Below are positions 1 to 64,000 of a stretch of 64,000 nt of DNA, piece by piece. Where the stretch lies: the NCBI GenBank assembly GCA_020628865.1, contig JAHDEJ010000001.1, positions 234,395-298,394 of the forward strand, read 5' to 3'. The notes under the pieces are model-generated. The model did no database searches and was not told where the DNA came from. It saw only the letters and a list, made by a program, of their open reading frames with translations. Both the position numbers and the translations under genes were made by a program. The stretch is from Acidimicrobiales bacterium. GTDB taxonomy: Bacteria; Actinomycetota; Acidimicrobiia; Acidimicrobiales; SHLQ01. Numbering within the stretch: the first letter of the stretch is position 1; each line of letters starts with the position of its first letter.

Positions 1-420
1 GCGTCGTGGGCCGAGCAGCTCTCGTCGGACGCCGACATCCGGAGTCGACCGTCGCCCGAGGTGTGGAGCACCCTTGAATACGCGGCGCACGTGCGCGACG
101 TGTTCCGACTGTTCCTCGTCCGGCTCGAGCTGATGTTGACCGAGGACAACCCGTTGTTCGCCAACTGGAATCCGAACGAGACTGCCGAGTCCGAGCGCTA
201 CGACCTTCAGGACCCGGCACAGGTCTCGGACGAGCTCGTGGAGGCGGCCCATGCGTTGGCAGACCGGTTCGAACAGCTGACCGAAGACCAGCTCAGTCGG
301 CCGGGACGGCGATCGGACGGAGCCGAGTTCTCCGTTCTCACGTTCGCCCGGTACGAGATCCACGACCCGATGCATCACCTGTGGGACGTGACCGGGGAAT
401 GGCAGGGCCCCTCCCGCTGA
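1..420 (+). CDS. DinB-family (DinB_2-like) protein, 5' end outside window
   Basis: The reading frame is open from base 1 with no stop. The sequence WSTLEYAAHVRDV...YEIHDPMHHLWDV fits the DinB-type helical-bundle His pattern. Stop at 418-420. Confidence 0.55.
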   Translation, partial: ASWAEQLSSDADIRSRPSPEVWSTLEYAAHVRDVFRLFLVRLELMLTEDNPLFANWNPNETAESERYDLQDPAQVSDELVEAAHALADRFEQLTEDQLSRPGRRSDGAEFSVLTFARYEIHDPMHHLWDVTGEWQGPSR

Positions 421-423
421 GGC

Positions 424-1851
424 TCACCAGCTGATCTGGTCGAACATCGCCCAGAGCTTGCGTGCGCGAACCGGGTTGGTTGCCTGGACGTGTCCGATTC
501 GACCTTCGAGGTGCGCCCGATAGTTCGGGTGTCCACGCCGATTCGCGACGGCGGGTCCGTGGTGCACCGCCTCGTGCAGTTGCGCTCGCAGCCGGTCGAG
601 CTCGGCGCGCTCCATGTTGAGGTGCCGGTTCACCGTCATGCCGGTGAGCACCTGCCGTTGGTGGGCGCGTTGCATCCGGGTCTTTTCGGGATGGACGGCG
701 AAGCCCTCATCCCGGACGATGTCCGTGGCGAGTGCAACGAATCGCCGGGCACCCGCTGCGAATTCGTCGTCGCCGGAAACGGCGAAATCGTCGGCGTAGC
801 GGGTGTAGGTGGCATCGAATCGCCGGGCGAGTGCTCGCAGCCGAACGTCGAGGCCGAAGGCGGCCAGATTGGCCAGCGCGGGCGACGTCGGCGCTCCCTG
901 CGGGAGGTGCGGTCCGCGCAGCATCGCCGCCGTGGAAGGATCGATGCGTGCTCCGGGAGCGCCGTGCAGCACCGGCTCGGGTGTGGCGTTCGTGGACAGG
1001 CCGGTCAGCACATGGGCGACCGCGGCCGGGTATCCCATCGCTTCGTAGGTGGCAAAGACCCGACCGACCGGCACCGACGTGAAGAAGCTCCGCAGGTCCA
1101 TCCGCAGGACAAGCCGTCGTCCCGTGTGCGGGGCTGCGAACGTCTGGATCGAACGCCCGGCCCTGAAGCCGTGCGCCGCATCGTGTGGCGGCACGTGGTC
1201 GAGGATGCTCCGCAACAGTCGGCGATGCAGGTACTTCAGGTTCTGCTTCGGGGCCTCCACCAATCGGGCGCCCCCTCGACGCTTCGTCCGCCAGTGGTAG
1301 TTGTAGTGGCGCAGATCCTCGTCCGACACGGTCCGTTCGAGCGAACGGACATCTGCGAACCACTCCAGATATCGAGGGTCGAGACCGAGGAGGTCGGCGA
1401 CGTCCTGGGGGGTCTCGAGCTCGACGACCGGCCACCGACGCTCGTGCATCGACGACGACATGGAACCGATGCCAGGTGCCGGCCATCGCTCCTCGATCTC
1501 GTTCTGCCCGTTCGCCAACCAGTCGACGAGGTCGTGGTGCATCCGCGGCAGGGACTCGACCACTGCAGACTCGATCGCAGTGCGGAAGAGTGCGACGCGC
1601 GGCGACGGCGGCTCGGGGAAGGCCGCGACCACGACGCCGGCGAGGGTCTCGAGCCATGGCTGTGGGGGAATGGCGAGATCGTGGGCGGCACGACCAGCCA
1701 TCTGCGACGGCGCCCAGACACCGTCGCGAAACGCAAACGAGATGATGTCGATCACTCGTTTCCGACGCTTGGCGTTCAGCGGTGGCAGCGGAGCGCTCCG
1801 ACTTTGCGTGTCGTGGGTGCGGTTTCGCAGGCGGAGCCTGCAGCTTCGCAT
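424..1851 (-). CDS. Retron-clade reverse transcriptase (RNA-directed DNA polymerase) with ~170-190 aa N-terminal extension
   Basis: RT motifs are present in order: HYNYHWRTKRRGGARLVEAPKQNLKYLHRRLL, RMDLRSFFTSV, LPQGAPTSPALANL, YTRYADDFAVSG (catalytic YADD), HPEKTR, then the retron-like RQVLTGMTVN and AHLEGRIGHV. The first 32 codons (MRSCRLRLRNRTHDTQSRS...) look non-protein-like, so the true start may be GTG at 1755. Confidence 0.85.
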   Translation of the reverse strand: MRSCRLRLRNRTHDTQSRSAPLPPLNAKRRKRVIDIISFAFRDGVWAPSQMAGRAAHDLAIPPQPWLETLAGVVVAAFPEPPSPRVALFRTAIESAVVESLPRMHHDLVDWLANGQNEIEERWPAPGIGSMSSSMHERRWPVVELETPQDVADLLGLDPRYLEWFADVRSLERTVSDEDLRHYNYHWRTKRRGGARLVEAPKQNLKYLHRRLLRSILDHVPPHDAAHGFRAGRSIQTFAAPHTGRRLVLRMDLRSFFTSVPVGRVFATYEAMGYPAAVAHVLTGLSTNATPEPVLHGAPGARIDPSTAAMLRGPHLPQGAPTSPALANLAAFGLDVRLRALARRFDATYTRYADDFAVSGDDEFAAGARRFVALATDIVRDEGFAVHPEKTRMQRAHQRQVLTGMTVNRHLNMERAELDRLRAQLHEAVHHGPAVANRRGHPNYRAHLEGRIGHVQATNPVRARKLWAMFDQISW

Positions 1852-2042
1852 CCGATGCGATGGCGGTGCACCGCAGCTCCCCCGGGGGTGCCCCGGAGCG
1901 GGTGAGGTCGAGTCGGCGATGCAGGCATCCCGGCTCCCCCTCCCTGTGCTCGAAGCGACTCCGCTGCCGTTGGGGCGAGTGTAGGACGAACGTGCGGGCG
2001 GCCGCCTACTGATCGAACCGGACGGTACCGCTACGGTTCCCG

Positions 2043-2879
2043 ATGGGAGGATCCATGATCATCGACAGCCATGTGCACCTGATGCCGCCACGATTGGGGC
2101 GAGCGATCCGAGCGTTCTTCGAACGGCACATCGGGGATCAACTCGTCTACCCGAGCGACGCAGCGGTGGTCCTGGACCGCCACCACGCAGCCGGAGCGGT
2201 GGCGGTATGGAACCTGCCCTACGCCCACAAACCGGGAATGGCCGACGATCTCAATGCCGGCATGGCGGAGGTTGCGGCTGCGCACGCCGAGCACCCCGTC
2301 CACATCGTGACGGGCTGCACCGTGCACCCGGGCGACGAGCAGCCGCAGGACACGCTGCGCCGGGCGTTCGAGCTGCACGGTGCCCGCGTGCTCAAGCTGC
2401 ACTGTTCGGTCGGTTCGTACGATGCCGACGACCCTCGGCTCGCCCCGGTTTTCGACGCAGCCGGTGAGCTGGCCATGCCGGTGGTCGTGCATGCGGGCCA
2501 CGATGTGAGCGGGCACACCCACGGCCACGAACTGGCACCGATCGCCCGAGTGGCCGAGCGTCATGGCGACACGACGGTGATCGTGGCGCACTGCGGTCAC
2601 GAGGGGAACGATGAAACGACGGCGCTGATGCGTCGCCTCCCGAACCTCTGGGCAGACCTCACCCCGGTGGTGCTGGAACACCCCGATGTGGACGCTGCTC
2701 AACTCGCAGAGTTCGCAGACCGGATGCTCCTCGGAACGGATGCTCCGAACACCGGCCGTTCACTCGACGACCAACTCACCTGGCTCCGACACGAGGCCAG
2801 CGCCCACGAGTCCTTCACCGCCGAGTCGCTCGCTGCAATCCTCGGCGAGAACGCAACCCGCCTCATCCCACTGCCCTAG
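2043..2879 (+). CDS. Amidohydrolase-family metal-dependent hydrolase (TIM barrel)
   Basis: N-terminal IIDSHVHLMPP metal-binding motif, later VVVHAGH and HCGHEG, and C-terminal LLGTDAPN, as in the amidohydrolase_2 family. Confidence 0.75.
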   Translation: MGGSMIIDSHVHLMPPRLGRAIRAFFERHIGDQLVYPSDAAVVLDRHHAAGAVAVWNLPYAHKPGMADDLNAGMAEVAAAHAEHPVHIVTGCTVHPGDEQPQDTLRRAFELHGARVLKLHCSVGSYDADDPRLAPVFDAAGELAMPVVVHAGHDVSGHTHGHELAPIARVAERHGDTTVIVAHCGHEGNDETTALMRRLPNLWADLTPVVLEHPDVDAAQLAEFADRMLLGTDAPNTGRSLDDQLTWLRHEASAHESFTAESLAAILGENATRLIPLP

Positions 2880-2891
2880 CGCTCATCCCTC

Positions 2892-3002
2892 AGATCTGTG
2901 CAGCTCCAGGTGCCGATCTGACACGTCAGCCTGCAGAGATCGTGAAGCTCAGGATCTGTGCAGCTGGGTGTGCCAACACGGCATCCAGCGCTGCACAGAT
3001 CT
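2892..3002. repeat. Two tandem copies (A 2892-2941, B 2952-3002) of a ~51-bp palindromic element AGATCTGTGCAGC..TGCC-N4-GGCA..GCTGCACAGATCT
   Basis: Read directly from the sequence. Copy B is agGATCTGTGCAGCtgggtgtgccaacacggcatccagcGCTGCACAGATCt. Copy A is a more degenerate version. Each copy can fold as a long hairpin. Confidence 0.85.
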
Positions 3003-3067
3003 CGATGTCAGTGGTGGCGGCTAGCTTCGGGACGACTTCCCCCATGACTGAACCACCGAAGGCACGC

Positions 3068-3979
3068 ATGGGACTTACTGAACTTCGGGCGCACGCGCGG
3101 CTGCACCACGGCGTCTTCAGCCGCCACGAGGCCAACGGGCTGGGCGTCACCGATTCCCAGCTTCGGCGCCGATCCGAATCCGGCGAGCTGGAGCGCATTG
3201 AACGTGGCGTGTTCGCGATCGCCGGCGTGCCGACAGATTGGTACCAACGCGCTCGTATTGCCACCCTCACCACCGGCGGAGTTCTGAGCCACCGCAGCGC
3301 GCTCGTCGTTCATGAGCTCGATGGGTTCAACGCAGGACCGATTCATGTGACGATCCCCAAAGCGCGGGCCGTGCAACGACGTGACGTGGTGGTGCACCGG
3401 TCGACACAGTTCGACCAGATCCGTGTGCAGACGATTCGGTCCATACCGGTCACGCATGTGGAGCGAGCCCTGCTCGACTACGCCGGCCACGTTGGCCGTC
3501 GACGACTCGATTGGGCCGTCGATGCCGCCCTTCGCCAGAACACCTGCGACCTGGGCAGTCTTTTCGAAACATGGGTGGGGCACTCGATACAAGGACGCAA
3601 CGGTTCAGGACCGATGCGGCAGCTGCTCGATGAGCGCGACGCGAGAGATCCGGTGCCCGACAGCCGCTGGAACCGGATGGTCGGCCGACTCATCGAGGAC
3701 TCGAACCTTCCCCGGCCGGTCTACGAGCACGAGATCTCCGGCGCCGACGGCCGCTTCCTTGCACGCGTCGACCTCGCCTTTCCCCTTCATCGTGTGGCGA
3801 TCGAACTCGACAGCGTCCGATGGCACCTCAACCGGGCGTCGTTCGAGGCCGACCCCCGCCGCAAGAACCGGTTGACGATTGCGGGCTGGACGCTCCTCAC
3901 CTTCACGTGGTCCGACTACGTCGACCAGCCCGCACGCCTGATCTCGACGGTCGAGTCCGCGCTCCGCAACGCCGCCTGA
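3068..3979 (+). CDS. AbiEi_4-like N-terminal HTH plus DUF559 (Vsr/restriction-endonuclease-like) domain protein
   Basis: The N-terminus LRAHARLHHGVFSRHEANGLGVTDSQLRRRSESGELERIERGVFAI is typical of AbiEi-type antitoxin-like domains. The C-terminus VAIELDSVRWHLNRASFEADPRRKNRLTIAGWTLLTFTWSDY is DUF559-like. Start chosen at ATG 3068 (GAAGG 5 nt upstream). ATG 3005 and ATG 3044 are alternatives. The track start at 2942 lies inside repeat copy B. Confidence 0.7.
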   Translation: MGLTELRAHARLHHGVFSRHEANGLGVTDSQLRRRSESGELERIERGVFAIAGVPTDWYQRARIATLTTGGVLSHRSALVVHELDGFNAGPIHVTIPKARAVQRRDVVVHRSTQFDQIRVQTIRSIPVTHVERALLDYAGHVGRRRLDWAVDAALRQNTCDLGSLFETWVGHSIQGRNGSGPMRQLLDERDARDPVPDSRWNRMVGRLIEDSNLPRPVYEHEISGADGRFLARVDLAFPLHRVAIELDSVRWHLNRASFEADPRRKNRLTIAGWTLLTFTWSDYVDQPARLISTVESALRNAA

Positions 3980-3981
3980 CC

Positions 3982-4091
3982 AGATCTGTGCAGCGCCATG
4001 TGCCGCATAGGCACACCCAGCTGCACAGATCTTGGGGTTCAGAATCTGTGCAGCGCTGGATGCCGTCGTGGCATCTCACGCTGCACAGATC
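3982..4091. repeat. Two further copies (C 3982-4032, D 4041-4091) of the same ~51-bp palindromic element
   Basis: Copy C is AGATCTGTGCAGCgccatgtgccgcataggcacacccaGCTGCACAGATCT. Copy D is AGAATCTGTGCAGCgctggatgccgtcgtggcatctcacGCTGCACAGATC. Copies A and D are both followed by GTGAAG. Confidence 0.85.
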
Positions 4092-4113
4092 GTGAAGGTT
4101 GGGGGGGCTGGTG

Positions 4114-4998
4114 TTAGAGGGTGGCGACGATTTCGGCCATGAGGTCGCCGGCTTCGGTCGGGTTCAGACCGACCTTCACGCCCGCGTCCTCGAGGGCTTC
4201 CATCTTCGCGGCCGCCGTGCCCTTGCCACCCGAGACGATGGCACCGGCGTGGCCCATCTTCTTGCCGGGAGGGGCGGTGACGCCGGCGACGTAGCTGACG
4301 ACCGGCTTGGTCACGTTGGCCTTGATGTACTCGGCTGCCTCTTCCTCGGCCGAACCACCGATCTCGCCGATCATCATGATCGCCTTGGTCTCGGGGTCGG
4401 CTTCGAATGCTTCGAGGCAGTCGATGAAGTTGGTGCCGGGAACCGGGTCTCCGCCGATGCCCACCGAGGTGGTCACGCCGATGTCCTTCTGCTGCAGTTC
4501 GTACACGGCCTGGTAGGTCAGCGTGCCCGAACGGCTCACGACGCCCACCGGACCGCCGGGCTTGGCGATGTGTCCGGCCGTGATGCCGATGTTGGCCTTG
4601 CCGGGGCTGATGATGCCGGGGCAGTTCGGGCCGAGAAGACGCGTGCCGGGGAAGTCGGCCTTCAGCTTGTTGTAGAACCAGGCCTCGTCGTGGGCAGGCA
4701 CGCCCTCGGTGATGACGACGACCAGCTCCATGCCGGCTTCCGCTGCCTCCATCACGGCGCCCTTCACGGCGACCGGCGGCACGAAGACGCAGGATGCGGT
4801 GCATCCGGTGGCGTCACGGGCTTCGGCGACCGAAGCGAAGATCGGCATGCCGTCCACGTCGGTACCGGCCTTCTTCGGGTGGGTTCCGCCCACGACCTTC
4901 GTGCCGTATTCGCGGTTCAGGTTGCCGTAGTAACGGCCGGTCGAGCCGGTGAGGCCCTGGTAGACGACCTTGGTGTTCTCATCGAGAAAGATGCTCAT
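4114..4998 (-). CDS. sucD: Succinyl-CoA synthetase subunit alpha
   Basis: [24 protein letters not shown]..., [11 protein letters not shown] and the [13 protein letters not shown] phosphohistidine-loop region. The gene lies immediately downstream of sucC. Confidence 0.95.
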
Positions 4999-5027
4999 TG
5001 TTCGTTCCTTCGTTCCGTAGTCGTCGT

Positions 5028-6170
5028 TCAGCCGGCTGCCAGGGCGACGGCCTTCTCGGCAGCGCTCAGCATCGTGGTTTCCATCATCAGCGCATCGCCG
5101 AGATGCGGGGCGAGCATGTCGCGGCCCTCTTGCGCATTCGTGCCGTCGAGGCGGATCACGATCGGACTGTCGATCGACACCCGCTTCATGGCCTCGATGA
5201 TGCCCTCGGCCACTTCTTCACCTCGGGTGATGCCACCGAAGATGTTGATGAAGATCGCCTTCACGTTGGGGTCGTTGTTGATGACCTCGAGCGCCCCGGC
5301 CATCACGTCGGCGTTGGCGCCGCCACCGATGTCGAGGAAGTTGGCCGGCTTGCCGCCGACCTGGTTGACCACGTCGACCGTGCTCATGGCGAGGCCGGCA
5401 CCGTTGGCGATCACACCGACGGACCCTTCGAGACCGACGTACTGGAGACCCTTGGCGTGGGCGGCCTCCTCCCGCTCGTCGCGGGTCTGCGTCTCGTCGT
5501 ACTGGGCGTAGTCCGGGTGACGGAACTCGCTGTTGCCGTCGAGCGTGACCTTGGCGTCGAGCACGTGCACGACACCCTCGGGGGTGAGGATGAGCGGATT
5601 GATCTCGACCATGTCGGCGTCGCCCTCGACGTACGCCGTGTACAGCTTCTGGAGGATGTCGACCGAGCCCTCGACCGCAGCCTCGGGCAAGCCGGCAGCG
5701 GCCACCCAGTCGCGCACGGTCGCTTCCGACAGACCGACGACCGGATCGACCCAGATCTTCGCAATCGCATCCGGGTTCTCTTCGGCGACGGCTTCGATCT
5801 CGACGCCGCCCTCCTTCGAGAGCATGCCGAGGTGCAGCTTGGCGGAACGGTCCAGCGTGAAGCTTGCGTAGTACTCCTCGGCGATGTCCGACGCCTTTTC
5901 GATCCAGACCCGCTGAACGATGTGCCCCTTGATGTCGAGGCCGAGGATGTTCCCCGCGTGCTCGCGCACAGCGTCGACGTCGGCAGCGAACTTCACGCCA
6001 CCAGCCTTGCCGCGGCCTCCGGTGTGCACCTGAGCCTTGACCATGACCGGCGTGCCGAGTCGCTCGGCCGCAGCAACGGCCTCATCCACCGAGAAGGCAA
6101 TCTCGCCCGGCGACACCGGCATGCCGTACTCGGCAAAGAACTCTTTGCCCTGGTATTCGAACAGATCCAC
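5028..6170 (-). CDS. sucC: Succinyl-CoA synthetase subunit beta (ADP-forming)
   Basis: [19 protein letters not shown], an ATP-grasp N-terminus, and the C-terminal [12 protein letters not shown] motif. Confidence 0.95.
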
Positions 6171-6326
6171 GCGAGCCTCCGAAGGGGGTTGATTTCCGGC
6201 CGTACCGCGTCGTCTTCGCAGCGGCCACTTGCGATACTAGGCAACACAGCGGTGAACCACCCCGCTTTGCCGGCCGTTTCGGAACAGCATGCGAACGGGC
6301 GGACAACCAACCCTCGGAGAACTGCA

Positions 6327-6872
6327 ATGCCGGTGGCCCAAGGCCCCAAATTCGATCTGCGTAGCGCCGCCGTCATCGGCGGCATCGCCCTCGTCGTGGC
6401 GTTCGGCCTGGGCATCGCTGCGTTGTTCTTCGCTCAGAGCTCCGGGAACATCGAAGTTCGCCTCGGCGACGCGGCCTTCCAGCGCATCGAAACGGATCGC
6501 ATGGCGGAGTCGATCGCCGATCAGGGTCCGGTGTTGTGGCCCGACGTTGCCGGAGGCAGCCGAGACATCTGGCTGCAGCACGTGGGTGACGACAACGGCA
6601 GCGGATGGACGGCATTCGACGCCCGCACGACCGGTGCGTCCCGCGACTGCAACGCCTTGTGGGATGCCGACGCACGCACGTTCACCGACCCCTGCACCGA
6701 CACCGTGTACCCGGAGACGGGTGAGGGACTGCCACAGATCCCCGTGTTTTTCGATGGACGGGAACTGATCATCGACATCAACGGCGTCCACAACGCCGAC
6801 CAGTTCCAGGGCTATCTGTCCGACGAGGACTTCGCCCGCCTCGAGGCAGAGGCTGAGGCCGAAGCCGGCTGA
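6327..6872 (+). CDS. Hypothetical single-pass membrane-anchored protein
   Basis: ATG at 6327 is in frame within the 4998..6872 ORF. TM helix AAVIGGIALVVAFGLGIAALFFA, followed by a soluble domain and an EAEAEAEAG tail. The upstream part of the track ORF is antisense to sucC. Confidence 0.5.
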   Translation: MPVAQGPKFDLRSAAVIGGIALVVAFGLGIAALFFAQSSGNIEVRLGDAAFQRIETDRMAESIADQGPVLWPDVAGGSRDIWLQHVGDDNGSGWTAFDARTTGASRDCNALWDADARTFTDPCTDTVYPETGEGLPQIPVFFDGRELIIDINGVHNADQFQGYLSDEDFARLEAEAEAEAG

Positions 6873-6880
6873 AAAAGGTA

Positions 6881-6916
6881 GAAGCGCCCCGGGCAACCCA
6901 CCTCCCGGGACGCTTC
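6881..6916. terminator. GC-rich hairpin between convergent genes, likely bidirectional terminator
   Basis: gaagcgccccggg (6881-6893) pairs with cccgggacgcttc (6904-6916), a 13-bp stem with one mismatch. On the minus strand it is followed by TACCTTTTTC, which fits termination of pcrA transcription. Confidence 0.5.
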
Positions 6917-7103
6917 GAAACCAAGTCCACCGATGCCCGCCAGCATCACTTGGCATTTACTAGGGGCTCGCCGCCTCTGTGTTCATCATGAAATCAGGAA
7001 CCAGCGGCTGAATCTGACAACTAGTTGTCTTTTCGGGCAGGTTTTTTGGATTTCTTGTCCAGAACGGCCAAATCACGCCGATAGAGGTCGTTTGCTTCAC
7101 GCC

Positions 7104-9344
7104 CTAGATCTTCTCTAGGGGCGCCCAGCTCAACAACAGGTGCTTTTCGCCGGCGTCGGGGAAACGGACGCGAGCTTCGGCTTTGTCGCCGGAACCGGTG
7201 ATGTCGATGATGACCCCCTCGCCCCATTTGGCGTGGCGGACGTCGTCACCGACCTTCAGCCCGAGCTCGTCGGCGCCCGACGGCTGAGGCCCCTTCACCT
7301 TCATTGCCGCCTCGACCATCGAATCCCGGTTGGCGCTGCGGTGACTTGCGCCGCCTCCCCCGCCCGAACTCCAGCCGCCCGATCCGAAGCTCGACGAGCG
7401 CCGGCGGGCCCGACTGCCTTCGGCATCGACCACGAGGTGCGACGGGATCTCGTCGAGGAAACGGCTCGGCGGGTTGTACTGCGTCTGGCCGTGCAGCATG
7501 CGGCTCCACGCATGCGACAGATGCAGCTTCTCCATCGCCCGGGTGATGCCCACGTAGGCGAGGCGACGCTCCTCCTCGAGCTCTCGTGGCTCACCCAGCG
7601 AGCGCATGTGCGGAAACACACCGTCTTCGAGGCCGATGAGGAACACGATGGGAAACTCGAGTCCCTTTGCGGAGTGCAGGGTCATGAGGATGACCGAGGA
7701 CTCGTCGTCGTCCATCGCGTCGGTGTCCGCAACCAGGCTCACGTTCTCGAGAAACGCGTCGACCGTCTCGAACTCTTCGGCACCGCCGACGAGCTCGCCG
7801 AGGTTCTCCATGCGCCCCTCGGCCTCGATCGACCGCTCCTCTTCCAGCTCGGCCAGATAGCCCGAACGATCGAGCAGGATGCGCAACAGTTCGGCCGGCG
7901 TCTCCTTGTCGAGCAGCTCACTGACCTCGTCGAAGAACACGAGGAAGTCGTCGATGCCCTTCGGAGCCCGGCCGGTGACGCCGGCCTCGTCGTAGTGGCG
8001 AAGCGCATCGATGAATGGCACGCCGTTGGCGTTGGCCCAGGTGTCCAGACGACCCACGGTCGAATCGCCGATGCCCCGCTTCGGCACGTTCAGGATCCGC
8101 TTGAGACTCACTTCGTCCACCGGGTTCGCCACAGCCTTCAGGTACGCAAGCGCGTCCTTGATTTCGCGCCGGTCGTAGAAGCGGGTGCCACCGATGACCT
8201 TGTACGGGATGTTGACCCGCACGAGGTATTCCTCGAGCGCACGGCTCTGCGCGTTGGTCCGGTAGAAGACGGCCATGTCGCCCCAGCGATGCACGCCACC
8301 CTCGTGGATGCGGGCGAGCTCGTGGGTGACCCACTGCGCCTCATCGACCTCGTCGTCGCCGAAGTAGCGGAGGATTCTCTCGCCATCGCCCTGCTCGGTC
8401 CACAGCTCCTTCGGCTTGCGACCCTCGTTGTTCTCGATGACCGCGTTGGCCGCGTCGAGCACGGTCTGTGTGGACCGGTAGTTCTGTTCCAACAGCACGA
8501 CGGTGGCGTCGGGGAAGGTCTTTTCGAACTCGAGGATGTTGCGGATGTCGGCACCGCGGAACCGGTAGATGGACTGGTCACCGTCGCCGACGACGCAAAC
8601 GTTGCGGTGCGCCTCGCCCAACATGGTGACCATGGCGTTCTGGACGGAGTTGGTGTCCTGATACTCGTCGACGAGCACATGCCGGAAGCGGCGCTGGTAG
8701 TGCTCGAGCACATCGGGGTTGCGGCGGAACAGTTCCACCACGTTGAAGAGCAGGTCGTCGAAGTCCATGGCGCCGGCCTTGCGAAGGCGGGCCTGATATT
8801 CGGCGTAGACCTCGGCGATCTTCCGCTCGAAGATCGTCTGTGCCCCCTCGGTGTACTCCTCCACCGTGCGGTAGTCGTTCTTTGCCGCCGAGATCGTGGC
8901 GTGCACGGTGCGCGGTGGGAACTTCTTGGAATCGAGGTTGAGGTCGCGCAGCACATAGCCCGTGAGGCGCACGGCATCGGCCTGGTCGTAGATGGTGAAC
9001 GACGACGGGAACCCGAGACGGTCCCCGTCGCGGCGCAGGATGCGCACACAGGCCGAGTGGAACGTACTGACCCACATCTTCTCGGCGACAGGGCCCACGA
9101 GCGCGCCGACGCGGGTCTTCATCTCTTGCGCGGCCTTGTTGGTGAACGTGATGGCAAGGATCTCGAACGGGGAGACGCCCCGATGCTGGATGAGGTGCGC
9201 AATGCGGTGCGTGAGCACCCGGGTCTTGCCCGATCCGGCACCGGCGATGATCAGCAGCGGGCCGTCATCATGGAGTACCGCATCCTCCTGTGCAGGATTC
9301 AACCCCGCCGTGAGTTCGGATCCGACCATCTCGTCCGTGGACAT
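7104..9344 (-). CDS. pcrA: ATP-dependent DNA helicase PcrA/UvrD family
   Basis: Walker A AGAGSGKT, VDEYQDTN, the helicase motifs of SF1 UvrD/PcrA, and a C-terminal GDDVRHAKWGEGVI domain. Confidence 0.92.
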   Translation of the reverse strand: MSTDEMVGSELTAGLNPAQEDAVLHDDGPLLIIAGAGSGKTRVLTHRIAHLIQHRGVSPFEILAITFTNKAAQEMKTRVGALVGPVAEKMWVSTFHSACVRILRRDGDRLGFPSSFTIYDQADAVRLTGYVLRDLNLDSKKFPPRTVHATISAAKNDYRTVEEYTEGAQTIFERKIAEVYAEYQARLRKAGAMDFDDLLFNVVELFRRNPDVLEHYQRRFRHVLVDEYQDTNSVQNAMVTMLGEAHRNVCVVGDGDQSIYRFRGADIRNILEFEKTFPDATVVLLEQNYRSTQTVLDAANAVIENNEGRKPKELWTEQGDGERILRYFGDDEVDEAQWVTHELARIHEGGVHRWGDMAVFYRTNAQSRALEEYLVRVNIPYKVIGGTRFYDRREIKDALAYLKAVANPVDEVSLKRILNVPKRGIGDSTVGRLDTWANANGVPFIDALRHYDEAGVTGRAPKGIDDFLVFFDEVSELLDKETPAELLRILLDRSGYLAELEEERSIEAEGRMENLGELVGGAEEFETVDAFLENVSLVADTDAMDDDESSVILMTLHSAKGLEFPIVFLIGLEDGVFPHMRSLGEPRELEEERRLAYVGITRAMEKLHLSHAWSRMLHGQTQYNPPSRFLDEIPSHLVVDAEGSRARRRSSSFGSGGWSSGGGGGASHRSANRDSMVEAAMKVKGPQPSGADELGLKVGDDVRHAKWGEGVIIDITGSGDKAEARVRFPDAGEKHLLLSWAPLEKI

Positions 9345-9437
9345 GCGCCCACCATACAGGTGTTCGCCCCACCCAGAAGCCGGTTTCGACGCTCAGTTTC
9401 GGTCTGCCGGCGCGGGCAGGCTGGGCCTCACCGACGG

Positions 9438-10388
9438 TCAGCCCTTCCGACCCCACCACGCCGTCGGTTCTTCAAGCGATTCGGCTCCGGCTGCCGGATG
9501 GTCGGCCGGGTCGACATCCATGAGGTCGACCTCGCACGAGTGACCGGCGCACGCATCGTTGCCGGGACCGCCGCGCGTGAGATCGGCCGGATCTCCGCCG
9601 ATGGCATCGTCACCGCCGCCACCCCGAAGGACGATTCGATCGCCGTCGTCCAAGTTGATCGCGAGGTTGGTGATGAGGTCGGGACCAGTTCCACCGAGAA
9701 TCGTCACCGCACGACCGCGATTGACCAGCAGATCGGATCCGGGACCGCCGTAAACGCGCGCCGAGCCATTGGTTGAGAAGTTCGTGATGAAGTCGCCTCC
9801 GGGTCCGCCGCGCACCACCGAGTCCGCTCCGTAGTAGATGTTGATCACGTCGTTGCCCAGGCCGCCGCGGACGACCACGTTGTCGTCGTTGACCTCGATG
9901 TAGTCATCCCCGGGGCCGCCATGGATGCGTCCGCCGCTGTTCAGAACCCGGCTGACGAAGTCATCTCCTGGTCCGAGATAGATCGCGCCTCCACCGGAGC
10001 CGACGACCATGTCGTCGCCGGCGAGACCGCAGACGATGTCGCCCTCATCCAACCCAACGAAGACGTCGTCGTGAGGCGTACCGATGATCACATCCGGTTC
10101 ACCCCAACGACCCGAGATCAGATGGCCGGGAGTTCCGGTTGGGTACTCGAAGTCCTCGATGTCAAGGTGCGTGTTCCCCAGGAACTCGTGATACCAAAGC
10201 TTGCGTCCTTCGGGTGTCAGGTCGCGGAACGGCACCTCATCGTCGAAGTCAATGTCGAGAACGGCCGTTCCGGTCTCGACGTGGCCCTTGCAGGTCCGTG
10301 CCGCATCCTGGGCGCCGCCGGGTTGGGCGAAGCCGGCCGTTACCGTCGCCGCCACGAGCAGTCCGAGAAGACTCTTGCGTACGTTCAT
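9438..10388 (-). CDS. Secreted calcium-binding RTX-type (GGxGxD) repeat protein
   Basis: Signal peptide MNVRKSLLGLLVAATVTAGFAQPGGAQ. Repeats GGPGDDYI, GGLGNDVI, GGPGGDFI, GGPGSDLL, GGTGPDLI, GGGGDDAI and GGPGNDAC. Confidence 0.75.
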   Translation of the reverse strand: MNVRKSLLGLLVAATVTAGFAQPGGAQDAARTCKGHVETGTAVLDIDFDDEVPFRDLTPEGRKLWYHEFLGNTHLDIEDFEYPTGTPGHLISGRWGEPDVIIGTPHDDVFVGLDEGDIVCGLAGDDMVVGSGGGAIYLGPGDDFVSRVLNSGGRIHGGPGDDYIEVNDDNVVVRGGLGNDVINIYYGADSVVRGGPGGDFITNFSTNGSARVYGGPGSDLLVNRGRAVTILGGTGPDLITNLAINLDDGDRIVLRGGGGDDAIGGDPADLTRGGPGNDACAGHSCEVDLMDVDPADHPAAGAESLEEPTAWWGRKG

Positions 10389-10446
10389 TTTCCGCTCCCT
10401 GGTGAAGGACCACGCCTTCGATCTCCGCCGGAGGAGTTCTCGGACA

Positions 10447-10478
10447 CCGGGAGGGCGGGCTTGAGCTCGCCCTCCCGG
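10447..10478 (-). terminator. Perfect 11-bp GC-rich hairpin downstream of the metalloprotease gene
   Basis: ccgggagggcg / cgccctcccgg with a 10-nt loop, located 19 nt after the stop at 10497. There is no U-tract, which is common in high-GC actinobacteria. Confidence 0.35.
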
Positions 10479-10496
10479 CGTCGCTCGGCTTCACAG

Positions 10497-13241
10497 TCAG
10501 CAGTCGAACCGGCTGACCGAGGTGCCAAGCGGCGACGCATCCAGACTCGCCACACACACCGTCACCGATGGCTTCTTGGCCGTCCCCACCGACGTCAGTT
10601 CGACGCGGCCGAACGCATCGGTCACGCCGGTCATCGTCTCCTCGATCGAGCCGCTTACCTGAATCGAAACCGTTGCCCCGGCCACGGGAAGTCCGGTGTC
10701 GTCGATCACCACGGCCTCGACCACCACCCGACTCGTGCCGCGGCGAGCCGACGCCGTCGACGTGGTGAGCTCGTCGACCGATGCACTCGTGGCCGGCGGA
10801 GCCGTCGTGAACCCGAACACGTCGCTGAACGACGACCCGAGCGAGTTGATCGCTTCGACCTGCCAGCGATACGTGGCCCCGGGATCCAACCCGCTGATCG
10901 TGACAGCGTTCTGGACCGTTTCGATCGGGCCGACCGGATTGTCGCCGGCGAACGTCACCCGGTAGCGAGCCGCACCATCGGCGGGCGCCCATGCGAGCGT
11001 CAGTGCCGTCGGTAGGCCGGTTGCGCCATCCGCGGGCGACGGCGCCGTGACCCGGTCGGGAACGTCGGTCGGCGGGCCACCTCCGTCGAGTTTCAGAAGG
11101 TCGACTGCGAGCCGGTCGGCCGACGTGTTTCCGGCGGTCCGGTTCGTGTCGGTCACTCGCACATGAACCCGAGCAGGCGACTGACCGAGATCGGCCGACA
11201 GTGAGCCCTGGCTCGACGTGAGCACGCCGAGCACGGTCCACGGACCGTCGGGCGACGAGCTCCACGAGACCACGAATCCCTCGTCGGCATCAGTCCCCGG
11301 CGTCACGGATGCATTCATGACGAGCACGTGATTGCCGCCCGTGGCCACGAGTTCCCACCGGTGATCGACCTGGTCGTAGCGCCGCGATGGCCGACCACCC
11401 GAGGTGGCCTCCTGCAACGTCTGCACGACTCCATCGGCCGTTGCGGTGGCAGCAAACGTTCCGCTCACGGTTCCGACGACCGCGCGCTCACCGACCGCCA
11501 CGTCCGGTGTGATCGGCGCCTCCGGCGTGGTGACGGTGACCACCGCCGACGGGTCGGACGCATTGCTGGTCGCGTCGACCGCGAACAGGCGATATCGATA
11601 CTCCGACGCAGGTGCCACCGTTGCGTCGGTGTAGCGGGTGACGGCCGCGCCGACCGTCGCCACGTCGACCCACTCGCCTCCACCAACGCTCCGTTCGATG
11701 CGGTACGACGCCAGGTCGGCTTCAGCATTCGCCCGCCAGACCAGGTCGACGAACGCGGCGCCGACGTTCTCCACATCGAAACCGACCGGAGGCTGGGGCG
11801 GTTCGACGTCCGGAGGACCATCCGTCACCACGATGTCGATCTCGTAGTTGCCGAGCGATCCGTCGTCGGTCCAGCCCGACGGGCTGGACGCCAGCGGCGT
11901 TCCCCAGCCGACACCGTCGACCAGCAGCAGGTAGCTGCCGGCGGCGAGGTCCGGGCGATCGATCGAGGCCGTCAGCGTCGCCGGATCGTCGGCGACCTCG
12001 ATCACCGTGCCGTCGAGCAGCGACAGCGTCAACGACGGATCGAGGTTCGGGTTCGACGGATGGGTGGTCACGACGGCGCGCACACCGCCCGTCGTGTGCA
12101 CCAGGAAGGCGTCGATGTCGCTGCTCGTCGAGATCGTGCCGGGGACACGGGCGGTCCCCGTGGTCGTCGCAGTGGCGGCGCCATCGCCGTGGTCGTCGTC
12201 GATCCAGCCGAATCCGTTGCCGTTCGAGAGCGACCCGATCACGGCAAGGTCGTTCTCGCCGTTGCCGTAATTGGCGTCGGCTCCGATGTTGTTCGCGTTG
12301 TGGTAGGCGCCGGCGGACCATTGCGTCACCGTCCGGTTGTACGCCGCTCCCATGATCGGCCCCCAGGACTGCTCGCCCGAGCCATGCCCGCGGTAGTAGG
12401 TGGACACGTCCTGTTGGCCGTCGTGCGAGAGGAGGAGCGCATGCCCCACCTCGTGACTGATGGCTTCGATGACACCGGTCCGGCTGGTGTTGAAGACGAA
12501 GACCGGTTCATCGGTCCGATCGTCGAAGCTGCCGATGTAGGCGATTCCGCCACAGCCACAGGAGAGATCGGTGTCCCTCGTGATGACGACGCGGGTACCC
12601 CACCGGGCGTCGCCGGAGCCGTCGAAGCGGAGGTCCCCGGCTGCAGGTTCGATCGTGGTCACGTTCACGTCGAAGGGAGCAAAGTCTTCGGCGACCGCCT
12701 CGAACGATGCCCGGATCACGTCGAGCTCGGCCGCACTCCACGTGTCGGGATCACCGCTCGCGTCGTAGGCGGGCGAGACGATCATCGGCACCGACCCGTT
12801 CCAACTCGTTCCCTCGGTCACGTGGCCATCGAAGTCGAGATAGATCGTGTGGTCAGCCCCAGGTCGGCTCTCCAGCTGGAAGACGGGGTCGTCGGTCGGA
12901 GGTGCAGACGCCGGTACCGCGGACAGTGCCCCTGCCGTCTCTCCGGGCACTGCGGGTTCGACATAGAGGAGTTCTGCGTTGCCGTCGGCGTACAGCGTGG
13001 CGTCGGTCATGAACATCTGCCGCAGCGTCGCCGCGGTCAGGCCATTGGCCCGGGCTGCGTCCGGCAGGCGATCGCCGAGCCGGGCGATGGCTGCGTTGCC
13101 ATTGGCCCAGTCGGGTCGACCACGATCGTCGGGACCACCCTGTGCCCCCACCGACCCCGTCGTCGCGACGGTGATGCCGATGACCGTCAGGCTGGCGAGC
13201 AGCCAGCCAAACGAGCGAACACGACGAGGGCTTTTGTCCAT
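10497..13241 (-). CDS. Secreted metzincin-like zinc metalloprotease with pre-peptidase and fibronectin type III-like domains
   Basis: Signal/TM region FGWLLASLTVIGITVATTGSVGAQG and zinc motif HEVGHALLLSHD (HExxHxxxxxHD). The C-terminal half has repeated FN3-like segments (YRIERS..., YRWQVEA...). Confidence 0.7.
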   Translation of the reverse strand: MDKSPRRVRSFGWLLASLTVIGITVATTGSVGAQGGPDDRGRPDWANGNAAIARLGDRLPDAARANGLTAATLRQMFMTDATLYADGNAELLYVEPAVPGETAGALSAVPASAPPTDDPVFQLESRPGADHTIYLDFDGHVTEGTSWNGSVPMIVSPAYDASGDPDTWSAAELDVIRASFEAVAEDFAPFDVNVTTIEPAAGDLRFDGSGDARWGTRVVITRDTDLSCGCGGIAYIGSFDDRTDEPVFVFNTSRTGVIEAISHEVGHALLLSHDGQQDVSTYYRGHGSGEQSWGPIMGAAYNRTVTQWSAGAYHNANNIGADANYGNGENDLAVIGSLSNGNGFGWIDDDHGDGAATATTTGTARVPGTISTSSDIDAFLVHTTGGVRAVVTTHPSNPNLDPSLTLSLLDGTVIEVADDPATLTASIDRPDLAAGSYLLLVDGVGWGTPLASSPSGWTDDGSLGNYEIDIVVTDGPPDVEPPQPPVGFDVENVGAAFVDLVWRANAEADLASYRIERSVGGGEWVDVATVGAAVTRYTDATVAPASEYRYRLFAVDATSNASDPSAVVTVTTPEAPITPDVAVGERAVVGTVSGTFAATATADGVVQTLQEATSGGRPSRRYDQVDHRWELVATGGNHVLVMNASVTPGTDADEGFVVSWSSSPDGPWTVLGVLTSSQGSLSADLGQSPARVHVRVTDTNRTAGNTSADRLAVDLLKLDGGGPPTDVPDRVTAPSPADGATGLPTALTLAWAPADGAARYRVTFAGDNPVGPIETVQNAVTISGLDPGATYRWQVEAINSLGSSFSDVFGFTTAPPATSASVDELTTSTASARRGTSRVVVEAVVIDDTGLPVAGATVSIQVSGSIEETMTGVTDAFGRVELTSVGTAKKPSVTVCVASLDASPLGTSVSRFDC

Positions 13242-13352
13242 CGAGGACCTCCAGGCGGGAGTGGCGGAACCGGGGTCTTCGACGCGCGTGGCAAAATTCT
13301 TGAGTCACCCGGCCCAGTCGGATGGGCCGGACGGTTCAGATCGGTGTGCCGC

Positions 13353-14747
13353 CTACCGGCTGGCGCGGATCCAGGTGAGTTCGCCGTCCACGTTGGCGAG
13401 CAGCACGGCGGCGTCGCCACCGGCCACGAGCAGCTGCACCCGGTCTGGGGCGGCGACGTCGATCGGGGTCGACGCCCAGCTGTCGCCATCGCTCAGGGTG
13501 AGCGTGTTCGTGCCCAACGCCGAGTTGCCGAGAAAGCTGACCGTGCCGGCACCGGTGGACACCGAGCCGATGGTTCCGGCTTCGAGTTCGCTGCGCTGCC
13601 ACGACTGTCCGCCGTCGGCCGACATCGCCGTCCAGGTCGTTTCGCCATCATCGCCGGCGAGAAGGATGGAGCCGTCGAGCACCGAGAAGCTTGCGACCGA
13701 ATCGTTCTCGAACCCACTCATAAGCGACGACGTCCAGCCGGTGCCGTCGGTCGAGTCGAACAGCGTCGGACCCTCCGGCGTGGTGCCGACGGCGACGAAA
13801 CCGGCATCGATTGCGACCACGCCCGCGAGCGTTCCGGCGCCAACCGGGTCGCCCAGCTCGTACGGGCCACCAACCGGGCCGACCCAGACACGGGGCTCCG
13901 GGGCGACGCCGACGACGAGCACGCCGGCCGGACCGACGGCGAGGTCGGTGGCGATGGCGTCCTGCCCCGGCAGTGCCGGTGCCAACGACCAGTTCTCCAG
14001 GTCGGTCGACACGCCGACGAAGGTGTTGTTGCGTTGTGCGTCCACGTCGAACTGGGAGAACAGTGCGACGAACGTCCCTGCGTGGGATCGAAGTGCTGTT
14101 GCGGTGGCGCCAGCGGGAACGCCCTCGAGGTCCACTTCGGTCCAATTCAACCCGTCCGTCGAGGACAGGCCGATGGCCGAGACCCCGGCGGCGCCGCCGA
14201 AGCGGCTGGCCAGACCCACGAAGCCGTCATCGGACGAGACGAGCAGTACGCCGGAGCCGCCGGCGAAGTCGACGGCGGATGCCTGCGTTTCGACCGAGAT
14301 GCCGCCCGCATCGGCCTGCAGCGGCGCATTCTCGATCGTCTCTTCGACCGGTGCCGACACCAGTGGGGCATCGTCGGCGGCCTCGTCGACCGCTACCTGG
14401 GCGTCCTCGGCGGGGACCGCGGCCGGCTCGACTGCGGCGGCAGCGTCCTCGGCAGGTGCGGCGGCCGGGTCGGCCGTTTGCTCCGATGTCTCGTCGGCGG
14501 CCTCGTCGGGCGCGGCGACGACCACGTCGCTCGTGTCCCCGTCGGGCAGGGCGGCGATCAACCCGCCACCGGCAATGGCGACCACGCCCACCACCGCGGC
14601 CGCAGTGCCGGCGATCTTGTTGCGACGCCGCCGGCCGGACACCACCGCGGCGAGCTCATCCACGCCAGGGCGCTCAACGACGGACCCCGGCGCAGCATGT
14701 TGCAGCCCGGAGCGCAGTCGGTTCTCGAGGTTCGGTTCGTTAGTCAT
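13353..14747 (-). CDS. Single-pass membrane protein with Asp-box (BNR) beta-propeller ectodomain; putative anti-sigma/sensor partner of the upstream ECF sigma
   Basis: ATG at 14747 overlaps the sigma-factor stop (ATGA). Short cytoplasmic N-terminus MTNEPNLENRLR, TM helix AAAVVGVVAIAGGGLIAAL and an acidic linker. Asp-boxes STDGLNW, STDGTGW and SADGGQSW. The longer 576-aa track ORF overlaps the sigma gene out of frame. Confidence 0.6.
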   Translation of the reverse strand: MTNEPNLENRLRSGLQHAAPGSVVERPGVDELAAVVSGRRRRNKIAGTAAAVVGVVAIAGGGLIAALPDGDTSDVVVAAPDEAADETSEQTADPAAAPAEDAAAAVEPAAVPAEDAQVAVDEAADDAPLVSAPVEETIENAPLQADAGGISVETQASAVDFAGGSGVLLVSSDDGFVGLASRFGGAAGVSAIGLSSTDGLNWTEVDLEGVPAGATATALRSHAGTFVALFSQFDVDAQRNNTFVGVSTDLENWSLAPALPGQDAIATDLAVGPAGVLVVGVAPEPRVWVGPVGGPYELGDPVGAGTLAGVVAIDAGFVAVGTTPEGPTLFDSTDGTGWTSSLMSGFENDSVASFSVLDGSILLAGDDGETTWTAMSADGGQSWQRSELEAGTIGSVSTGAGTVSFLGNSALGTNTLTLSDGDSWASTPIDVAAPDRVQLLVAGGDAAVLLANVDGELTWIRASR

Positions 14748-15298
14748 CGTGACCCTCCGAGGAGTCGGTTCAGTTCGTTGAGTGCCCGGCTCGTGCGGCT
14801 CTTGACCGTGCCGGGCGAAACGTCGAGTACGTCGGCCGTCGCTTCGACGGACCAGTCGAGGTAGTACCGGAGTACGAGCACGTTTCGTTGGTCGTCCGGC
14901 AGGCGGCGCAGCGCATCGGCAAGGGCCGGGTCCGGGAGTCGATCGTCCACGAGGGTGGCGGTGCCGACCTTGTGCGCGTACCGACGGTCTCGACTCCGCC
15001 GCCGAAAGCGTGACATCGCATGGTTGCGAGCGGTCCGGTACACCCACGCCTGCGGGTTCGGGAACGTACCGACGAGATGCCAACGATGGAGCGCCCGGGT
15101 GAACGCCTCATCGACGGATTCCGCCGCAAGACCTTCGTCGTTCAACGCCAACGACAGCGCTCGGACCAACTCGTCGCGGTGCTGGCGATACACGGACTCG
15201 AAGGATGTCGTCATTCCGCGCACGCCCACTCGGGCGCGACCGGACGATGCCGTGCCGGGGACATCGGGGTCCCGAAGATCGAGCGTTGCTGCCTCCAC
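14744..15298 (-). CDS. ECF-type RNA polymerase sigma factor (sigma-70 family)
   Basis: Region 2 is FESVYRQHRDELVRALSLAL...WVYRTARNHAMSRFRR. Region 4 is LPDDQRNVLVLRYYLDWSVEATADVLDVSPGTVKSRTSRA. Alternative start at ATG 15214. Confidence 0.85.
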   Translation of the reverse strand: MEAATLDLRDPDVPGTASSGRARVGVRGMTTSFESVYRQHRDELVRALSLALNDEGLAAESVDEAFTRALHRWHLVGTFPNPQAWVYRTARNHAMSRFRRRSRDRRYAHKVGTATLVDDRLPDPALADALRRLPDDQRNVLVLRYYLDWSVEATADVLDVSPGTVKSRTSRALNELNRLLGGSR

Positions 15299-15365
15299 GC
15301 CCTTCCTACGCCCATCACAGGCGAAAGGTTCCCAGAAATTTCGGGAGGCCGTCCAGAGGGGGAGG

Positions 15366-17285
15366 TCAGGCGACCGGAATCCGGATCAACTGGCTGCTTG
15401 ATTGCTGCTCCTGCTGCCACGCCTCGATCGCCGCCAACTGCTCGGCCGTCGGCTCGTCGACCTCCTCCAGCATCATCAGTTCTTCCGGCGGCATGGCGAC
15501 CCGGTCGACACGAACGAGCACCTCGTCGTCGCCAACCGCTTCGAGCGTCACAAAACTGTCGAAGGCCAGTTCGGGGAGACCCTCGAGTTCGACCCACTGC
15601 CCATCACCGGTGGTGAACAGCACGGTCACGGACTGCGGTCCCACCGGCATGTCGGTCTCTTCGTCGAGGAACGAGAGATCGATGCCCATCGCGGCGACGA
15701 ACTCTTCTTGCGTGAGCGTGAAGAGGTCGGCGCCCGTCTCCGGATCGAGAATGGTCAGACGCTCGTCGTCCGGGCCCTCGAAGCGAGCGACACCGTCCAT
15801 GTCCTGCCCGTCGCCGATGATCGACGAACCATCGGGCAGGTCATGGATGATCTCACCGTCGGGGCCAGTGACGACGAACGGCCCGGACTCGAGGCCCGTG
15901 ACCAGCGTGTAGCCGTCGACGGTGACCGTGACGGATTCCGGGATCTCGTCGTCCGAGGGAAACCCGGAGTTCGGCACGCCTGTGGCGAGCACGGCGGCGC
16001 CCGCCGGCCCGCTCGACACGCCGGTGATCCAACCGAGGCGGTAGTCGTCGCCGAGCGGCACGTCCGCGTCGAGGCCGACGTCTTCGGCGCCAATCGATCG
16101 TGCGGCGAACACGCCGTCGACCACTCCGACCGCGAAGACCGAGTCGTCTCGACGGACGAGCTGGTTGAATGAACCGTCGAGGAGTTCCGGGTTGCCCCAG
16201 GAGGCGCCATCGGTTGACGTCCAAACGGATGGGCCGCCATCACCAGCGTCGAGAAGAACGAAGCCGGCCCCTGTCGAAGAAACGAATGGACTCGAGAAGC
16301 CGGCGCTGTCGATGGTCTGCAGCGAGAACTCGCCACCAGCCGAGCCAGTCCACACGGCAATGGCGCCATCGGACTCGCCGGGAGACTCCGCTGCTGCCAA
16401 CAACTCGGCGTGGCCCGGGACCCCGGGTTCGATGGTGACCAGAGGCGTGGCGCCCGCACAATCGAGGATCTCGATCGGGTCATTGGGCCCGTCCCAGTAG
16501 ACGCCGCAGCTCTGTTCAAGCGCATCCATGTCGAGGAGGCCGAGCTCCACCGCCGCCAGTGCCGGATCGACGAAGGCGGGAAAGGAACCACCCGCCACGA
16601 CAACGACCGATCCGTCGATGGCGATGCTCTGCGAGAAGACGTCCTGTTCACCGTCATCGGGCAACGAAGCCACGGTCCACTCGAGAAGGTCGGCCGAGGT
16701 GGCCACCGACGTCGTTCCTCGGGCCGGCCCGTCGGCAACGAACAGCACGGCGAACGTCCCGGCGTCGTGGACGATCGGACTCATGAAGCTGACCGCCCCG
16801 TCCGGGAAGCCGGAGGTCGGAGATTCGGAGAAGGACAGACCATCGGTCGAGCGGAGTGCCATCACGCCAGACACACCAACGTGCAGGCCGGCGAACCCAT
16901 CATCAACGCCAACCAGGGTCGGACGGTTGAAACCGGCCGTGATCGAGGCTTCCAATGTGGACGCCAGGTCGAGCTCCCCGTCTCCCTCGGGCGCCTCCTT
17001 GCTCGATGCCGACGCTTCGTCGCCATCGTTGCCGGCCTCCTCGACGGGAACTTCCGCGACGGCCGCCTCTTCAGCGTCCGCCAGATTCACAACCGATGGC
17101 TCGTTCGTCAACGCGGAGACACCGAGCAGCGCTCCCACACCAACCATCGTGGCTGCCGCAATTGTGGCGACCCGGTTGCGGGTCGTGCGTCGGTGAGCGG
17201 CTCGGACGATCGACACGGGATCGGGAGCGAGCTCGTCCGTTTCGGTCGACTGGAAGTGTTGTCGGAGACGGTCTTCGAGGTTCAC
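15366..17285 (-). CDS. Paralogous single-pass membrane protein with Asp-box beta-propeller ectodomain (putative anti-sigma/sensor)
   Basis: The GTG start overlaps the upstream sigma stop (GTGA). N-terminus MNLEDRLRQHF, TM helix IAAATMVGVGALLGVSAL. Asp-box-like STDGLSF and STDGASW. Same architecture as 13353..14747. Confidence 0.6.
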   Translation of the reverse strand: MNLEDRLRQHFQSTETDELAPDPVSIVRAAHRRTTRNRVATIAAATMVGVGALLGVSALTNEPSVVNLADAEEAAVAEVPVEEAGNDGDEASASSKEAPEGDGELDLASTLEASITAGFNRPTLVGVDDGFAGLHVGVSGVMALRSTDGLSFSESPTSGFPDGAVSFMSPIVHDAGTFAVLFVADGPARGTTSVATSADLLEWTVASLPDDGEQDVFSQSIAIDGSVVVVAGGSFPAFVDPALAAVELGLLDMDALEQSCGVYWDGPNDPIEILDCAGATPLVTIEPGVPGHAELLAAAESPGESDGAIAVWTGSAGGEFSLQTIDSAGFSSPFVSSTGAGFVLLDAGDGGPSVWTSTDGASWGNPELLDGSFNQLVRRDDSVFAVGVVDGVFAARSIGAEDVGLDADVPLGDDYRLGWITGVSSGPAGAAVLATGVPNSGFPSDDEIPESVTVTVDGYTLVTGLESGPFVVTGPDGEIIHDLPDGSSIIGDGQDMDGVARFEGPDDERLTILDPETGADLFTLTQEEFVAAMGIDLSFLDEETDMPVGPQSVTVLFTTGDGQWVELEGLPELAFDSFVTLEAVGDDEVLVRVDRVAMPPEELMMLEEVDEPTAEQLAAIEAWQQEQQSSSQLIRIPVA

Positions 17286-17848
17286 TGGCCCATCTCCTGT
17301 TGCCGACGAGGTGCGTGTGTGTCGGCCAACTGCACCGAGAGCGCATCGAGCGCCCGGGAGGTGCGGCTCTTGACGGTCCCGGGGCTGACCTGCAGAACCT
17401 CGGCCGTGGTTTCGACGTTCCAGTCGAAGAAGAAGCGAAGAGTCAGCACCGCTCGATGTTCGTCGGAGAGGGTCGCCAGCGCGTCGTGCAGGTCGGGGTC
17501 GAAGCCCGCCGGGGAAACAACATCTTCCCGTGCGAACCGGGGTGCGTATTCACGATCCCGCTTGCGCCGGCGAAACCGGCTCGTCGCCCAGTTGTAGGCG
17601 ACCCGATACACCCAGCCCTCGGGCGCCGTGTAGCCCGACACCTTCGACCAGCGGCCGACGGCCCGTGTCATCGCTTCGTCCACCGCTTCGGTCGCGAGCG
17701 CACGGTCTCCAAGCGTGACCGTCAGTGCGCGTACGAGCGGCGTGCGATGTGCACGATAGAAGTCGGTGAACGCTACGCCGGTTGCGGCCACGTCGAACGA
17801 CTCGGTTCCCGTCCGCGACGGGACGCCGGGCGTTGCCATGACGAACAT
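17282..17848 (-). CDS. ECF-type RNA polymerase sigma factor (second copy)
   Basis: FTDFYRAHRTPLVRAL...WVYRVAYNWATSRFRRR...LSDEHRAVLTLRFFFDWNVETTAEVLQVSPGTVKSRTSRA. Start set at ATG 17848 (ATG 17839 is an alternative), because the 17944 start would overlap the divergent LLM gene. Confidence 0.8.
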   Translation of the reverse strand: MFVMATPGVPSRTGTESFDVAATGVAFTDFYRAHRTPLVRALTVTLGDRALATEAVDEAMTRAVGRWSKVSGYTAPEGWVYRVAYNWATSRFRRRKRDREYAPRFAREDVVSPAGFDPDLHDALATLSDEHRAVLTLRFFFDWNVETTAEVLQVSPGTVKSRTSRALDALSVQLADTHAPRRQQEMGQ

Positions 17849-17931
17849 TGTGGTGTGCACAACAACCACACGCCCGACATCCCTGGCCGGTTCCCGATTT
17901 TCTGGGGATCTGCGGCTCGTAGACTCGTGCG

Positions 17932-18858
17932 ATGCCCGCACCATTTCGCTTCAGCGCATCCCTGGCCGGAACACCGGCCGATCAGTTGGCCGACACCGCT
18001 CGCCGGGCTGAGGAGCTCGGGTTCAGCACCGTCACGTTGTCCGACCACTTCACCGAGCAACCGGCCCCGCTTATCGGCCTGATGGCGGCGGCCGCAGCCA
18101 CCTCCACGCTGCGGGTCCTTCCACTCGTGCTCGCCAACGACTACCGAAACCCGATCGTCGTTGCGCAGGAGCTCGCCACACTCGATGCGCTGTCCGGCGG
18201 AAGGCTCGAGCTCGGCATCGGCGCCGGCTGGATGACGACGGATTACGAACTGTCGGCCATACCGCTGGATTCGCCGGGGACCCGAATCGATCGCCTGCGG
18301 GAGTCGGTCGACATCCTGATGGACCTCTTGCGAACCGGTCACGTTGACCATGCCGGAACGCACTACACGATCTCGGGAGACCGACCGGGCCCGGCGCCAG
18401 TGCAGTCACACATTCCCCTCCTCTTGGCCGGGGGCAAGCCGAAGATGCTTCGGCTCGCCGGTGAGAAGGCCGACATCGTCGGCATCAACCCGGCGTTGAC
18501 CGCCGGAGTGATCGACGAGCGAGCGGGCCGGAACGCCACGCTCGAAGAGACAGACCGCAAGATCGAGTGGGTTCGTGAGGGTGCCGGCGACCGGTTCGAC
18601 ACACTCGAACTCCAGACCCGAATTCACCTTGCGATGATCACGGACGACCGCGAGAAGGTCGCCGCAGAGATGGCACCGCTGCTCGGTATCAGCGCAGAAG
18701 AGGCGCTCGCGTCACCCCACGCCCTCGTCGGATCTGCGCAGCAGTGCGTCGACGAAGTCCAGCGCTGGCGAGATCGATGGGGCCTCAGTTACGTGTCCAT
18801 CAATGCGGAAAACATGGAGGAGTTCGCCCCCGTCGTCGAGGCGCTCACTGGGCGCTGA
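17932..18858 (+). CDS. Luciferase-like monooxygenase family, probable F420-dependent oxidoreductase
   Basis: FRFSASL...AEELGFSTVTLSDHF...LELGIGAGW is typical of the LLM class F420-dependent family. Confidence 0.75.
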   Translation: MPAPFRFSASLAGTPADQLADTARRAEELGFSTVTLSDHFTEQPAPLIGLMAAAAATSTLRVLPLVLANDYRNPIVVAQELATLDALSGGRLELGIGAGWMTTDYELSAIPLDSPGTRIDRLRESVDILMDLLRTGHVDHAGTHYTISGDRPGPAPVQSHIPLLLAGGKPKMLRLAGEKADIVGINPALTAGVIDERAGRNATLEETDRKIEWVREGAGDRFDTLELQTRIHLAMITDDREKVAAEMAPLLGISAEEALASPHALVGSAQQCVDEVQRWRDRWGLSYVSINAENMEEFAPVVEALTGR

Positions 18859-19024
18859 TTCCTCGATCGGGTCGTCGGCCTCGACGGCTCGTTGCAAAAG
18901 GTTGAGTTTCATCTGGCGGGATGGCTCCGATTGGCAGGCGGGACGCGGCGGTCTCGACGGAGAACGGTGACGGGTCAATCAACCTTGAGCGGAGGATGGG
19001 CGAATGGGCCGTTCGGCCCAGTCG

Positions 19025-19753
19025 TCAGGAACCCACCGACCGGATCGCATCCATCAGAGCGGCGGTCGTGGGTGCTGAGGCCGTGATCACGCGGAACCCA
19101 TGAGATTCGGCGGAAGCGGCGGTCACGGCGCCGATGCAGACGGCGTGGACCGGGGTGAAGCCGACCAGGCCGACGTGCCGGTCCACGGCCGATGGCGAGG
19201 CGAACACGACCACGTCGGACTCCGCGGCAAGTGCGACCACGTCGGCATCGTGGTCCGGCTGCACGTTCTCGTATGCGATGACCGTGTCGACTGGCCAGCC
19301 TGCCTTCCGCAACCCTTCGGCGAGCGTGGGGCGGGCTGCGTCACCCTGGGCAATCAGCACTCGGGCGGCTTCCTCAGGTGGCGGGAACGCTTCGACCATT
19401 CCCGCCGACGACGGATCGGCGGGAACGAGGTCTGGCGCCCATCCGGCGTCGAGGAAGACCGAGGCGGTACCTGCCGCAATCACCGCCAGTCGGCTACGCG
19501 GCTCCGGGGGTCCGGCACCCAGCACCCGGCGGGCACCGTTCGGCGAGGTGACGGCCAACCAGTCCTGTGGCTGCAGCCGGCGCAATGCGTCGCTGAGCTC
19601 CTGCAATCCGTCGACGGGGTCCCGCAGTTCGAGGAGTGGGAGCACGACCGGCGTGCCGCCCGCCGCCACAACCGCGGCGACCAACGGCGCCCCCTGATCG
19701 ATCGCCCGGGTCACCACGACCCGAAGGCCGGAGAGATCGCCCGTCGCGGTCAC
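19025..19753 (-). CDS. hemD: Uroporphyrinogen-III synthase
   Basis: LSGLRVVVTRA...PLLE HemD-type N-terminus. The start overlaps the hemC stop by 4 nt, within a hemA-hemC-hemD gene order. Confidence 0.75.
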   Translation of the reverse strand: MTATGDLSGLRVVVTRAIDQGAPLVAAVVAAGGTPVVLPLLELRDPVDGLQELSDALRRLQPQDWLAVTSPNGARRVLGAGPPEPRSRLAVIAAGTASVFLDAGWAPDLVPADPSSAGMVEAFPPPEEAARVLIAQGDAARPTLAEGLRKAGWPVDTVIAYENVQPDHDADVVALAAESDVVVFASPSAVDRHVGLVGFTPVHAVCIGAVTAASAESHGFRVITASAPTTAALMDAIRSVGS

Positions 19754-20628
19754 GAGCCGACGAGACCCCGGAGAACGCGAGCGGCTTCAAGGCCGAGGGC
19801 GACACCATCGGGCCCGGCCAACTGCACGCGCTCGACCCGGTCGCCGGACTCGTTGGCGAGCACCGCTCGGAAGCCAAGATCGCTGCCGCCGGCGCCAAGC
19901 TGTGCGTGTGCCCCGGCGGGCAGGTCGCAGTCGCCACCGAGCTCGATGAGGAAGGCCCGCTCCGCGTCGAGAAGCCGCCGCGCCACCTCGTCCTCGATGG
20001 TGCGGACGATGGCGGTGATCTCGGGAGCATCGGCCCGGGTTTCGATCGCCAGGGACCCCTGGCCGACCTGCGGAATCATCTGGTCTGCCTCGAGCCGTTG
20101 CTCGACCTCAGGCGTACGGTCGAGACGGTCGAGCGCGGCCGCCGCCATGATGACTGCGTCGAGCGAGTCCAACCGGGCGAGCCGTGTATCAATGTTGCCG
20201 CGGAGTTCCTCGAACACCAGGTCCGGGCGAAGCTGTTGCAGCTGCACCTTGCGCCGGACCGAACCGGTTCCGACGACGGCACCCTCGGCGAGCGTGTCGA
20301 GCGTGGCCCCGACCAGGGCGTCGCGGGCATCAGCCCGCTCCGGCACGGCGGCCACGACCAAACCGTCGGGAGTGAGTGCGGGAAGGTCCTTTGCGGAGTG
20401 CACGGCGAGATCCGCTCGGCCGTCCAGCACCGCCGCCTGCACTTCCTTGACGAAGACACCCTTGCCGCCCATCGCATGGATCGGCGTCGTCTTGTCACGG
20501 TCACCCGAAGTGGACACCGTGATGATCTCCACGTCCTCCACCACACCTGCGGCGATCAACCGATCGCGCACATGGTTGGTCTGCCAGAGTGCGAGCGCAC
20601 TCCCCCGGGTCGCGGCACGCAGGATCAT
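19750..20628 (-). CDS. hemC: Hydroxymethylbilane synthase (porphobilinogen deaminase)
   Basis: ILRAATRGSALALWQTNHV, RGNIDTRL and the IELGGDCDLPAGAHA dipyrromethane-cofactor Cys region. Confidence 0.92.
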   Translation of the reverse strand: MILRAATRGSALALWQTNHVRDRLIAAGVVEDVEIITVSTSGDRDKTTPIHAMGGKGVFVKEVQAAVLDGRADLAVHSAKDLPALTPDGLVVAAVPERADARDALVGATLDTLAEGAVVGTGSVRRKVQLQQLRPDLVFEELRGNIDTRLARLDSLDAVIMAAAALDRLDRTPEVEQRLEADQMIPQVGQGSLAIETRADAPEITAIVRTIEDEVARRLLDAERAFLIELGGDCDLPAGAHAQLGAGGSDLGFRAVLANESGDRVERVQLAGPDGVALGLEAARVLRGLVGS

Positions 20629-20656
20629 GCCAACAGCCTAGGAGCGTGACGACGCG

Positions 20657-21913
20657 TCAGCTGTCGAGGTCGACGTCGAAGAGCTCACGGAGCGCTTCGG
20701 CCAGACGCTCACCGCGGGGCGTGCCGGCGGCTTCGCGCAGCTCGGCCATCGGGGCGTGCAGCAGCTTGTTCATGATCGCCCGCGTCGCTGCATCGACCTG
20801 ATCGCCATCGGCGACCGTGGCGCCAAGGCGAGCCACCTCGGCCTGCCGGAGCTCTTCGACCTGACGGCGAAAGGCGGCGACCAGCGGCTCGACCTGACGA
20901 CCGGCGACTGCGGCCTTGAATCGAGCGACTTCATCGTCGATCACCGCCCGGACGGCAGCGATCTCGTTGCGGCGTTCGGCCCGGCCGGCCTCGGCGAAGG
21001 CCGTGAGATCCTCCATGTCGAGGAGGGTCACGCCGTCGATGTCGGCGCACGCCGGGTCGACGTCGCGGGGAACGGCGATGTCGACGATCAGCAACGGACG
21101 ATCCGGACGATCCGCCATGACGTCGACGAGGGCGTCGTGTTCGATCATGAGCGAGTTTGCGCCGGTGCCGGTCAGCAGCACGTCGACGTTTGCGATCGTG
21201 TTCGAGAGCTCCGACAGCGGGGCGACCACGCCACCGACCCGTTCGGCGAGGCCCTGGGCCCGCTCGACGGTGCGGTTGCTGATCACGATCTCACGGGTGC
21301 CGGCGTCGCGGAGCGAGACGGTCATACCTTCGCTCATCTCACCGGCGCCGAGGACGCAGATGGCTCGACCCTCGAGCGTGCCGAGGTTTGCGGTGGCCAT
21401 GGCGACTGCGGCGCGCGAGACCGAGGTGATGTTGCGGGCGATCCCGGTGTTCGCCCGTACCTTGCGGCCGGCGGTGCAGGAGGCCGTGAAGAGGTCGGTG
21501 AGGCCGACGCCGCACGCGTCGTTGTCCTGGGACTGCTCGAACGCCCGGCGCACCTGGCCGAGGATCTCGGTTTCGCCGAGCACAGCCGAGTCCAAGCCGC
21601 AGGTCACCGAGAAGAGGTGGCGGGCGGCATCGTCGTCGTAGTGGGCGTAGAGGTGCTCGGCGAAGGCATCGAGCGGGAGGCCCGAGTGGCGGGAGAGCAC
21701 GTCGCGGATGTCGCCGAACGCCGGATGAAAGCGTTCCGCCCGGGCGTAGATCTCGGTCCGGTTGCACGTGGACACGACCACGGCCTCGGACACATCCGGG
21801 GATGCGGTGAGGTCGGTGAGGACCTTCGGAAGCTCGTCGTCGCTGATGGACATCTGCTCGAGAACATCGAGCGGCACCGATCGGTGGTTCAAGCCTATGA
21901 CGACAACGGACAT
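20657..21913 (-). CDS. hemA: Glutamyl-tRNA reductase
   Basis: VIGLNHRSVPLDVLE, the STCNRTEIY catalytic Cys motif, and the GAGEM NADPH-binding site. Confidence 0.92.
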   Translation of the reverse strand: MSVVVIGLNHRSVPLDVLEQMSISDDELPKVLTDLTASPDVSEAVVVSTCNRTEIYARAERFHPAFGDIRDVLSRHSGLPLDAFAEHLYAHYDDDAARHLFSVTCGLDSAVLGETEILGQVRRAFEQSQDNDACGVGLTDLFTASCTAGRKVRANTGIARNITSVSRAAVAMATANLGTLEGRAICVLGAGEMSEGMTVSLRDAGTREIVISNRTVERAQGLAERVGGVVAPLSELSNTIANVDVLLTGTGANSLMIEHDALVDVMADRPDRPLLIVDIAVPRDVDPACADIDGVTLLDMEDLTAFAEAGRAERRNEIAAVRAVIDDEVARFKAAVAGRQVEPLVAAFRRQVEELRQAEVARLGATVADGDQVDAATRAIMNKLLHAPMAELREAAGTPRGERLAEALRELFDVDLDS

Positions 21914-22031
21914 CGCTTCTCAGTCTCTCGGAAATGTGAGCGGATGGCCACCCTTGCCGGGGTCATTTTTCGCTCTTCTCAACAATGGTGTGTCAATCGA
22001 AACCGGGCCAAGCCCCAGAGGCTTCCCGTTT

Positions 22032-22047
22032 CGTGACGTTCTTCACG
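22032..22047. promoter_or_regulatory. Weak Rex-box-like inverted repeat (CGTGA-N6-TCACG) between rex and hemA
   Basis: cgtgacgttcttcacg has perfect 5-bp arms with the GTGA-N6-TCAC spacing of Rex operators (consensus TTGTGAA-N4-TTCACAA). Confidence 0.25.
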
Positions 22048-22082
22048 CGAATTTGGCGCTTCTGGCGCCGAGCGGCGGCCGT

Positions 22083-22736
22083 TCAGGCGCTGCGGCCGTC
22101 CTCGACCGACCCTCGCTGCTGGTAGTAGCTGAGGATCTGCAGCTCCGTGGCGAGGTCCACCTTGCGCAGCGGGATCTCCGGCGGGACCGAGATGATGGTG
22201 GGAGCGAAGTTCAGAATGGAACGGATGCCGGCCTCGACCATCCGATCGGCGACCCGTTGCGCCGCCCAGGCAGGCGTGGCAATGATGCCGACGCTGAGCC
22301 CACGCTCCTGGACCAGCCGGGGAAGGTCATCGAGGTGGTCGACCCGGATCCCGTCGAACTCGGTTCCGATCTTCTCCGGGTCCGAATCGATGAACGCGGT
22401 GATCGGGAAACCGCGGCTCTCGAACCCGCCGTAGCGGGCCAGCGCCTGACCGAGGTTGCCCATACCGACGATGACGACGGGGGCATCGACATCCAGGCCG
22501 AGCGCCTCGCCGACCTGGCGAAGCAGGTATTCGACGTCGTAGCCGACGCCGCGCACGCCGTAGCTGCCCAGGTGCGACAGATCCTTTCGCACCTTGGCCG
22601 CATTCACCCCAGCCAACTCGGCAAGCCGGGCAGAACTCACGGTCGACTCGCCCTTGCTGGCGAGCTCCACGAGGGACCGCCGGTACAGGGGAAGACGGGA
22701 GACCGTTGCCTCTGGTATGTCCCGTTCGATCGCCAC
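22083..22736 (-). CDS. rex: Redox-sensing transcriptional repressor Rex
   Basis: IPEATVSRLPLYRRSL, GSYGVRGVGYDVEYL and Rossmann motif VVIVGMGNLG. Start placed at GTG 22736 because the track start (GTG 22760) lies inside the Rex-box. Either start is possible. Confidence 0.88.
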   Translation of the reverse strand: MAIERDIPEATVSRLPLYRRSLVELASKGESTVSSARLAELAGVNAAKVRKDLSHLGSYGVRGVGYDVEYLLRQVGEALGLDVDAPVVIVGMGNLGQALARYGGFESRGFPITAFIDSDPEKIGTEFDGIRVDHLDDLPRLVQERGLSVGIIATPAWAAQRVADRMVEAGIRSILNFAPTIISVPPEIPLRKVDLATELQILSYYQQRGSVEDGRSA

Positions 22737-22752
22737 AGTGCCACCGTACCGC

Positions 22753-22770
22753 TTGTGCACCGATTCACGA
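22753..22770. promoter_or_regulatory. Rex operator (ROP)-like site at the 5' end of rex
   Basis: TTGTGCACCGATTCACGA matches the consensus TTGTGAA-N4-TTCACAA at 12 of 14 specified positions. Its position is consistent with autoregulation of a rex-hemACD operon. Confidence 0.5.
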
Positions 22771-22956
22771 AGTGCACAGGGTCAGATGGCCCACCGGTCC
22801 CGGGCTGGCAGCACTGGGACGACTGAGTCGAACACGCCACGCACCGCACATTCGATGAGCACACATGACCACTCAAGGTGGTCAACTTTGCAGGCCGATG
22901 ATTATTGAGCACGCCAGGCCGGACCATCCGGCCCACCCCTGACCGGGAAGTTCTCA

Positions 22957-23697
22957 ATGTCTCCACTCCACCACCCCGCCACAACACGACGAGCACCACT
23001 GCCAATGGCTGTGCTCGCCGCGTTCTCCCTGGTGGTTGCCCTCCTCGCCACGGCGGGAGCTGCGACGGCGTCGCCGAGCGAGGAGTCCGCCTTCGTCGCC
23101 GGCGTGAACCAGGCTCGGGCCGCCGCCGGACTGCCCGCACTCCAGGTGGACACCGAACTGATCAGTCTCGCCCGAGGCTGGACGAATCAGATGAAGGACG
23201 GCGTGTGTGGTGCGGACAAGCACATCTGTCACGCAAGCCCGATCAGCGCCGGCCTCACCCAGGACTGGGCGAAGCTCGGTGAGAACGTGGGTACCGGACC
23301 CGATGTCGACTCGGTCATGGACGCATTCATCGCGTCGCCCGGCCACTACGCCAACATCGTCGATCCGGAGTTCACCCACATCGGCGTCGGCGTCATCCGG
23401 GATCCGGACAACCCCGCCCGCCTCTACACCACCCATCGATTCATGAAGCTGCAGAACGCTCCCGAGCCGGAGCCGCAGCCAGAACCGGAAGCCGAGCCGG
23501 TCGAGCCACCGGACGCTCCGGCAACGGAGCCGGAACCCACGCCGACGCCGCTCAATGCCCCTGCAGAAGACCCGGCGGACACCGCTGACTCGGACACTGC
23601 CGATGCGCCCGCCGCACCCGAGCCTGCGTCCTCACCCCCACCGGTGACGCTCGAGCGAGCGGAGGTCGTGGTCCGCGCCCTCAGCCGGATGGACTGA
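22957..23697 (+). CDS. Secreted CAP/SCP/PR-1 domain protein with Pro/Glu-rich tail
   Basis: Signal peptide and CAP motifs VNQARAAAGLPAL, SPGHYANIVDPEFTHIGVGV, then PEPEPQPEPEAEP low-complexity sequence. Confidence 0.7.
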   Translation: MSPLHHPATTRRAPLPMAVLAAFSLVVALLATAGAATASPSEESAFVAGVNQARAAAGLPALQVDTELISLARGWTNQMKDGVCGADKHICHASPISAGLTQDWAKLGENVGTGPDVDSVMDAFIASPGHYANIVDPEFTHIGVGVIRDPDNPARLYTTHRFMKLQNAPEPEPQPEPEAEPVEPPDAPATEPEPTPTPLNAPAEDPADTADSDTADAPAAPEPASSPPPVTLERAEVVVRALSRMD

Positions 23698-23700
23698 CGC

Positions 23701-23790
23701 TCAGTTCGCGAGCAGCACGAACTGCAGCATCGCCGCACCGACGATGGCGAGCAACAGGATGATGATCGTGATGGTGATCTTGGGCCGCAT
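23701..23790 (-). CDS. Possible 29-aa hydrophobic micro-protein (MRPKITITIIILLLAIVGAAMLQFVLLAN)
   Basis: ATG lies 2 nt after the stop of the upstream gene (23793). The ORF encodes one predicted TM helix. It is not in the ORF track because of its size, and there is no homology evidence. Confidence 0.25.
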   Translation of the reverse strand: MRPKITITIIILLLAIVGAAMLQFVLLAN

Positions 23791-23792
23791 GA

Positions 23793-24644
23793 TTACTCCG
23801 ATCGTCCCAGCGTGACGGGCGTCGAGAACCCGGAGGGGCCATCGAGCCGTTCGATTCGCAGCTCGTCATTGGGAGAGATGCCGAGCGTCGCCGCCGCGGA
23901 CCCGCCGTTGACGGCCAGCGACACCAGGCCGCTCGAGTCGACGACGGCGCCGACCTCGTTGGTGCCGATCTCGCGGTAGGCGCGCCGCATTGCAATCGTC
24001 TGGCGGCGGTCGGCGACGACGAGGGTGAATGGATCGCCCCAATCAGCCAGGTCGTCGGGGCTGATGTTGAGCTGGACGTTGCCGTACTGATCGATCCAGA
24101 GCGCCTCCATGACGAGCGCTCCGTCCTCGACGCCGATGATCGGCAGCAGACCCGGCATCAGCGTGGCCGGGTCGATGAGCGGCCCGAACTCGGTGAGGTC
24201 GACGCCCATCGCCAAGTGTGCGGCTGCCGGAGCGAAGACATCGCGTCCATCGAACGTCGACCCGATGCGGGGCAGCTGATGATCGGTACTCGTGAGCTCG
24301 ACCGCCCTGGAGGCGCCACCGACCATGGCCACCGCCGAGGCGAGGAGACCGTTGTCCGGGCCGACCAGCACGGACACGCCGTCGCCGACCTCGACCGCAA
24401 CGGCGCGGCGATCGGTCCCCACACCGGGATCCACCACGGCAAGGACGACACCCGGGCAGAGGTATTCGACCGAGCGGGCGAGGGCCAGGGCGCCGGCCCG
24501 AACGTCGTGCGGGCGGATGCCGTGCGTGAGATCGACGACGGCGACCTCCGGTGCGATCGAGCGGATCACCGAGTGCACGACGCCCACGAATTCGTCCTGG
24601 TGGCCGAAGTCGCTCAGGAACGTGATGGTCGAATGATGAGGCAC
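23793..24644 (-). CDS. SAM hydroxide adenosyltransferase / chlorinase-fluorinase family (DUF62) protein
   Basis: ITFLSDFGHQDEFVGVVHSVI...VVDLTH...VVDPGVGT, the hallmark N-terminal motifs of the SAM hydrolase (SalL/FlA-like) family. Confidence 0.8.
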   Translation of the reverse strand: MPHHSTITFLSDFGHQDEFVGVVHSVIRSIAPEVAVVDLTHGIRPHDVRAGALALARSVEYLCPGVVLAVVDPGVGTDRRAVAVEVGDGVSVLVGPDNGLLASAVAMVGGASRAVELTSTDHQLPRIGSTFDGRDVFAPAAAHLAMGVDLTEFGPLIDPATLMPGLLPIIGVEDGALVMEALWIDQYGNVQLNISPDDLADWGDPFTLVVADRRQTIAMRRAYREIGTNEVGAVVDSSGLVSLAVNGGSAAATLGISPNDELRIERLDGPSGFSTPVTLGRSE

Positions 24645-24705
24645 GGCGTCAGGCTACCGGCATCGCCGGTGGCGCTCCGCCCCCACCGGGCCCGAGCACA
24701 AAAAG

Positions 24706-24743
24706 CATCGAGGACCGGATGCCGAAGCACCCGGTCCTCGATG
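24706..24743 (-). terminator. Intrinsic terminator downstream of the HTH gene
   Basis: Perfect 13-bp stem catcgaggaccgg / ccggtcctcgatg, followed on the minus strand by CTTTTTGTG. Confidence 0.6.
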
Positions 24744-24774
24744 AAGAGCGCCAGTGGGTTGCGCCGTCGCCGTC

Positions 24775-24969
24775 TCAGCCAGCCTCGGTGTATCGATCAC
24801 CCAGGTAGCGGTCGACGTCGTCGGGACGCAGCCGGTACGACCGGCCCACTCGAACGGCAGAGAGTTCCCCCGCCTTGATCAGTCGGTACACCGTCATGGT
24901 GGACACTCGCATCAGTTGTGCCACTTCTGCGACTGTCATGAAGTGTCGACGTTCGTCGAATTGACCCAC
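24775..24969 (-). CDS. Small excisionase/MerR-like helix-turn-helix DNA-binding protein (conserved proC neighbour in actinobacteria)
   Basis: GQFDERRHFMTVAEVAQLMRVSTMTVYRLIKAGELSAVRVGRSYRL. GTG 24969 has GGAGAAGGGG upstream; ATG 24939 is an alternative. From memory, the same small HTH gene sits next to proC in mycobacteria. Confidence 0.7.
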   Translation of the reverse strand: MGQFDERRHFMTVAEVAQLMRVSTMTVYRLIKAGELSAVRVGRSYRLRPDDVDRYLGDRYTEAG

Positions 24970-25119
24970 GTTGGTTAGCCCCTTCTCCGCTTGCAGAGGG
25001 AGACCATATTCGGTCCAGAGCAGAACGCAAATGCGGACATGAAAAAGCCACACGGATCGCGCAGCGGGCGCGAATGAGCGCGCGGAACGCCGCACTTTCC
25101 GCGTTCTTTCGGCAATTCC

Positions 25120-25905
25120 TCAGCTTGCGCCGAGCTCTCGCGACCGTTCGACGGCCGCGTGAACGACGCGGCCGACGAGCCCGAGGAGGTCGGCCTCGGC
25201 GAAGACGGCAAGGCCCGCTGCCGTCGTGCCGCCGGGCGATGTCACGTTCTCCCGCAGGACGCCGGGATCCTCGCCCGTTTCCACCATCAACGTGGCTGCG
25301 CCAAGAATCGTCTGCCGGGCCAGGGCGTCGGCAACCGCAGGCTCGAGGCCCTCGGCGATGCCGGCGTCGATCAACGCTTCGGCGAGATGGAAGACGTAGG
25401 CCGGGCCTGAACCGCTAAGCCCGGTGACGGCATCCAGGGCGGACTCGTCGAGCCGCACGACGGTTCCCACCGAACCGAGGATCGCCTCGGCCCAGTCCAG
25501 ATCCGCGACGTGCGCCTGGGACCCTGCGGCAATCGCTGACGCACCGGCACCCACGAGCGACGGCGTGTTGGGCATGCACCGCACGACGGCGCTGCTGGGC
25601 GCCGCCGACTCGATGGTGGCGATCGTGACTCCGGCCGCGATCGAGAGAATCCTGCCGACACCGGCTGCCGCGAGCTGCGCGGCCACCTCGGGCACGTACT
25701 GCGGCTTGACAGCGATGATGGCGTCCGTGCCCGTGTGGGGCTCGGTGCCAACCGCAAGGCCGGGATACGTCGCCGCGAGTTCGTCTCGCCGGCCGTCGGC
25801 GGGTTCGACGACGGCCACCTCGTCCGCTGTGGCCCAGCCCGTGTTGAGCACACCGCCGAGCAGCGCCTCACCCATTTTCCCACCACCAACGATCTGCAAT
25901 TTCAT
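25120..25905 (-). CDS. proC: Pyrroline-5-carboxylate reductase
   Basis: MKLQIVGGGKMGEAL Rossmann motif, RCMPNTP, and SPGGTTAAGL. Confidence 0.9.
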   Translation of the reverse strand: MKLQIVGGGKMGEALLGGVLNTGWATADEVAVVEPADGRRDELAATYPGLAVGTEPHTGTDAIIAVKPQYVPEVAAQLAAAGVGRILSIAAGVTIATIESAAPSSAVVRCMPNTPSLVGAGASAIAAGSQAHVADLDWAEAILGSVGTVVRLDESALDAVTGLSGSGPAYVFHLAEALIDAGIAEGLEPAVADALARQTILGAATLMVETGEDPGVLRENVTSPGGTTAAGLAVFAEADLLGLVGRVVHAAVERSRELGAS

Positions 25906-26044
25906 GGGTGGAAGCCTATCCGATCCACCCATGTTGCTTTTCAGTGCATTTCATGTATTCTTTGTTCATCGGGTGCGGTCCGACCGGCATCGGGGAAGTT
26001 GACGGTCGGGCCGTGTTCCCGCCCTCCGCCCGTCCGGCTCCCGC

Positions 26045-26512
26045 TCAGCTCGAGAACCGGCTGGCAAAGCCGAGGCGGATTGCGGCGGTGAAGCTGGCCT
26101 CCACGGTTGCGTGATACGAGCCGAGAATCCGATCGAGCGCTTCGTCGCTGATCGTCCGCAGGTCGTGCTGGCCACGCAGGAAGATCGCCTCCTCTGCGCC
26201 GATGCTGAACGCCACGTCGCGAAGTGCGTTGTTGCGCCGGAGCAGTTGGCTGTAGAACACCGCTTCGTTCTCCTCGGGTGCCGGCATCACGAAGGACTCG
26301 TGCGCGAGCGTGCGCTGCCCGAGCGTGAACCACACCGACCAGACGTCCTTCGCCTCACCCGTGACGCGGACGAACCACCGGTCGAGCTCGCTCTCGTCGT
26401 CCGCCACGACGGCGGCCACCATCGGATGCTCGTCGAGTCCGGCCAACCAGGCGGTCAGGCAATCGAGTGCGGCGTGCCGCTCAACGTCGGAAGGCGGTGC
26501 AAATTCGTCCAT
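26045..26512 (-). CDS. YbjN-like (putative sensory transduction regulator fold) protein
   Basis: Size, sequence pattern and position directly downstream of mshA fit the YbjN-family gene found there in mycobacteria (recollection, not searched). Start at ATG 26512. Confidence 0.45.
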   Translation of the reverse strand: MDEFAPPSDVERHAALDCLTAWLAGLDEHPMVAAVVADDESELDRWFVRVTGEAKDVWSVWFTLGQRTLAHESFVMPAPEENEAVFYSQLLRRNNALRDVAFSIGAEEAIFLRGQHDLRTISDEALDRILGSYHATVEASFTAAIRLGFASRFSS

Positions 26513-26569
26513 CAAGAAAGTGTACGGACGGCCAAGATCCCAAGGGTGCACGAGCGCCCAACCGCATAC

Positions 26570-26627
26570 GGGTGAAAGTGAGACGCGACCCCGTCACCCG
26601 GGATGGGTGAAAGTGAGACGCGACCCC
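26570..26627. repeat. Tandem direct repeat: 23-bp unit GGGTGAAAGTGAGACGCGACCCC x2 (26570-26592, 26605-26627), period 35 bp
   Basis: The two copies are identical by direct reading. Each is followed by (G/T)TCACC, which can pair with the GGTGA at the start of the unit. Confidence 0.8.
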
Positions 26628-26727
26628 TTCACCGACCCGGTTCGCCCGAAGCCCCAGCCGACGGGGCGTTTTCGGAGCGAAGCGGAGAAAAGGCCAAGAG
26701 TGACGAGGCCGCTAGGCCGAGGAACGC

Positions 26728-27939
26728 CTAGCACTGCACGGGCGAGCGGGCCTCGACGAGATCGAGGTAGACCCGGCGAAGCCGGCCGGCGAGGCCGGAC
26801 CACGGGTACCGGCCGGCGGCCATGGCCGCGGCGGCGCCGAGTTCGGCGGCGTGCACTGGATCCTCGAGGATGCGGGCGATCCGGTCGGCGTAGGCGGTCG
26901 GATCCCGCTCTTCGAGGAGGTAGCCGGTCACCCCGTCGTCGACCAGGGTGCGGAGGCCGCCGACGGCGGCGGCCACCACGGGTCGTCCGCAGGCGGCCGC
27001 TTCGAGCGCGACCAGACCGAAGGATTCGCTCCTTGACGGCATGACGACGACGTCGGCGGCGCGGTAGTAGGTGGAGAGCGCGTAGTGGGGCTGTGGCGGG
27101 ACGAACAGGACACGATCACTGAGTCCGAGGTTCTCGATCAGCGCTTCGATGCGCATGACTTCGTCGCTGCCCTCGAGGCCGCTGGCGCCGCCCACGATCA
27201 TGAGCCGTGTGCGTGGGTCGGGAAGCTCTGCGAGCGCTTGGACGGCGATGTCGACGCCCTTGAGGGGCTGGATTCGACCGACGAACAAAAGCAGCGGACC
27301 GTCTTCGATGTCGATGGCTTCACGGGCGCCGGCCTTCGAGCCGGGGCGGAACAGCGCTCGGTCGACACCGGGGGCGATGATCTCGATTCGGTCCGGGTCC
27401 GCACCGTAGAGCTCGATGAGTTGCCGACGCTCCTCCGCCGCATTGGCGACGAGCACGTCGGAGCAGCCGACGACGTGCACCTCGGCGTCGACGCGGCGCT
27501 GCGGTTCCCGGTCGCCCATCTCGGCCTTGACTCTGGCGAGCGTGTGGAACGTGGTGACGAGCGGAAGTGCCATCGGGTGTTTGAGCTGATGGCCGACCAC
27601 GCCGGAGAGCCAGTAGTTCGCGTGGAGGACGTCGACAGGGTGCTGTTCGAGCCAGTTCCGAACCCAGTCGGTGAACTCGTCGACGATCGCCGGCAGCTCC
27701 TCTTTTGACATGTCCACCGGACCGGCCGGCACATGCACGACCCGGAAACCGGGCTCGACCTCCACGACCGGATCGAGCTCGTCGGACCAGCGGCGGACGA
27801 ACACATCGCACTGCACCCCGGCCTGGGTCAGCGAGCTCACGAACTCGCGGATGTAGACGTTCATTCCGCCGCTGTCGCCCGAACCCGCCTGCGTCAGCGG
27901 GGACGTGTGCAGCGAGATGATGCCCGCACGAAGAGTCAC
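26728..27939 (-). CDS. mshA: D-inositol-3-phosphate glycosyltransferase (mycothiol biosynthesis)
   Basis: ISLHTSPLTQAGSGDSGGMNVYI is the MshA signature N-terminus, and the C-terminus is GT4-type (ESFGLVALEAAACGRPVV). The GTG start at 27939 overlaps the upstream stop (GTGA). Confidence 0.9.
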   Translation of the reverse strand: MTLRAGIISLHTSPLTQAGSGDSGGMNVYIREFVSSLTQAGVQCDVFVRRWSDELDPVVEVEPGFRVVHVPAGPVDMSKEELPAIVDEFTDWVRNWLEQHPVDVLHANYWLSGVVGHQLKHPMALPLVTTFHTLARVKAEMGDREPQRRVDAEVHVVGCSDVLVANAAEERRQLIELYGADPDRIEIIAPGVDRALFRPGSKAGAREAIDIEDGPLLLFVGRIQPLKGVDIAVQALAELPDPRTRLMIVGGASGLEGSDEVMRIEALIENLGLSDRVLFVPPQPHYALSTYYRAADVVVMPSRSESFGLVALEAAACGRPVVAAAVGGLRTLVDDGVTGYLLEERDPTAYADRIARILEDPVHAAELGAAAAMAAGRYPWSGLAGRLRRVYLDLVEARSPVQC

Positions 27940-28817
27940 CCGAGCCGACGCCTCGTGACCTCGAAGAGGGCCACCGTGGCCGCAGAGGCCACGTTCAGCG
28001 AGGCGACCGTGCCTTGCATCGGGATGGACACCAGGGCGTCGCAGCGTTCCCGGGTGAGCCGGGAAAGGCCCGGGCCTTCCGCCCCGAGCACCATGCACAG
28101 CGGCTGGTCGGCGAGCTCCAACCCGAAGATCGAGCGGGGACCGGCTTCGTCGAGCCCGACGACCCAGACGTCTCGTTCCTTGAGTGAGGTGATCGCCGCG
28201 GGAACACCGGGGACCGTGGCGATGGGCACGTGCTCGACGGCGCCAGCGGCGGTTTTGGTCACGGTGGCCGTGATGCGAGCGGACCGATGCTTCGGCAACA
28301 CGATGCCCGTGACGCCGGCGGCGTCGGCCGACCGGAAGATGGCGCCGAGGTTGTGCGGGTCGGTGACGCCGTCGACCATCACCAGGAAAGGTGCAACGAC
28401 ATCGTCGATCAGATCTTCGACATCGATCGTCTCGAGCGGGTCCGCCTCGGCGAGCACGCCCTGGGCCGACTCGGTGTGGGACAGCGCATCGAACGCACCC
28501 TTGCCGACCTCACGCACCGGCACCCGGTTCTCCTCGGCGAGTTCGACGATGTCTTCGATGATCGGAGCCGAGTCGAGACCGACGGACAGCACCACCTCAC
28601 GGGTGCGACGCGTTCCGGCAAGCAGCAGCTCGCGGACAGCGTGACGTCCTTCGACCCGATCGCCGCCGGGTCCACCGGCTCGGCGTCCTTCGCCCGCGCT
28701 TCCCACACGTTCCGGCTTCTGGTTGCGTGGATTCGCTCGGGGAGCGCCCTTGTTCGGCCGATTCGGGCGCGCGCCCTGGCGGGACTTCCCACCACGTGCG
28801 CCCCGCTGCCGTGCCAT
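27936..28817 (-). CDS. rlmB: TrmH-family 23S rRNA 2'-O-methyltransferase (RlmB-like) with basic N-terminal tail
   Basis: VEGRHAVRELL, DGVTDPHNLGAIFRSADAAG, and LGAEGPGLSR...IPMQGTVASLNVASAATVALFE (SpoU knot motifs). ATG at 28817. The 680-aa track ORF upstream of this start is a shadow over the RTX gene. Confidence 0.85.
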   Translation of the reverse strand: MARQRGARGGKSRQGARPNRPNKGAPRANPRNQKPERVGSAGEGRRAGGPGGDRVEGRHAVRELLLAGTRRTREVVLSVGLDSAPIIEDIVELAEENRVPVREVGKGAFDALSHTESAQGVLAEADPLETIDVEDLIDDVVAPFLVMVDGVTDPHNLGAIFRSADAAGVTGIVLPKHRSARITATVTKTAAGAVEHVPIATVPGVPAAITSLKERDVWVVGLDEAGPRSIFGLELADQPLCMVLGAEGPGLSRLTRERCDALVSIPMQGTVASLNVASAATVALFEVTRRRLG

Positions 28818-29902
28818 CAGTTCGTCAGGCTCACGTTCCAGGTGCCCTCGTCCGAGATCACCTGAACGAGTTGCACGCCGGACTTGGTCACGGCCGTGGC
28901 GGTGAACGGCGGCGTCGCGCCGAAGCGGACCTCGTTGATGGCCAGATCCCGACCTTCGGACGGCGAGACCGCGACGACGCTGAACTGGCCGTCGCCGGTC
29001 CACTCCGCCGTAGCCGTCACCAGACCGCCCAGCGGGTTGTTGATGAGGTAGACGTGGTTGCCCTGGCCGGCGACGACGTTCTTGCCGACGTCGACGCCGG
29101 ACTTGTCCACGAACACGATGCTCCACGATCCGCCGCCGCTGTCGACCTCGATCGCCTGCGGGCGCTCGCTGAACAGGAAGACACCGCCGTACGTGTCGCC
29201 GACGTTGCCGTAGCTGGCGATCTGCTCGCCATCGCTGTTGAACGCGTGGATGTTCAGGGCGTCGAACGTGCCGGCGCCATCGAGACGGACACGGGCGACG
29301 TAGAAGTCGTCGCAGCGGTCCGAGAAGGCGAAACAGTGCCGGGTGACGACGTGCGAGTTGCGCAGATTCGGGGTGACGACCGCGTCGCCGGATCCGCTGC
29401 GGATCCGGAAGTTGCCGCCCTCGCAGTCGACCGGAAGGTTGTCGGCGGTGTCGAGCGTGCAGGTGTCGTCGCCATCCCGGCCGTCGAGTCGGTCCCGGCT
29501 GGAGCCGCCGATGAGCACATCGTCGGCCGGTCCACCGATGAGCCGGTCGAATCCGTTTCCACCGTCGATGCGGTCGACGCCGTTGCCACCGTCGATTCGG
29601 TCGTTGCCGCCCTCGCCGAAGATCGTGTCGGCACCGCTCTGACCCCAGATGCGGTCGCGGCCGCGACCGCCGCAGATGATGTCGGCGCCGCGACCGGCAC
29701 GAATGCGGTCGTTGCCGCCGAGACCGACGATCACGTCCGCCCCGGTCGTGCCGGTGAGGATGTCGTCCCCTTCCGTGCCGACGATCGTTGCGGGTCTTCC
29801 GTTGCACGTGGGGGTCGCCTGAGCCCCGACGGCCGTGGGAACCACGACTGCGGAAAACGCTGCGAGCGCCGCCAGCAGAGCGAGGAGGTGTCGGATATTC
29901 AT
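28817..29902 (-). CDS. Secreted calcium-binding RTX-type repeat protein
   Basis: Signal peptide MNIRHLLALLAALAAFSAVVVPTAVGAQA. Nonapeptide repeats GTEGDDIL, GLGGNDRI, GGRGRDRI, GEGGNDRI, GGNGVDRI and GGNGFDRL. Confidence 0.75.
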   Translation of the reverse strand: MNIRHLLALLAALAAFSAVVVPTAVGAQATPTCNGRPATIVGTEGDDILTGTTGADVIVGLGGNDRIRAGRGADIICGGRGRDRIWGQSGADTIFGEGGNDRIDGGNGVDRIDGGNGFDRLIGGPADDVLIGGSSRDRLDGRDGDDTCTLDTADNLPVDCEGGNFRIRSGSGDAVVTPNLRNSHVVTRHCFAFSDRCDDFYVARVRLDGAGTFDALNIHAFNSDGEQIASYGNVGDTYGGVFLFSERPQAIEVDSGGGSWSIVFVDKSGVDVGKNVVAGQGNHVYLINNPLGGLVTATAEWTGDGQFSVVAVSPSEGRDLAINEVRFGATPPFTATAVTKSGVQLVQVISDEGTWNVSLTN

Positions 29903-30018
29903 ATCGGCCCTTCAGGGAACGCCGTGGACAACCTAGAAACGGTACCGACACCGCTCCAGCGTCGACAATGCGGCGCAACTTGTGTCACACCGGGCAAAAA
30001 CCCACCGTTGCGTCCCGG

Positions 30019-30654
30019 TCAGTCCGGGAGTCGGAGCTTCCGGAGGAAGAAGTCGACGAACCATCCGACCGATCCGGCCATCCAGACGGTGCCGAGGCCG
30101 ACGTCGCCGCCGAGCAACCAGCCCACCAACAACGCCGTGAACTCGATGAGCGTGCGCGCCAGCCAGACTGGCAACCCTCGCCGTTCCAACGCGGTCATCA
30201 ACCCGTCCCGCGGGCCGGGGCCGAGTCCGGCACCGATGTAGAGGCCGGACCCGAGGCCGATCAACGCCGGCGAGACCGCCAGCGCAGCCACCCGGAGCGG
30301 CATGGACGTGAGGTCAGGGATGATCCACAGGACGAGGTCGACCACGAATCCGATGATCGCCACGTTGAGCAACGTGCCGATGCCCATCGGCTCCCGGAGG
30401 AACGGAAAAGCGAACAGCAGAACGACTCCGGTGAGCACCGTTGCGGTACCGATGGTCAGCGGTGTTCGTTCGGCGACGCCCCCATGGAAGACGGTCCACG
30501 GATTCACGCCGAGCGCAGCCTCGACCGACAGCGCGAGCGCAATCCCGAAGAACGGCAGTCCGATGAGGACCTGACGGATACGTTGCGCTCGGGGTTCTCG
30601 TACTCGGTAGAAGTGGAAAGGGCCGATGGAGAATGTCGCCGAATCGGGGATCAT
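30019..30654 (-). CDS. YczE/YitT-like integral membrane protein
   Basis: Multiple TM helices and GLGPGPRDGLM, typical of the YczE family. ATG 30654 overlaps the ispF stop (ATGA). Confidence 0.55.
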   Translation of the reverse strand: MIPDSATFSIGPFHFYRVREPRAQRIRQVLIGLPFFGIALALSVEAALGVNPWTVFHGGVAERTPLTIGTATVLTGVVLLFAFPFLREPMGIGTLLNVAIIGFVVDLVLWIIPDLTSMPLRVAALAVSPALIGLGSGLYIGAGLGPGPRDGLMTALERRGLPVWLARTLIEFTALLVGWLLGGDVGLGTVWMAGSVGWFVDFFLRKLRLPD

Positions 30655-31139
30655 TGAGGGCGGGCCACCAGGGCGACGGCCCAACAGGCGATTCCGTCTC
30701 CCCGACCGAGCGCACCGATGCCTTCGGGTCGCTTGCCCTTGATGGTGACCGGGGCTCCGACAGCCTCGGTCAGCCGTTCCTGCATGGCTTCGCGCACGGG
30801 TGCGAGCTTCGGCGCGTCGAGCACTACAGAACAGTCGGCGTTGAGTGGCGTCCATCCGGCGTCACGGACGCCGCGCATCGCCGCCCGCAGAAGCTCGATG
30901 CTGTCGGCACCCTGGAGCGCCGGGTCGGTGTCCGGGAAGTGCGATCCGATGTCGCCGAGCCCGGCGGCGCCGAGGAACGCATCCGTCACGGCATGCGCGA
31001 TCACGTCTGCATCGCTGTGACCGGCGAGGCCGGGTCCGGGGAACGCCACACCGGCCAACATCATCGGACGATCGGGATCCGTGGAGAACGGATGGATGTC
31101 GAATCCCTGGCCCACTCGAATCGCAGGAAAGTCAGGCAT
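30651..31139 (-). CDS. ispF: 2-C-methyl-D-erythritol 2,4-cyclodiphosphate synthase
   Basis: IRVGQGFDIHPF...GHSDADVIAHAVTDAFLGAAGLGDIGSHFPDTDP. Confidence 0.93.
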   Translation of the reverse strand: MPDFPAIRVGQGFDIHPFSTDPDRPMMLAGVAFPGPGLAGHSDADVIAHAVTDAFLGAAGLGDIGSHFPDTDPALQGADSIELLRAAMRGVRDAGWTPLNADCSVVLDAPKLAPVREAMQERLTEAVGAPVTIKGKRPEGIGALGRGDGIACWAVALVARPQ

Positions 31140-31791
31140 GTTCTGCTCCTTCAGCTGCGTCGAGCATGGCGCCGGCCGTGAGCAGATCCACCGGATCCGT
31201 GATCTTTCGGTTGGCCGCCTCGCCCGGAACCACGACGACGGAACCACCGGCACGCTCGACCAGCGTTGCATCATCCGTGGCTTCGGCGGCACCGCGGTGC
31301 GCCGCACGGAGCTGATCGGCGGGAAAACCCTGTGGGGTCTGGACGGCCAGCAGCTCGTCCCGGTCGATCACACCGCCGCTACGCCGCCGGATCGTGTCGG
31401 CCACGGCCACCCCGGGGACGACGGCGTCGGCGCCGGCACGAACCGCGTCGATCACCGATCGGAACAGGGCCGCAGATGCCAACGGACGGGCAGCATCGTG
31501 CACCAGGATGACCCCGCAATCGTCGTCGATGACGGCGAGCCCGGCCCGAACCGACTCGGCCCGACTCGCACCGCCGGCCACGACGTGCACGATGGTGTCG
31601 GAGGGTGCGACGATCTCGGTCGACTCGACCGCATCGGCCGGGACGACCACGACGACACCGGTCGAGCAGGCTCCTGCGGCATCGACAGATCGTTGCAGAA
31701 CAGAGATTCCGCGGAGATCGGCGAATTGTTTGCGCATTCCGAACCGCAGACCCGAGCCACCTGCCACAACGATGGTCCAGACGGAATCCAT
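31132..31791 (-). CDS. ispD: 2-C-methyl-D-erythritol 4-phosphate cytidylyltransferase
   Basis: VVAGGSGLRFG...KQF, and VLVHDAARP. The gene overlaps the ispF start by 8 nt. Alternative start at 31827. Confidence 0.88.
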   Translation of the reverse strand: MDSVWTIVVAGGSGLRFGMRKQFADLRGISVLQRSVDAAGACSTGVVVVVPADAVESTEIVAPSDTIVHVVAGGASRAESVRAGLAVIDDDCGVILVHDAARPLASAALFRSVIDAVRAGADAVVPGVAVADTIRRRSGGVIDRDELLAVQTPQGFPADQLRAAHRGAAEATDDATLVERAGGSVVVVPGEAANRKITDPVDLLTAGAMLDAAEGAEHA

Positions 31792-31848
31792 GCCGATTGC
31801 CGACGAACCTGCAGGATGGTGGCTCATGTCACTATCATCGCCTATGTC

Positions 31849-32508
31849 ATGGTTGATTCCTCACTCCTCTCCTCCGTCGATCTCTTCCGGGACGTCGACC
31901 CCGAATACATCGCCGAACTGAGCGCAGCAGCGACCGAGCGCTCGCTCTGGCGGGGCGATGTCCTCTTTGCCGAGGGGCAGGAGCCGGATGCGCTCTACAT
32001 CGTGACGAGTGGACGAATCGCCATCGCCAACAAGTCGATCGACGGGCGGGAGTCCGTCGTGGCGCTCATGGAAGAGGGCGACCTCTTCGGCGAGATGGGC
32101 CTGTTCGACGGACTCGGTCGCTCTGCCGAAGCCCGTGCGCTCGAACCGTCCAAGGTGGCCGAGATCCCCTACGACCCCGTACGCCGCACCTACGAGGCCC
32201 ACCCGGAACTGCTCTGGCGCGTCGTCGACATGCTCGCGCGGCGTCTCCGTTCCATGGATGAGGCCCTCGCCGACTCCGTCTTCCTCGACGTCACCGGCCG
32301 CACCGCCAAGCGCCTGCTCGAACTCGCCGGCGATGCCGACGAGTTCACCCTGCCGATCACGCAAGAGGAACTGTCCGGCATGGTTGGCGCCTCCCGTGAG
32401 CGAGTCAACAAGGCCATCAGCGCCTTCATCCGACTCGGCTGGCTCAGCCAGACCGACCGCCGCTACACCATCACCAACCGCAAGCAGCTCGAAATCCGTT
32501 CGAGGTAG
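31849..32508 (+). CDS. crp: Crp/Fnr-family cAMP-receptor-type transcriptional regulator
   Basis: cNMP-binding domain (GDLFGEMGLFDG..RSAEARA) and C-terminal HTH (TQEELSGMVGASRERVNKAISAF). Confidence 0.88.
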   Translation: MVDSSLLSSVDLFRDVDPEYIAELSAAATERSLWRGDVLFAEGQEPDALYIVTSGRIAIANKSIDGRESVVALMEEGDLFGEMGLFDGLGRSAEARALEPSKVAEIPYDPVRRTYEAHPELLWRVVDMLARRLRSMDEALADSVFLDVTGRTAKRLLELAGDADEFTLPITQEELSGMVGASRERVNKAISAFIRLGWLSQTDRRYTITNRKQLEIRSR

Positions 32509-32626
32509 TTGGGAACCCTTCGGGTTCCTGCGAGTTCGACTTCGGACGCGCCGAGGCCGACGTCGGACCCAGCCGCAGTGGACTGACCCCAACGCCGGCC
32601 TGGCGTGGTTGAGCGGTCTGGAAGAC

Positions 32627-35158
32627 TCAGTGAGAGATGGCGTCGAGGACGTTGAGCTTTCCTGCCCGCCGGGCCGGGAGGAACCCGGCGAGCAGGCCGG
32701 CGGCCGAGGCCACCAGGACCAGCACGCCGATCGACGTCCACGGAACCGCAAGGTTCGACAGGAACTCGTCCGGAGTGGCCGTGACCACGAGGATGCCGAA
32801 GACGATGCCGACGGCGGCCCCGAGCAGTGCACCGACACCGGAGACGATGGCGGCCTCCCAGCCCACCATGCGATGCATCTGGCTGCGAGTCATGCCGACG
32901 GCCCGCAGGAGTCCGAGCTCCCGAGTCCGTTCGAAGATCGACAGCGCCATCGTGTTCACGATGCCGATGAAGGCGATGAGGATGGCCAGACCGAGGAAGC
33001 CGCTCAGAACCTGGAGGAGGAAATCGACCTGGCCGCTGATGCTCTCGCGGTAGTCGCTGGCCGACTGCGCATCGAGCTGCGGGTAGGCCGACGAGAGGTC
33101 GGCGAAGAAGGCGTCGGCCTGCTCCGTGGTCGAGCCCTCGGCAATTGATGCGGCGACCCAGTCGTAGTTGACCTGTTCACCGATCGTGTCGTAGCGGCTC
33201 TCGGTGACGACGGCGCCCTCGAAGATGTTGCCGTCGCTGAAGATCGCAGCGAGTTCGAGGTCGACGATCGAGCCGTCGGCCAGTTCGACCGGGACGTTGT
33301 CGCCCAGCGACAGCCCCCGCTCGTCCACCAGCGTCTCCCGCAGGGCGAACGAGTTGTCGTCGACGTCCGTCCATGCACCGCCGACCAGACCGAGGTCGAG
33401 GACCTGATCGATCGAACCGAGCTCGAGCGTGCCGATCTCGGTGTCGATCCCGCCGATGGAGGTGCCCCAGTAGCGCATGCCCGCAACGTTCGTGAGATGC
33501 GGACTTGCCTCCATTTCGGACAACACCGCGACCGGAACCTCGCCGGACGGGGACGTGGCGAAGGCGGCGTAGTCCGCCTGAACCGTCGTCTCGAGCAGCT
33601 CGTTGAGGTCGGACTTCAACGTCTGGCCGACGACGAACGCCATCGAGACGAGCGAGAGCCCGATCATCAGCGCCGCCGCAGTCGTGGCGGTACGCCGAGG
33701 GTTGCGAGCGGCGTTCTCCTTCGCCAACACGCCGGGACGCCGGTAAATCTTGGCGATCGGCGCACCGAGTGTGCGGGAGATCGGCGCTGCGACCAGTGGG
33801 CTCAACAACGTGATCCCGATGAACAGCGTGGCGGCGCCGACGCCGAGGAGCCCCAGCATGAGGGCGGTGCTGTCGATCCCGCCGAACAGCGCAACACCGG
33901 TGGCGATCGCGCCGGCCAGCGACAGGACGCCGCCCAGGATGAGCGACCGGGTGTTCTCCCGAGGGTCGACCTGGTCGTGCCCGGAGATGGCGGTGATCGG
34001 TGCGGTGAGTCCGGCCTTGCGGGCGGGAACCCAGGCGGATGCCATCGTCACGCCGACACCGACGCCCATGCCGATCAGCGCGGTGGTGAGCGAAATCGGC
34101 TTGTCGAAGTCGGGGAGCTCGGCGCCGACGGCGGCAAGCATCGCTTCCATGCCGTAGGCGAGGCCGAGGCCGACGAGGATGCCGACAGCGGACGCCAGCA
34201 GACCGACGACGAACGCTTCACCGAGCACCGCCCGACGAACCTGCTTCGGTGTCGCACCGACCGCCCGGAGCAGCCCGAGCTCGCGAACCCGCTGGCTCAT
34301 GACGATGTTGAACGTGTTGGCAATGATGAAGATCGAGACGAACAGTGCCACGATCGCAAACGACCGCAGGACCCAGGCGAAGATGTCGATGAACGAGTTG
34401 AACTCTGCCCGCTGTTCTGCGTTCAGATCCGCCGTGTCGAGGGCCGCATACTCGGTTCCGAATTCGCGCTCGATGTCGGTGCGGACGTCGGCCACGGCTC
34501 GGGTTCCGTCGGTGGCGATCACGATGTTGTCGTAGACGCCGGGTTCGCCGAACAGATCCTGGGCGGCATCGATGTGCATCGCCATGAGGGTCGCGCCGTT
34601 GGTCGTGTTGTCGGCGCCGAACCGCAACGTGCCGACCAACTCGGCTTCGGTGATGCCTTCTTCCGTCGGCACGACCAGCTGGTAGGTGTCACCGACGACG
34701 AAGCCGTGTTCTTCGGCCGCCGTCATGTCGATGATCCATTCGCCGGGCGCTTCCGGCGCGCGGCCGGTTTCGATCGAGCTCGGGTTCAGCTGCGGATCGT
34801 CGATCCAGCTGAACATGAACTGGGGTGGCCCCTCGATCGAGATGGTTTCGCCGTCGGGCTTGATGGGCAGCACCGAGCTTTCCCACGCTTCGACGACCGG
34901 CTCGGCGATGCGAACGCCGTCGATGGCGTTGATGCGGTCGAGGTCGGCGGCGACGAGGTCGACGTCGTTGACGGCCGGGCGAACCTCAAGGTCCGTGCCT
35001 TGCACGATCTCGGCGCTGAGATCGCCGAAGCTGTCGCGCAGGCCTTCACTCAGGATGTTCGCGGCGCTGATGAAGCCGACTCCGAGCACGATGGCCAGAG
35101 CGGTGAGGGCGAGGCGGACCTTGTTGGCCGCAACGTTCTTGATGGTGATGTTCCACAT
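32627..35158 (-). CDS. ABC transporter permease, MacB/FtsX type with two FtsX domains
   Basis: N-terminus MWNITIKNVAANKVRLALTALAIVLGVGF and two RELGLLRAVG(A/M)T FtsX signature segments. Start at ATG 35158. Confidence 0.85.
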   Translation of the reverse strand: MWNITIKNVAANKVRLALTALAIVLGVGFISAANILSEGLRDSFGDLSAEIVQGTDLEVRPAVNDVDLVAADLDRINAIDGVRIAEPVVEAWESSVLPIKPDGETISIEGPPQFMFSWIDDPQLNPSSIETGRAPEAPGEWIIDMTAAEEHGFVVGDTYQLVVPTEEGITEAELVGTLRFGADNTTNGATLMAMHIDAAQDLFGEPGVYDNIVIATDGTRAVADVRTDIEREFGTEYAALDTADLNAEQRAEFNSFIDIFAWVLRSFAIVALFVSIFIIANTFNIVMSQRVRELGLLRAVGATPKQVRRAVLGEAFVVGLLASAVGILVGLGLAYGMEAMLAAVGAELPDFDKPISLTTALIGMGVGVGVTMASAWVPARKAGLTAPITAISGHDQVDPRENTRSLILGGVLSLAGAIATGVALFGGIDSTALMLGLLGVGAATLFIGITLLSPLVAAPISRTLGAPIAKIYRRPGVLAKENAARNPRRTATTAAALMIGLSLVSMAFVVGQTLKSDLNELLETTVQADYAAFATSPSGEVPVAVLSEMEASPHLTNVAGMRYWGTSIGGIDTEIGTLELGSIDQVLDLGLVGGAWTDVDDNSFALRETLVDERGLSLGDNVPVELADGSIVDLELAAIFSDGNIFEGAVVTESRYDTIGEQVNYDWVAASIAEGSTTEQADAFFADLSSAYPQLDAQSASDYRESISGQVDFLLQVLSGFLGLAILIAFIGIVNTMALSIFERTRELGLLRAVGMTRSQMHRMVGWEAAIVSGVGALLGAAVGIVFGILVVTATPDEFLSNLAVPWTSIGVLVLVASAAGLLAGFLPARRAGKLNVLDAISH

Positions 35159-35186
35159 GATGGGTCTCCCGTTCCCGTTCGTCTGC

Positions 35187-35942
35187 TCAGCGCTGCGTGG
35201 CGCGGCGGAGCGTGCTGAGGATGGTGTCGGTGTCCGGATCGTGGAGCTCGTCCAGGATCCGGCCGTCGGCCAGAAACAGGACCCGGTCGGCGTAGGCCGC
35301 AGCAACCGGATCGTGGGTGACCATGACGATGGTCTGGTCGTATTCGTTCACCGCACGACGCATGAACGAGAGGATCTCGGCGCCGGTGGTGGAGTCGAGG
35401 TTGCCGGTCGGTTCGTCGGCGAAGACGACCTCGGGCCGTGAAGCGAGTGCTCGAGCCACAGCGACGCGCTGCTGCTGGCCGCCCGAGAGCTCGTTCGGCT
35501 TGTGTTCGAGCCGATCGGCGAGTCCGACCGCCCGGATGACCTCGTCGAGCCAGGCTTCGTCGACGCCGAGTCGACCAAGGTCGAGGGGCAACGTGATGTT
35601 CTCGATCGTGGTGAGGGTGGGCACCAGGTTGAAGGCCTGGAAGACGAACCCGATCTTGGTGCGCCTCAGGAGCGTCAGCTCCTTTTCGTTCATCGTCGAT
35701 AGGTCGGTGTCGCCGATGACGACTCGACCCGACGTGAGCCGGTCGAGCCCGGCGAGGCTGTGCATGAGGGTGGACTTGCCCGAGCCCGACGGGCCCATGA
35801 TTGCCGTGAATTGGCCCTTGGTGAACGTGACGTCCACCTGATCGAGTGCCGTGACCTGCGTGTCACCGGATCCGTAGACCTTCGTTGCACCCTCGGTGCG
35901 AGCCGCCAATTCGGTGAGTACTGGTGTGTCGATGACTGCCAT
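35187..35942 (-). CDS. ABC transporter ATP-binding protein (MacB/LolD-like)
   Basis: Walker A GPSGSGKST, signature LSGGQQQRVAVARAL, Walker B VVFADEPTGNLD. Confidence 0.92.
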   Translation of the reverse strand: MAVIDTPVLTELAARTEGATKVYGSGDTQVTALDQVDVTFTKGQFTAIMGPSGSGKSTLMHSLAGLDRLTSGRVVIGDTDLSTMNEKELTLLRRTKIGFVFQAFNLVPTLTTIENITLPLDLGRLGVDEAWLDEVIRAVGLADRLEHKPNELSGGQQQRVAVARALASRPEVVFADEPTGNLDSTTGAEILSFMRRAVNEYDQTIVMVTHDPVAAAYADRVLFLADGRILDELHDPDTDTILSTLRRATQR

Positions 35943-36106
35943 CGTTCTTCTCCCGTGGTCCACGCCCGCCCCGTGCGAACGTGTCCTTTCACAGTGCAGA
36001 ACGAAGAACGATTCGTCGTCAGCCCCCGGGACGTTTGCCGGGGTCCTCCCCAGGGTGGAGGGCCCTCATCCCAACGTCAGGGTTCTCCCTGAGACGGGTT
36101 GAGGGG

Positions 36107-37567
36107 TCAGTGCGACCCGTGGTCGTTGGACGACACCAGGTGCAGCCCGGTTTCGAAGCCATTCGACTCGTACGGATCGAAGGTGGAAAGGGGTGCGCTC
36201 GGAGTGGACGGCGCCATCGGCTGGAGCAGTCCCGCAAAGTCCAGCGCCTCGACGAGGGTCTCCGCCCGGATCGCCTGGATGCCGGGAGGCGCTTCCGGCG
36301 ACGCCGCTGGGATGATGGCCTTGGTGAAGCCAACACGCGCCGCTTCGGCCAGGCGCCGCTCGGTCTGGGCCGATTGCCGGAGCTCGCCGGCCAGGCCGAT
36401 TTCCCCGCAGGCGACCAGCCCGGGTTCGAGCCACAGGTTCGTGAACGAGGAGGCCAGGGCGAGTGCCAGACCGAGATCGGCCGCCGGTTCCACGATCTTC
36501 GCGCCGCCCACGGCGGAGGCGAACACATCGTGCTTGGCGAAGGAGAACTGCGCTCGACGCTCCATCACGGCCAAGACGAGGGACAGCCGGCCGCTGTCGA
36601 TGCCGGTGGCGGCCCGCCGGGGGTTGCTGAGCGGCGTGGAGGCGGCGAGCGCCTGCACCTCGATCAGCAGCGGACGGTGCCCGTCGAGGGCGGGCACGAC
36701 GACCGAGCCGGCGACGCCGGTGGCCCGGTCGGCCAGGAAGAGTTCGCTGGGGTCGTCGACCGATCGCAGGCCCTCGCCCTTCATTTCGAACACGCCGAGC
36801 TCGTCGGTGGCGCCGAAGCGGTGTTTGTTTGCTCGAAGCAACCGGAGCGCATGGTGCCGGTCGCCTTCAAAGGCGAGCACGGTGTCCACGACGTGTTCGA
36901 GGACGCGCGGACCGGCGAGGCCGCCTTCCTTGGTGACATGGCCGACGAGCACGGTGGTCATGCAGCGGCGTTTCGCCTCGGAAACCAGCCGATGGGCGCA
37001 ATGCCGGACCTGGCCGACAGACCCGGGCGCCGAGCGAAGCTCAGGGTCGTGGATGGTTTGGATGGAGTCGACGACGACGAACTCGGGCGACAGGTCGTCG
37101 CAGTGTTTGAGTACCGCGGGAAGCGACGTCTCTCCCACGAGCCAGAGCTCGGGCACGATGGCCTGCAGGCGTTCGGCCCGGAGGCGCACCTGTTCGGACG
37201 ATTCCTCGGCCGAGACGTAGAGGCAGGTACGGCCGGTGCGAGCCACCTCGGCCGCTGCCTGAAGCAGCAACGTCGACTTGCCGATGCCCGGTTCGCCACC
37301 GACGAGGGTGACCGAACCGGACACGAACCCGCCGCCGAGCACACGATCCAGCTCCTGGACGCCCGTGGCGGTGGCCGCCCACTGGGTCGCCTCGATGTCG
37401 GTGATGCGCCGGGGCGCCTCCCCCACGACCACCGGGGCCGATGCGGTGCGTTCGACGAGTTCTTCTTCGTGGGTGTTCCAGGCCTCGCAATCCGGGCACT
37501 GGCCGATCCACTTGCCGGCCTGATGACCGCAGGCGCTGCAGACGAAGGAGGTTTTGGTACGAGCCAT
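36107..37567 (-). CDS. radA: DNA repair protein RadA (Sms)
   Basis: N-terminal zinc finger CSACGHQAGKWIGQCPDC, Walker A GEPGIGKST, KNRFG motif (ANKHRFG) and a Lon-like C-terminus. Confidence 0.93.
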   Translation of the reverse strand: MARTKTSFVCSACGHQAGKWIGQCPDCEAWNTHEEELVERTASAPVVVGEAPRRITDIEATQWAATATGVQELDRVLGGGFVSGSVTLVGGEPGIGKSTLLLQAAAEVARTGRTCLYVSAEESSEQVRLRAERLQAIVPELWLVGETSLPAVLKHCDDLSPEFVVVDSIQTIHDPELRSAPGSVGQVRHCAHRLVSEAKRRCMTTVLVGHVTKEGGLAGPRVLEHVVDTVLAFEGDRHHALRLLRANKHRFGATDELGVFEMKGEGLRSVDDPSELFLADRATGVAGSVVVPALDGHRPLLIEVQALAASTPLSNPRRAATGIDSGRLSLVLAVMERRAQFSFAKHDVFASAVGGAKIVEPAADLGLALALASSFTNLWLEPGLVACGEIGLAGELRQSAQTERRLAEAARVGFTKAIIPAASPEAPPGIQAIRAETLVEALDFAGLLQPMAPSTPSAPLSTFDPYESNGFETGLHLVSSNDHGSH

Positions 37568-37577
37568 GCCCGAGACG

Positions 37578-37793
37578 TTACGAAGCGACTGTGACAGCGT
37601 CCGCCGAGGAGGCGAACAGCACCCGGTAGCGGTCGGCCACGGCGGCCCGCTCCTCCGGCGTACCGGCCGAGCGCAGCGCCCGCTGGTACACCGACAGGTG
37701 ACGGCGCCGGCGATGGGCGGGGGTGGTGGCGGTGAGGCGGGGGTCGTTGTGCATCATGTGGTGGTCTCCGAGGTGCAGGTACTCCGCCCGCAT
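37578..37793 (-). CDS. Hypothetical 71-aa protein upstream of radA
   Basis: Third-position GC is high from ATG 37793 onward but not in the 14 codons upstream of it. The stop lies 10 nt before the radA ATG. No recognisable domain. Confidence 0.35.
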   Translation of the reverse strand: MRAEYLHLGDHHMMHNDPRLTATTPAHRRRRHLSVYQRALRSAGTPEERAAVADRYRVLFASSADAVTVAS

Positions 37794-37871
37794 GCCGGGA
37801 CCGATGACACTATCGAACGACTGTTCGTTTTGCAAACATCTGTTCGATCGTTGCCTCGATGGGGCGAGCGT

Positions 37872-38504
37872 TCACTCCGGCCGGTCGAGGGTCGTGAGCG
37901 CATCCGCCGTGCGGTTGTACCAGGCGCCGGCGTGCCGACCGATGGCCTTCAGCTCGGCCTGATCGATGTGGTGCCCGTCCAGAACGCGGTCGGCCACGTG
38001 GAGCCGGTCCGCCTCGAGGATGACGAGCATGCCGCTTCCCGGGCGCCCCTCCTCCAACGGCCGACCGACCGGGATCATGTCCACCACCCGGCACTCGAAG
38101 TTCGCGGTCGCTTCCGCCACCCGCGGCGCCGGGCAGTCGTGCGACACGATGGCGGTGAGACCGGCGTGCTCGAACTCGTCGACCTCGGCATCGACGGTGG
38201 CCGCCGAAGCGTTCATCGCAGCGAACGTCTCGTCCGTGACCACATTGACGGTGCAGACGCGGGTCGCCTCCATGTTGTCGAGCGAGTCCTTCCGGCCGAC
38301 GAGCATCGGGGCCACCACGAAGGTCGGCGGATTGTTGGCCACCATGTTGAAGAACGAGTACGGGGCCAAATTGGGGATGCCGTCGGCGGACACCGTGCCG
38401 AGCCAGCCGATCGGCCGTGGAACGATCAGGCCGGAGCCGATCGTGTAGGCGTGATGCGCCGGGATGTCGTCGAACGCGATGGTCGTCTTTGCTTCTTCAG
38501 CCAC
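37872..38504 (-). CDS. Flavin reductase family protein (FMN-binding split barrel)
   Basis: IVPRPIGWLGTVSADGIPNLAPYSFFN. GTG start at 38504. The upstream part of the 357-aa track ORF overlaps the protease gene out of frame. Confidence 0.75.
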   Translation of the reverse strand: MAEEAKTTIAFDDIPAHHAYTIGSGLIVPRPIGWLGTVSADGIPNLAPYSFFNMVANNPPTFVVAPMLVGRKDSLDNMEATRVCTVNVVTDETFAAMNASAATVDAEVDEFEHAGLTAIVSHDCPAPRVAEATANFECRVVDMIPVGRPLEEGRPGSGMLVILEADRLHVADRVLDGHHIDQAELKAIGRHAGAWYNRTADALTTLDRPE

Positions 38505-38586
38505 GAGCCCGACTCTATGCGGGAACGCGGCGGACGGGCCGACCCCGAAGGGCCGGCCCGTCCACACATCACTCGATCGAATGGGA

Positions 38587-39813
38587 TCAGAGCGTGTCGT
38601 GTTCCATCTCGTCGTCGAACTCCTCGCAGAGCTCGTCGAGGAAGGCATCGAGTTCGGCGTCGGTGAATTCGACCGAATCGAAGTCCATCTCGTCGTCGAG
38701 CTCGTACCAGTCGGCATCCTCCGGATCGAACTCGTCGAGGTACGCATCCTCGTCGTCGAAGTCGTCGAAGTCTTCAGCCTCGAGTTCGGCGTCGAGCTCC
38801 GCCCAGTCGGCGTCCGTCCAGTCGGTGGTGTCGATCTCGACCCACTCGCCGTCGATGAACTCCTCGACGATGAAGTCATCGTCGTCAGCGAACTCGCCGT
38901 CGAACATGGCATCGTCCTCGAAATCGAAGTCGGCGGTGTCGCCATCGAAGTCGGGGGCGTCCTCGGTGTCGGCGGGATCGGTCGGTGCCGGAACGTTCGG
39001 GCTGGCCGTGGCCTCGCCGGTGTTCAGGAAGTCGATGTAGTTCGGCACCTCGGCGTAGACACCGGGGGTGTCACCACCGCACTCGTCGCCCCAGCTCACC
39101 ACGCCGGCGAGCTTCGGGCCGTCGGCCGTCTGCACGACGAGCGGGCCACCGCTGTCGCCGTAGCAGGAGTCGGTGCCCGTGCCGCCGGCGCAGACCTCGC
39201 CCGCGGCGTCGGTCCCGAGCTGGGCGTTGCAGGTCGCATCGTCGACGAGTGGAACGGTTGCGGAGAGCAGCTGGTTGGGCGAATCGGTGTCGGTTTCGCC
39301 GACGGCGCCCCAACCGGAGGTCACCGCGGTGTCGGCGGCCGCAATCTCGGCCCGGCTGGCCGGGGCGATCGGCTGCACCCGCTCGTTGAACGTGAGCGGT
39401 TCGGCCAGCTTGATCACGGCGATGTCGCCGACGCCGGTCGCCGCGTAGTCCGGGTGCGACGTGATGGAGGCGACTCGCACGTCCTGGCCACTCGAGTCGC
39501 TGGAGTCGGTGACCCCGGCCCGAACGGTCGTGCCGGCGGCGGTCTCACCTTCGACACAGTGGGCGGCGGTGACGATGGTGGTGGCGTCGAGGATCGAGCC
39601 TCCGCAGTAGTAGCCGGAACCGTCCTGCAGCGAGACCTGCCAGGGGGCGTCGGTTGCGCTGGCCGGAGTGCCGTTGACGATGGCGCCGGCGGAGCCGCCG
39701 CCGAGCAGCAGCGTGGCGCCCATGATCGAGGCGCCGAGACTTCCGGCGAGCACGCCGGCCAGAAGGCGGCGCTTCGGTGCGGGAGCGGGGGTTGGGTTGG
39801 GGGTGGTGTCCAT
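38587..39813 (-). CDS. Secreted trypsin-like S1 serine protease with hyper-acidic C-terminal tail
   Basis: IVNGTPA..., TAAHC (His), DSCYGDSGGPLV (Ser) and an N-terminal signal/TM region. The last ~127 aa are about half Asp/Glu. Confidence 0.85.
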   Translation of the reverse strand: MDTTPNPTPAPAPKRRLLAGVLAGSLGASIMGATLLLGGGSAGAIVNGTPASATDAPWQVSLQDGSGYYCGGSILDATTIVTAAHCVEGETAAGTTVRAGVTDSSDSSGQDVRVASITSHPDYAATGVGDIAVIKLAEPLTFNERVQPIAPASRAEIAAADTAVTSGWGAVGETDTDSPNQLLSATVPLVDDATCNAQLGTDAAGEVCAGGTGTDSCYGDSGGPLVVQTADGPKLAGVVSWGDECGGDTPGVYAEVPNYIDFLNTGEATASPNVPAPTDPADTEDAPDFDGDTADFDFEDDAMFDGEFADDDDFIVEEFIDGEWVEIDTTDWTDADWAELDAELEAEDFDDFDDEDAYLDEFDPEDADWYELDDEMDFDSVEFTDAELDAFLDELCEEFDDEMEHDTL

Positions 39814-40003
39814 GAGGGGTATCTCCTGTGTTGAGGGTGATCTCAGCTTCGGGACCGCACCTGTCGCGAACCTGAACCCGGCTGAACGGTGCGTTCAGGT
39901 CGCCCTGCCGTAGGGCTCGCGCCACGCTCGGCAATGGTGGGCGAGGGACCGATCATCGGCTCCGCCATGAGCGCCAATTGCCTGACCGACTAGCCTCCGG
40001 TCC

Positions 40004-42649
40004 ATGAATGCGGGTGCCGAGCAACAAGGAGGGACCGTGCCGTCCGGCACCGTGACCTTCTTCTTCTCCGACATCCAGGGCTCGACGAGACTGTGGGCGG
40101 CCGACGAAGCCGGCATGTCCGCCTCGACACAGCTCCATGAGCAGATCATTCGAGGAATCCTGGAACCTCGCGGCGGCTACGTCTTCAACACGGCGGGCGA
40201 CTCGTTTGCGGTGGCGTTCGAAAGCGCCGAACTTGCCGTCGACGCAGCCAAGACCATTCAGGACGCGCTGGCCTCGACGGAATGGCCGGGACCGTCGATC
40301 CGGGTTCGCATCGGCTTGCATCGGGGCCTGGCCGAGGTACGCGACGGCGACTACTTCGGCATCAACGTGAACACCGCCGCCCGCATCGAAGATGCCGGCC
40401 ACGGCGGACAGACCCTGGCCAGCCAAGCGGTCGTGCAGGCCGCAGGCATCGACGCCCAGGACATGGGCATCTACCAACTCCGGGACCTGGCCGAACCCGT
40501 CCACCTGTTCCAGCTCGGCGATGGCGACTTCCCGCCGCTGCGTGTCGCCGACCCCGAGCTTCACAACCTTCCGGCCCGGCCGACCTCGATCATCGGCCGG
40601 GACGTGGAAGTCGCGCATCTCCGCGGTCTGTTGTTGGAGGAACGGCTGGTCACGATGACCGCCCTCGGAGGCTGCGGCAAGACCCGACTCGCCGTGGCCG
40701 TGGGCGAAGCGGAACTCCGCCACCAACCCGATGGCGTCTGGTTCGTCGACTTCACCGCCATCGTCGACGGGGCCAACGTCCCGGCTGCGCTCGCCGAAGC
40801 CGCCGGCCTCAGCCTGGGCGGAGGCGACCCGACCGAGCAGGTCATCACCTACTTCGCCGGCAAGGAGTCGCTCCTCATCCTCGACAACTGCGAACACATC
40901 ATCGACGACGTCGCGGATTTCGTCGATGCCTGGCTGCAGGTCCCCGGACGATCGAGAATCCTCGCCACGAGCCGCGAACCACTCGACCTGGACGGCGAGC
41001 GGGTCATGATGCTCGAGTCGCTCCCGTTCGAGGGATCCGACTCCCCCGCCGTGCGCCTGTTCGCCGAGCGGGCCACGGCCATCCAACCGACCTTCATGGT
41101 GACCGACGCAAATCGAGCGGATGTCGAGGCGATCTGTCGGCATCTCGATGGGATTCCGCTGGCCGTCGAGTTGGCGGCGGTTCGCATGACGGCGATGACA
41201 CCCGCCGAGGTGCTGGCCGGGCTCGACGACCGCTTCACGCTCCTCGGTGGTGGGCGACGCCGCCGCCGAATGCGCACGCTGCGCGCCACACTCGATTGGA
41301 GCTACGACAACCTCGTCGAGGACGACCAACGGGTCTTTCGTTGTCTGGGCGCCTTCGTCGATGGTTTCGACCTGCCGGCCGTCGAGGCCGTCACCGCCCT
41401 TCCGGCCTTCCAGGCCCGCGACGCCCTCGACTCGCTCCAAAGCAAGTCCATGATCGTGCGGGCGCACGCAGGAGCGCACGCACGATTTCGCATGCTCGAG
41501 ACCGTCAAGGCCTACGCCGATGAACGACAGCAGGAGGAAGGTGGCGCAGCCGGCGACCGTGGGCGACACCTGACGCACTTTCATGAGCGGGCGACCCGAC
41601 ATGGCCGGGTCTGTCAGGGCCTGCTGAGTACCGGCAACGACCTTCGGCGGGACACCAGCAACCTGTCGACCGCATTCGACTGGGCCATGGACCAGGGCGA
41701 GCATGCCGCCGCCGGCGAGCTGTTGCTCGGCACCTCGATGGCGTTTTTCATGAGTACGCGTGTGCTGGAGTTCCGAACGATGCTCCTCGAGGCGGAGAAG
41801 CACGTCGGCCGCGACGACCCGGAACTCCACGACTACCTGACCGTCCAGCTGGTCTTCGGTTCGGGCAAGCTTCGTGACCTCGCGGGGGTCGAGCATCACG
41901 CCAACCTCCTGCTGGAGTCGGAGGATCCGGGGTTCCGGGCGGTCGGTCATGCGACACTCGCCAGCCTCGCCGTCCGCCGGTCGCCCGGCATGGGGGCGGC
42001 GCCAGACCTCTTCTCCCCCGCGTGGGACGAGCTCGACCATGGCGGCGGCGACCGCGACGGCAACATCGCAGAATTCGCGCCGGCCTACGTCGCAACGGCC
42101 GAACTGACGAGAAGCCTCATCGCCCTCGATCTGGCCGCGGCACTCGAGCGGGCGGACGAGGTGCTCTCTGCAGCCGTGGACCACGGGTCCCGAAGTTTCC
42201 TCCACGTCGGCGTTGCGAACTCGCAGGCGATGGCGCTCCTGCTGAGCGATCGACCGGCCGATGCCCTCGCTGCACTCGATTGGCTCGTCGACCACGACCT
42301 TCCCTACTACGACGGTGTCGAGGCACGAACCCTGATCCGTTTGGAACAAGGCGACATCGAGGCGGCCACGCCGGACCTTCGAGTGCAGTGCCAACGCGGG
42401 CTCAGCGGCCGCTTCGAAGGCGAGTGTTGCGACAGCGTGTTGCTGCTCGCCACGCTTGCGCACGCCGAAGGTGACGACGACCGGGCCCGAGCGTTACTGA
42501 CCTCGATGGGGCAGGGCCGACTGCCGGCCACGGTGGCATTCGCACGTCACCTCGGTGCACGGCTGGACGTCGCCCCGGCCCCAACAACCTCGGTCGACGA
42601 TGCCCTCGCCACGCTCCGTACCGAGATGAACCGCCGGGGCTGGTCATAG
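40004..42649 (+). CDS. Class III adenylate/guanylate cyclase domain fused to STAND (NB-ARC/AAA) ATPase and TPR-like C-terminal region; no HTH recognised
   Basis: Cyclase region VTFFFSDIQGSTRLW...FNTAGDSFAVAF...RIGLHRG...GINVNTAARIE. P-loop GGCGKTRLA, Walker B LLILDNCEH, then ~450 aa of helical repeat-like sequence. Confidence 0.8.
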   Translation: MNAGAEQQGGTVPSGTVTFFFSDIQGSTRLWAADEAGMSASTQLHEQIIRGILEPRGGYVFNTAGDSFAVAFESAELAVDAAKTIQDALASTEWPGPSIRVRIGLHRGLAEVRDGDYFGINVNTAARIEDAGHGGQTLASQAVVQAAGIDAQDMGIYQLRDLAEPVHLFQLGDGDFPPLRVADPELHNLPARPTSIIGRDVEVAHLRGLLLEERLVTMTALGGCGKTRLAVAVGEAELRHQPDGVWFVDFTAIVDGANVPAALAEAAGLSLGGGDPTEQVITYFAGKESLLILDNCEHIIDDVADFVDAWLQVPGRSRILATSREPLDLDGERVMMLESLPFEGSDSPAVRLFAERATAIQPTFMVTDANRADVEAICRHLDGIPLAVELAAVRMTAMTPAEVLAGLDDRFTLLGGGRRRRRMRTLRATLDWSYDNLVEDDQRVFRCLGAFVDGFDLPAVEAVTALPAFQARDALDSLQSKSMIVRAHAGAHARFRMLETVKAYADERQQEEGGAAGDRGRHLTHFHERATRHGRVCQGLLSTGNDLRRDTSNLSTAFDWAMDQGEHAAAGELLLGTSMAFFMSTRVLEFRTMLLEAEKHVGRDDPELHDYLTVQLVFGSGKLRDLAGVEHHANLLLESEDPGFRAVGHATLASLAVRRSPGMGAAPDLFSPAWDELDHGGGDRDGNIAEFAPAYVATAELTRSLIALDLAAALERADEVLSAAVDHGSRSFLHVGVANSQAMALLLSDRPADALAALDWLVDHDLPYYDGVEARTLIRLEQGDIEAATPDLRVQCQRGLSGRFEGECCDSVLLLATLAHAEGDDDRARALLTSMGQGRLPATVAFARHLGARLDVAPAPTTSVDDALATLRTEMNRRGWS

Positions 42650-42668
42650 CCCACGTACGCAGCCGAGG

Positions 42669-42698
42669 TTGCTGGCACGATCGCACAGAATCTAGTGT
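42669..42698 (+). promoter_or_regulatory. Candidate sigma-70-type promoter for the precursor-YcaO-TfuA operon
   Basis: TTGCTG (42669-42674), an 18-nt spacer, then TAGTGT (42693-42698, TAnnnT), in a locally GC-poorer stretch ~80 nt upstream of the ATG. Pattern match only. Confidence 0.2.
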
Positions 42699-42778
42699 CA
42701 CGGCCGCGGCTGGCCGATGGTGGGCCGCCCGAGGCGCCCGACCCGTGGGGCCCGGCCCAAAGGTGGAGGTTCCAGGAC

Positions 42779-43024
42779 ATGCAAGAACAGTTTCGGTCGC
42801 TCGTCGACGCACTCGTGGGCGATGAGAAATTCCGCGAGGCCTTCATGAACGCTCCCGACCAGGAGACACGGATGTCCCTCGCCGCCGACAAGGGTCTCTC
42901 GATCCCGTCGTACGACGACATGTCTGCTGCCACCGAGGCCCTCGGCGATGACGGCGTGGTGCCCGACAACCTGATGAGCGCCGGCTTCTGGATGAGCGCC
43001 TTCTGGATGCCGAGCGAAGAGTAG
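42779..43024 (+). CDS. 81-aa putative RiPP precursor with Nif11-like leader and Cys-free core (..NLMSAGFWMSAFWMPSEE)
   Basis: RBS AGGTGGAGG lies 9 nt upstream of ATG 42779. MQEQFRSLVDALVGDEKFREAFMNAPDQETRMSLAADKGLSIPSYDDM follows the Nif11 N-terminal domain pattern. The gene lies 91 nt upstream of YcaO on the same strand. Confidence 0.6.
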   Translation: MQEQFRSLVDALVGDEKFREAFMNAPDQETRMSLAADKGLSIPSYDDMSAATEALGDDGVVPDNLMSAGFWMSAFWMPSEE

Positions 43025-43115
43025 GCCGCTGTTTCATCGGTCGTTCGGTTCGCCGAGCCCCACACCGGACCATCGTTCCGCCGGCCAGCCGCCGCGCGCT
43101 CACAGCGCCGAGGAG

Positions 43116-44228
43116 ATGTGGGATCGCATCGAACCCCATCTGGCTGACTTCGGCATCACCCGGGTCGCCCACCTGACGCACCTCGACCGCATCGGCATTC
43201 CCGTGCACATGGCGATGCGTCCGGCGGGCCGCGTGCTCTCGAGCGGAAGCGGCAAGGGCACGACCGAATTGGCCTCGCGTGTGAGCGCCTGCATGGAGGC
43301 GATCGAGCAGGTGTACTGGGAATCGGCGCGCCCGGCGGTGCGGTTGGAGACGCCGGAGGCCCTCACCCGCACTGGCGAGGCGTTCGTCGACCCTTCCGAG
43401 CTTCCGGTTCGACGGAACGCCATCGGCCACGAAGCCACTCCGTCGGCCTGGCTTCCGCTCCACGATCTGGTGACCGGTGACGCCGTGTGGGCACCGGCCG
43501 AGACCACCTGCGTCGCCACGGGCGATGGCCGCACCCGAGCGCATCGAAACATGTCCTCGTCCAACGGCCTGGCCAGCGGCTCCCGGGTGATCGACGCCGC
43601 CTTGTCGGGGGTCTACGAGGTGGTCGAGCGGGACGCGATCGCGCTCGCCGCAACGCTGGCGAGGCCGATGCAACCGCCGGCGGGCGATGTGGTCGATTCG
43701 CTTCTCGACCGGCTGCGGGCAGCAGACGTCGGGATCGAACTCGACGACCTCACGACCGACATCGGGCTGCCCACGGTGCGGGCGGTCATCGACGGTGGCG
43801 AGGTCGGCACGAACTTCGTGGGCTACGGCACCTCGTCCGATGGGGAGCACGCGGCCGTTCGGGCGATCACCGAGGCGGCGCAGAGTCGGTGCATCGTCAT
43901 CGCCGGCGCCCGAGACGACATCTTCGACCTGGAACGCCGGGCATCGAACCGGCTCGGCTCCACCCAGGCCCTTCGCTCGGACTCGCCCGGTCACCAACTC
44001 GCCGTCGGAGGCTCCACCGGCTCGACCGCCGGCGACCTCGACGAGGCGATCCGCCGGCTCCAGGCTGCGGGTCTCGATCGGATACTCATCCACCGGTACA
44101 CGACCGATGAGGACCCGGTGCAGGTCGTCCGGGTGGTCGTCCCCGGGCTCGAGGGCTATCCGGGCCCGCACACCGCTCCGGGCCGCCGGGCGCTTGCGCA
44201 CCGACATCGGGAGCCGCTCGATGTCTGA
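43116..44228 (+). CDS. YcaO-family ATP-dependent amide-activating enzyme (TfuA-associated type)
   Basis: GITRVAHLTHLDRIGIPV, SGSGKGTTELASRVSACMEAIE, SNGLASGSRVIDAALSGVYEVVERDA, TDIGLPTV, ITEAAQSRCIVIAGARDD, and VVPGLEGY. Confidence 0.88.
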   Translation: MWDRIEPHLADFGITRVAHLTHLDRIGIPVHMAMRPAGRVLSSGSGKGTTELASRVSACMEAIEQVYWESARPAVRLETPEALTRTGEAFVDPSELPVRRNAIGHEATPSAWLPLHDLVTGDAVWAPAETTCVATGDGRTRAHRNMSSSNGLASGSRVIDAALSGVYEVVERDAIALAATLARPMQPPAGDVVDSLLDRLRAADVGIELDDLTTDIGLPTVRAVIDGGEVGTNFVGYGTSSDGEHAAVRAITEAAQSRCIVIAGARDDIFDLERRASNRLGSTQALRSDSPGHQLAVGGSTGSTAGDLDEAIRRLQAAGLDRILIHRYTTDEDPVQVVRVVVPGLEGYPGPHTAPGRRALAHRHREPLDV

Positions 44229-45657
44229 TGCACCCGTGCGCGGCATCGTCTTTGTCGGCCCCTCGCTCCCGGTCGAGACGATTCGAGAGATGGATCCCTC
44301 GCTCCTGGTGCTTCCGCCGGCGGCGATGGGCGACCTCCTGTCCGCCGTTCGGCATCACCAGCCGAACGCGGTGGCCCTGATCGACGGGACGTTCAAGCAG
44401 AACCTGTCCGTGTTCCACAAGGAGATCCTCTGGGCGATGGCGGAGGGGGTCTGGGTTCTCGGAGCCAGCAGCATGGGGGCGTTGCGTGCGGCCGAACTTC
44501 ATGACCTCGGCATGATCGGCGTCGGCCGGATCTTCGAGGAGTACGCGAGCGGCTGTCTGGTCGACGACGACGAGGTGGCGCTGGCCCACGCCGATGCCGA
44601 GTTCGGGCATCAGGCGGTCAGCACGCCGATGGTGAACATTCGGGCCACGCTCGACCACGCAGTCGAACAGGCCATCCTCTCGCAGGCGCAAGCCGACGCA
44701 CTCGTGGGTGCGCAGAAACAGCGCCACTTCCCCACTCGGAATCTCCGCACCCTCCTCGACGACGCAGCCGCGTTGGACCTCGGCCTCGACGAGGCCAGCA
44801 GCTCGGCGCTGCAAACGCTCATCGACGGTGGCGGCATCGATCTGAAACGGCAGGACGCAATCGCTGCAGTCGAGCAGTTGAGCATCCGCGCCGTGTCCCC
44901 CATGCCTCCCGACCGTCGCCCCGCCCATCCGGTGGCGGCAACGTTCCAGGGCACGTTGGAACGTGACGTGACCGTCGGGCTCGACGCCGACCTGCCGGTG
45001 ACGTTCGATTCGATCCGCAGACACAGCGCATTGAACGACACCCACTTCGAGCGCACATGGCGCACCGCGGTCACGACCTCCACACTCCACCGGCTAGCCG
45101 AAGTGCTCGGGGTCGTCCCCTCCGAGCAGGACCACGAACACGCCCGCACGGCGGTGCTCGCCCGCCTGACCGCACCCGACAACGGCGACTCGGCTGCGAC
45201 GCTTCGCCGACTCGACATGAGCGACCGAGACCTCGAGCGCATCGTCGGCGACGAAGCCATCGCACTGCGATTCCAACGCTGGCTGGCCGCCCAGGCGGGC
45301 TACACCCGAACCACCCAGGCGTTCATCGATCAGCTGCGACTCGACGGTCGCTACGAGGAGGCCCGGACCGAGGCCGGACTGTTCGAACAGGCGGCATCCG
45401 ATGCCGAGGGCGCAACCACCCAACCCAGCCTGGACCGGGCCATTGCCCTCCACTCGGCGCTCACCGGTTGGGAACCGCCGAGCGACCTCGATCGATACAT
45501 CGAGGATCACCAGCTCGGCAGTCGAGCCGAGCTCTACGACCGGCTGATGGTCAGCCTGCTGGCCGTGCAGAAACTGACCGGGCTTCCCGTGCCCATGGTC
45601 AGCGAATCCCCGTCGGTGGAAAGCGGGCCGATCGCCACTCGGGGCCATCAGGGCTGA
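44221..45657 (+). CDS. TfuA-domain protein with ~270-aa C-terminal extension
   Basis: VFVGPSL, LPPAAMGDLL, LIDGTFKQNLSVFHKEILWAM, VLGASSMGALRAAEL, GMIGVGRIF, DDDEVALAH, and VNIRATL. ATG 44221 overlaps the YcaO stop by 8 nt. Confidence 0.85.
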   Translation: MSDAPVRGIVFVGPSLPVETIREMDPSLLVLPPAAMGDLLSAVRHHQPNAVALIDGTFKQNLSVFHKEILWAMAEGVWVLGASSMGALRAAELHDLGMIGVGRIFEEYASGCLVDDDEVALAHADAEFGHQAVSTPMVNIRATLDHAVEQAILSQAQADALVGAQKQRHFPTRNLRTLLDDAAALDLGLDEASSSALQTLIDGGGIDLKRQDAIAAVEQLSIRAVSPMPPDRRPAHPVAATFQGTLERDVTVGLDADLPVTFDSIRRHSALNDTHFERTWRTAVTTSTLHRLAEVLGVVPSEQDHEHARTAVLARLTAPDNGDSAATLRRLDMSDRDLERIVGDEAIALRFQRWLAAQAGYTRTTQAFIDQLRLDGRYEEARTEAGLFEQAASDAEGATTQPSLDRAIALHSALTGWEPPSDLDRYIEDHQLGSRAELYDRLMVSLLAVQKLTGLPVPMVSESPSVESGPIATRGHQG

Positions 45658-45672
45658 CGCCTGGCAGGCCGG

Positions 45673-47058
45673 TCAAGCGGCCGGCAGGTCGAGCACGAAC
45701 CGGGCGCCGCCCCGTTCGTTGGCATCGACCGTGAGTGTGCCGCCATGTGTCTGGGCCACCTCGCGAGCGAGGGCGAGGCCGAGACCAGAGCCGCCAGCGT
45801 CACGCGTCCGGGCCTCGTCGAGCCGGACGAATCGCTCGAAGACCCGCTCGCGGTCTTCGGGGGCGACCCCGGCGCCATCGTCGTCGACCACCACGATCGC
45901 GCGCCCGCGCTGTTCGGCAACGGTGACGACGACCATGGACGAGGCGTGGCGCACGGCATTCGCCAGCAGGTTCGTGATCACCCGGCGGAGATGGTCGGGG
46001 TTGCCCCGGACGGACGCCGCGGACACGTAGCTGGTCCCGATGGCGACGCCGTCGGGTCGGGCCAGGGTGGCCGCCTCGGTGAGGACCAGATCGTCGAGGT
46101 CGACGAGGCGTTGGGCCGACGGATCGGGCCGGGCGCCGTCGTCCGAGCGGGCCAGCAGCATGAGGTCCTCCACCATTCGCTGCATGCGGTCGACTTCGTT
46201 GCGGAGGTGCGCGGCGCTTCGGTTCCAGTCCGCCGTCTCCGGATGAGCGAGATCGACTTCGAGATTGGCCTTCATGGACGCCAGCGGGCTCCGCAGTTCG
46301 TGGGCCGCGTCGCCCGCGAAACGGCGTTGCCGTTCCTGCGCAGACTCGAGGCGCTCCAGCATCCCGTTCATCGTCTTGGCGAGACGGGAGATCTCATCGG
46401 GTCGACTCCCGACCTCCACCCGACGAGCGAGGTCGGTTCCACTGATCGTCTCCACCTCGGCCCGGATGCCCTCGACCGGGCGCAGGGCACGTCCGGTCAG
46501 TTCGTAGACGAGCAGCGACACGAGCAGCGTGAGGATCGGCACGACGACCAGCGCACCCGTTCGGACCTGGCCGACGGTTCGGTCGACCCCGTCGAGCGTG
46601 CGGGCCGCAACCACGATTTCGCTCCCGGCTTCGACCTCGGTGAACACCACCCGCAGATTGTCGACCCCTTCGGTGAGCGTGACGGACGGCAGCGCCCCGT
46701 CTCCCGGCTCGTCCCAGGCGATGTCGCCGGGAAACCCGTCTTCACCCAGCAGGGCAAGAACCTCATTCACGTCGGGCACATCGTCGTTGTGGATCTCGAG
46801 CAGCGGCTCCTCGCCCGGGTACCGCTCGATGATGCCGAGGAAGACCTCCGGGTCGTTCGGAAAGCCGGCGTTGTCGAGTTCATTCGTGAAGTCGATCTCA
46901 ACCGCAGCATCGATGGCACGATTGGCGATCTGCGAATCCACCTCGTCCACCAGACTGCGACGAAGCACGACGAGCAGCACGATGGCGGCGGCGGTCAGGG
47001 TGAGCGCAGTGGCCACGAACGCAATGAACGTGACCCGACGGCGAACGGTGGCCAGCAT
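45673..47058 (-). CDS. Sensor histidine kinase (TM-HAMP-HisKA-HATPase_c)
   Basis: H-box AHELRSPLASM, N-box NLLANAVRH, G-boxes DDDGAGV and GGSGLGLALA, and two TM segments. Confidence 0.88.
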   Translation of the reverse strand: MLATVRRRVTFIAFVATALTLTAAAIVLLVVLRRSLVDEVDSQIANRAIDAAVEIDFTNELDNAGFPNDPEVFLGIIERYPGEEPLLEIHNDDVPDVNEVLALLGEDGFPGDIAWDEPGDGALPSVTLTEGVDNLRVVFTEVEAGSEIVVAARTLDGVDRTVGQVRTGALVVVPILTLLVSLLVYELTGRALRPVEGIRAEVETISGTDLARRVEVGSRPDEISRLAKTMNGMLERLESAQERQRRFAGDAAHELRSPLASMKANLEVDLAHPETADWNRSAAHLRNEVDRMQRMVEDLMLLARSDDGARPDPSAQRLVDLDDLVLTEAATLARPDGVAIGTSYVSAASVRGNPDHLRRVITNLLANAVRHASSMVVVTVAEQRGRAIVVVDDDGAGVAPEDRERVFERFVRLDEARTRDAGGSGLGLALAREVAQTHGGTLTVDANERGGARFVLDLPAA

Positions 47059-47741
47059 CAGCGCTGATCGTCGATGAGCCGATAGCCGACTCCGCGCACC
47101 GTCTGCAGCGTCGACCGGTCGAAGGCGACGTCGATCGCGTTGCGGATGCGGGAGACGTAGACCTCGACGATGTTCGGATCACCCTCGAAGGCGTGGTCCC
47201 ACACGTTCTCCAGGATCTGCTCTTTCGACATCACGAGGCCCTGCTGGCGCATCAGATACTCGAGCACGGCGAAGGCCTTCGGCGAGAGCTCGATCTCTGT
47301 CTCCCCGCGGAAGACCCGACGTGCGTGAGCATCGAGCATCAGGTCGCCGACACGCAACTGATCCGTGGGCGTCGCCGTTGCTCCGGCCCGACGGATCAAC
47401 GCCCGGAGCCGGGAGAGCAGCACCGGGTAGCTGAACGGTTTCGTGACGTAGTCGTCGGCGCCGGTGTCAAGACCTTCCATCTCGTCGTACTCGCCGTCCT
47501 TCGCGGTGAGCATCAGGATCGGCACGCTGTTGCCGTCCTCCCGGAGGGCCGAACAGATGCGGTAGCCGTTCAGACCCGGGAGCATGATGTCCAGAATGAT
47601 GGCGACGTAGGGGTTCGTGCGGGCGAGGTGGAGCCCATCGACGCCATCGTGAGCCACGTCGACGGCGAATCCGTCGGCGGTCAGCCCGCGCTGCAACGCT
47701 TCGGCGATACCCGCCTCATCCTCGACGACCAGAATCCGCAT
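47058..47741 (-). CDS. OmpR/PhoB-family response regulator
   Basis: MRILVVEDE, DVAILDIMLPGLNG-type receiver domain, and winged-helix C-terminus VYVSRIRNAI...TVRGVGYRL. Its stop overlaps the kinase ATG by 1 nt. Confidence 0.9.
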   Translation of the reverse strand: MRILVVEDEAGIAEALQRGLTADGFAVDVAHDGVDGLHLARTNPYVAIILDIMLPGLNGYRICSALREDGNSVPILMLTAKDGEYDEMEGLDTGADDYVTKPFSYPVLLSRLRALIRRAGATATPTDQLRVGDLMLDAHARRVFRGETEIELSPKAFAVLEYLMRQQGLVMSKEQILENVWDHAFEGDPNIVEVYVSRIRNAIDVAFDRSTLQTVRGVGYRLIDDQR

Positions 47742-47855
47742 GGATGCAGTATGCCCGTCGGTCCTGAACGGAAGCTGAATGCCCGGACGGGTCGGGGTGG
47801 GGCCCGCCGCACCCCACCCCTGTCGGAGCGGTTCCGCCAACCGCCCGGAAGCGCG

Positions 47856-49076
47856 TCAGCCGGCAGCCAACGCCGCTTCGATCCAGGTGTCCGCCAGATC
47901 CCGGTTCGTGGCCAACCAGGCGGCAGCGATGCGCTCGACGTCGGTCTGCGCGCCGTCGGTGGCATTCAGCTCGACGCCGGCGATCGCCAGGTCGATGAGC
48001 GGGGGCTTGAACTCGTTGAACAACGCCTCCGCCGCCGGGTTGTCCTCGAGCCAGACCGTGTTCGCCGTGATCTCGATGTCGGCAGCTTCCCAGCCGACCT
48101 GGCAGCCGTCGGGGCCCTGGAGGCAGGTGTCCGGGCCGAGGCCCTGGTAGCCGATGCTGTCGCCGCAGCGCTGGCAATAGCTCTCGCCACCCTCCCGGCC
48201 GAGCGGGTTCGAGTCGTCGAGCACGGACGCGTTCTCGATCGAGATCCACATCGTCGTCTCACCCGGAATGGCCTGGGCGAGGTAGGACGTCGGCGTCCAC
48301 GTGTACATGATCGCCGCTTCGCCGTTTTGGGCGAGCGTGAGGAACTCGGCGAACATGGCGTCGTAGCCGGCCTGGTTCTGTTCGAGGTTGTCCCATCCGG
48401 CGAACGCGATGTTCGACGCCATGATGTCGTCGCACGTCCAGTCTTCGGGGCAGCCATAGAACTCGCCCTTGCCGTTGCCGTCGGAGTCGAGCTGGCTCCA
48501 CAGCGCCTCGTCGGCGTTGATCTGATCGAGCGTCGTCACGCCGTTCTCCTCGGCCCAGCTCTTGGTGACGAGCCAACCCTGAAGACCCCCGCCCGGCATG
48601 AGGGAGCCCTCGATGCGGGTCAGGTTGTCGCCGACCTGACTGCCGTTCGGGAGGTCGCCCTCCCACCAGGAGAGGTGGCCCGGGTACCAGGAGTTCGCCC
48701 AGAAATCCATCTCTCCGGAGGCCATGGTCTGGTACGCCAGGTCGGGAGCGAACTCGAGCTGATCCGGGCTGGAGACCTCGTAGCCGAGCTCTTCCATCAG
48801 GTCGTGAAGGATCTGCGCCTGCACGTAACCGGAAGACCAGTTGCCGCGGCCGAGGTTCGCCGTCTTGCCGGCGCCGGGCAGCGCGGCGTCGGCCGTGTCG
48901 GTCGGCTCCGCATCACCGCCGTCATCCTCGACGACCTCGGCGGCAGCATCTGTCGCCGCGTCGGCCGCGTCGGTTGCCGTGTCCACGACGTCGTCCGCCG
49001 TCGATCCACACGCGGCGGCCACCATCGCCACCAGGACGAGCACCGCGAGGCGCATCCATTTCTTCGTTGTCTGCAT
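47856..49076 (-). CDS. Glycine betaine/osmoprotectant-type ABC substrate-binding lipoprotein (ProX/OpuAC-like), no cognate permease/ATPase adjacent
   Basis: Lipobox LVAMVAAACGS. NWSSGYVQAQILHDLMEELGY and MDFWANSWYP are typical of ProX-like binders. Confidence 0.7.
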   Translation of the reverse strand: MQTTKKWMRLAVLVLVAMVAAACGSTADDVVDTATDAADAATDAAAEVVEDDGGDAEPTDTADAALPGAGKTANLGRGNWSSGYVQAQILHDLMEELGYEVSSPDQLEFAPDLAYQTMASGEMDFWANSWYPGHLSWWEGDLPNGSQVGDNLTRIEGSLMPGGGLQGWLVTKSWAEENGVTTLDQINADEALWSQLDSDGNGKGEFYGCPEDWTCDDIMASNIAFAGWDNLEQNQAGYDAMFAEFLTLAQNGEAAIMYTWTPTSYLAQAIPGETTMWISIENASVLDDSNPLGREGGESYCQRCGDSIGYQGLGPDTCLQGPDGCQVGWEAADIEITANTVWLEDNPAAEALFNEFKPPLIDLAIAGVELNATDGAQTDVERIAAAWLATNRDLADTWIEAALAAG

Positions 49077-49301
49077 GATCCCCTCCATTTGGGATGGTTC
49101 GGATCCCGCGGGGCCACCTCGGAGCTGTGCCGACGGGCGCGCCGAGGTGGAGGCTGGAGGGGGAGCCTTCACCCCGTGGATTGGTTTGCGCCGCCGACCG
49201 CTCATCCGTGTGGACGCGGGATCGTTGTACCCAAGAAGAGGTTTCAGCGGGTGAAAACAGCGACACCCCGAACATTGCAGTCGGATGTCGATGCGGTGGG
49301 C

Positions 49302-50090
49302 TCAGAGCGCCTGGTTCAGGTTCCCGCTGCGGAAGCCTTCGAGGTCGAGCGTCACGTACCGGTAGCCGGCCTGCTTGACGGCGGCGATCACGTCGTCCCG
49401 GCGGCGGACGACCCGTTCGAGCGCATCGACCGGGACTTCGATGCGGGCGATCTCTTCGTAGTGGCGGACCCGGATCTCGGGGAAGCCCATCTGCTTGAGG
49501 GCGAACTCTGCGCCTTCGACGCTCTTGAGGCGAGTCAGCGTGACGGTGGTGCCGTACGGAATTCGGCTCGCCAGACACGCGGCCGCCGGCTTGTCCCACG
49601 TTTGCAGCCCGAGTTCCTTCGATGCCGCCCGGACGTCGTCCTTGCGCAGGCCGGCGTCGACCATCGGGAACCGGGCACCGCGCTGCGCCGCTGCGGTCTG
49701 ACCCGGACGGTGGTCCCCCAGATCATCGACGTTCACCCCGAGCACCACGGTTGCGCCGAGCTCATCGGCGATCGGCTGCACCGAGTCCATCAGCGCGTCC
49801 TTGCAGTGGAAGCAGCGATTGCCGTCGTTGACCCGATAGGCGGCGTTCTCCATCTCCGACGTCTCGACCTGACGCCAATCGAGGCCCCAGTCTGCGGCCA
49901 ACGACGCACACTCGTCGTGCTCTGCGCCGGCGAGTGATGGCGACACGGCCGTCACCGCCACCGCGTTGCTGGCGCCAAGGGTGTCTTTGGCCACCCACGC
50001 AAGGAGGGAGGAATCTGCGCCGCCGCTGAAGGCCACCACGACCCGTTCGAGCGAACGAAGCTCATGGCGGAGGCTGTCGAGTGTTTGCAC
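49302..50090 (-). CDS. PP-loop ATP pyrophosphatase of the LarE / TIGR00268 family (possible sulfur transferase)
   Basis: PP-loop VAFSGGADSS, CFHCK, and PAAACLASRIPYG (the LarE-type Cys motif). Confidence 0.7.
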   Translation of the reverse strand: MQTLDSLRHELRSLERVVVAFSGGADSSLLAWVAKDTLGASNAVAVTAVSPSLAGAEHDECASLAADWGLDWRQVETSEMENAAYRVNDGNRCFHCKDALMDSVQPIADELGATVVLGVNVDDLGDHRPGQTAAAQRGARFPMVDAGLRKDDVRAASKELGLQTWDKPAAACLASRIPYGTTVTLTRLKSVEGAEFALKQMGFPEIRVRHYEEIARIEVPVDALERVVRRRDDVIAAVKQAGYRYVTLDLEGFRSGNLNQAL

Positions 50091-50219
50091 CCCACCATTG
50101 TGGGGCCGGCTGGCTCCAGATGCGAAGCGCGTCCGAAGATCCCTGCCGGTCGTCGCAGCCTCGACGATCGACGCTCAACCGGTCCGCCCGAGCCGCTGCG
50201 TCGGTGCTTCACTCGGACC

Positions 50220-50897
50220 ATGGAACTGCAGAACGCCAACATCCTTGTCGCCGGAGCGACCGGCGGAATCGGTTCGGCGATCACCCGGCAGCTCAGCGCG
50301 GCCGGCGCCAACCTCACCCTCGTGGCTCGCAATGCCGACCGATTGGATCAGCTTCCGGTCGAGGGACGACGATGCGCCGTCGACCTGCGCATGCCCGACG
50401 GAGCGGACGCCGCGGTCCGGGCCGCCGCCTCCGACGGCCGAACGATCGATGCGGTGGTCAACGCCGTCGGCGTCGTGGCCTTCGGTGATGCTGCGTCGCT
50501 CTCATCGGACGCCCTCGAAGAGCTGTTCCTCACCAACGTGTTCGCCGGCGTCTTCCTCGCCCAGGCGGCCCTGCCGCAGATGACCCCCGGCGGCGCCATG
50601 CTGTCGATGTCCGGCATCATCAGCGAACGAAACCTGCCCGGAATGGCCGCCTACGGCGCGTCGAAGGCTGCAGTGCGCGCCTTCTCCGACGGGTTCGGCC
50701 GAGAAGCTCGCCGAGCCAAGGTGCGGGTGATCGACGCCCGCCCGCCACACACCGAAACCGGACTCGTCGATCGCGCCATCGCCGGCAACGCGCCCGCCTT
50801 CCCGCAGGGCCTCACGCCAGATGCGGTCGCCGCGACGATCATCGCTGCGCTGGCCGACGATTCCGTCAAGGACCTCCCGAGCAGCACCTTCGCCTGA
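50220..50897 (+). CDS. Short-chain dehydrogenase/reductase (SDR) family oxidoreductase
   Basis: ILVAGATGGIGSAI (TGxxxGIG), NAVG, and YGASKAA (YxxxK). Confidence 0.85.
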   Translation: MELQNANILVAGATGGIGSAITRQLSAAGANLTLVARNADRLDQLPVEGRRCAVDLRMPDGADAAVRAAASDGRTIDAVVNAVGVVAFGDAASLSSDALEELFLTNVFAGVFLAQAALPQMTPGGAMLSMSGIISERNLPGMAAYGASKAAVRAFSDGFGREARRAKVRVIDARPPHTETGLVDRAIAGNAPAFPQGLTPDAVAATIIAALADDSVKDLPSSTFA

Positions 50898-50899
50898 GC

Positions 50900-53527
50900 T
50901 CAGCCGCCGAGGCCGCCTGCGGGTTGCCGCGCGTCGAACGCGGCCACAGCGGCGGGCTCCAGCGCATACATCGCCAGCCCTTCCCGGGGCATGCGATCCG
51001 CCTCGTTGAATGCGCCTCCGATGACGATGCGGGACGGCTCGCCATCGGCGCCGCGGAGAACCAGAACGGCATCCACACCGCGCACGCTGTTGACGTCGGC
51101 ATCCCACTCGATGACCTCGCCGGTCGTGCCGTCGATCGCGTTCACCTTCTCCAGCGGCCGGTGACTGTCCGGGTACCGTTCCACCTCCGGATCGTCGACG
51201 AAGTCCGGGTCGAACGCGCCGATGCTCTCGTGATGACCACCGATGATCAGCCGGTCACTCGTCTCGTCGTAGTCACACGCCTGAATTCCGCCGTCGGTCG
51301 TGGCTCCCCAGACGAAGCCATCGGGCCCGAGCGCTGCGGCACCCGTGGCGAGATCGAATCGCCCGATGTTGTGCTGGTTCGGCCGGGGCTGGTGCAGGGA
51401 CCGTTGTCCTTCCCAACCGGGATCGTTCGGGTCGAGCGGGACCGCTTCCACCTCGGCCGGTGCCGGGGCCGGTGGCTCGTCCACCACGACCACATCGGCC
51501 TGGTTCACGTCGTCGTCGGTAACGACCTCGTCGTCTCCGATCAGCTCCTCCCCGACCGCACCGTCGGGGTCGTCCTCGGGATCGACCTCGTCGCCGGCAT
51601 CCACGACCACCTCAGGGACGGTGTCGGCGTCGTACGGGATCCAGGTGAGGCCCGGCTCGGGATGCGTCAGCCACCAGTCGCCACACACGAAGACGGCATC
51701 GTTCCCATCGGTGGCGATGTCGCGGATCTGGGCGGTCACGTCGCCGCCGGCAAGGTTGTTGTCGCCCAGGCTCGGCGCAAATGCGGTCACCGTCGGCGGC
51801 ACGGTCGACAGATCGAACGCGGCCACGGCATTCCGGTCGACACCGGTCGCCCGCTCCGTCGGCCACGGTGCTGCCGGCTGCGCGGCGACCGTCTCGGCGT
51901 AGGTGATCCAGTCTTCGGTGGTCGGTTCGGCAATGAGATGGTCGAACGAGCCGCCGACGAGGAGCGTGTCGCCGACGACCTCGAGCGCGGAGACCGAAGC
52001 GAACAGGTTCCCATCCGCCTGCGGCACGAGCGGCAACACCATCGGCAGGAAGGCGGGGTCCGCCGCACCGGTCTCCAGGTCCAATCGGGCCAGCCGGGCC
52101 GCCGGGGCCAGGGACTCCCCGGCACCAACCGCATGGATGCCGCCTGAGACATAGAGGTACGAATCGTGAACGACGAGTGCCGACACGCCGCCCCGAACAT
52201 CAGCCGCCCAGGTGATGTCGATCTCCCCCGTGGACCGATCGACGCGAATCAGGTTGTGAACGCCGTTGCCGCGCACCGGAAGCTCACCGGTGTCGTCGAC
52301 GCTCTCCCCCAGGAGAAAGCGCCCGCCGATGTAGAGGTGGTCGCCGTGCACGGCGAGCGCCCGGATGCGGTCGTTGCTGAGCCGCCCGTCGTCGGTCACG
52401 CCGAGCGGGTCGAGGACGAGCGGCACTTCGAAGTCGGTCACGGTGCCGGTGGCAAGATCGCAGGCGAAGAGGCCGTCCCGGGGAACCCCGGCGCCGAGTT
52501 CGCCGGACTCCGGATCGAGCTCGGCCGCATCGTAGGCACGATCGAACCGCCCACCCACGTACAACGTGTCGGTCTCCGGATCGTGGGCGAGTGCCCGCAC
52601 CCACAGCGACGAAAGGTTCGGACGCCCGACCTGCGGATCGATGTCGATGATCTCGCCGTTCACCAGCGCCCGGGTCTCGTCCGCAGGATCCACCCGGCAC
52701 ATCGAGCCGTCCAACGACGGCGTGAGCGGCTGCCCGGCCGGCGGTTGGCACTCGGCGCTCGACGCCCACAGGACGGCACGCTGCAACAGCACCAGTCCGG
52801 CGTCGGAGTAACGAGTGCCACCGTGGCTCGGGAAACCGACCCGACAGGCTGCCGCAACGTCGGTCGAATCGACGATCGGGAAGTCGAGTGTCGTTCCGGT
52901 GTCGTACACGAAGAGCGCCGCACCGTCGGGACCTTCCGCCAGGACTCGTGGGCCATCCTCGGGGAGCGTCTCGGTCGTCCACCCCCGGCCAACCGGCGCT
53001 GCAGCGCCATCGACGAAGAGGGAAACCGGCTCCTCCATGGCGTGGAGGATCGGATGTGCGACCTCCGTCGGAACGACCTCGTCCAGCTCCTGCAGCGGTG
53101 TCGCCTGCTCCTCCGCGAACGGGGCCAGGCCGAGCGCCGTCCACGACGAGGCCTTCAGCGCCACGATCGGAACGGATGCCTTGAGCAGGAAGGACCGGAA
53201 CTCGGACGAGCTCGTGGTGGACGACAACACGACGACGTCGGCAGACCGGAGGTCGGCCGGGGCGAGCGCCTCATCGACCACGATGGTCACATCGAACCGC
53301 TCACCGAGGTGCGCGGCGAGCTGTTGATCCAAGGACGTCTCGTCGGCGGCATCGACCGGATCGCCCACGATCAGCACGGCATCGGCCGACGGCGTGGCAA
53401 CGAGCGGATGCGCCTCGAACGCCGCACCGGCCGGGTTCAGCACCAACAGCGAAGCGAGCACGGCGGCGACGAGCAGAGCGATCGGCCATGCCGGGCGCAG
53501 CGCTGAAGAGGTGGGTTGGTTCTGCAT
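50900..53527 (-). CDS. Large secreted protein: unknown N-terminal alpha/beta-like domain plus beta-propeller-like repeats and acidic insert
   Basis: ATG 53527. Signal peptide WPIALLVAAVLASLLVLNPAGA. Recurrent LY(V/I)GG(R)F, LLVGGSF and IVIGGAF strands. The 323 codons upstream in the track ORF overlap the MFS gene out of frame. Confidence 0.6.
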   Translation of the reverse strand: MQNQPTSSALRPAWPIALLVAAVLASLLVLNPAGAAFEAHPLVATPSADAVLIVGDPVDAADETSLDQQLAAHLGERFDVTIVVDEALAPADLRSADVVVLSSTTSSSEFRSFLLKASVPIVALKASSWTALGLAPFAEEQATPLQELDEVVPTEVAHPILHAMEEPVSLFVDGAAAPVGRGWTTETLPEDGPRVLAEGPDGAALFVYDTGTTLDFPIVDSTDVAAACRVGFPSHGGTRYSDAGLVLLQRAVLWASSAECQPPAGQPLTPSLDGSMCRVDPADETRALVNGEIIDIDPQVGRPNLSSLWVRALAHDPETDTLYVGGRFDRAYDAAELDPESGELGAGVPRDGLFACDLATGTVTDFEVPLVLDPLGVTDDGRLSNDRIRALAVHGDHLYIGGRFLLGESVDDTGELPVRGNGVHNLIRVDRSTGEIDITWAADVRGGVSALVVHDSYLYVSGGIHAVGAGESLAPAARLARLDLETGAADPAFLPMVLPLVPQADGNLFASVSALEVVGDTLLVGGSFDHLIAEPTTEDWITYAETVAAQPAAPWPTERATGVDRNAVAAFDLSTVPPTVTAFAPSLGDNNLAGGDVTAQIRDIATDGNDAVFVCGDWWLTHPEPGLTWIPYDADTVPEVVVDAGDEVDPEDDPDGAVGEELIGDDEVVTDDDVNQADVVVVDEPPAPAPAEVEAVPLDPNDPGWEGQRSLHQPRPNQHNIGRFDLATGAAALGPDGFVWGATTDGGIQACDYDETSDRLIIGGHHESIGAFDPDFVDDPEVERYPDSHRPLEKVNAIDGTTGEVIEWDADVNSVRGVDAVLVLRGADGEPSRIVIGGAFNEADRMPREGLAMYALEPAAVAAFDARQPAGGLGG

Positions 53528-53628
53528 GTGGTGCCTGTGAGATCCGAACGAAGTTCGACCGCCCGCCGTGACAATCTTTGCAGACGAACACGCCGGAGCC
53601 TGTGTCGCCCACTCGATTTGCGGGGACG

Positions 53629-55008
53629 TCAGCCCGGGAGGAAGGCGTGCAGACCGCAGTAGACGGCCGGCTGGCTGGCGTCGGCGGCCGGGGCGGCAAC
53701 GGCGGCCACCGACGTGATCAGGACGATCAACCCGACAGCAGTCGCAACCGGAGCGACCCGCGAGCGAGCGGCGCCGGGTGCCGGTGGTTCGGGGGCCGGG
53801 CCCTCGTCCAGGAACAGGTGTACGACGGCGGCGAAGACGCCGAGCGCCACGGAGATCCACCACACCACGAGGTAGGAACCCGTGGTGTCGGCCAGGTAGC
53901 CGCCGAGCCAGGCGCCGATGAACGCGCCGATCTGGTGCCCCAGGAAGACGATGCCGAACAGCGCACCCGCGTTTGCCGTGCCGAACTGCTGGGCCACGAT
54001 TCCGCTGGTGAGCGGCACGGTCGTCAACCACAGCAGGCCGATCGCTGCACCGAAGATGAGGGTCGACCCGCTGCTCGCCGGCAGCAACACGAAGGCGGCG
54101 ATGACGACGGCACGCAGTCCGTAGACGATGGTGAGCAGCTTCGTTTTGCTGTGGCGGCCGCCCATCACGCCAGCCCAATAGGAACCGGCCATGTTGAACA
54201 GACCGATGAGCACCAGCGCCCACGCAGCGATGCTTCCCGGCTGGCCGAGGTCGCCGGTGTAGCTCTTCAGATGGGTGGCGATGAACGTCACGTGGAATCC
54301 GCAGACGAAGAACGCGGCATTCAGCATGAGGAAGCCGCGGGAGTGTGCGGCCTTGCGAAGGTCGTGGGCCAGCGGCGTCTTTTCCTCCATGACACCGACC
54401 GCACGGTTCTGGTCGTTTGCGTTCCCCCGAAAGAACGGTGTGCTCAGGAGCATCACCGCAAGCAGGATTCCGAGAAACACGGCGGCCGTGCGCCACCCCT
54501 GCTCATCGATCAGCCACTGCGTCACCGGAATCATCACGACCTGGCCCGCCGTCGTGAATGCCGTGGTCACTCCGAGCGCCCACGATCGACGCTCCTCGGG
54601 CACGAGCCGACTGACCGACGCCAGCACCACCGAGAACGATGCCGCCGCCATCCCGACGCCCACCAGGAAGCCAGTGGATAGATGGATCGTCCACGACTGT
54701 GTGGAGGCCCCCATGATGAACAGGCCGGACGCGTACACCACCGCCCCGAAGGCGAGGACCCGGGCGGCGCCGAAGCGGTCGGCGACGGCACCGGCGATCG
54801 GCTGGCCGATGCCCCACACGATCGCCTGGATGGCGATGGCGAGCCCGTACATCGCGCGGTCGGCGTCCAGGGCGTCGACCACCGGATCGAGGAACAGCCC
54901 GAAGGTTGCCCGAGCGCCCCCGCTGATGGCGGCGAGCCCGGTGCCGGCGATCATCAGCGCCCACAGCGGCGGGATGCGGAGACCGCCCTGCTCGTTCGTC
55001 GCTTGCAT
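53629..55008 (-). CDS. Major facilitator superfamily transporter
   Basis: About 12 hydrophobic segments and an MFS-like loop motif (GAVADRFGAARV). Confidence 0.8.
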   Translation of the reverse strand: MQATNEQGGLRIPPLWALMIAGTGLAAISGGARATFGLFLDPVVDALDADRAMYGLAIAIQAIVWGIGQPIAGAVADRFGAARVLAFGAVVYASGLFIMGASTQSWTIHLSTGFLVGVGMAAASFSVVLASVSRLVPEERRSWALGVTTAFTTAGQVVMIPVTQWLIDEQGWRTAAVFLGILLAVMLLSTPFFRGNANDQNRAVGVMEEKTPLAHDLRKAAHSRGFLMLNAAFFVCGFHVTFIATHLKSYTGDLGQPGSIAAWALVLIGLFNMAGSYWAGVMGGRHSKTKLLTIVYGLRAVVIAAFVLLPASSGSTLIFGAAIGLLWLTTVPLTSGIVAQQFGTANAGALFGIVFLGHQIGAFIGAWLGGYLADTTGSYLVVWWISVALGVFAAVVHLFLDEGPAPEPPAPGAARSRVAPVATAVGLIVLITSVAAVAAPAADASQPAVYCGLHAFLPG

Positions 55009-55017
55009 CAGCTCAAC

Positions 55018-55737
55018 CTATCCACCGATGCGATACGGCAACAGCCGTGCGTACATCGCCTCGGCCTCGTCGAGCGCGGGCGCGACCGCCGGCAGGAGCT
55101 CGACGTCCTTCGGAACGAACGGCTGCCAACCGGTGGATGTGTGGACACCGTCGTACCAATGCTTGGCCCACACACCGTCTTCCGGTTTCGGACCAGCGGG
55201 CCAGGTCAGCATCGACTCCTCGAACGCCAGCCCGACGCGGTCGCACAACTCGGTGAGCACGGCCCGGGGATCGGCCAGCAGGATCCGGGTGTCGATGACG
55301 ATCGGTTCCTCTCCGGCGGCGAGAAGGGTGTCGAGGATCTCCATCATCTCCGGGAAGCCGGTGTCGGCAATCGTGGCGTCGGGCAGACGCACCTGGAGCG
55401 ACGTGAGCATGTCGTGCGGTGCTCTGGTGAGGAGCACGTTCGTGAACTGGGCCAGGAACGACCGGTCCATCTCCACCAGATGCTTCGCCATCTGCTTGAA
55501 GAAGAGCACCGGAGTTCCGTGGTCGGCCAACATCACGTCTCTGACCACGGCGTCGCCGTCGTTGTCCTGCGAGGCGAGGACCTCGTCGTCACCGGGATGC
55601 TCCCGTCCGGTGACACGCAGATAGTGGGCGTAGATCGGCTCGTCGAACACCGTCGTGTCCGACCGTTCCCGCCACGAGTACATCATTGCGGTCGAGAGAT
55701 TCCGTGGGCTCGACCACATGTTGATGCGGAGCGTCAT
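55018..55737 (-). CDS. Sulfotransferase-like / P-loop-fold family protein of unknown function
   Basis: The N-terminus MWSSPRNLSTAMMYSW...VFDEPIYAHYL resembles a conserved sulfotransferase-like family. This is a recollection, not a search result. Confidence 0.4.
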   Translation of the reverse strand: MTLRINMWSSPRNLSTAMMYSWRERSDTTVFDEPIYAHYLRVTGREHPGDDEVLASQDNDGDAVVRDVMLADHGTPVLFFKQMAKHLVEMDRSFLAQFTNVLLTRAPHDMLTSLQVRLPDATIADTGFPEMMEILDTLLAAGEEPIVIDTRILLADPRAVLTELCDRVGLAFEESMLTWPAGPKPEDGVWAKHWYDGVHTSTGWQPFVPKDVELLPAVAPALDEAEAMYARLLPYRIGG

Positions 55738-55741
55738 TCGG

Positions 55742-56041
55742 TCAGAGCTGCTTCTTGCTCAAGCAGTCGTAGACGTGGATCGAACGTTCGGTGATACCGA
55801 AGTCCGCCATCTTCGCCTGGAAGGTGGCCATGTGCTCGGTCTGGCCATGAGCGGCGAGGTTCTCGGCCGTTTCCCACTCCTCGAAGAGGTGGAACAGACC
55901 GGGGTCGGCGAAGTCGGCGGAGAAGACGTAGGACACGCATCCCGTTTCCTGATGGGTGGCCTCCATCATCTCGGTTGCCGCCGCGATGGCGGCTTCCCGC
56001 TTGGCCGGGTCGAGACGGATCTTGCCTCCGATGACGAGCAT
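55742..56041 (-). CDS. Antibiotic-biosynthesis-monooxygenase (ABM, ferredoxin-like) domain protein
   Basis: About 99 aa with the pattern ...HQETGCVSYVFSADFADPGLFHLFEEWETAENLAAH, typical of ABM/Dabb domains. Start at ATG 56041. Confidence 0.6.
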   Translation of the reverse strand: MLVIGGKIRLDPAKREAAIAAATEMMEATHQETGCVSYVFSADFADPGLFHLFEEWETAENLAAHGQTEHMATFQAKMADFGITERSIHVYDCLSKKQL

Positions 56042-56106
56042 TGGTTCCCCTTTTCGTCCGCCGGTCGGCGGAGCCGTGTGCACGCCTCACATCGTAGGAT
56101 GCGGCG

Positions 56107-57414
56107 ATGGCCCACCTCCATCCGTTCACCGATCCGGTCGATGCCCAGGCGAACCCTCCCACCGTGATGGTGCAAGGCGATGGTTGCGCCGTGATCGACG
56201 ATGCGGGCAATCGCTACATCGATGCTGCGTCGGCGCTGTGGTGCGCATCGCTTGGGTTCTCCAACCAGCGGTTGATCGACGCGGCGACCGCCCAGATGCA
56301 GCAGCTGCCCTATTACCACAACTTCATGGGCCGGGTCGCCGAGCCAACGGAGCGCCTGGCCGAAGCGATCGTCGAGAAGTTGCCCGATGGAATGAACCAG
56401 GTGTTCTTCGGATGCAGCGGATCCGAGGCGGTCGACACCGCCATCAAACTGGCGCGCTTCCATCAGATCGGTCGGGGCCGGCCGGAGAAGCGGCTGATCC
56501 TTGCCCGCGAAGAGGCGTACCACGGCTCGGGCACGATGAGCGCCGCACTGTCGGCGGCCGATTACATGCACGACGGCTTCGATCTTCCGATGGACGGAGT
56601 CGTTCGGCTGGACAGCACGCATCATCGCCGTCACGCTCACGACGGCGAGAGCGAGGTCGACTTCTCCGCCCGTCGGGCCGCCGAGCTCGAGGAGACGATC
56701 CTGCGAATCGGCGCCGACAAGATCTGCGCCATGATCGGTGAACCCGTGATCGGGTCCGGGGGCGCGATCATTCCGCCCGAGGGGTATTGGGAAGAGATCC
56801 AGGCGGTGCTGCGGCGGCACGACATCCTCCTGATCGCCGACGAGATCATCACCGGGTTCGGACGCACCGGCGAATGGTTCGCGTGTCAGACGTACCGCAT
56901 CCAGCCGGACCTGTTGACCATGGCGAAGCAGCTGTCCGGCGCCTACTTCCCCATCTCCGGTGTGGCTGTGCACGACCACGTCCACGAGGTGATCTCGGCC
57001 CACGCTCACGAGCTCGGCACCCTCGGGCACGGCTTCACGTACGGCGGCCATCCTGTCGGCGCGGCGGTGGCGATGGAGGCGATCCGGATCTACGAAGAGA
57101 TGGACCTTCCCAATCACGTGAAGACGCTCGGTCGGCAGCTGGCTGACCGGTTGCGCCCGTTGGCTGACCATCCCGGTGTCGCCGAGATCCGTCAGGTCGG
57201 CCTCCTCGCCGCCATCGAGTTCGAGCCACGAGGCGAGGTCGGTGAGGCCGCCGGTGCGGTCCGTGCCGAGGCCGAAGCCAACGGTGTGATCTTCCGTCCG
57301 ATTGGCGACACACTCGCAATCGCACCGCCGTACGTCGTCACCCCCGAAGAGCTGGACCACATCGTGGACGTGATGGTGGCCAGCATCGATTCCACGATTG
57401 GAGCCTTCTCATGA
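56107..57414 (+). CDS. Class III (omega) PLP-dependent aminotransferase
   Basis: GSEAVDTAIKLAR, LIADEIITGFGRTGEWFA, MAKQL (PLP Lys region), and TYGGHP. Confidence 0.85.
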   Translation: MAHLHPFTDPVDAQANPPTVMVQGDGCAVIDDAGNRYIDAASALWCASLGFSNQRLIDAATAQMQQLPYYHNFMGRVAEPTERLAEAIVEKLPDGMNQVFFGCSGSEAVDTAIKLARFHQIGRGRPEKRLILAREEAYHGSGTMSAALSAADYMHDGFDLPMDGVVRLDSTHHRRHAHDGESEVDFSARRAAELEETILRIGADKICAMIGEPVIGSGGAIIPPEGYWEEIQAVLRRHDILLIADEIITGFGRTGEWFACQTYRIQPDLLTMAKQLSGAYFPISGVAVHDHVHEVISAHAHELGTLGHGFTYGGHPVGAAVAMEAIRIYEEMDLPNHVKTLGRQLADRLRPLADHPGVAEIRQVGLLAAIEFEPRGEVGEAAGAVRAEAEANGVIFRPIGDTLAIAPPYVVTPEELDHIVDVMVASIDSTIGAFS

Positions 57415-58277
57415 CCAGCATCACGGTCGCCGCGACGCAGATGTCGTGCACCTGGGATCACGACGCCAACCTCGAGAAGGCGGCCGGCCTGATCCGCAGC
57501 GCGGCCGGGTCCGGGGCGCAGGTCGTCCTGCTGCAGGAGAGCTTCGCCTGGCCGATGTTCATGTTCGGCGACTGGAAGGGCGACCACTTTGCCCTGGCCG
57601 AGCCGGTCGACGGCCCGACCGTCTCGTTCGCGAGGGAGCTTGCGGCCGACCTGGGCGTCGTGCTGATCGCCAACTTCTTCGAGCGGGCGAACACGGCGCA
57701 CTTCAACACGAACGCCATCGTCGACGCAGACGGGTCGCTGCTGGGGACGTACCGCAAGTCGCACATCCCGGGCGGACCGCCGAGCTGCTACGAGAAGATG
57801 TACACGAACCCCGGCGACACGGGCTTCCGGGTGTGGGACACGGCATTCGGCCGAATCGGTGCCGGCATCTGCTGGGATCAGTGGTTCCCGGAATCGGCGC
57901 GGATCATGGCGCTCCAGGGGGCGGAGGTCCTGTTCTATCCGTCGGCGATCGGGTCGGACTGCCACACGCATTGGCAGACGGTGATGCGGGGACACGCCGG
58001 CGCAAACCTGATGCCGTTGGTGTGTTCGAACCGGGTCGGGTTCGAGGAAGGCGATCTCGGTTCGACGACGTTCTGGGGTCGATCGTTCATCGCCGATCCG
58101 CGCACCGAGGTCGTGGCCGAGGCGGACGACCATTCGGACATGTTCGTGTCGGCGTCGTTCGACCTGGAGGAGATCCGGGCACTCCGTGACGAGTGGGCGG
58201 TCTTCCGCGACCGGCGCCCCGAGCTCTACGCTCCACTCCTCACCAGCGACGGCACCACGCCCCTTCCACCCCGCTGA
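57411..58277 (+). CDS. aguB: Carbon-nitrogen hydrolase, N-carbamoylputrescine amidase-like
   Basis: Nitrilase-superfamily Glu (VVLLQE), Lys (YRKSHIP) and Cys (GAGICWDQWFPE). ATGA overlap with the aminotransferase gene. Confidence 0.65.
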   Translation: MTSITVAATQMSCTWDHDANLEKAAGLIRSAAGSGAQVVLLQESFAWPMFMFGDWKGDHFALAEPVDGPTVSFARELAADLGVVLIANFFERANTAHFNTNAIVDADGSLLGTYRKSHIPGGPPSCYEKMYTNPGDTGFRVWDTAFGRIGAGICWDQWFPESARIMALQGAEVLFYPSAIGSDCHTHWQTVMRGHAGANLMPLVCSNRVGFEEGDLGSTTFWGRSFIADPRTEVVAEADDHSDMFVSASFDLEEIRALRDEWAVFRDRRPELYAPLLTSDGTTPLPPR

Positions 58278-58367
58278 CCAAACCCCTTCCGCGCATAGGG
58301 GTCAGAGCACAATTCGTCACATTTGTCTGGCCCAACCCCGCGACACCTGCAAATTCAACAGATTTTG

Positions 58368-58414
58368 AAAAGGGCTCTGACCCCTGGAGCGCTCCAGGGG
58401 TCAGAGCCCTTTTT
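58368..58414. terminator. Bidirectional intrinsic terminator between convergent genes
   Basis: Perfect hairpin AAAAGGGCTCTGACCCCTGGAGC / GCTCCAGGGGTCAGAGCCCTTTT with an A-tract on one side and a T-tract on the other. A second hairpin lies at 58428-58464 (ggagctgg.tgctg / cagca.ccagctcc). Confidence 0.75.
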
Positions 58415-58502
58415 GGAAGAGGGTGTTGGAGCTGGCTGCTGACCAGACTGCAGCAACCAGCTCCGTACGTGATTCGTTGGCTGGGGCCTCGCCAGATGCA
58501 GA

Positions 58503-59423
58503 TCAGCGAGCTGCGACGTCGGCGGCGATCGCTTCGCGGTAGAGCTCGATGAGGCGCTCCGTCATCGGTCCGATGCCATCGCCCTCGCCGATCGTCCGGC
58601 CATCGACCTCCCGCACCGGTGTCAGCCCGCCGAAGGTCCCGGTCACGAACACCTCGTCTGCCGCATAGACGTCTGTCAGCGAGAAGTCCTTCTCGAACGC
58701 CGGGATGCCGGCCGCTCTCGCCGTCTCGATCACGAGCGCCCGGGTGATTCCCGGCAGGTTGTAGAAGCCGGTCGACGTCCACACCTCACCCTTCTTCACG
58801 ATGAAGAAGTTCGTGGCGTTGCAGGTGGCGACCGCCCCGTTCACGTCGAGCATCAAGGCCTCGTCCGCACCGGCCCCAACCGCCTGGATGAGCGCAATCA
58901 CCTCGTGCAGCTTCGAATGACAGTTGAGATTCTGATCCAGCACGTCCGGACCCGGACGCCGCACGGTCGCGGTGAACAGCGAGATGCCCTGGTTGGCGAC
59001 CGTCGGATCGGCCTTCTTGTGTTCGGCGATGATCACCACATTGGGTCCGCCAATCACATTCGATGGATGTTGCGAGGGCGTCTTCTTGTCGCCGCGGGTG
59101 ATCATCAGCCGGACGTGCACGTTGTCGTCCATGCCGTTGCGATCCACCGTTGCCTGCAGGGCCGCCGTGATCTCTTCCCTCGTTCCGATGTCGAGGTGGA
59201 TCGCCTTCGCCCCGGCGAAGAGACGGTCCAGATGGCGGTCGAGGAAGGCGAACTTGCCGTGGTGCAGCCGAATCCCCTCCCAGATCCCGTCGCCCACGAG
59301 GAATCCGCTGTCGAACACCGAGATCTTCGCTTCGCTCCGGTGGAAGAACTCGCCGTTGATCCAGATCTGCACATCGGCGTTCCGATCGTCGGCCACCGCA
59401 GCGTGCGTGCTCTTAGTCGTCAT
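58503..59423 (-). CDS. Class IV PLP aminotransferase (branched-chain / D-amino-acid aminotransferase family)
   Basis: ISVFDSGFLVGDGIWEGIR, FLDRHLDRL, and the fold-type IV pattern through ...VFVTGTFGGLTPVREVDG. Confidence 0.8.
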   Translation of the reverse strand: MTTKSTHAAVADDRNADVQIWINGEFFHRSEAKISVFDSGFLVGDGIWEGIRLHHGKFAFLDRHLDRLFAGAKAIHLDIGTREEITAALQATVDRNGMDDNVHVRLMITRGDKKTPSQHPSNVIGGPNVVIIAEHKKADPTVANQGISLFTATVRRPGPDVLDQNLNCHSKLHEVIALIQAVGAGADEALMLDVNGAVATCNATNFFIVKKGEVWTSTGFYNLPGITRALVIETARAAGIPAFEKDFSLTDVYAADEVFVTGTFGGLTPVREVDGRTIGEGDGIGPMTERLIELYREAIAADVAAR

Positions 59424-59469
59424 GGGCCAACCCTACGCGCCGGCATCCCCATCGCTCCGATCCGGACAA

Positions 59470-59560
59470 GGTGCCTGGCACCATGCGCAGTCAAACGTGC
59501 CTGGCACCATTGCACCCCGAAGAGGCCTGGCACCTTTTGGGGCAAAAGGTGCCAGGCACC
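59470..59560. repeat. Array of four 13-bp palindromes GGTGCC(T/A)GGCACC with centres exactly 26 bp apart (59476, 59502, 59528, 59554)
   Basis: Direct indexing gives ggtgccTggcacc, cgtgccTggcacc, gaggccTggcacc and ggtgccAggcacc. Copies 3 and 4 also form a 14-bp perfect hairpin (59525-59538 / 59544-59557). Confidence 0.85.
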
Positions 59561-59562
59561 AT

Positions 59563-62500
59563 TCAGACGATGAGGTTGCCGAATCGATGGAGGGTGCGGC
59601 TCACGGCCTGCTCGCGGACGTAGTGAAGCAGCTCGAACCGCCCGAACCGCGAGACCTGCGCCGTAGCCAGGTGGACGCCGACCGAATTGGCTGCCGCGTG
59701 GTCCTCGGGCGACGGGACCTCGCCCACCACACGAATGCGCTCCACGCCGGCTGACCCGATACGTGTGGCGAAGTCAGCCAGCGACTCGTCTGGGGCCGGC
59801 ACCACCGACTGCACAGCGCACACCTGCATCGCCGCATCCACCAGCTCCCGTTCGTGCTCGGACGCATCCGCACCGAACCACAGGCCCACACGCTGCAGCC
59901 CGCGATACCGGAAGACGTTCGCCTCGCAGAACAGACCGGTCGGATCGTGCTCCACCGCGAAGTGTTCGGCCCAGACTCTGGAATAGTCGTGCGGTCCGGG
60001 GGCATCGTCGCCCCAGCCGCCAAGCTGGCGCACATAGTTCGGCCCTCCGGCCTTCGCTCCCGGCCCGATCGACGACCGCTTCCAGCCGCCGAATGGCTGG
60101 CGTTGCACGATCGCGCCGGTGATCGGCCGGTTGACGTAGGCATTGCCCACCTCGACCGCATCCAGCCAACGATCGACCTCGGAGGGGTCGAGGGTGTGGA
60201 TTCCACCGGTGAGCCCGAAGTCGCTCGAGTTGGCGAGTGCGATGGCCGATTCGAGATCCGGAACGTGCATGAGGCCCAACACGGGGCCGAAGCACTCCGT
60301 GCGATGGAACCACGACCCGGGCTGCACGCCGTCTCGGACGCCCGGGCTCCACAGATCGCCCTCGATGTGGCGCGGCTCGACCAGCCACCGCTCCCCTGCC
60401 TCCAGACGGTCGAACGCCTGAGCCAACCGCTCGTTGGCCGGGCCGATCAGCGGCCCCATTGTGGTTTCGATCGACGACGATGCACCCAGTTCGATGCTCT
60501 CGACCGCGTCAATCAGCTGCCGTCGGAAGCGCTCGGACTGCCCGACGTCGCCGACGAGGATTGCAACGCTTGCGGCCGAGCACTTCTGGCCGCTGTGCCC
60601 GAACGCAGACTGCACGAGATCGGCGACCGCCAGATCGAGGTCGGCGTTCGGCGTGATGATCAGTGCGTTCTTGCCCGATGTCTCGGCGAGCAGGCGCAGG
60701 TCCGGCTTCCACGAACGGAAGAGGTCCGCCGTCTCCGTGGACCCGGTCAGGATCACGGCGTCGACGGAGGTGACGAGCCGCTGGCCGACCTCATTGTCCG
60801 GCGTCCGCACGAACTGGAGCACGTCGGCGGGAATGCCGGCGGCGTGACACGCCTCGGCGACGATCTCGGCGCACCGTGGTGTCTCGGGCGCAGGCTTGAA
60901 GATCACGGAGTTTCCAGCCGCAAGCGCAGCGGTGACCCCGCCGGTCGGGATCGCGACGGGGAAGTTCCATGGCGGGATCACGCCGACCACCCCGAACGGA
61001 GAGAAGGTACGACCCGACTCCTCGAGTTCGATGGCCCGGTCGCCGTAGTAGCGGGCGAAGTCGATGGCTTCAGCGACCTCGCCGTCGGCTTCGACGAACG
61101 TCTTGCGACCCTCGTGAAGCATCGTGGCGATCAGCTCGCCGCGCCGGTGGGCGAGTTCGTCGGCGACACGGTGCAACGTTTGCTGTCGCTCCGACGCCGA
61201 CACACGCTGCCAGCGTTCCGCTCCGCCCCGGGCTCGTTCGAGCACGGCGTCGATGCCCGGAATTGTGGTGGTTATCGGCGCTTGTGCCGAGCCGGCTTCG
61301 AGCTCAAGGACCGACTGGATCCAAAGCTGGTTCTCCGGGCCGTTGGGATCTGTCTCCGGTTCATTGCGGAACGGTTCGCCGACCGCGTACGCGGCAACCG
61401 GTGGCGCCAGTCGATTCTGCGACCGGCGTCGACCGACGGGCAGCCCGTCCATCAAGGCGAGCGAAGTTCGAAAGACGTTGGCCTGCTCGGCAAAGACCGG
61501 CCCGGTGGGCTCGAGGTCGAAGAGATGCCGAAGGAAGTTCTCGTCCGACGCGTTCTCCTCCAGCCGACGGAAGAGGTAGCTGATCGCGACATCGAAGTCT
61601 TCGGATCGCACCGCCGGCGTGTACAGCAACACCGGACCATGGTCGGCGCCGGCCTCGGCAACGGTGGCGGCCTGCGCCGGCGCCATGCCTTGCAGCATCT
61701 CGAACTGCACCCGGTCCCGTACCCCACGAGCGTCGGCGAGCAGGTGGGTCCAGGCGACGTCGAACAGATTGTGCGAGGCGAGACCGAGTCGCAGCCCGGC
61801 CATGCGGTCGGGGTGCAACAGCCAGTCGACACACCGCTTGTAGTTGGCGTCGGCTTCGACCTTGCGCTCGTAGGGCGCCTGCTCCCATCCGTGCATGGCA
61901 GCGTCGACGCGTTCCATGGCAAGGTTCGCTCCCTTCACCAGCCGCACCTTGATCACACCGCCGCCGGCCGCATGGCGAGCGTTCGCCCACTCGGCCAGCC
62001 GTTGCAGGGCCGGCAGCGCGTCCGGAAGGTAGGCCTGCAGCACGATGCCTGCATCCATGTGGTGACGCTCGTCTGCTCCGAGCACGTCCATGAAGGCCTG
62101 GAGGGTCAGTTCGAGGTCGTGGTATTCCTCCATGTCGACGTTGACGAACGTCGGAGGGGTGACGGTTGCGGCCCGGTCCATGAGCTGGGCGAGCCGTTCG
62201 GTGACCCGACGGAGACTGTCGTCGTGGGCCCAGTGGTTGAGTTGGGAAGCGACCGCCGAGATCTTCGCGGACACGTAGTCGACGTCGGGTTGCCCAAGCA
62301 GGTCGAGGAGTTCATCGAGTCTGCGGGCCGCCTCCCGCTCGCCGAGGACAGCCTCGCCGAGCAGATTGACGTTGAGCGCCCACCCGCCGCTTCGTTGGGC
62401 GGCGAGGTGTTCGGCGAGCTTCGTCGATTCGGCCGGAGCGACGAGGTGCCCGACGATCGATCGCATCCGGCGCCGCGCCAACGGCATGACGAGCGACGGC

Positions 62501-62811
62501 AGGACGGGTCCGATGCGAGCACCGGCCCGCAACAATATCCGATCCGCGGCATTCAGGAAGCCCGGCAACGGACCGTCGGCGACCACGGCGGCCAGCTGGG
62601 CAGCGGCCACCCGATGATCGTCCGGCCGGACCACGCGGTCGACGAAGGCCATGACGAAACGAGTGGAGGCCTCGTCGGTCACGACACCTTCCAGCTGTTC
62701 GAGTGTCGCCCGGTCGGCTGCAGTCTCGAGTTCGCTTGCTCGCCGCAACCATTCAGCGACGAGTTCCACGGCCGCCTCGGCGTCCACGGTGGGGATGCTG
62801 GTGTCCATCAT
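59563..62811 (-). CDS. putA: Bifunctional proline dehydrogenase / L-glutamate-gamma-semialdehyde dehydrogenase
   Basis: The N-terminal half is PRODH-like (VKGANL..., YLFRRLEEN). The C-terminal half is ALDH (PWNFP, ETSGKNA, GHSGQKCSAAS). Confidence 0.88.
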   Translation of the reverse strand: MMDTSIPTVDAEAAVELVAEWLRRASELETAADRATLEQLEGVVTDEASTRFVMAFVDRVVRPDDHRVAAAQLAAVVADGPLPGFLNAADRILLRAGARIGPVLPSLVMPLARRRMRSIVGHLVAPAESTKLAEHLAAQRSGGWALNVNLLGEAVLGEREAARRLDELLDLLGQPDVDYVSAKISAVASQLNHWAHDDSLRRVTERLAQLMDRAATVTPPTFVNVDMEEYHDLELTLQAFMDVLGADERHHMDAGIVLQAYLPDALPALQRLAEWANARHAAGGGVIKVRLVKGANLAMERVDAAMHGWEQAPYERKVEADANYKRCVDWLLHPDRMAGLRLGLASHNLFDVAWTHLLADARGVRDRVQFEMLQGMAPAQAATVAEAGADHGPVLLYTPAVRSEDFDVAISYLFRRLEENASDENFLRHLFDLEPTGPVFAEQANVFRTSLALMDGLPVGRRRSQNRLAPPVAAYAVGEPFRNEPETDPNGPENQLWIQSVLELEAGSAQAPITTTIPGIDAVLERARGGAERWQRVSASERQQTLHRVADELAHRRGELIATMLHEGRKTFVEADGEVAEAIDFARYYGDRAIELEESGRTFSPFGVVGVIPPWNFPVAIPTGGVTAALAAGNSVIFKPAPETPRCAEIVAEACHAAGIPADVLQFVRTPDNEVGQRLVTSVDAVILTGSTETADLFRSWKPDLRLLAETSGKNALIITPNADLDLAVADLVQSAFGHSGQKCSAASVAILVGDVGQSERFRRQLIDAVESIELGASSSIETTMGPLIGPANERLAQAFDRLEAGERWLVEPRHIEGDLWSPGVRDGVQPGSWFHRTECFGPVLGLMHVPDLESAIALANSSDFGLTGGIHTLDPSEVDRWLDAVEVGNAYVNRPITGAIVQRQPFGGWKRSSIGPGAKAGGPNYVRQLGGWGDDAPGPHDYSRVWAEHFAVEHDPTGLFCEANVFRYRGLQRVGLWFGADASEHERELVDAAMQVCAVQSVVPAPDESLADFATRIGSAGVERIRVVGEVPSPEDHAAANSVGVHLATAQVSRFGRFELLHYVREQAVSRTLHRFGNLIV

Positions 62812-62862
62812 CTCTCCATCGTCCGGGATCGCAAGCGAACCGTCTTGTACGATCCGCCCACG

Positions 62863-63624
62863 ATGAACGCCGCGTCAGACAACCCTGCCGATGGGGGCCT
62901 GTTTCCGTGCCAGCGGGAGCTGTTGGGCCTCATGGAATCGCTGGTCAACGACATCTTCTGCGCGAAGGATCTTGACGGCCGGTACCTCGAAGCGAACTCC
63001 GCCTTCGTCCGCCGGACCGGCAAGAAGTCGAAGCGGGACGTCATCGGCACCACCGCCCGCGACCACTTCCGGGCGGAGTTGGCAGAACGGTATGAGGAAC
63101 AGGACCGTGAGGTCTACGCAACCGGCGCTCCCATGCACGATCAGTTGGAGATCATCAAGCGCCCGAACGGTCAGCTGGGTTGGTACCTGACCACGAAACT
63201 CCCGGTCAGTGGCGACAATCCCCGGGAACTCGTCGGCCTGGTTTCGGTGAGCCGGGACCTGCACGCCCACTCCGATGAGCACGTGGAACTCGAACGGCTG
63301 CAGGACGTCGTGGACCACGTGAAGGCGAACATGGCGCAACAGATCCGTGTCGGCGAACTCGCGGCGATCGCCGACTGCTCCGAGGCGCAGCTGGAACGTC
63401 GCTTCCGGAAGGTGCTCGGCATCACGGCGACGCAGCACATCCTCCGGGTTCGAGTGGAGGCAGCGGCACGGCTGCTGACGGAAACCGACACGCCGATCGC
63501 CACGATTGCAACCATGTGCGGCTTCTACGATCAGCCGGACTTCACCCGTCGATTCGCCCGGTTGACGAACAGCACACCGGCACAGTTTCGGGCCGCCGGC
63601 GGCACCTTCGGCGTTTCCGCCTGA
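62863..63624 (+). CDS. AraC-family transcriptional regulator with N-terminal PAS-like domain
   Basis: PAS-like segment IFCAKDLDGRYLEANSAFVRRTG...GWYLTTKLPV, and AraC HTH GELAAIADCSEAQLERRFRKV...CGFYDQPDFTRRFAR. Divergent from putA. Confidence 0.8.
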   Translation: MNAASDNPADGGLFPCQRELLGLMESLVNDIFCAKDLDGRYLEANSAFVRRTGKKSKRDVIGTTARDHFRAELAERYEEQDREVYATGAPMHDQLEIIKRPNGQLGWYLTTKLPVSGDNPRELVGLVSVSRDLHAHSDEHVELERLQDVVDHVKANMAQQIRVGELAAIADCSEAQLERRFRKVLGITATQHILRVRVEAAARLLTETDTPIATIATMCGFYDQPDFTRRFARLTNSTPAQFRAAGGTFGVSA

Positions 63625-63628
63625 ACCG

Positions 63629-64000
63629 TCAGGCCGCGAGGAGCATGTCGATCTCGTCTCGCTCCGCGCCGATGTCGCGGAGCGAAATCGCCAGCTGATC
63701 TCGTCGATCACGCGTGGACGCTGCGTTCGCCGTGAACGCCGGCAGGAGCGAAGGCTCGTACGAGAGGATGGCGACGAGACAGCGGTCGTAGGAGGTCGGG
63801 TCCGCCTCGGAGGCGAGCTCGATGAACGCAGAGGCTGCGCCCTCGTCCGCGAATGTCACGGCGGCAACGGCTGCTGCCGACAGACGTTCGTCGATGTCGA
63901 CGGACGCATCCGACCAGCGGGTCTGCAGCGGGCAACGATCGAGGTCGCCGGTCAGGCGAACGAACCGGGAGCAGGCTTCGAGCGTCGGAATGTCTGCCTC
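63629..64000 (-). CDS. Hypothetical protein, 5' end outside window
   Basis: The frame is open from base 64000 through the track ORF (63629..63859, whose M is a GTG) with no stop. No domain recognised. Confidence 0.3.
   Translation of the reverse strand, partial: EADIPTLEACSRFVRLTGDLDRCPLQTRWSDASVDIDERLSAAAVAAVTFADEGAASAFIELASEADPTSYDRCLVAILSYEPSLLPAFTANAASTRDRRDQLAISLRDIGAERDEIDMLLAA

Follow-up and report, generated by a model that had tools for sequence, protein, structure and literature searches.

A probable two-component retron of RT clade 11, composed of an upstream ncRNA and a reverse transcriptase, with no linked effector gene, in an Acidimicrobiales genome

Within a 64,000-nucleotide stretch of the genome of an Acidimicrobiales bacterium (hereafter, the window; positions are counted from its first letter), the minus strand carries an intact gene for a retron-type reverse transcriptase (RT) and, directly upstream, a structured non-coding RNA (ncRNA). 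The cassette is placed between a convergent DinB_2 gene (61–420, plus strand) and a divergent Amidohydro_2 gene (2043–2879, plus strand), as described in a first-pass annotation of this DNA. That annotation had treated 424–2042 as one gene for an “orphan” RT. However, the longest open reading frame (ORF) spans 424–1851 and 1852–2042 is non-coding, and the term “orphan” misleads, given a cognate msr/msd-type ncRNA (1780–1972) directly upstream of the RT. The features of the locus are as follows:

424–1755, minus strand: RT coding sequence, 443 amino acids from GTG 1755, stop codon at 424–426
427–1434, minus strand: retron RT core (fingers, palm, thumb), supported by PDB profile search and Foldseek
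787–798, minus strand: catalytic YADD motif, read from the sequence and invariant in 96 relatives
1435–1755, minus strand: lineage-specific N-terminal domain of ~107 amino acids, five helices followed by a disordered linker in AF2 models
1780–1972, minus strand: retron ncRNA (msr-msd), 193 nt, covariance model R1, 187 bits, E 1e-30
1784–1801, minus strand: 3' arm of the terminal inverted repeat, UCGGAGCGCUCCGCUGCC, from the covariance-model structure
1802–1878, minus strand: predicted RT-DNA template (msd), by homology to clade-11 RT-DNA (Khan et al. 2024, supplement), upstream boundary approximate
1815–1853, minus strand: P5, a stem with inner hairpin, predicted msd stem-loop, containing ATG 1851
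1880–1898, minus strand: P3, nearly invariant hairpin CUCCGGGG-CAC-CCCCGGGG, 99.4% paired
1900–1944, minus strand: P2, variable hairpin of the msr part, 17–52 nt long in the family and variable in sequence
1949, minus strand: candidate branching G (2'-OH primer), directly 3' of the 5' arm, its role being inferred
1950–1968, minus strand: 5' arm of the terminal inverted repeat (a1/a2 stem), GGCAGCGGAG(U)CGCUUCGA, pairing with 1784–1801
1978–1983, minus strand: possible -10 element TACACT, 6–8 nt upstream of the ncRNA 5' end, low confidence

The motifs by which the RT had been recognised are present on the minus-strand ORF that ends at 424, in agreement with the earlier description of a retron-type enzyme. 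In the numbering of the 475-amino-acid long ORF, the alignment places YTRYADDFAVSG at residues 349–360, SIQTFAAPH at 234–242, RQVLTGMTVN at 399–408, and LEGRIGH at 448–454. Region X of retron RTs (NAxxH, between RT2 and RT3), whose most conserved residue is the H, is present as FAAPH (residues 238–242), with F replacing N; the H (H210 in the 443-amino-acid numbering) is invariant in 96 relatives. Region Y (VTG, after RT7) is found as LTG, with V and T variable among relatives and the G (G372, 443-amino-acid numbering) invariant across the RT family.

The proposed placement of the RT in the retron clade is borne out by the best PADLOC models, PDB sequence matches, and PDB fold matches, all of which are retron RTs. 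Besides a match to Pfam RVT_1 (4e-20), the RT is best described by the PADLOC models RT_other (2e-151) and RT_outgroup (“retron”; 1.5e-143), followed by RT_XIII (8e-87; match beginning at residue 143), and the best 25 PADLOC matches are all retron RT models. NCBIfam retron models match at 1e-46 to 6e-51, compared with 7e-13 for group II and 7e-8 for Drt2. In a PDB profile search, retron RTs were retrieved at 6e-52 to 4e-17 (Ec86, 6e-52; Ec67, 3e-43; Ec78, 2e-36) and group II proteins at 4e-14 or weaker. Likewise, the best 18 Foldseek matches in the PDB are all retron RTs, with target-normalised TM-scores of 0.42–0.78, and of 0.71–0.78 where the chain holds the RT only (Ec86, Eco7/Ec78, and Ec83).

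There is next to no chance that the locus is instead a group II intron, a diversity-generating retroelement (DGR), a UG/Abi-type RT, or a decaying pseudogene. In favour of such readings stands a weak similarity to the respective RTs, as is seen with any prokaryotic RT, but model scores, Rfam, the repeat search, and dN/dS together refute them. Scores stay below the model cut-offs: 48 bits for the group II RT/maturase model TIGR04416 (cut-off 300), 32 bits for Drt2 (390), and 19 for Drt3a (200). Scans against Rfam, with E up to 1 for 1–8000 and with gathering thresholds for the whole window, returned no intron or other RNA family match, and the repeat search found no template/variable repeat pair near the RT; none of the direct repeats of at least 40 nt involves the RT locus. 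The sole long repeat (2891–3018 with 3981–4108) flanks a different gene. Decay is contradicted by the intact YADD motif, by a confidence (pLDDT) of 92 for the AF2 model, and by dN/dS values, calculated against the syntenic ortholog in the closest relative (locus L081), of 0.21 for the RT and 0.15 for its core. Judged by these substitution rates, the RT gene is functional and under purifying selection.

Where the protein begins bears on how its N-terminus is to be read. The long ORF of 475 amino acids opens with an ATG at 1851, which lies inside ncRNA helix P5, so its first 32 codons most likely mirror conservation of the RNA. The most likely start judged from the sequence is GTG 1755 (443 amino acids), which is also the start of the database call P0001. 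In 77 related loci, the first in-frame RT start lies a median of 6 nt past the ncRNA, and in 17 of them the RT frame closes no more than 20 nt from the 3' end of the ncRNA. Public gene calls in the family often start within the ncRNA, yielding proteins ~32 residues too long. With the start most likely at GTG 1755, the N-terminal extra domain comprises ~107 residues (33–139 of the long ORF), in place of the extension of 140–190 residues described before; read against the Ec86 sequence, the part resembling retron RTs sets in near W140 (long-ORF numbering).

The ncRNA lies on the RT strand, ending 24 nt before GTG 1755, in DNA that is more conserved than the RT coding sequence itself. Since a single-sequence fold of the upstream region was uninformative at 70% GC (z = -2.0), comparative analysis was needed, and because neither the 5' arm nor the variable hairpin P2 could be aligned between phyla with MAFFT, the covariance model R1 was built from six sequences with a hand-set structure. 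R1 matches directly upstream of the RT, on its strand, in essentially all of ~80 related loci from seven phyla, the sole exception (L058) showing a partial match further upstream. Pair positions form pairs in 96% of cases, compared with 41–49% in slid controls, and compensatory changes occur at 34 of the 38 pairs, although the counting was done on an alignment fitted to the covariance model, which inflates the percentage paired; an independent run of MAFFT and RNAalifold recovered compensatory changes in 16 of 32 pairs. The G.U pairs identify the RT-sense strand as the ncRNA strand. Between the window and L081, the ncRNA is 90% identical despite a dS of ~1, and on this sequence comparison it is under strong purifying selection. 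It is absent from Rfam, by the scans of 1–8000 and of the whole window given above.

Regarding the individual elements, helices 1 and 2 of the a1/a2 stem are 95% and 91.5% paired, with changes on both sides in 17 of 18 pairs. Directly adjoining this stem, the column of position 1949 holds a G in 71 of 79 family members and the opposed column of position 1802 a G in 78 of 79; the branching nucleotide of retrons is most often G (Khan et al. 2024, PMC10849725). P2 is a single hairpin in all members examined (median -17 kcal/mol), and in P3, 27 sequences show a compensatory exchange of C-G for U-A. In P5, pairing reaches 96% in helix 4 and 99% in helix 5, with compensatory changes in 12 of 12 pairs, and the equivalent of P5 lies within the sequenced RT-DNA of the clade-11 retrons 1840, 1894, 1913, and 1928. 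Upstream of the ncRNA, the hexamer TACACT is identical in L081 and reads GACACT in L082; it may, with low confidence, represent a -10 promoter element. A scan of 1–3000 for sigma-70 consensus promoters and intrinsic terminators returned nothing.

Described at first as an uncharacterised group, these retrons correspond to RT clade 11, which was catalogued by Mestre et al. 2020, NAR (PMC7736814) and for which RT-DNA has been assayed by Khan et al. 2024 (PMC10849725). In the supplement of the latter work, terminals 1807–1928 constitute clade 11, with no subtype, and the examples assayed include Nakamurella multipartita (1840) and Myxococcus xanthus DZ2 (1875). We infer that PADLOC RT_other/RT_outgroup equals Mestre clade 11, and the window RT is assigned to that clade through this proxy and through ncRNA homology rather than by formal tree placement. 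An nhmmer profile of the family ncRNA (alignment A6) matched 9 of 13 published clade-11 ncRNAs (1.5e-11 to 4e-3) and 0 of 3 clade-10 controls, and the published clade-11 ncRNAs carry a CUCCGGGG-N3-CCCCGGGG hairpin corresponding to P3. Clade 11 and the window locus share a retron-type RT without accessory gene, vertical inheritance, an ncRNA directly upstream with terminal inverted repeats and this hairpin, and a 3' stem-loop as the reverse-transcribed part, which is predicted for the window. RT-DNA data are available for 9 clade-11 members. Upon expression in E. coli, 7 of them yielded RT-DNA, seen on gels or by sequencing, in amounts of up to 2.5 times that of Eco1, and 4 of the 9 gave 0 by PAGE, 2 of these 4 also without sequence (PMC10849725).

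Taken together, we regard 424–1972 (minus strand) as a two-component clade-11 retron, comprising a 193-nt ncRNA and a 443-amino-acid RT with no effector gene, that is predicted to make RT-DNA; its probability is put at about 0.8, a value that covers the identity of the locus and the RT-DNA mechanism, not the biological role. According to this reading, a single transcript would carry both the ncRNA and the RT message, and pairing of the ncRNA ends into the 18-bp a1/a2 stem would bring G1949 opposite G1802. While the pairing is backed by covariation and the two Gs by their conservation, the role given to them here is putative. The RT would bind P2 and the invariant hairpin P3, which make up the msr half, prime from the 2'-OH of G1949, copy from G1802 through the P5 stem-loop, and stop near P3, leaving RT-DNA of ~70–90 nt. 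Synthesis is accordingly predicted, by homology, to start opposite G1802 and to end in the linker 3' of P3; for priming and copying, homology points to the clade-11 relatives whose RT-DNA synthesis in E. coli was seen by sequencing (Khan et al. 2024, PMC10849725).

That no co-oriented effector accompanies the RT had been observed for the window, and the observation extends to the family, with no conserved effector gene across 83 related loci. No cluster of neighbouring proteins within 4 kb occurs in more than 7 of the 83; neighbour contexts are varied and of housekeeping type, and neither a linked effector gene nor an RT-fused effector domain of known type was found. With no neighbouring gene conserved, the RT has no effector beside it and no partner in the amidohydrolase. 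The candidacy of the amidohydrolase as functional partner or effector, raised by its adjacent and divergent position in both the window and L081, is refuted at the level of comparative genomics and highly improbable. The adjacency reflects ordinary synteny of two close genomes, since the downstream genes are syntenic too, and it is confined to this closest relative; family members at up to 63% identity have unrelated neighbours (MFS/recA, methyltransferase, DUF1501, or S10/EF-Tu). Furthermore, the amidohydrolase gene has no PADLOC match.

Relatives of the RT are indeed common in Actinobacteria, as stated in the first-pass annotation. The family is also present in Acidobacteriota, Planctomycetota, Myxococcota, and Pseudomonadota, a reach beyond Actinobacteria already noted in a 2026 SPIRE preprint, and identity of the window RT to the species-representative genomes searched does not exceed about 50%. 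For 70 of 80 loci (21 expected by chance), the nearest neighbour of the RT belongs to the same phylum. In related genomes the RT occupies a syntenic place among housekeeping genes—L082 and L087 carry it at the same site, next to recA—and its dS between the window and L081 (~1.0) equals that of the flanking genes. The RT is 70% identical where five of six flanking genes are 77–95% identical (the sixth, Mak, is lower, at 65%), and 63% identical where RecA is 94% identical. By these comparisons of sequence and position, the ncRNA–RT cassette is vertically inherited.

The N-terminal domain is all-helical in AF2 models, with about 90 structured residues at a pLDDT of ~90, and is fused to the RT in 96 of 96 aligned relatives. 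No other part of the protein evolves as fast: versus L081, its identity is 42% and its dN/dS 0.36, whereas the core has 79% and 0.15. Only a few residues of the domain are near-invariant. The earlier remark that this region holds no recognisable motif stands up to wider searching: nothing matched in Pfam (E up to 10), in PDB sequences (phmmer), or significantly by Foldseek in the PDB (best E 4) or BFVD (best E 1), and neither a catalytic signature nor a transmembrane segment was detected. A phmmer search against 1.84 billion representatives gave three matches; two are uninformative (a 101-amino-acid fragment and a repetitive protein of 1,817 amino acids) and the third, at 420 amino acids, has the length of the RT family. 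The idea that the domain reads the variable P2 hairpin was rejected, because P2 is identical in the window and L081 although the domain has diverged to 42% identity.

What such a cassette does for its host is a matter of several readings. Our tentative leaning, possible though with the odds somewhat against it, is a single-gene retron whose N-terminal helical domain is a fused effector or a built-in output or partner-binding module; as a fused effector, it would be a toxic or output module restrained by msDNA and freed on phage infection. Effector domains fused to the RT are found in retron types I-C, VII-A1, XI, and XII, and PADLOC classes several RT–effector fusions as “single gene” retrons. 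Constant fusion to the RT, a confident fold set off from the core by a disordered linker, and fast evolution of a kind common at host–parasite interfaces all point in this direction. In contrast, the small structured part bears no enzymatic motif or transmembrane segment and has no Pfam, PDB, or BFVD relative, the RT loci lie outside defence islands, and the fused effectors of retrons known to us sit at the C-terminus, not, as here, at the N-terminus. A purely structural or RNA-binding role of the domain fits equally well.

Two further readings are close rivals of the fused-module leaning. It is conceivable, if rather unlikely, that the retron has been domesticated and that its RT–msDNA particle serves a non-defence host role. 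The syntenic housekeeping position, a dS equal to that of the neighbours, the same-phylum nearest neighbours, and the strong purifying selection on the ncRNA speak for it, but there is no known candidate function, most of the neighbouring genes evolve more slowly than the RT, and every retron characterised so far acts, to our knowledge, in phage defence. A non-defence host role has been suggested for vertically inherited clades by Mestre et al., according to whom clade 11 “may have been domesticated” (PMC7736814). Less probable still is a canonical tripartite retron with an unlinked effector elsewhere in the genome (the search for effectors covered the 64-kb window), which has nothing direct in its favour and would reconcile the missing neighbour with the usual retron logic; known retron effectors, however, are tightly linked to the RT and co-evolve with it (Mestre 2020, PMC7736814). 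As a speculative and on balance doubtful extension, clade-11 retrons may be self-sufficient two-part systems, with the N-terminal domain as sensor or output and the particle long fixed in the chromosome and vertically inherited across Actinomycetota, Acidobacteriota, and Planctomycetota. If true, this would amount to a retron mode of action without a separate toxin, or to a domesticated host function for reverse-transcribed DNA.

In every mechanistically understood retron that we know of, msDNA restrains or senses for a linked toxin, hence the purpose of a toxin-free cassette is puzzling, and effector-less retrons are a recognised loose end. The window locus adds no new category, its group being already catalogued as clade 11. 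It is of interest as a clean, well-delimited example, offering exact limits for the ncRNA, candidates for the branching G and the first templated base, a revised start codon, an N-terminal domain that is delimited and has no known fold relative, and evidence of vertical inheritance under purifying selection.

Compared with known systems, the RT core shares its fold with Retron-Eco1 (Ec86), type II-A3 (PDB 7V9U/7V9X; target-normalised TM-score 0.76–0.78), and both RTs have YADD, region X (xAxxH), and region Y (xTG), together with an upstream ncRNA, an a1/a2 stem, and a branching G (a candidate in the window). Ec86, however, has a linked nucleoside deoxyribosyltransferase-like effector, which the window locus lacks, and its RT (320 amino acids; identity ~22%) is without the ~107-residue N-terminal helical domain. 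In type XIII retrons (clade 10, e.g., Mx162, Sa163), vertical inheritance and an N-terminal extension of ~110 amino acids have been reported; these retrons differ from the window locus in having two associated genes and a different ncRNA, and their N-terminal regions do not align with that of the window RT, where the match starts at residue 143. The other effector-less group, the Retron-Eco5 (Ec107)-like branch of clade 2, is likewise a stand-alone ncRNA–RT pair with no recurrent accessory gene (Mestre 2020, PMC7736814; SPIRE preprint). It belongs to a different RT clade (PADLOC RT_Ec107-like, 4e-47, versus RT_other, 2e-151), its RT is without an N-terminal extension, and it is found mainly in Bacillota and Gammaproteobacteria.

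The reverse transcriptase (RT) gene, its non-coding RNA (ncRNA) and the adjacent genes are arranged as follows.

61-420, plus strand: DinB_2 gene, convergent with the RT gene across a 3-nt gap
1851 (ATG) to 424 (end), minus strand: RT ORF in its longest form, 475 aa
1780-1972, minus strand: ncRNA, covariance-model match of 187 bits
2043-2879, plus strand: Amidohydro_2 gene, divergent from the RT gene

The motifs quoted in the first-pass annotation as retron-type hallmarks (YTRYADDFAVSG, RQVLTGMTVN, SIQTFAAPH and LEGRIGH) are all present in the minus-strand ORF, which matches Pfam RVT_1 at residues 190-398 (4e-20); the gene span of 424-2042 given there is too long, as 1852-2042 lies outside any RT reading frame. 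The retron assignment itself is upheld by several lines of evidence. Among the PADLOC models, RT_other ranks first (2e-151, residues 14-475) and RT_outgroup, annotated "retron", second (1.5e-143); RT_XIII (8e-87) and further models of retron RTs come next. The NCBIfam models for retron Ec67, TIR-retron and St85 score 1e-46 to 6e-51, each under its family cut-off, while non-retron models are weaker (group II, 7e-13; Drt2, 7e-8). In a PDB search with a profile of 96 relatives, the top matches are retron RTs only (Ec86, 6e-52; Ec67, 3e-43; Ec78, 2e-36), with group II RTs at 4e-14 or weaker, and the best 18 PDB fold matches of the AlphaFold2 model of the 443-aa protein (mean pLDDT 92) are all retron RTs. 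An affiliation with group II, DGR or UG/Abi RTs was excluded.

The RT had been described as an orphan; however, a cognate ncRNA that had been overlooked adjoins it upstream. An alignment of the upstream DNA with that of the two closest long-contig relatives, L081 (RT 70% identical) and L082 (63%), showed stronger conservation in the non-coding stretch than in the RT gene itself, and a sequence-only profile of it already matched upstream of RTs in other phyla. RNAalifold on ten sequences predicted four elements, namely a terminal stem built from both ncRNA ends (5' arm 1950-1968, 3' arm 1784-1801), an invariant hairpin CUCCGGGG-N3-CCCCGGGG (P3, 1880-1898), a stem around a second hairpin, and a short GAC/GUC helix of three pairs adjacent to the 3' arm on its 5' side; 16 of the 32 predicted pairs showed compensatory changes. 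This MAFFT-based result is independent of the covariance model, which was built from six sequences with the structure set by hand and omits the GAC/GUC helix overlapping the terminal stem. In the model-fitted alignment, two-sided changes occur in 34 of 38 pairs, and standard pairs occupy 96% of pair positions versus 41-49% with partners slid by 1-3 columns, the 96% being inflated because the alignment was fitted to the model. G.U pairs fix the ncRNA strand as the RT-sense strand.

In essentially all of the related loci searched, the model has a match on the same strand as the RT and immediately upstream of it; these loci span Actinomycetota, Acidobacteriota, Planctomycetota, Myxococcota, Pseudomonadota, Bacteroidota and Dormibacterota. 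Exceptions are locus L058, with only a partial match further upstream, and locus L046, where the match (5787-5967) is reported on the minus strand, yet upstream of a plus-strand RT. Besides its main ncRNA, locus L070 carries a second, weak match (5381-5433, 26 bits) ~110 nt further upstream. At the inner end of the terminal stem, 71 of 79 members have a G directly next to the 5' arm (G1949 in the window) and 78 of 79 have one directly next to the 3' arm (G1802); by their position, these are the predicted two opposed G residues of the retron a1/a2 priming sites. The 5' arm is separated from the invariant hairpin by P2 (1900-1944), which varies from 17 to 52 nt and is unconserved in sequence, but always folds as a single hairpin. 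Rfam 15 holds no family matching the ncRNA of the window (1780-1972) or of related loci, even at E up to 1, although this RNA is widespread and strongly covarying.

The ncRNA bears on the protein start. ATG 1851 lies within the conserved GGAUGCG strand of helix P5 (1815-1853), and the N-terminus "MRSCRLRLRNRTH...PLP" of the long ORF is kept in close relatives, its variation falling exactly at unpaired RNA positions with non-conservative changes. Since the RT frame is closed no more than 20 nt from the ncRNA 3' end in 17 of 77 related loci, and the first canonical in-frame start follows a median of 6 nt past the ncRNA, the protein most likely starts at GTG 1755 (443 aa), as in the database call P0001. 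Public calls for close relatives (P0002, P0003, P0004, P0006, P0007 and P0010; 475-483 aa) start at the ATG inside the ncRNA, and their first ~32 residues (window 1756-1851) are probably translated ncRNA.

Similar RTs, which had been taken to be uncharacterised, are already catalogued. Retron RTs were split into 11 clades by Mestre et al. 2020 (PMC7736814), who found clade 11 essentially restricted to Actinobacteria; a 2026 preprint employs clade11-A and clade11-B ncRNA covariance models and reports the clade also in Pseudomonadota and Acidobacteriota. Clade-11 retrons (terminals 1807-1928, with no assigned subtype) were synthesised by Khan et al. 2024 (PMC10849725, supplement), and their ncRNAs share the CUCCGGGG-N3-CCCCGGGG hairpin with the window family. 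Our family-alignment profile matched 9 of 13 transcribed clade-11 ncRNAs, most strongly that of Myxococcus xanthus DZ2 (1.5e-11); the three clade-10 controls gave no match. The window cassette is very probably a further example of an already catalogued retron clade.

RT-DNA of the nine clade-11 members with RT-DNA data; PAGE amounts relative to Eco1 (Khan et al. 2024, PMC10849725)
Terminal 1928: 2.5x; sequence reported
Terminal 1894: 0.16x; sequence reported
Terminal 1925: 0.06x; sequence reported
Terminal 1913: 0.02x; sequence reported
Terminal 1875: 0.02x; no sequence reported
Terminals 1840 and 1914: 0; sequence reported
Terminals 1856 and 1912: 0; no sequence reported

The RT-DNAs of 1894, 1913 and 1928 begin at the G residues that immediately precede the 3' repeat, run through the P5-equivalent stem-loop and end in the linker that follows the invariant hairpin on its 3' side; those reported for 1840 and 1914 reach into the 3' repeat itself, that of 1840 ending in the 3' strand of the invariant hairpin, and that of 1925 continues through this hairpin into P2 (PMC10849725). 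A mechanism can be proposed from what is established here or in relatives: the structure of the ncRNA, the geometry of the priming site, the fold of a retron RT, and RT-DNA synthesis by clade-11 relatives. By homology transfer from the clade-11 RT-DNA sequences, the msd template would span ~1802-1878 and the msr 1879-1972. A single transcript would carry both ncRNA and RT message, the RT would bind the msr hairpins, and priming from G1949 with copying from G1802 through P5 would stop near P3, giving an msDNA of ~70-90 nt.

The dS of the RT versus its syntenic ortholog in L081 is 1.08, the same as for the genes on either side (mostly 0.86-1.08; thioredoxin, 0.47); cassette and genome have therefore diverged in step. 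Between these two loci, amino acid identity and dN/dS are 79% and 0.15 for the RT core, 42% and 0.36 for the N-terminal domain, and 65-95% and 0.06-0.25 for the flanking genes, while the ncRNA is 90% identical despite a dS of ~1. Between L082 and L087, the RTs are 63% and the adjoining RecA proteins 94% identical. The nearest RT neighbour belongs to the same phylum in 70 of 80 species-representative genomes, versus 21 expected by chance. By these sequence measures, the RT gene is functional and mostly vertically inherited, and it evolves faster than most of its neighbours, the N-terminal domain being fastest.

That no effector is adjacent, as the first-pass annotation had stated along with the convergent DinB-like and divergent amidohydrolase neighbours, was borne out: after clustering all ORFs of at least 80 aa within 4 kb of the RT, no neighbour family recurred in more than 7 of 83 loci. 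Genes called around seven relatives are differing housekeeping genes (amidohydrolase/DinB, MFS/recA twice, methyltransferase, DUF1501, S10/EF-Tu). The amidohydrolase, once suggested as partner, is a neighbour common only to L081, where the downstream genes are also syntenic, and was dismissed. The DinB_2 gene (window 1-420, +) extends past the start of the window; on contig L085 of the same organism it encodes 208 aa, and the genes after it, for cupin, DJ-1/AraC, Mak and thioredoxin, are syntenic with L081. In the related metagenome-assembled genomes L082 (6001-8696) and L087 (5001-7543), an MFS transporter gene and recA flank the ncRNA-RT cassette, which has the orientation of recA and lies 170-200 bp upstream of it. 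In the window, sucD and sucC (succinyl-CoA synthetase; 4114-6170, minus strand) are found ~2 kb away from the RT, which speaks for a location in the core chromosome and not in a mobile or defence island.

What effector-less retrons do is a real and already recognised question. We lean slightly (probability about 0.35) towards the N-terminal domain as a built-in output or partner-binding module. The first-pass annotation had noted an N-terminal extension, but over-extended it to 140-190 residues; given that likeness to other retron RTs starts near W140 of the long ORF and that the protein most likely starts later, the lineage-specific domain comprises ~107 residues. In the AlphaFold2 model, five helices lead into a disordered linker. 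Searches with the domain gave no Pfam match (E up to 10), no match among PDB sequences and no fold match in either the PDB (best E 4) or BFVD (best E 1), and a single-sequence search of 1.84 billion representatives gave three matches, none with the domain outside this RT family. Its use as a reader of the variable P2 hairpin was rejected, as P2 is identical between window and L081 and the domain only 42% identical.

Ranked after the N-terminal module, and somewhat doubtful, is a domesticated non-defence role; Mestre et al. 2020 (PMC7736814) considered that vertically inherited retrons such as clade 11 "may have been domesticated". An unlinked effector, also ranked after the N-terminal module, seems improbable.

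On the amidohydrolase side, clusters of a ~49-nt palindromic unit (GATCTGTGCAGC-N25-GCTGCACAGATC) at 2882-3018 and 3981-4108 flank a plus-strand gene (2942-3979) with an AbiEi_4 antitoxin-like N-terminus (PADLOC AbiEi, 1e-32) and a REase_MTES_1575-like (DUF559-like) C-terminus, beside which no AbiEii toxin gene is found. The two blocks form a 128-nt direct repeat (70% identical), contain seven of the nine window copies of a 12-mer (0.47 expected by chance) and look like REP/MITE-type elements. As the database call is shorter (303 aa), the start of the 2942-3979 ORF probably lies inside the palindromic repeats.

Follow-up and report, generated by a model that had tools for sequence, protein, structure and literature searches.

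A four-gene cassette in the 64,000-nucleotide stretch of DNA from an uncultured Acidimicrobiales bacterium analyzed here (the window) probably makes a small backbone-thioamidated ribosomal peptide, and we put the probability of this reading at about 0.7. The cassette encodes a class III nucleotide cyclase-STAND protein, a precursor peptide, a YcaO enzyme, and a TfuA protein. An earlier note on this DNA had proposed a thioamide-type precursor/YcaO/TfuA system. This proposal is supported because the YcaO is nearest to thioamidating YcaOs and the leader family of the precursor includes Tha-1. The cassette adds a variant of a system type that is already catalogued, and it leaves the known chemistry unchanged.

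In the proposed mechanism, the Nif11-like leader of the 81-aa precursor would recruit the enzymes. YcaO, with ATP, would O-phosphorylate at least one backbone amide in the C-terminal segment SAGFWM-SAFWM-PSEE, and TfuA would hydrolyze a ThiS-type thiocarboxylate encoded elsewhere to give sulfide; a role of TfuA as ThiS-thiocarboxylate hydrolase comes from work that is cited within PMC13063428. The outcome would be one or more thioamides, each adding 15.98 Da, after which the leader would be removed, probably at or near MSAG|FW. Gene structure, family assignments, purifying selection, syntenic conservation, and membership of the Tha-1 leader family are observations; the thioamidation of this particular peptide and its site we infer. 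The upstream cyclase-STAND protein would presumably control the system or respond to it.

Gene organization and the precursor peptide

The precursor gene (42779..43024, + strand) is preceded by a Shine-Dalgarno-like sequence, AAGGTGGAGG (42760..42769, +), which can be read directly from the DNA 9 nt before the ATG. This confirms the 81-aa ORF with a good ribosome-binding site that had been described. The gap to the YcaO gene (43116..44228, +, 370 aa) is 91 nt, and the TfuA gene starts with an ATG at 44221 and overlaps the YcaO stop, which ends at 44228, by 8 nt; both distances agree with the earlier note. The TfuA gene ends at 45657 and encodes 478 aa. No promoter or terminator consensus was found in 42300-46000, the 91-nt spacer is structurally unremarkable (z = 0.78), and no Rfam families are present in the window. 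The locus had been presented as three genes. The precursor/YcaO/TfuA unit stands, but the gene total does not, because the upstream cyclase-STAND gene is conserved alongside. Cassette order is conserved in loci L001, L095, L092, L015, and L016.

Precursor residues 1-58 (42779..42952, +) are assigned as a divergent Nif11-like leader by PF07862, TIGR03798, a family HMM, and alignment. The Nif11 pattern noticed previously is a real match, but it reaches neither curated threshold: PF07862 gave E = 8.9e-4 and 19.9 bits (cut-off 23.8), and TIGR03798 gave E = 1.2e-4 and 22.2 bits (cut-off 32.3). These E-values and the TIGR03798 matches in nine of nine aligned relatives indicate a divergent branch of the Nif11-like family. 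A leader-family HMM built from 51 segments, all from outside the window clade, matched the precursor and no other ORF in the window (E = 2e-7).

The substitution pattern of the small ORF is that of a real gene maintained by purifying selection. Compared with L001 the ORF has five synonymous and no non-synonymous changes, and compared with the 80%-identical ortholog in L092 it has an omega of 0.24; its last 16 codons differ from L092 only synonymously (for example, Ser67 AGC to TCG). This selection, together with the exclusive match of the leader HMM, makes the ORF more than a chance reading frame. Conservation of the small ORF in homologous YcaO-TfuA loci, which the earlier note had put forward as a check, was found, with the gene kept beside the enzymes across phyla. 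Alignment of the precursors adjoining YcaO/TfuA enzymes gave a conserved leader and variable C-termini. A word-indexed database search with the precursor returned orthologs only, exhaustive phmmer added two distant peptides, and a scan of JGI metagenomes with the precursor alignment gave no matches.

The linker GVVPDNLMSAG (residues 59-69, 42953..42985, +) was placed by alignment to the GG/AG/SG sites of relatives. A canonical GG is absent from the precursor, and the candidate cleavage sites are GDDG|V and MSAG|F. Relative P0259 has ...EFAGG|FYQWL at the aligned position. We infer the second of the two sites, so that the leader is probably cleaved at or near MSAG|FW. The probable core, FWMSAFWMPSEE (residues 70-81; 42986..43024 with the stop codon, +), was delimited by its repeat and by ortholog invariance. 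The precursor carries a tandem duplication, SAGFWM (42977-42994) followed by SAFWM (42995-43009), and a 9-nt repeat, TTCTGGATG, is found at both 42986 and 43001. The core segment SAGFWM-SAFWM-PSEE is short, aromatic, and internally duplicated, and such a core appears undescribed. It had been called Cys-free, and there are zero Cys in the whole precursor.

The YcaO and TfuA enzymes

The YcaO is classified by Pfam, motifs, and PDB matches as an ATP-dependent backbone-amide activating enzyme of the TfuA-associated (thioamide) type. The Pfam YcaO model matched over its full length (E = 1.3e-58). The hallmark motifs reported previously are present, with SACMEAIEQ (residue 57) and EVVERDA (residue 168) aligning with the ATP/Mg-binding Glu motifs of MJ1094. 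The closest solved structures are the archaeal thioamidating MJ1094 (6.9e-21) and the M. kandleri YcaO. The gene has an omega of 0.16, and its product is 43% identical to YcaOs from loci with clear Nif11/GG precursors.

The N-terminal catalytic domain of TfuA (residues 1-222, 44221..44886, +) was identified from Pfam and PDB 6xp8. The Pfam TfuA match (E = 2.4e-45) is confined to residues 55-173, and 6xp8 matches the domain both by profile (4.5e-55) and by Foldseek (E = 1.9e-15, TM 0.89). The remainder of the protein (44887..45657, +) consists of an all-helical C-terminal domain (residues ~223-455), recognized from conservation and an AF2 model (pLDDT 88), and a disordered tail that ends in a conserved ..RG motif. 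The C-terminal domain is conserved over its entire length in 38 homologs. It has no Pfam match, and fold searches returned nothing significant; weak SurA/PrsA-type matches (E 0.3-8; profile E 0.011) are a lead only. In the genome scan, bacterial TfuAs are mostly 440-470 aa long, so the idea that a long TfuA is specific to Nif11 systems was rejected in that form. Detectable Nif11-like ORFs accompany only TfuAs with a window-like C-terminal domain (at least ~69 bits on our own HMM), an association that is confounded by relatedness. We found no literature account of this conserved, unannotated domain of most bacterial TfuAs. The earlier note is silent on it (~250 aa) and on the 881-aa gene just upstream in the cassette.

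Relatives, known systems, and alternative readings

The leader family of the window precursor adjoins related YcaO/TfuA pairs in many phyla, and related long-TfuA loci each have one to three Nif11-like precursors directly upstream of YcaO. The closest homologs of the window YcaO (43%) come from actinobacterial loci in Nanopelagicales and other MAGs (L003-L014, L097-L121), whose TfuAs are 37-52% identical to that of the window, C-terminal domain included. These loci share the leader family and the precursor-YcaO-TfuA order with the window. They differ in their one to three precursors, which have GG/AG/SG sites and cores rich in Thr/Ser and Ala. Further genes encode a sulfotransferase, two proteins with no assigned function, a C39-ABC exporter, and, in many of the loci, an M20 peptidase; the window has none of these, and the loci in turn lack its cyclase-STAND gene. 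The comparison reveals a large Nif11/YcaO/long-TfuA/sulfotransferase/PCAT cluster family in environmental Actinomycetota, several of them named Nanopelagicales, and we found no paper on such loci. Most close relatives keep the C39 exporter (PCAT), the sulfotransferase, and the two genes of no assigned function; their loss from the window sub-clade appears undescribed. With the C39-peptidase exporter lost, the leader protease would not be part of the cassette.

The earlier statement that no protease, PCAT, dehydrogenase, or E1 partner is adjacent is essentially correct, as judged from tblastn over 64 kb and the domains of the neighbors. The sulfotransferase and the two proteins of no assigned function in related loci have zero homologs in the 64 kb (tblastn). 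Two PCATs from related loci, used as tblastn queries, found no C39 peptidase domain in these 64 kb of a 417-kb source contig; they matched a generic ABC gene (35385-35933) with their ATPase part only (PCAT residues 480-675, ~30% identity). The earlier note had left the maturation route open, rightly so given that the window lacks a PCAT. Two genes upstream, a trypsin-like S1 protease is encoded (38587..39813, - strand), and it was rejected as a conserved leader peptidase because it is absent beside L015 and L016. A MacB-type ABC pair is encoded 7-10 kb upstream. No protease or exporter conserved with the cassette was found. A downstream histidine kinase/response regulator pair was rejected as part of the system, since neither L015 nor L016 conserves its homologs. 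The neighbors include no E1-like/Ocin-ThiF partner or dehydrogenase, and the window has no ThiS/CysO-like or ThiF-like gene; a ThiS-type sulfur carrier may be encoded elsewhere in the genome.

The novelty of combining a Nif11 leader with YcaO and TfuA had been overstated, given prior reports (PMC8120280; PMC9576775; PMC6511847). Nif11-like precursors in TfuA-related clusters were catalogued by Malit et al. (2021; PMC8120280), who noted that of Tha-1. Expression of the Desulforegula conservatrix Tha-1 cluster in E. coli yielded one detected thioamide, with its site not localized (Ayikpoe et al., 2022; PMC9576775). Tha-1 and the window share one Nif11-like leader family, adjoining YcaO and TfuA in each case, and both have a Trp a few residues past the cleavage site, which in the window is a probable one. 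The Tha-1 precursors (...DTVAGG|ASATWVTVGV...) reach 35-41 bits against the leader HMM of the window's family. However, LahT150 can cleave Tha-1 at its canonical ...VAGG site, whereas the window has no GG site. The Tha-1 core is Gly/Ala/Val-rich and ends in CGW, and that of the window is aromatic/Met-rich and acidic. The Tha-1 cluster, from a deltaproteobacterium, adds a glycosyltransferase, an rSAM methyltransferase, ThiS, and ThiF; the window has no extra enzymes and instead has a cyclase-STAND neighbor.

Thiovarsolin B is made by precursor, YcaO, and TfuA alone (Santos-Aberturas et al., 2019; PMC6511847). The thiovarsolin system resembles the window in its small product and in the repeated core unit of its precursor, but it has an unrelated precursor family without a Nif11 leader, another core, and additional var genes (PMC6511847). 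Thioamitides (thioviridamide, thiostreptamide S4) are likewise actinobacterial RiPPs, with YcaO/TfuA-dependent backbone thioamides. Their defining features are an AviMeCys macrocycle and several additional tailoring enzymes, and Cys is required; the window precursor has no Cys, and no further tailoring genes are adjacent. The McrA thioglycine enzymes (YcaO MJ1094/6PE3 and TfuA 6XP8) are the closest solved structures to both window enzymes, and the same chemistry is expected. In that archaeal system the substrate is a folded protein, and archaeal TfuA (~217 aa) lacks the C-terminal domain of the window TfuA.

Several observations count against the thioamidated-peptide reading itself: the Nif11 match is sub-threshold, there is no canonical GG, the cassette has no conserved protease or exporter, the window has no ThiS/ThiF-like gene, and Tha-1, the only tested relative, has a thioamide at a site not localized and a core (ASATWVTVGV...) unlike the window core. 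Protein substrates of YcaO exist (PMC13063428). The window YcaO and TfuA might thioamidate a folded cellular protein, as happens to McrA in methanogens and uL16 in Pseudomonadota, with the small ORF an unrelated Nif11-like protein. The top NCBIfam matches are in fact McrA-glycine thioamidation equivalogs, TIGR03266 (187.5 bits) and NF033432 (190.9 bits), but these scores are far under the cut-offs (365 and 235.2, respectively), the host is bacterial, and mcrA is not in view. YcaOs of the uL16 type never occur near TfuA and are very acidic, with a pI of ~4.4 (PMC13063428), whereas the window YcaO stands beside TfuA, has a pI of 5.46, and scores 16.6 bits on the uL16/S12-type model NF040716 (cut-off 700). 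The precursor gene also stays beside the enzymes in different phyla, its leader conserved and its C-termini variable, which argues against a protein substrate; we regard such a substrate as very unlikely. Other YcaO chemistry on the peptide (a Ser oxazoline, an amidine macrocycle, or ATP-dependent cleavage) is improbable. In its favor are the diversity of YcaO chemistry, the three Ser of the core, and a match to the TOMM cyclodehydratase model TIGR03604 (E = 1.7e-29). The 102.9 bits of this match nevertheless fall short of the cut-off (219.25), the neighbors include no E1-like/Ocin-ThiF partner or dehydrogenase, and the precursor has no Cys. Moreover, a translationally coupled TfuA marks thioamide-forming pairs (PMC8120280; PMC6511847). 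There is also very little chance that the cassette is a decaying remnant of a larger PCAT/sulfotransferase cluster whose product is no longer made. The PCAT, the sulfotransferase, and the two genes of no assigned function are missing here, and the YcaO N-terminus is 40-50 aa shorter than in relatives. Yet none of the four genes is disrupted, and all show purifying selection (omega 0.08-0.24). The 80%-identical ortholog shares the short YcaO start (MW.RIEP), and even the distant lineages L015 and L016 retain the reduced architecture.

The upstream cyclase-STAND gene and a possible signaling role

The conserved upstream partner (40004..42649, +) encodes an 881-aa protein with a class III nucleotide cyclase, a STAND/AAA NTPase, and a helical C-terminal region, and the gene ends 129 nt before the precursor gene. 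Pfam Guanylate_cyc matches this protein at 8.4e-11, and PDB adenylate cyclases match at 8.6e-19. L015 and L016 have 38-39% identical homologs (E 1e-92 and 1e-97) in unchanged position and strand, with NB-ARC/nSTAND, WHD, and weak TPR matches. The gene has an omega of 0.08 against L001, and the C-terminus is retained in L092. The presence of a homologous class III cyclase-STAND protein before the cassette in three divergent actinobacterial lineages appears undescribed.

The neighboring cyclase-STAND protein could have the modified peptide as its ligand or signal, and the locus could be a signaling module instead of an antibiotic cluster. In this reading, the helical/TPR-like sensor at the C-terminus of the protein would bind the peptide and thereby switch the N-terminal cyclase, altering cAMP/cGMP levels. 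Biosynthesis would proceed as in the thioamidated-peptide reading, and the difference would lie in the biological role only. A same-strand homolog lies directly upstream in the window clade, L015, and L016, among which TfuA identity is only ~37%, and the loci linked to cyclase-STAND genes are those without a PCAT exporter. Members of the sub-clade have short, aromatic cores (FWMSAFWMPSEE; FYQWL in P0259), 14 alphaproteobacterial loci also have cyclase-TPR genes near YcaO-TfuA pairs (partly annotated synteny), and a cNMP-binding Crp-type regulator is encoded at 31081..32508. The argument, however, is one from adjacency only, and it draws on just three lineages, which are related to one another. 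Actinomycetota commonly encode large cyclase-STAND proteins, and these may just regulate transcription of the cluster. In addition, the window's own 881-aa protein has no significant TPR match, and the Lys that specifies the cyclase substrate appears to be replaced. We consider a signaling role doubtful, with a small but real chance of being right. Equally tentative is the combined proposal that the thioamidated peptide is the cyclase-STAND ligand and, linked to this, that the C-terminal domain of long TfuAs is a leader-binding module replacing an RRE.

To our knowledge, few YcaO/TfuA products are known, and all are from large clusters or Streptomyces. One precursor plus two enzymes is about the minimal size for a YcaO/TfuA system. 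Such a near-minimal cassette should therefore be easy to express and should provide a clean substrate for studies of site selection by a thioamide-forming YcaO. We found no literature account of an association between YcaO/TfuA and cyclase-STAND/TPR proteins. The recurrent link to class III proteins of this kind hints at a signaling role rather than an antibiotic one. If this is true, the cassette would be a self-contained peptide-to-cyclic-nucleotide unit, with its ligand sensed intracellularly or after re-import, and it would parallel RRNPP-type peptide receptors with a RiPP as ligand and cNMP as output.

Precursor gene and its leader

The 81-aa precursor is encoded on the forward strand (ATG at 42779, stop ending at 43024), with AAGGTGGAGG 9 nt 5' of the ATG. 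After a 91-nt gap comes the YcaO gene (43116..44228, +, 370 aa), and the TfuA gene (44221..45657, +, 478 aa) starts 8 nt within it. The earlier note placed the three genes in the same way and described the core as Cys-free; the whole peptide has a Cys count of zero. The small ORF is a gene: it is kept in the nearly identical contig L001 (~95% nucleotide identity) and in the more distant L092 (80% over the ORF), and codon comparison indicates purifying selection. Between the window and L001 there are five synonymous and no non-synonymous changes, and omega against L092 is 0.24 (YcaO 0.16, TfuA 0.17, upstream 881-aa gene 0.08). All 16 amino-acid changes to L092 fall in residues 1-65, and the final 16 codons differ synonymously only, including Ser AGC to TCG. 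The window core carries a tandem duplication, with TTCTGGATG at 42986 and again at 43001, giving SAGFWM-SAFWM.

The Nif11 leader read by the earlier note misses the curated cut-offs (Pfam Nif11, a weak match of 19.9 bits where the gathering score is 23.8; TIGR03798, 22.2 bits against 32.3), but the leader family is supported by an independent HMM. The assignment is sound, with the peptide a divergent member, because this family HMM, built from 51 leader segments with none from the window clade, matches only the frame 42695..43024 among all window ORFs (E=2e-7). In the relatives, nine of nine aligned precursors match TIGR03798 and eight match PF07862. The same leader with a classical ELEAVAGG ending lies 5' of YcaO/long-TfuA pairs in Gemmatimonadales, Nitrospirota, Nostoc, Parachlamydiales, and Verrucomicrobiae.

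YcaO and TfuA enzymes

Pfam matches confirm both proposed enzyme identities (YcaO, 1.3e-58 over the whole model; TfuA, 2.4e-45). The YcaO's best alignment partners are two thioamidating enzymes from archaea, MJ1094 (6.9e-21) and the M. kandleri YcaO, and both Glu-containing ATP/Mg motifs are retained. The N-terminus is 40-50 residues shorter than in actinobacterial relatives, with the same start in L092.

Superposition of the TfuA N-domain on the M. acetivorans TfuA structure 6xp8 gives a TM of 0.89. In the species-representative genome set, the best TfuA match is only 41% identical. Residues ~223-455 form a confidently predicted all-helical domain (pLDDT 88) that is conserved in 38 of 38 aligned homologs. 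It has no Pfam model, and a fold search gave no significant structural neighbor, with weak recurring matches only to SurA/PrsA-type chaperone domains. The C-terminal extension is general, since most bacterial TfuAs in a genome scan are likewise 440-470 aa. Because an RRE is absent, binding of leader or substrate is a reasonable guess for this domain. In the window (44887-45657) and in the aligned TfuA homologs, the end of the domain is a disordered tail bearing a near-invariant ..(E)P..(S/T)RG motif, which includes R474 and G475 of the window protein.

Related loci and the cyclase-STAND partner

The window TfuA falls in a large group of 470-480-aa TfuA proteins from environmental Actinomycetota. 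Their common locus plan (loci L002-L009, L011-L014, L090-L091, and L097-L121) starts with one to three ORFs of 75-95 aa, followed by YcaO, long TfuA, and a ~266-aa protein without assigned function. The rest comprises a sulfotransferase, a ~277-aa protein also without assigned function, a C39-peptidase ABC exporter (PCAT), a second ABC protein, and often an M20 peptidase. The small ORFs share the leader and a GG/AG/SG site (ADVSGAG↓, MAGVDGG↓, DMAGGSG↓, EVAGG↓), after which the cores are variable, Ala-rich, and Thr/Ser-rich. The sulfotransferase/PCAT plan was seen in L003, L005-L009, L014, and L097-L121 (e.g., L005 1167-9034), and several of its proteins bear the name Candidatus Nanopelagicales. 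A second core type, ...VAGG↓STYFNATACG(G/A)A, is near-identical in L010 (1224-1451) and L091 (1335-1559), although these loci have otherwise diverged. In Azospirillum cavernae (NZ_QYUL01000001.1, L022), ORFs of 420 aa (2771-4033) and 458 aa (4386-5762) precede a YcaO and a long TfuA; both begin with a Nif11-like N-terminus, continue with dozens of tandem GQPASSAAAF/GQPASSAAWF repeats, and may be multi-core precursors.

Unlike these Actinomycetota loci, the window lacks the sulfotransferase, the two extra proteins, and the C39 exporter. In tblastn of the 64 kb with related-locus proteins, the first three had no homolog, and PCAT queries aligned solely with the ATPase region of a generic ABC gene and found no C39 peptidase domain, consistent with the earlier note's report of no adjacent PCAT. 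Of the loci whose flanking DNA is long enough to judge, those missing the gene set are the window clade, L013, L015, and L016.

The 881-aa gene upstream (40004..42649, +) is also present in L001, L095, and L092. In L015 (Acidimicrobiales MAG) and L016 (Actinomycetota MAG), homologs of 917 and 924 aa are encoded immediately 5' of the precursor gene and in its orientation, with 38-39% identity over ~560-590 residues (E 1e-92, 1e-97). These proteins join a class III nucleotide cyclase domain to an NB-ARC/STAND NTPase and a winged helix, and their helical C-terminal region gives weak TPR matches. With this retention across related loci, the unit is one of four genes: cyclase-STAND, precursor, YcaO, and TfuA. 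A gene encoding at least 506 aa also precedes that of the nearest non-orthologous precursor (P0259, 45% identical; same sample as TfuA P0004, 52% identical), whose sequence ends ...EFAGG↓FYQWL. Precursors of this sub-type end short and aromatic (FWMSAFWMPSEE, FYQWL, ...TDTLWG), and most have no clear GG.

In 14 alphaproteobacterial loci, given here as a raw count, a class III cyclase-TPR or cyclase-AAA_16 protein is encoded no more than 8 kb from a YcaO/TfuA pair. Twelve have ~590-aa cyclases (L034, L038, L043, L047, L049, L055, L058, L067, L077, L078, L081, and L084, e.g., L084 12473-14242) and two have ~1070-aa cyclases (L030 3551-6751, L079 3524-6775). In L084, L038, and L055, mapped in detail, the cyclase-TPR gene is ~3 kb 3' of TfuA, with a 450-550-aa protein and then a 151-177-aa protein between them; in L084, the one scanned, the former has no Pfam match and the latter is a GNAT acetyltransferase. 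BLAST coordinates place the cyclase at a similar distance in several other loci.

Near the cassette, a secreted trypsin-like (S1 family) protease gene (38587..39813, -) is divergent from the cyclase-STAND gene; it is present in L001 and absent in L015 and L016. This protease and the histidine kinase/response regulator pair (45673..47840, -), the two neighbors checked, are not conserved beside related cassettes. Other neighbors are an OpuAC-type binding protein, RadA (76-77% identity with proteins attributed by name to Acidimicrobiales MAGs), and a MacB-type ABC pair (32627..35963, -; 891-aa FtsX/MacB_PCD permease and ATPase), a kind of transporter that often serves in peptide efflux. At 31081-32508 (+), 8 kb 5' of the cyclase-STAND gene, lies the gene for a 475-aa protein that has a Crp-type HTH and a cyclic-nucleotide-binding domain and may be unrelated to the cassette. 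The 64-kb window has no ThiS-like gene.

Proposed chemistry and its meaning

Backbone thioamidation of the precursor C-terminal segment by YcaO/TfuA is the best-supported reading. YcaO would activate at least one backbone amide there in an ATP-dependent step, sulfide would reach the activated amide(s) via TfuA, and an unlinked protease would then cut off the leader. The earlier note's interpretation is partly supported: the system reads as a thioamide-type RiPP with a Nif11-like leader, but the combination is not undescribed, because it has been catalogued and tested once. Nif11-like precursors were reported in TfuA-related clusters (Malit et al., 2021; PMC8120280), and thiovarsolin B is obtained from precursor, YcaO, and TfuA alone (Santos-Aberturas et al., 2019; PMC6511847). 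The tested case is the refactored Tha-1 cluster of Desulforegula conservatrix, with two precursors ending ...VAGG↓ASATWVTVGVTSVGAAATCGW and a YcaO, TfuA, glycosyltransferase, rSAM methyltransferase, ThiS, and ThiF; after LahT150 cleavage, MALDI and HR-MS/MS detected one thioamide, its position not localized (Ayikpoe et al., 2022; PMC9576775). Both Tha-1 precursors score 35-41 bits on the family leader HMM, which places them in one leader family with the window peptide.

The YcaO/TfuA pair could instead act on a protein substrate, but equivalog scores are far under cut-off and the precursor is kept beside the enzymes across loci. Azoline or amidine chemistry would also use a YcaO; the absent partner enzyme, the Cys-free precursor, and the presence of TfuA argue against it. 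Nor does the locus look like a decaying remnant, given purifying selection on its genes and conservation of the reduced architecture itself.

A signaling role for the thioamidation cassette is worth testing because the cyclase-STAND partner is conserved and the exporter is lost, although its basis is adjacency alone. The literature search found no paper linking TfuA or YcaO loci with cyclase proteins, and no description of the Nif11/YcaO/long-TfuA/sulfotransferase/PCAT cluster family. A sulfated and thioamidated peptide from the latter clusters would be a new combination.

Follow-up and report, generated by a model that had tools for sequence, protein, structure and literature searches.

Few thioamidated RiPPs have been characterised as compounds, and genome mining predicts hundreds of families. 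YcaO-TfuA pairs are known to thioamidate McrA (PMC5589413), and TfuA acts as a hydrolase of ThiS-type thiocarboxylates, delivering sulfide (PMC13063428). For thiovarsolin B, a precursor, a YcaO and a TfuA alone suffice (PMC6511847). By genome mining, Malit et al. (2021) catalogued TfuA-related clusters of cyanobacteria and proteobacteria whose precursors are Nif11-like, and their tables also contain many Acidimicrobiia genomes with TfuA-related clusters (PMC8120280); none of the Nif11-like TfuA clusters is known to have a characterised product. From the Acidimicrobiales themselves, almost no natural products have been characterised.

Here we describe a locus in the window, by which we mean the whole 64,000-nucleotide stretch of Acidimicrobiales DNA that was analysed. 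It appears to be a compact RiPP operon that runs from a precursor to a YcaO to a TfuA, with the gene of a candidate cyclase-STAND regulator just 5'. We put at roughly 70% the probability that its 81-aa ORF encodes the precursor of a peptide thioamidated by the YcaO-TfuA pair. The three genes cover about 2.9 kb and thus make a very small, portable test case; given that the tail of the peptide holds two near-identical units, the site selection of a YcaO-TfuA pair should be cleanly mappable by altering one of them.

The probable precursor ORF and its Nif11-like leader

The precursor ORF occupies positions 42779-43024 on the plus strand and translates to MQEQFRSLVDALVGDEKFREAFMNAPDQETRMSLAADKGLSIPSYDDMSAATEALGDDGVVPDNLMSAGFWMSAFWMPSEE. 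It looks like a genuine gene: its GC content by codon position (0.62/0.41/0.84) is as in the adjoining genes, and a Shine-Dalgarno-like AGGTGGAGG can be read at 42761-42769 (+), 9 nt 5' of the ATG. The letters GGTGGAGG are preserved in the window and in the related loci L001 and L047, and L003, the most distant relative that was aligned, has CTTGAGGA instead. Farther 5', the DNA of the aligned relatives is divergent and contains indels. Given that the letters of the ribosome site are kept and the DNA upstream of them is not, the start is likely to be the ATG at 42779, in preference to the upstream GTG at 42695. Around the operon, neither a sigma-70 consensus nor an intrinsic-terminator consensus was seen; no Rfam family matched in the window, and no second precursor was found within its 64 kb.

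Residues 1-59 (42779-42955, +) make up a Nif11-like leader that ends in LGDDG. Its matches to the Nif11 models remain below threshold, both for Pfam Nif11 (PF07862; E 9e-4, 19.9 bits against a cut-off of 23.8) and for TIGR03798 (E 1e-4, 22.2 bits against a cut-off of 32.3). The same holds for all eight relatives that were scanned, in which TIGR03798 is the top or a near-top match (E 2e-3 to 2e-6) and always falls short of its cut-off. Apart from the score, the peptide departs from Nif11-type precursors in having no GG/GA/GS motif and no C39 transporter nearby, and it agrees with them in its conserved N-terminal leader, its hypervariable C-terminal core and its adjoining maturase. We regard the leader as a divergent branch of Nif11, not as a formal member of the family.

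In a joint alignment, LGDDG(-VV) of the window falls on the LADV[AS]G[AG]G leader end of related precursors. Because of this correspondence, we take LGDDG to be a homologous, decayed double-glycine junction; the double glycine has been lost here in step with the missing C39 transporter. LGDDG had been named, beside DN, among the nearest candidates for a cleavage site in the first-pass annotation, and this choice is right by homology. The translation also agrees with the C-terminal residues quoted there for 42935-43024, which are residues E53-E81 and the stop codon of the ORF, and with its observation that the peptide has no Cys and no canonical GG site; a GG dipeptide occurs nowhere in the 81 residues.

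Relatives and the duplicated tail

The exact 81-aa peptide is present on at least 10 metagenome contigs, and a precursor 96% identical to it, in the same gene order, is found in an uncultured Acidimicrobiales MAG (L001). Outside of these, an exhaustive HMMER search with the peptide gave only 4 matches, a leader-pattern scan of JGI metagenomes gave no members of the sub-family, and a scan of genome contigs for the sub-family gave one near-identical MAG only. As a result of these sparse returns, the sub-family rests on only five distinct peptides. A YcaO-based search gave about 40 aquatic-metagenome loci, with YcaO proteins 36-52% identical to that of the window. These loci of the wider family have 1-3 Nif11-like small ORFs 5' of the YcaO gene, whose leaders end in L[AS]DV[AS]G[AG]G ahead of cores rich in Thr, Ala, Val and Pro, and 3' of it a TfuA of 450-480 aa that shares its C-terminal domain with the TfuA of the window.

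Where the flanks are readable, the order Nif11-like ORF, YcaO, long TfuA is found in about 30 metagenome loci and in L004-L007. Four loci (L006, L026, L027 and L029) hold two or three tandem precursor paralogues with different cores. On the short contigs of two distant sub-family peptides, P0004 (L002) and P0003, a homologous gene lies directly 3' of the precursor, and for P0004 this gene is a YcaO. Some loci of the wider family also hold genes for a sulfotransferase, for two unknown proteins and for an ABC transporter with a C39 peptidase; the C39 transporter is present in L005, L054 and L055. In the latter two (L054, 2434-12887; L055, 2647-12820), a YcaO 45-46% identical to that of the window and a long TfuA belong to larger clusters, together with a DUF4135 (LanM-N-like) protein, a sulfotransferase, two unknown proteins and two ABC transporters, one of them of the C39 type. 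No Nif11-like ORF was found within 7 kb in either cluster, so a visible Nif11 leader does not strictly accompany the long TfuA. The producers seem to be Acidimicrobiales that are uncultured and of marine or aquatic origin.

The C-terminus of the window peptide reads AGFWMS-AFWMP-SEE. It is preceded by residues 60-67 (VVPDNLMS; 42956-42979, +), which are a linker or the start of the core; N64H and S67T in this segment are among the few differences between near-identical relatives, and P62 is its sole invariant residue across the sub-family. The core at 42980-43024 (+) consists of A68, repeat 1 (GFWMS, 42983-42997), repeat 2 (AFWMP, 42998-43012), the tail SEE (43013-43021) and the stop codon (43022-43024); the motif G-FWMS-A-FWMP-S thus covers residues 69-79 (42983-43015).

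An exact 3-mer repeat at any offset up to 8 occurs somewhere in the peptide in about 10% of composition shuffles, and by this whole-peptide test alone the FWM repeat is unremarkable. Restricted to offset 5 and to the last 16 residues, a 3-mer repeat turns up in about 0.2-0.3% of shuffles, in a test that was defined post hoc. The relatives weigh more heavily. P0006, from a Tara Oceans contig, is 63-64% identical over the peptide and ends in SS-AFWMS-AFWVS-GD. P0004, only 29-36% identical, ends in N-MIVH-A-MIVW-GALD, which is a period-5 duplication in the same place with other residues; its offset-5 repeat has a shuffle frequency of 0.003, which serves as a semi-independent test. P0003 (43-45% identical) ends in GSEFAGGFYQWL and lacks the repeat. 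Hence, a period-5 tandem motif is found in three lineages, as FWMS/FWMP, AFWMS/AFWVS and MIVH/AMIVW, the last of them independent.

Among close relatives, the core is the part of the gene that changes least. Between the window and L047, whose peptides are 80% identical, 1 of 14 core codons differs, synonymously, as against 31 of 59 leader codons; this comparison is ungapped, and L003 was left out of it since an indel makes it invalid past residue 56. The core is unchanged in the near-identical P0001, P0002, P0127-P0130 and L001, and in close homologues the C-terminus is the best-conserved part of the peptide. In distant relatives, on the other hand, the core is replaced and the leader retained. 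From these alignments, we judge that the core is constrained more strongly than the leader among close relatives, and that the duplicated Phe-Trp-Met tail is real and conserved. The duplicated FWM(S/P) motif reported earlier is thus upheld by P0006 and by the near-identical relatives.

The closest relatives of the double-glycine type have just one [small]-[A/I]-F-[small] unit at their end (AAFAA, GAFA, SIFA, GIFT or SAFG), and a similar unit is present twice in the window, as AGFW and SAFW. Such a doubling would fit a duplicated site of recognition or modification. No one site motif is common to the sub-family, given that P0003 has no repeat and the repeat of P0004 has no Phe. Tandem units (AVPA-AVPA or PAAV-PAAV) are also seen in the Ala/Pro/Val-rich tails of many cores in the wider family, such as those of L036/L037 (3528-3782), L018 (138-404), L033, L034 and L038; these may be low-complexity noise, or they may reflect the same tendency to duplicate a site.

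Companion genes and the chemistry they point to

The YcaO gene, taken from its first ATG, lies at 43116-44228 (+) and encodes 370 aa, with a full-length match to Pfam YcaO (PF02624; E 1e-58) and no other Pfam domain. Its best NCBIfam model is the YcaO of McrA-glycine thioamidation (187 bits), against 103 bits for TOMM SagD, whose cut-off is 219. Likewise, its best solved relatives are the thioamide-forming archaeal MJ1094 (E 7e-21) and 6CI7 (E 1e-13), whereas the azoline-forming MusD, LynD and TruD reach only about 1e-6 to 1e-7. The segments MEAIE, E(V/I)(V/I)ERD and AQSR align with MJ1094 and are invariant across the family alignment, and the ATP-binding motifs of the enzyme are, as judged by this alignment, intact.

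The YcaO gene may in fact begin farther upstream. An in-frame CTG at 43029, 5 nt past the precursor stop, is the conserved start of an extended frame (43029-43115, +), and the frame stays open through the spacer, and farther back into the 3' end of the precursor, in the window, L001, L047, L003, L048 and L050 despite in-frame indels. The spacer encodes a conserved (A/P)GQPPR-x7-W, which has its counterparts (GEAPR-x7-W, GQAPR-x7-W) in the N-terminal extension of longer YcaOs, and inside the conserved GQPPR-x7-W motif the third codon positions show synonymous changes. The GAGGAG that abuts the ATG at 43116 reads Glu-Glu in the extended frame. We conclude that the start of YcaO probably lies 5' of that ATG, which would be mis-set. 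An RNA structure in the spacer between precursor and YcaO was also considered and rejected, its fold being no better than that of shuffles (z = 0.48). The conservation of the spacer thus seems better explained by coding than by an RNA fold.

The TfuA gene (44221-45657, +) overlaps the YcaO stop (44228) by 8 nt. Its catalytic domain, residues 1-220 (44221-44880, +), matches Pfam TfuA (PF07812) at E 2e-45 and NCBIfam ThioGly_TfuA_rel (TfuA-related thioamidation protein) at E 2e-56, and the 217-aa TfuA of PDB 6XP8 aligns with residues 7-220 (E 3e-28). What sets a YcaO-TfuA thioamide system apart, insofar as it can be tested here, is found in the window: a full-length YcaO, adjoined and overlapped by a TfuA. 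The remainder of TfuA is a C-terminal extension of about 258-260 aa (44881-45657, +), predicted to be helical, which is absent from the 217-aa solved TfuA.

This extension is conserved throughout the family. TfuA aligns over query residues ~9-475 in about 30 related loci, and the extension ends in an invariant P-x3-[ST]-R-G. Pfam has no match to it, and single-sequence AlphaFold2 models have a pLDDT of 44 for full-length TfuA and 48 for the C-terminal domain. Its profile gives weak matches to the SurA N-domain (E 8e-4) and the trigger factor C-domain (E 8e-3) over one shared stretch, and hhalign of the extension against the SurA segment gives a probability of 67%. The SurA N-domain and the trigger factor C-domain are peptide-binding chaperone modules that are generally held to be structurally related. 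That the extension is a leader- or substrate-binding domain is accordingly a reasonable lead, and a conserved, TfuA-fused domain of about 260 aa may explain how thioamide-forming YcaOs that have no RRE bind leaders of the Nif11 type. In the literature searched, we found no description of such a fused domain for a YcaO-TfuA pair.

Just 5' of the precursor lies the regulator candidate (40004-42649, +; 881 aa), which has an adenylate/guanylate cyclase domain, followed by a STAND-type NTPase and a long C-terminal region. It matches Pfam Guanylate_cyc (E 8e-11) and the NCBIfam FxSxx_TPR N-terminal region (E 3e-11), Pfam finds no domain over its C-terminal 730 aa, and an identical protein carries a weak precomputed match to HTH_77. 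The tail at its C-terminus, TLRTEMNRRGWS, is also found at the end of the gene directly 5' of the precursor in L047, L003 and L002, with TLRxE[ML][NL]RR[GD]W as the pattern shared by all four. As the tail recurs in these loci, the regulator seems to be part of a conserved unit of the sub-family. Among the upstream genes called in L004, L007 and one JGI contig, no cyclase-STAND regulator is present, and it appears to be specific to the sub-family without the double glycine. Three features would set the sub-family apart: the decay of GG to LGDDG, the absence of the C39 transporter and the cyclase-STAND regulator conserved upstream. A lineage that lost the double-glycine export signal and gained such a regulator is undescribed in the literature searched.

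Farther upstream, on the opposite strand, are genes for a trypsin-family protease, a flavin reductase-domain protein and RadA. The protease (38587-39813, -; PF00089, E 1e-54) is secreted-looking, divergent from the regulator and a possible leader protease. Past RadA, 4 kb 5' of the regulator, a MacB-type ABC exporter pair (32627-35963, -) combines an FtsX permease that has a MacB periplasmic domain with an ATPase; it is the nearest candidate exporter and is untied to the operon. No C39 peptidase-domain ABC transporter was found among the genes scanned from 32.6 to 50.9 kb. Downstream and convergent are genes for a histidine kinase, a response regulator, a ProX-like binding protein and a LarE-family ATP-dependent sacrificial sulfur transferase. 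The LarE-family gene (49302-50090, -), whose match to TIGR00268 reaches 300 bits where the cut-off is 150, is located 3.6 kb 3' of TfuA, with the two-component system and the ProX-like protein in between, and a tie to the sulfur supply for the thioamide is speculative. No ThiS-like open frame of 60-140 aa ending in GG was found in the 64-kb window; a ThiS-like sulfur carrier may be encoded elsewhere.

If it behaves like the YcaO-TfuA pairs already characterised, the operon would work as follows. The Nif11-type leader, residues 1 to ~59, would present the peptide to the enzymes, the core being its C-terminal ~14-22 residues. The YcaO would activate a backbone amide oxygen at the expense of ATP, and TfuA would deliver a sulfide equivalent, which elsewhere comes from hydrolysis of a thiocarboxylated ThiS-type carrier; the outcome of their joint action would be a backbone thioamide. 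The simplest reading of the two [G/A]-F-W-M-[S/P] pentapeptide units is that they are two equivalent modification sites; that each of them receives one thioamide we hold only tentatively, at somewhat less than even odds. Given that LGDDG is decayed and no C39 protease-transporter belongs to the locus, the leader would be removed and the product exported by proteins encoded elsewhere, as for the thiovarsolins.

Earlier, either thioamides or Ser-derived oxazolines had been put forward for the two sites. The adjoining YcaO and TfuA speak for the former, which we favour, in view of the TfuA partner, of a YcaO that lies far nearer the thioamide-forming enzymes of archaea than the azoline-forming ones, of the absence of a cyclodehydratase partner and dehydrogenase, and of the repeat of P0004. 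A YcaO acting as a cyclodehydratase, with oxazolines at M-S and P-S, is an extremely unlikely reading. The YcaO superfamily does contain azoline-forming enzymes, the core does have Ser73 and Ser79, and there is the weaker match to TOMM SagD. However, the YcaO is bare, its flanking genes being TfuA and the regulator; no RRE partner was identified among the flanking genes, and no E1-like or Ocin-ThiF partner and no SagB-type dehydrogenase near the operon. The locus therefore lacks the partner gene of an azol(in)e system (TOMM, LAP or cyanobactin). Nor are the Ser positions conserved: the window itself has P78, P0004 has H or W, and the repeat segment of P0004, NMIVHAMIVWGALD, contains no Ser, Thr or Cys at all. 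Thioamidation requires no particular side chain. The small ORF could also be an ordinary Nif11-domain protein or accessory factor, with the YcaO-TfuA pair modifying some other protein, as in the cases of McrA and ribosomal uL16. YcaOs that modify proteins exist (PMC5589413; PMC13063428), the Nif11 HMM matches are sub-threshold, and 81 aa is long for a precursor; even so, we consider this very improbable. The first-pass annotation held that an unconserved C-terminus would point to such a protein, and distant homologues do share the N-terminus only, but the conclusion fails, as a homologous YcaO follows every homologue with readable downstream DNA. Moreover, the small ORF is always first in the operon, the leaders of relatives end in a double glycine and C39 transporters go with them, and between lineages, as between the tandem paralogues whose sole difference is the core, it is the C-terminus that is hypervariable and the N-terminus that is conserved. 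A leader that is conserved, a core constrained within lineages and replaced between them, tandem paralogues and a fixed place before YcaO-TfuA together form the signature of a RiPP precursor; the earlier description of the peptide as a RiPP-type precursor, Nif11-like in its leader and with its core at the C-terminus, is accordingly sustained.

Two further explanations accept a thioamide RiPP precursor and differ over the repeat. The duplication may be incidental, a tolerated slippage in a hydrophobic tail of which one or no repeat site is modified. Short repeats are common in shuffles, P0003 is without the repeat, and the low-complexity Ala/Pro/Val cores of the wider family readily yield repeats such as AVPAAVPA. 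We nonetheless think it unlikely, because relatives 63-64% identical overall strictly retain both copies, because P0004 has an independent period-5 duplication at the same position, and because no other part of the gene is as constrained as the core. Slightly less likely still is that the two units are separate copies of the core, trimmed by host peptidases to two short thioamide-protected peptides of about 3-5 residues. Minimal precursor/YcaO/TfuA sets that yield short thioamidated peptides are documented, with 1-5 repeats among homologues (PMC6511847). No dedicated protease adjoins the operon, and the number of units does vary: the window, P0006 and P0004 have two, P0003 has one or none, and relatives of the GG type have a single [A/I]-F. 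On the other hand, there are two units only, their flanks (S-A-G|FWMS|A|FWMP|SEE) are not conserved as cleavage sites, and the C39 transporters of related clusters imply the export of a longer, leader-cleaved peptide.

We thus retain the reading of the 81-aa ORF as the precursor of a thioamidated peptide with two candidate sites. As to its role, it is quite improbable, in our estimate, that the sub-family is a self-contained peptide signalling or metal-binding module and not an antibiotic. As a signal, the peptide, thioamidated twice and rich in Trp/Met (or in His/Met/Trp), would during its maturation be bound as a leader by a new chaperone-like domain of TfuA, similar to SurA-N and trigger factor, in the place of an RRE, and the matured peptide would be sensed by the upstream cyclase-STAND protein, with a cyclic nucleotide as the output. 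As a metal ligand, the set of Met, Trp, His and thioamide might bind Cu(I) in the manner of CusF or methanobactin. Of the observations made here, two speak for these ideas: the regulator is conserved together with the precursor, and the TfuA extension has its weak profile matches.

Comparison with known systems

The closest solved structures for both enzymes come from the archaeal YcaO-TfuA pair of the McrA thioglycine system (6PEU/6PE3, 6CI7 and 6XP8). Its chemistry, an ATP-dependent thioamidation assisted by TfuA, is the one proposed here. The substrate of that system is a folded enzyme subunit, whereas here it would be a small, leader-bearing peptide, and the archaeal TfuA, of about 210 aa, has no C-terminal domain, unlike the extended TfuA of the window. 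The thioamitides (thioviridamide, thioholgamide and thiostreptamide S4), which are also from Actinobacteria, have a YcaO-TfuA pair that is proposed to thioamidate a ribosomal peptide. They require Cys/Ser/Thr for AviMeCys and a large tailoring set; by contrast, the window core has no Cys, and no thioamitide dehydratase, decarboxylase or methyltransferase genes were found among its neighbours, so the locus lacks what marks a thioamitide cluster.

The clusters of Malit et al. resemble the locus in having a Nif11-like leader and an adjoining YcaO-TfuA pair; the window peptide differs in having no GG and the locus in having no transporter, and the peptide was not found in the part of the supplement that was searched (PMC8120280). 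The literature searched likewise describes neither this peptide, nor the long TfuA, nor a characterised product. The aquatic-metagenome loci L004-L046 share with the window a homologous leader, a YcaO (40-52% identity), a long TfuA and the order of these genes. Unlike the window, they keep the double glycine and often have the C39 transporter, the sulfotransferase and the two unknown genes, and their cores are aliphatic, whereas that of the window contains Phe-Trp-Met.

The thiovarsolins (VarA/VarY/VarT, Streptomyces varsoviensis) are likewise made from a minimal set of precursor, YcaO and TfuA, with imperfect repeated core units in the precursor and without a dedicated protease or transporter, as here, and both are from Actinobacteria (PMC6511847). 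The locus differs from them in its Nif11-like leader, its two units and the extra 260-aa domain of its TfuA, and its units are aromatic/Met pentapeptides whereas those of the thiovarsolins are APR; the likeness to VarA is one of architecture only. Taken together, these comparisons suggest that the locus most likely works like a minimal thiovarsolin-type thioamide cluster with a leader of the Nif11 type, and is a variant, so far uncharacterised, of a type of system that is already known, and not a new type.
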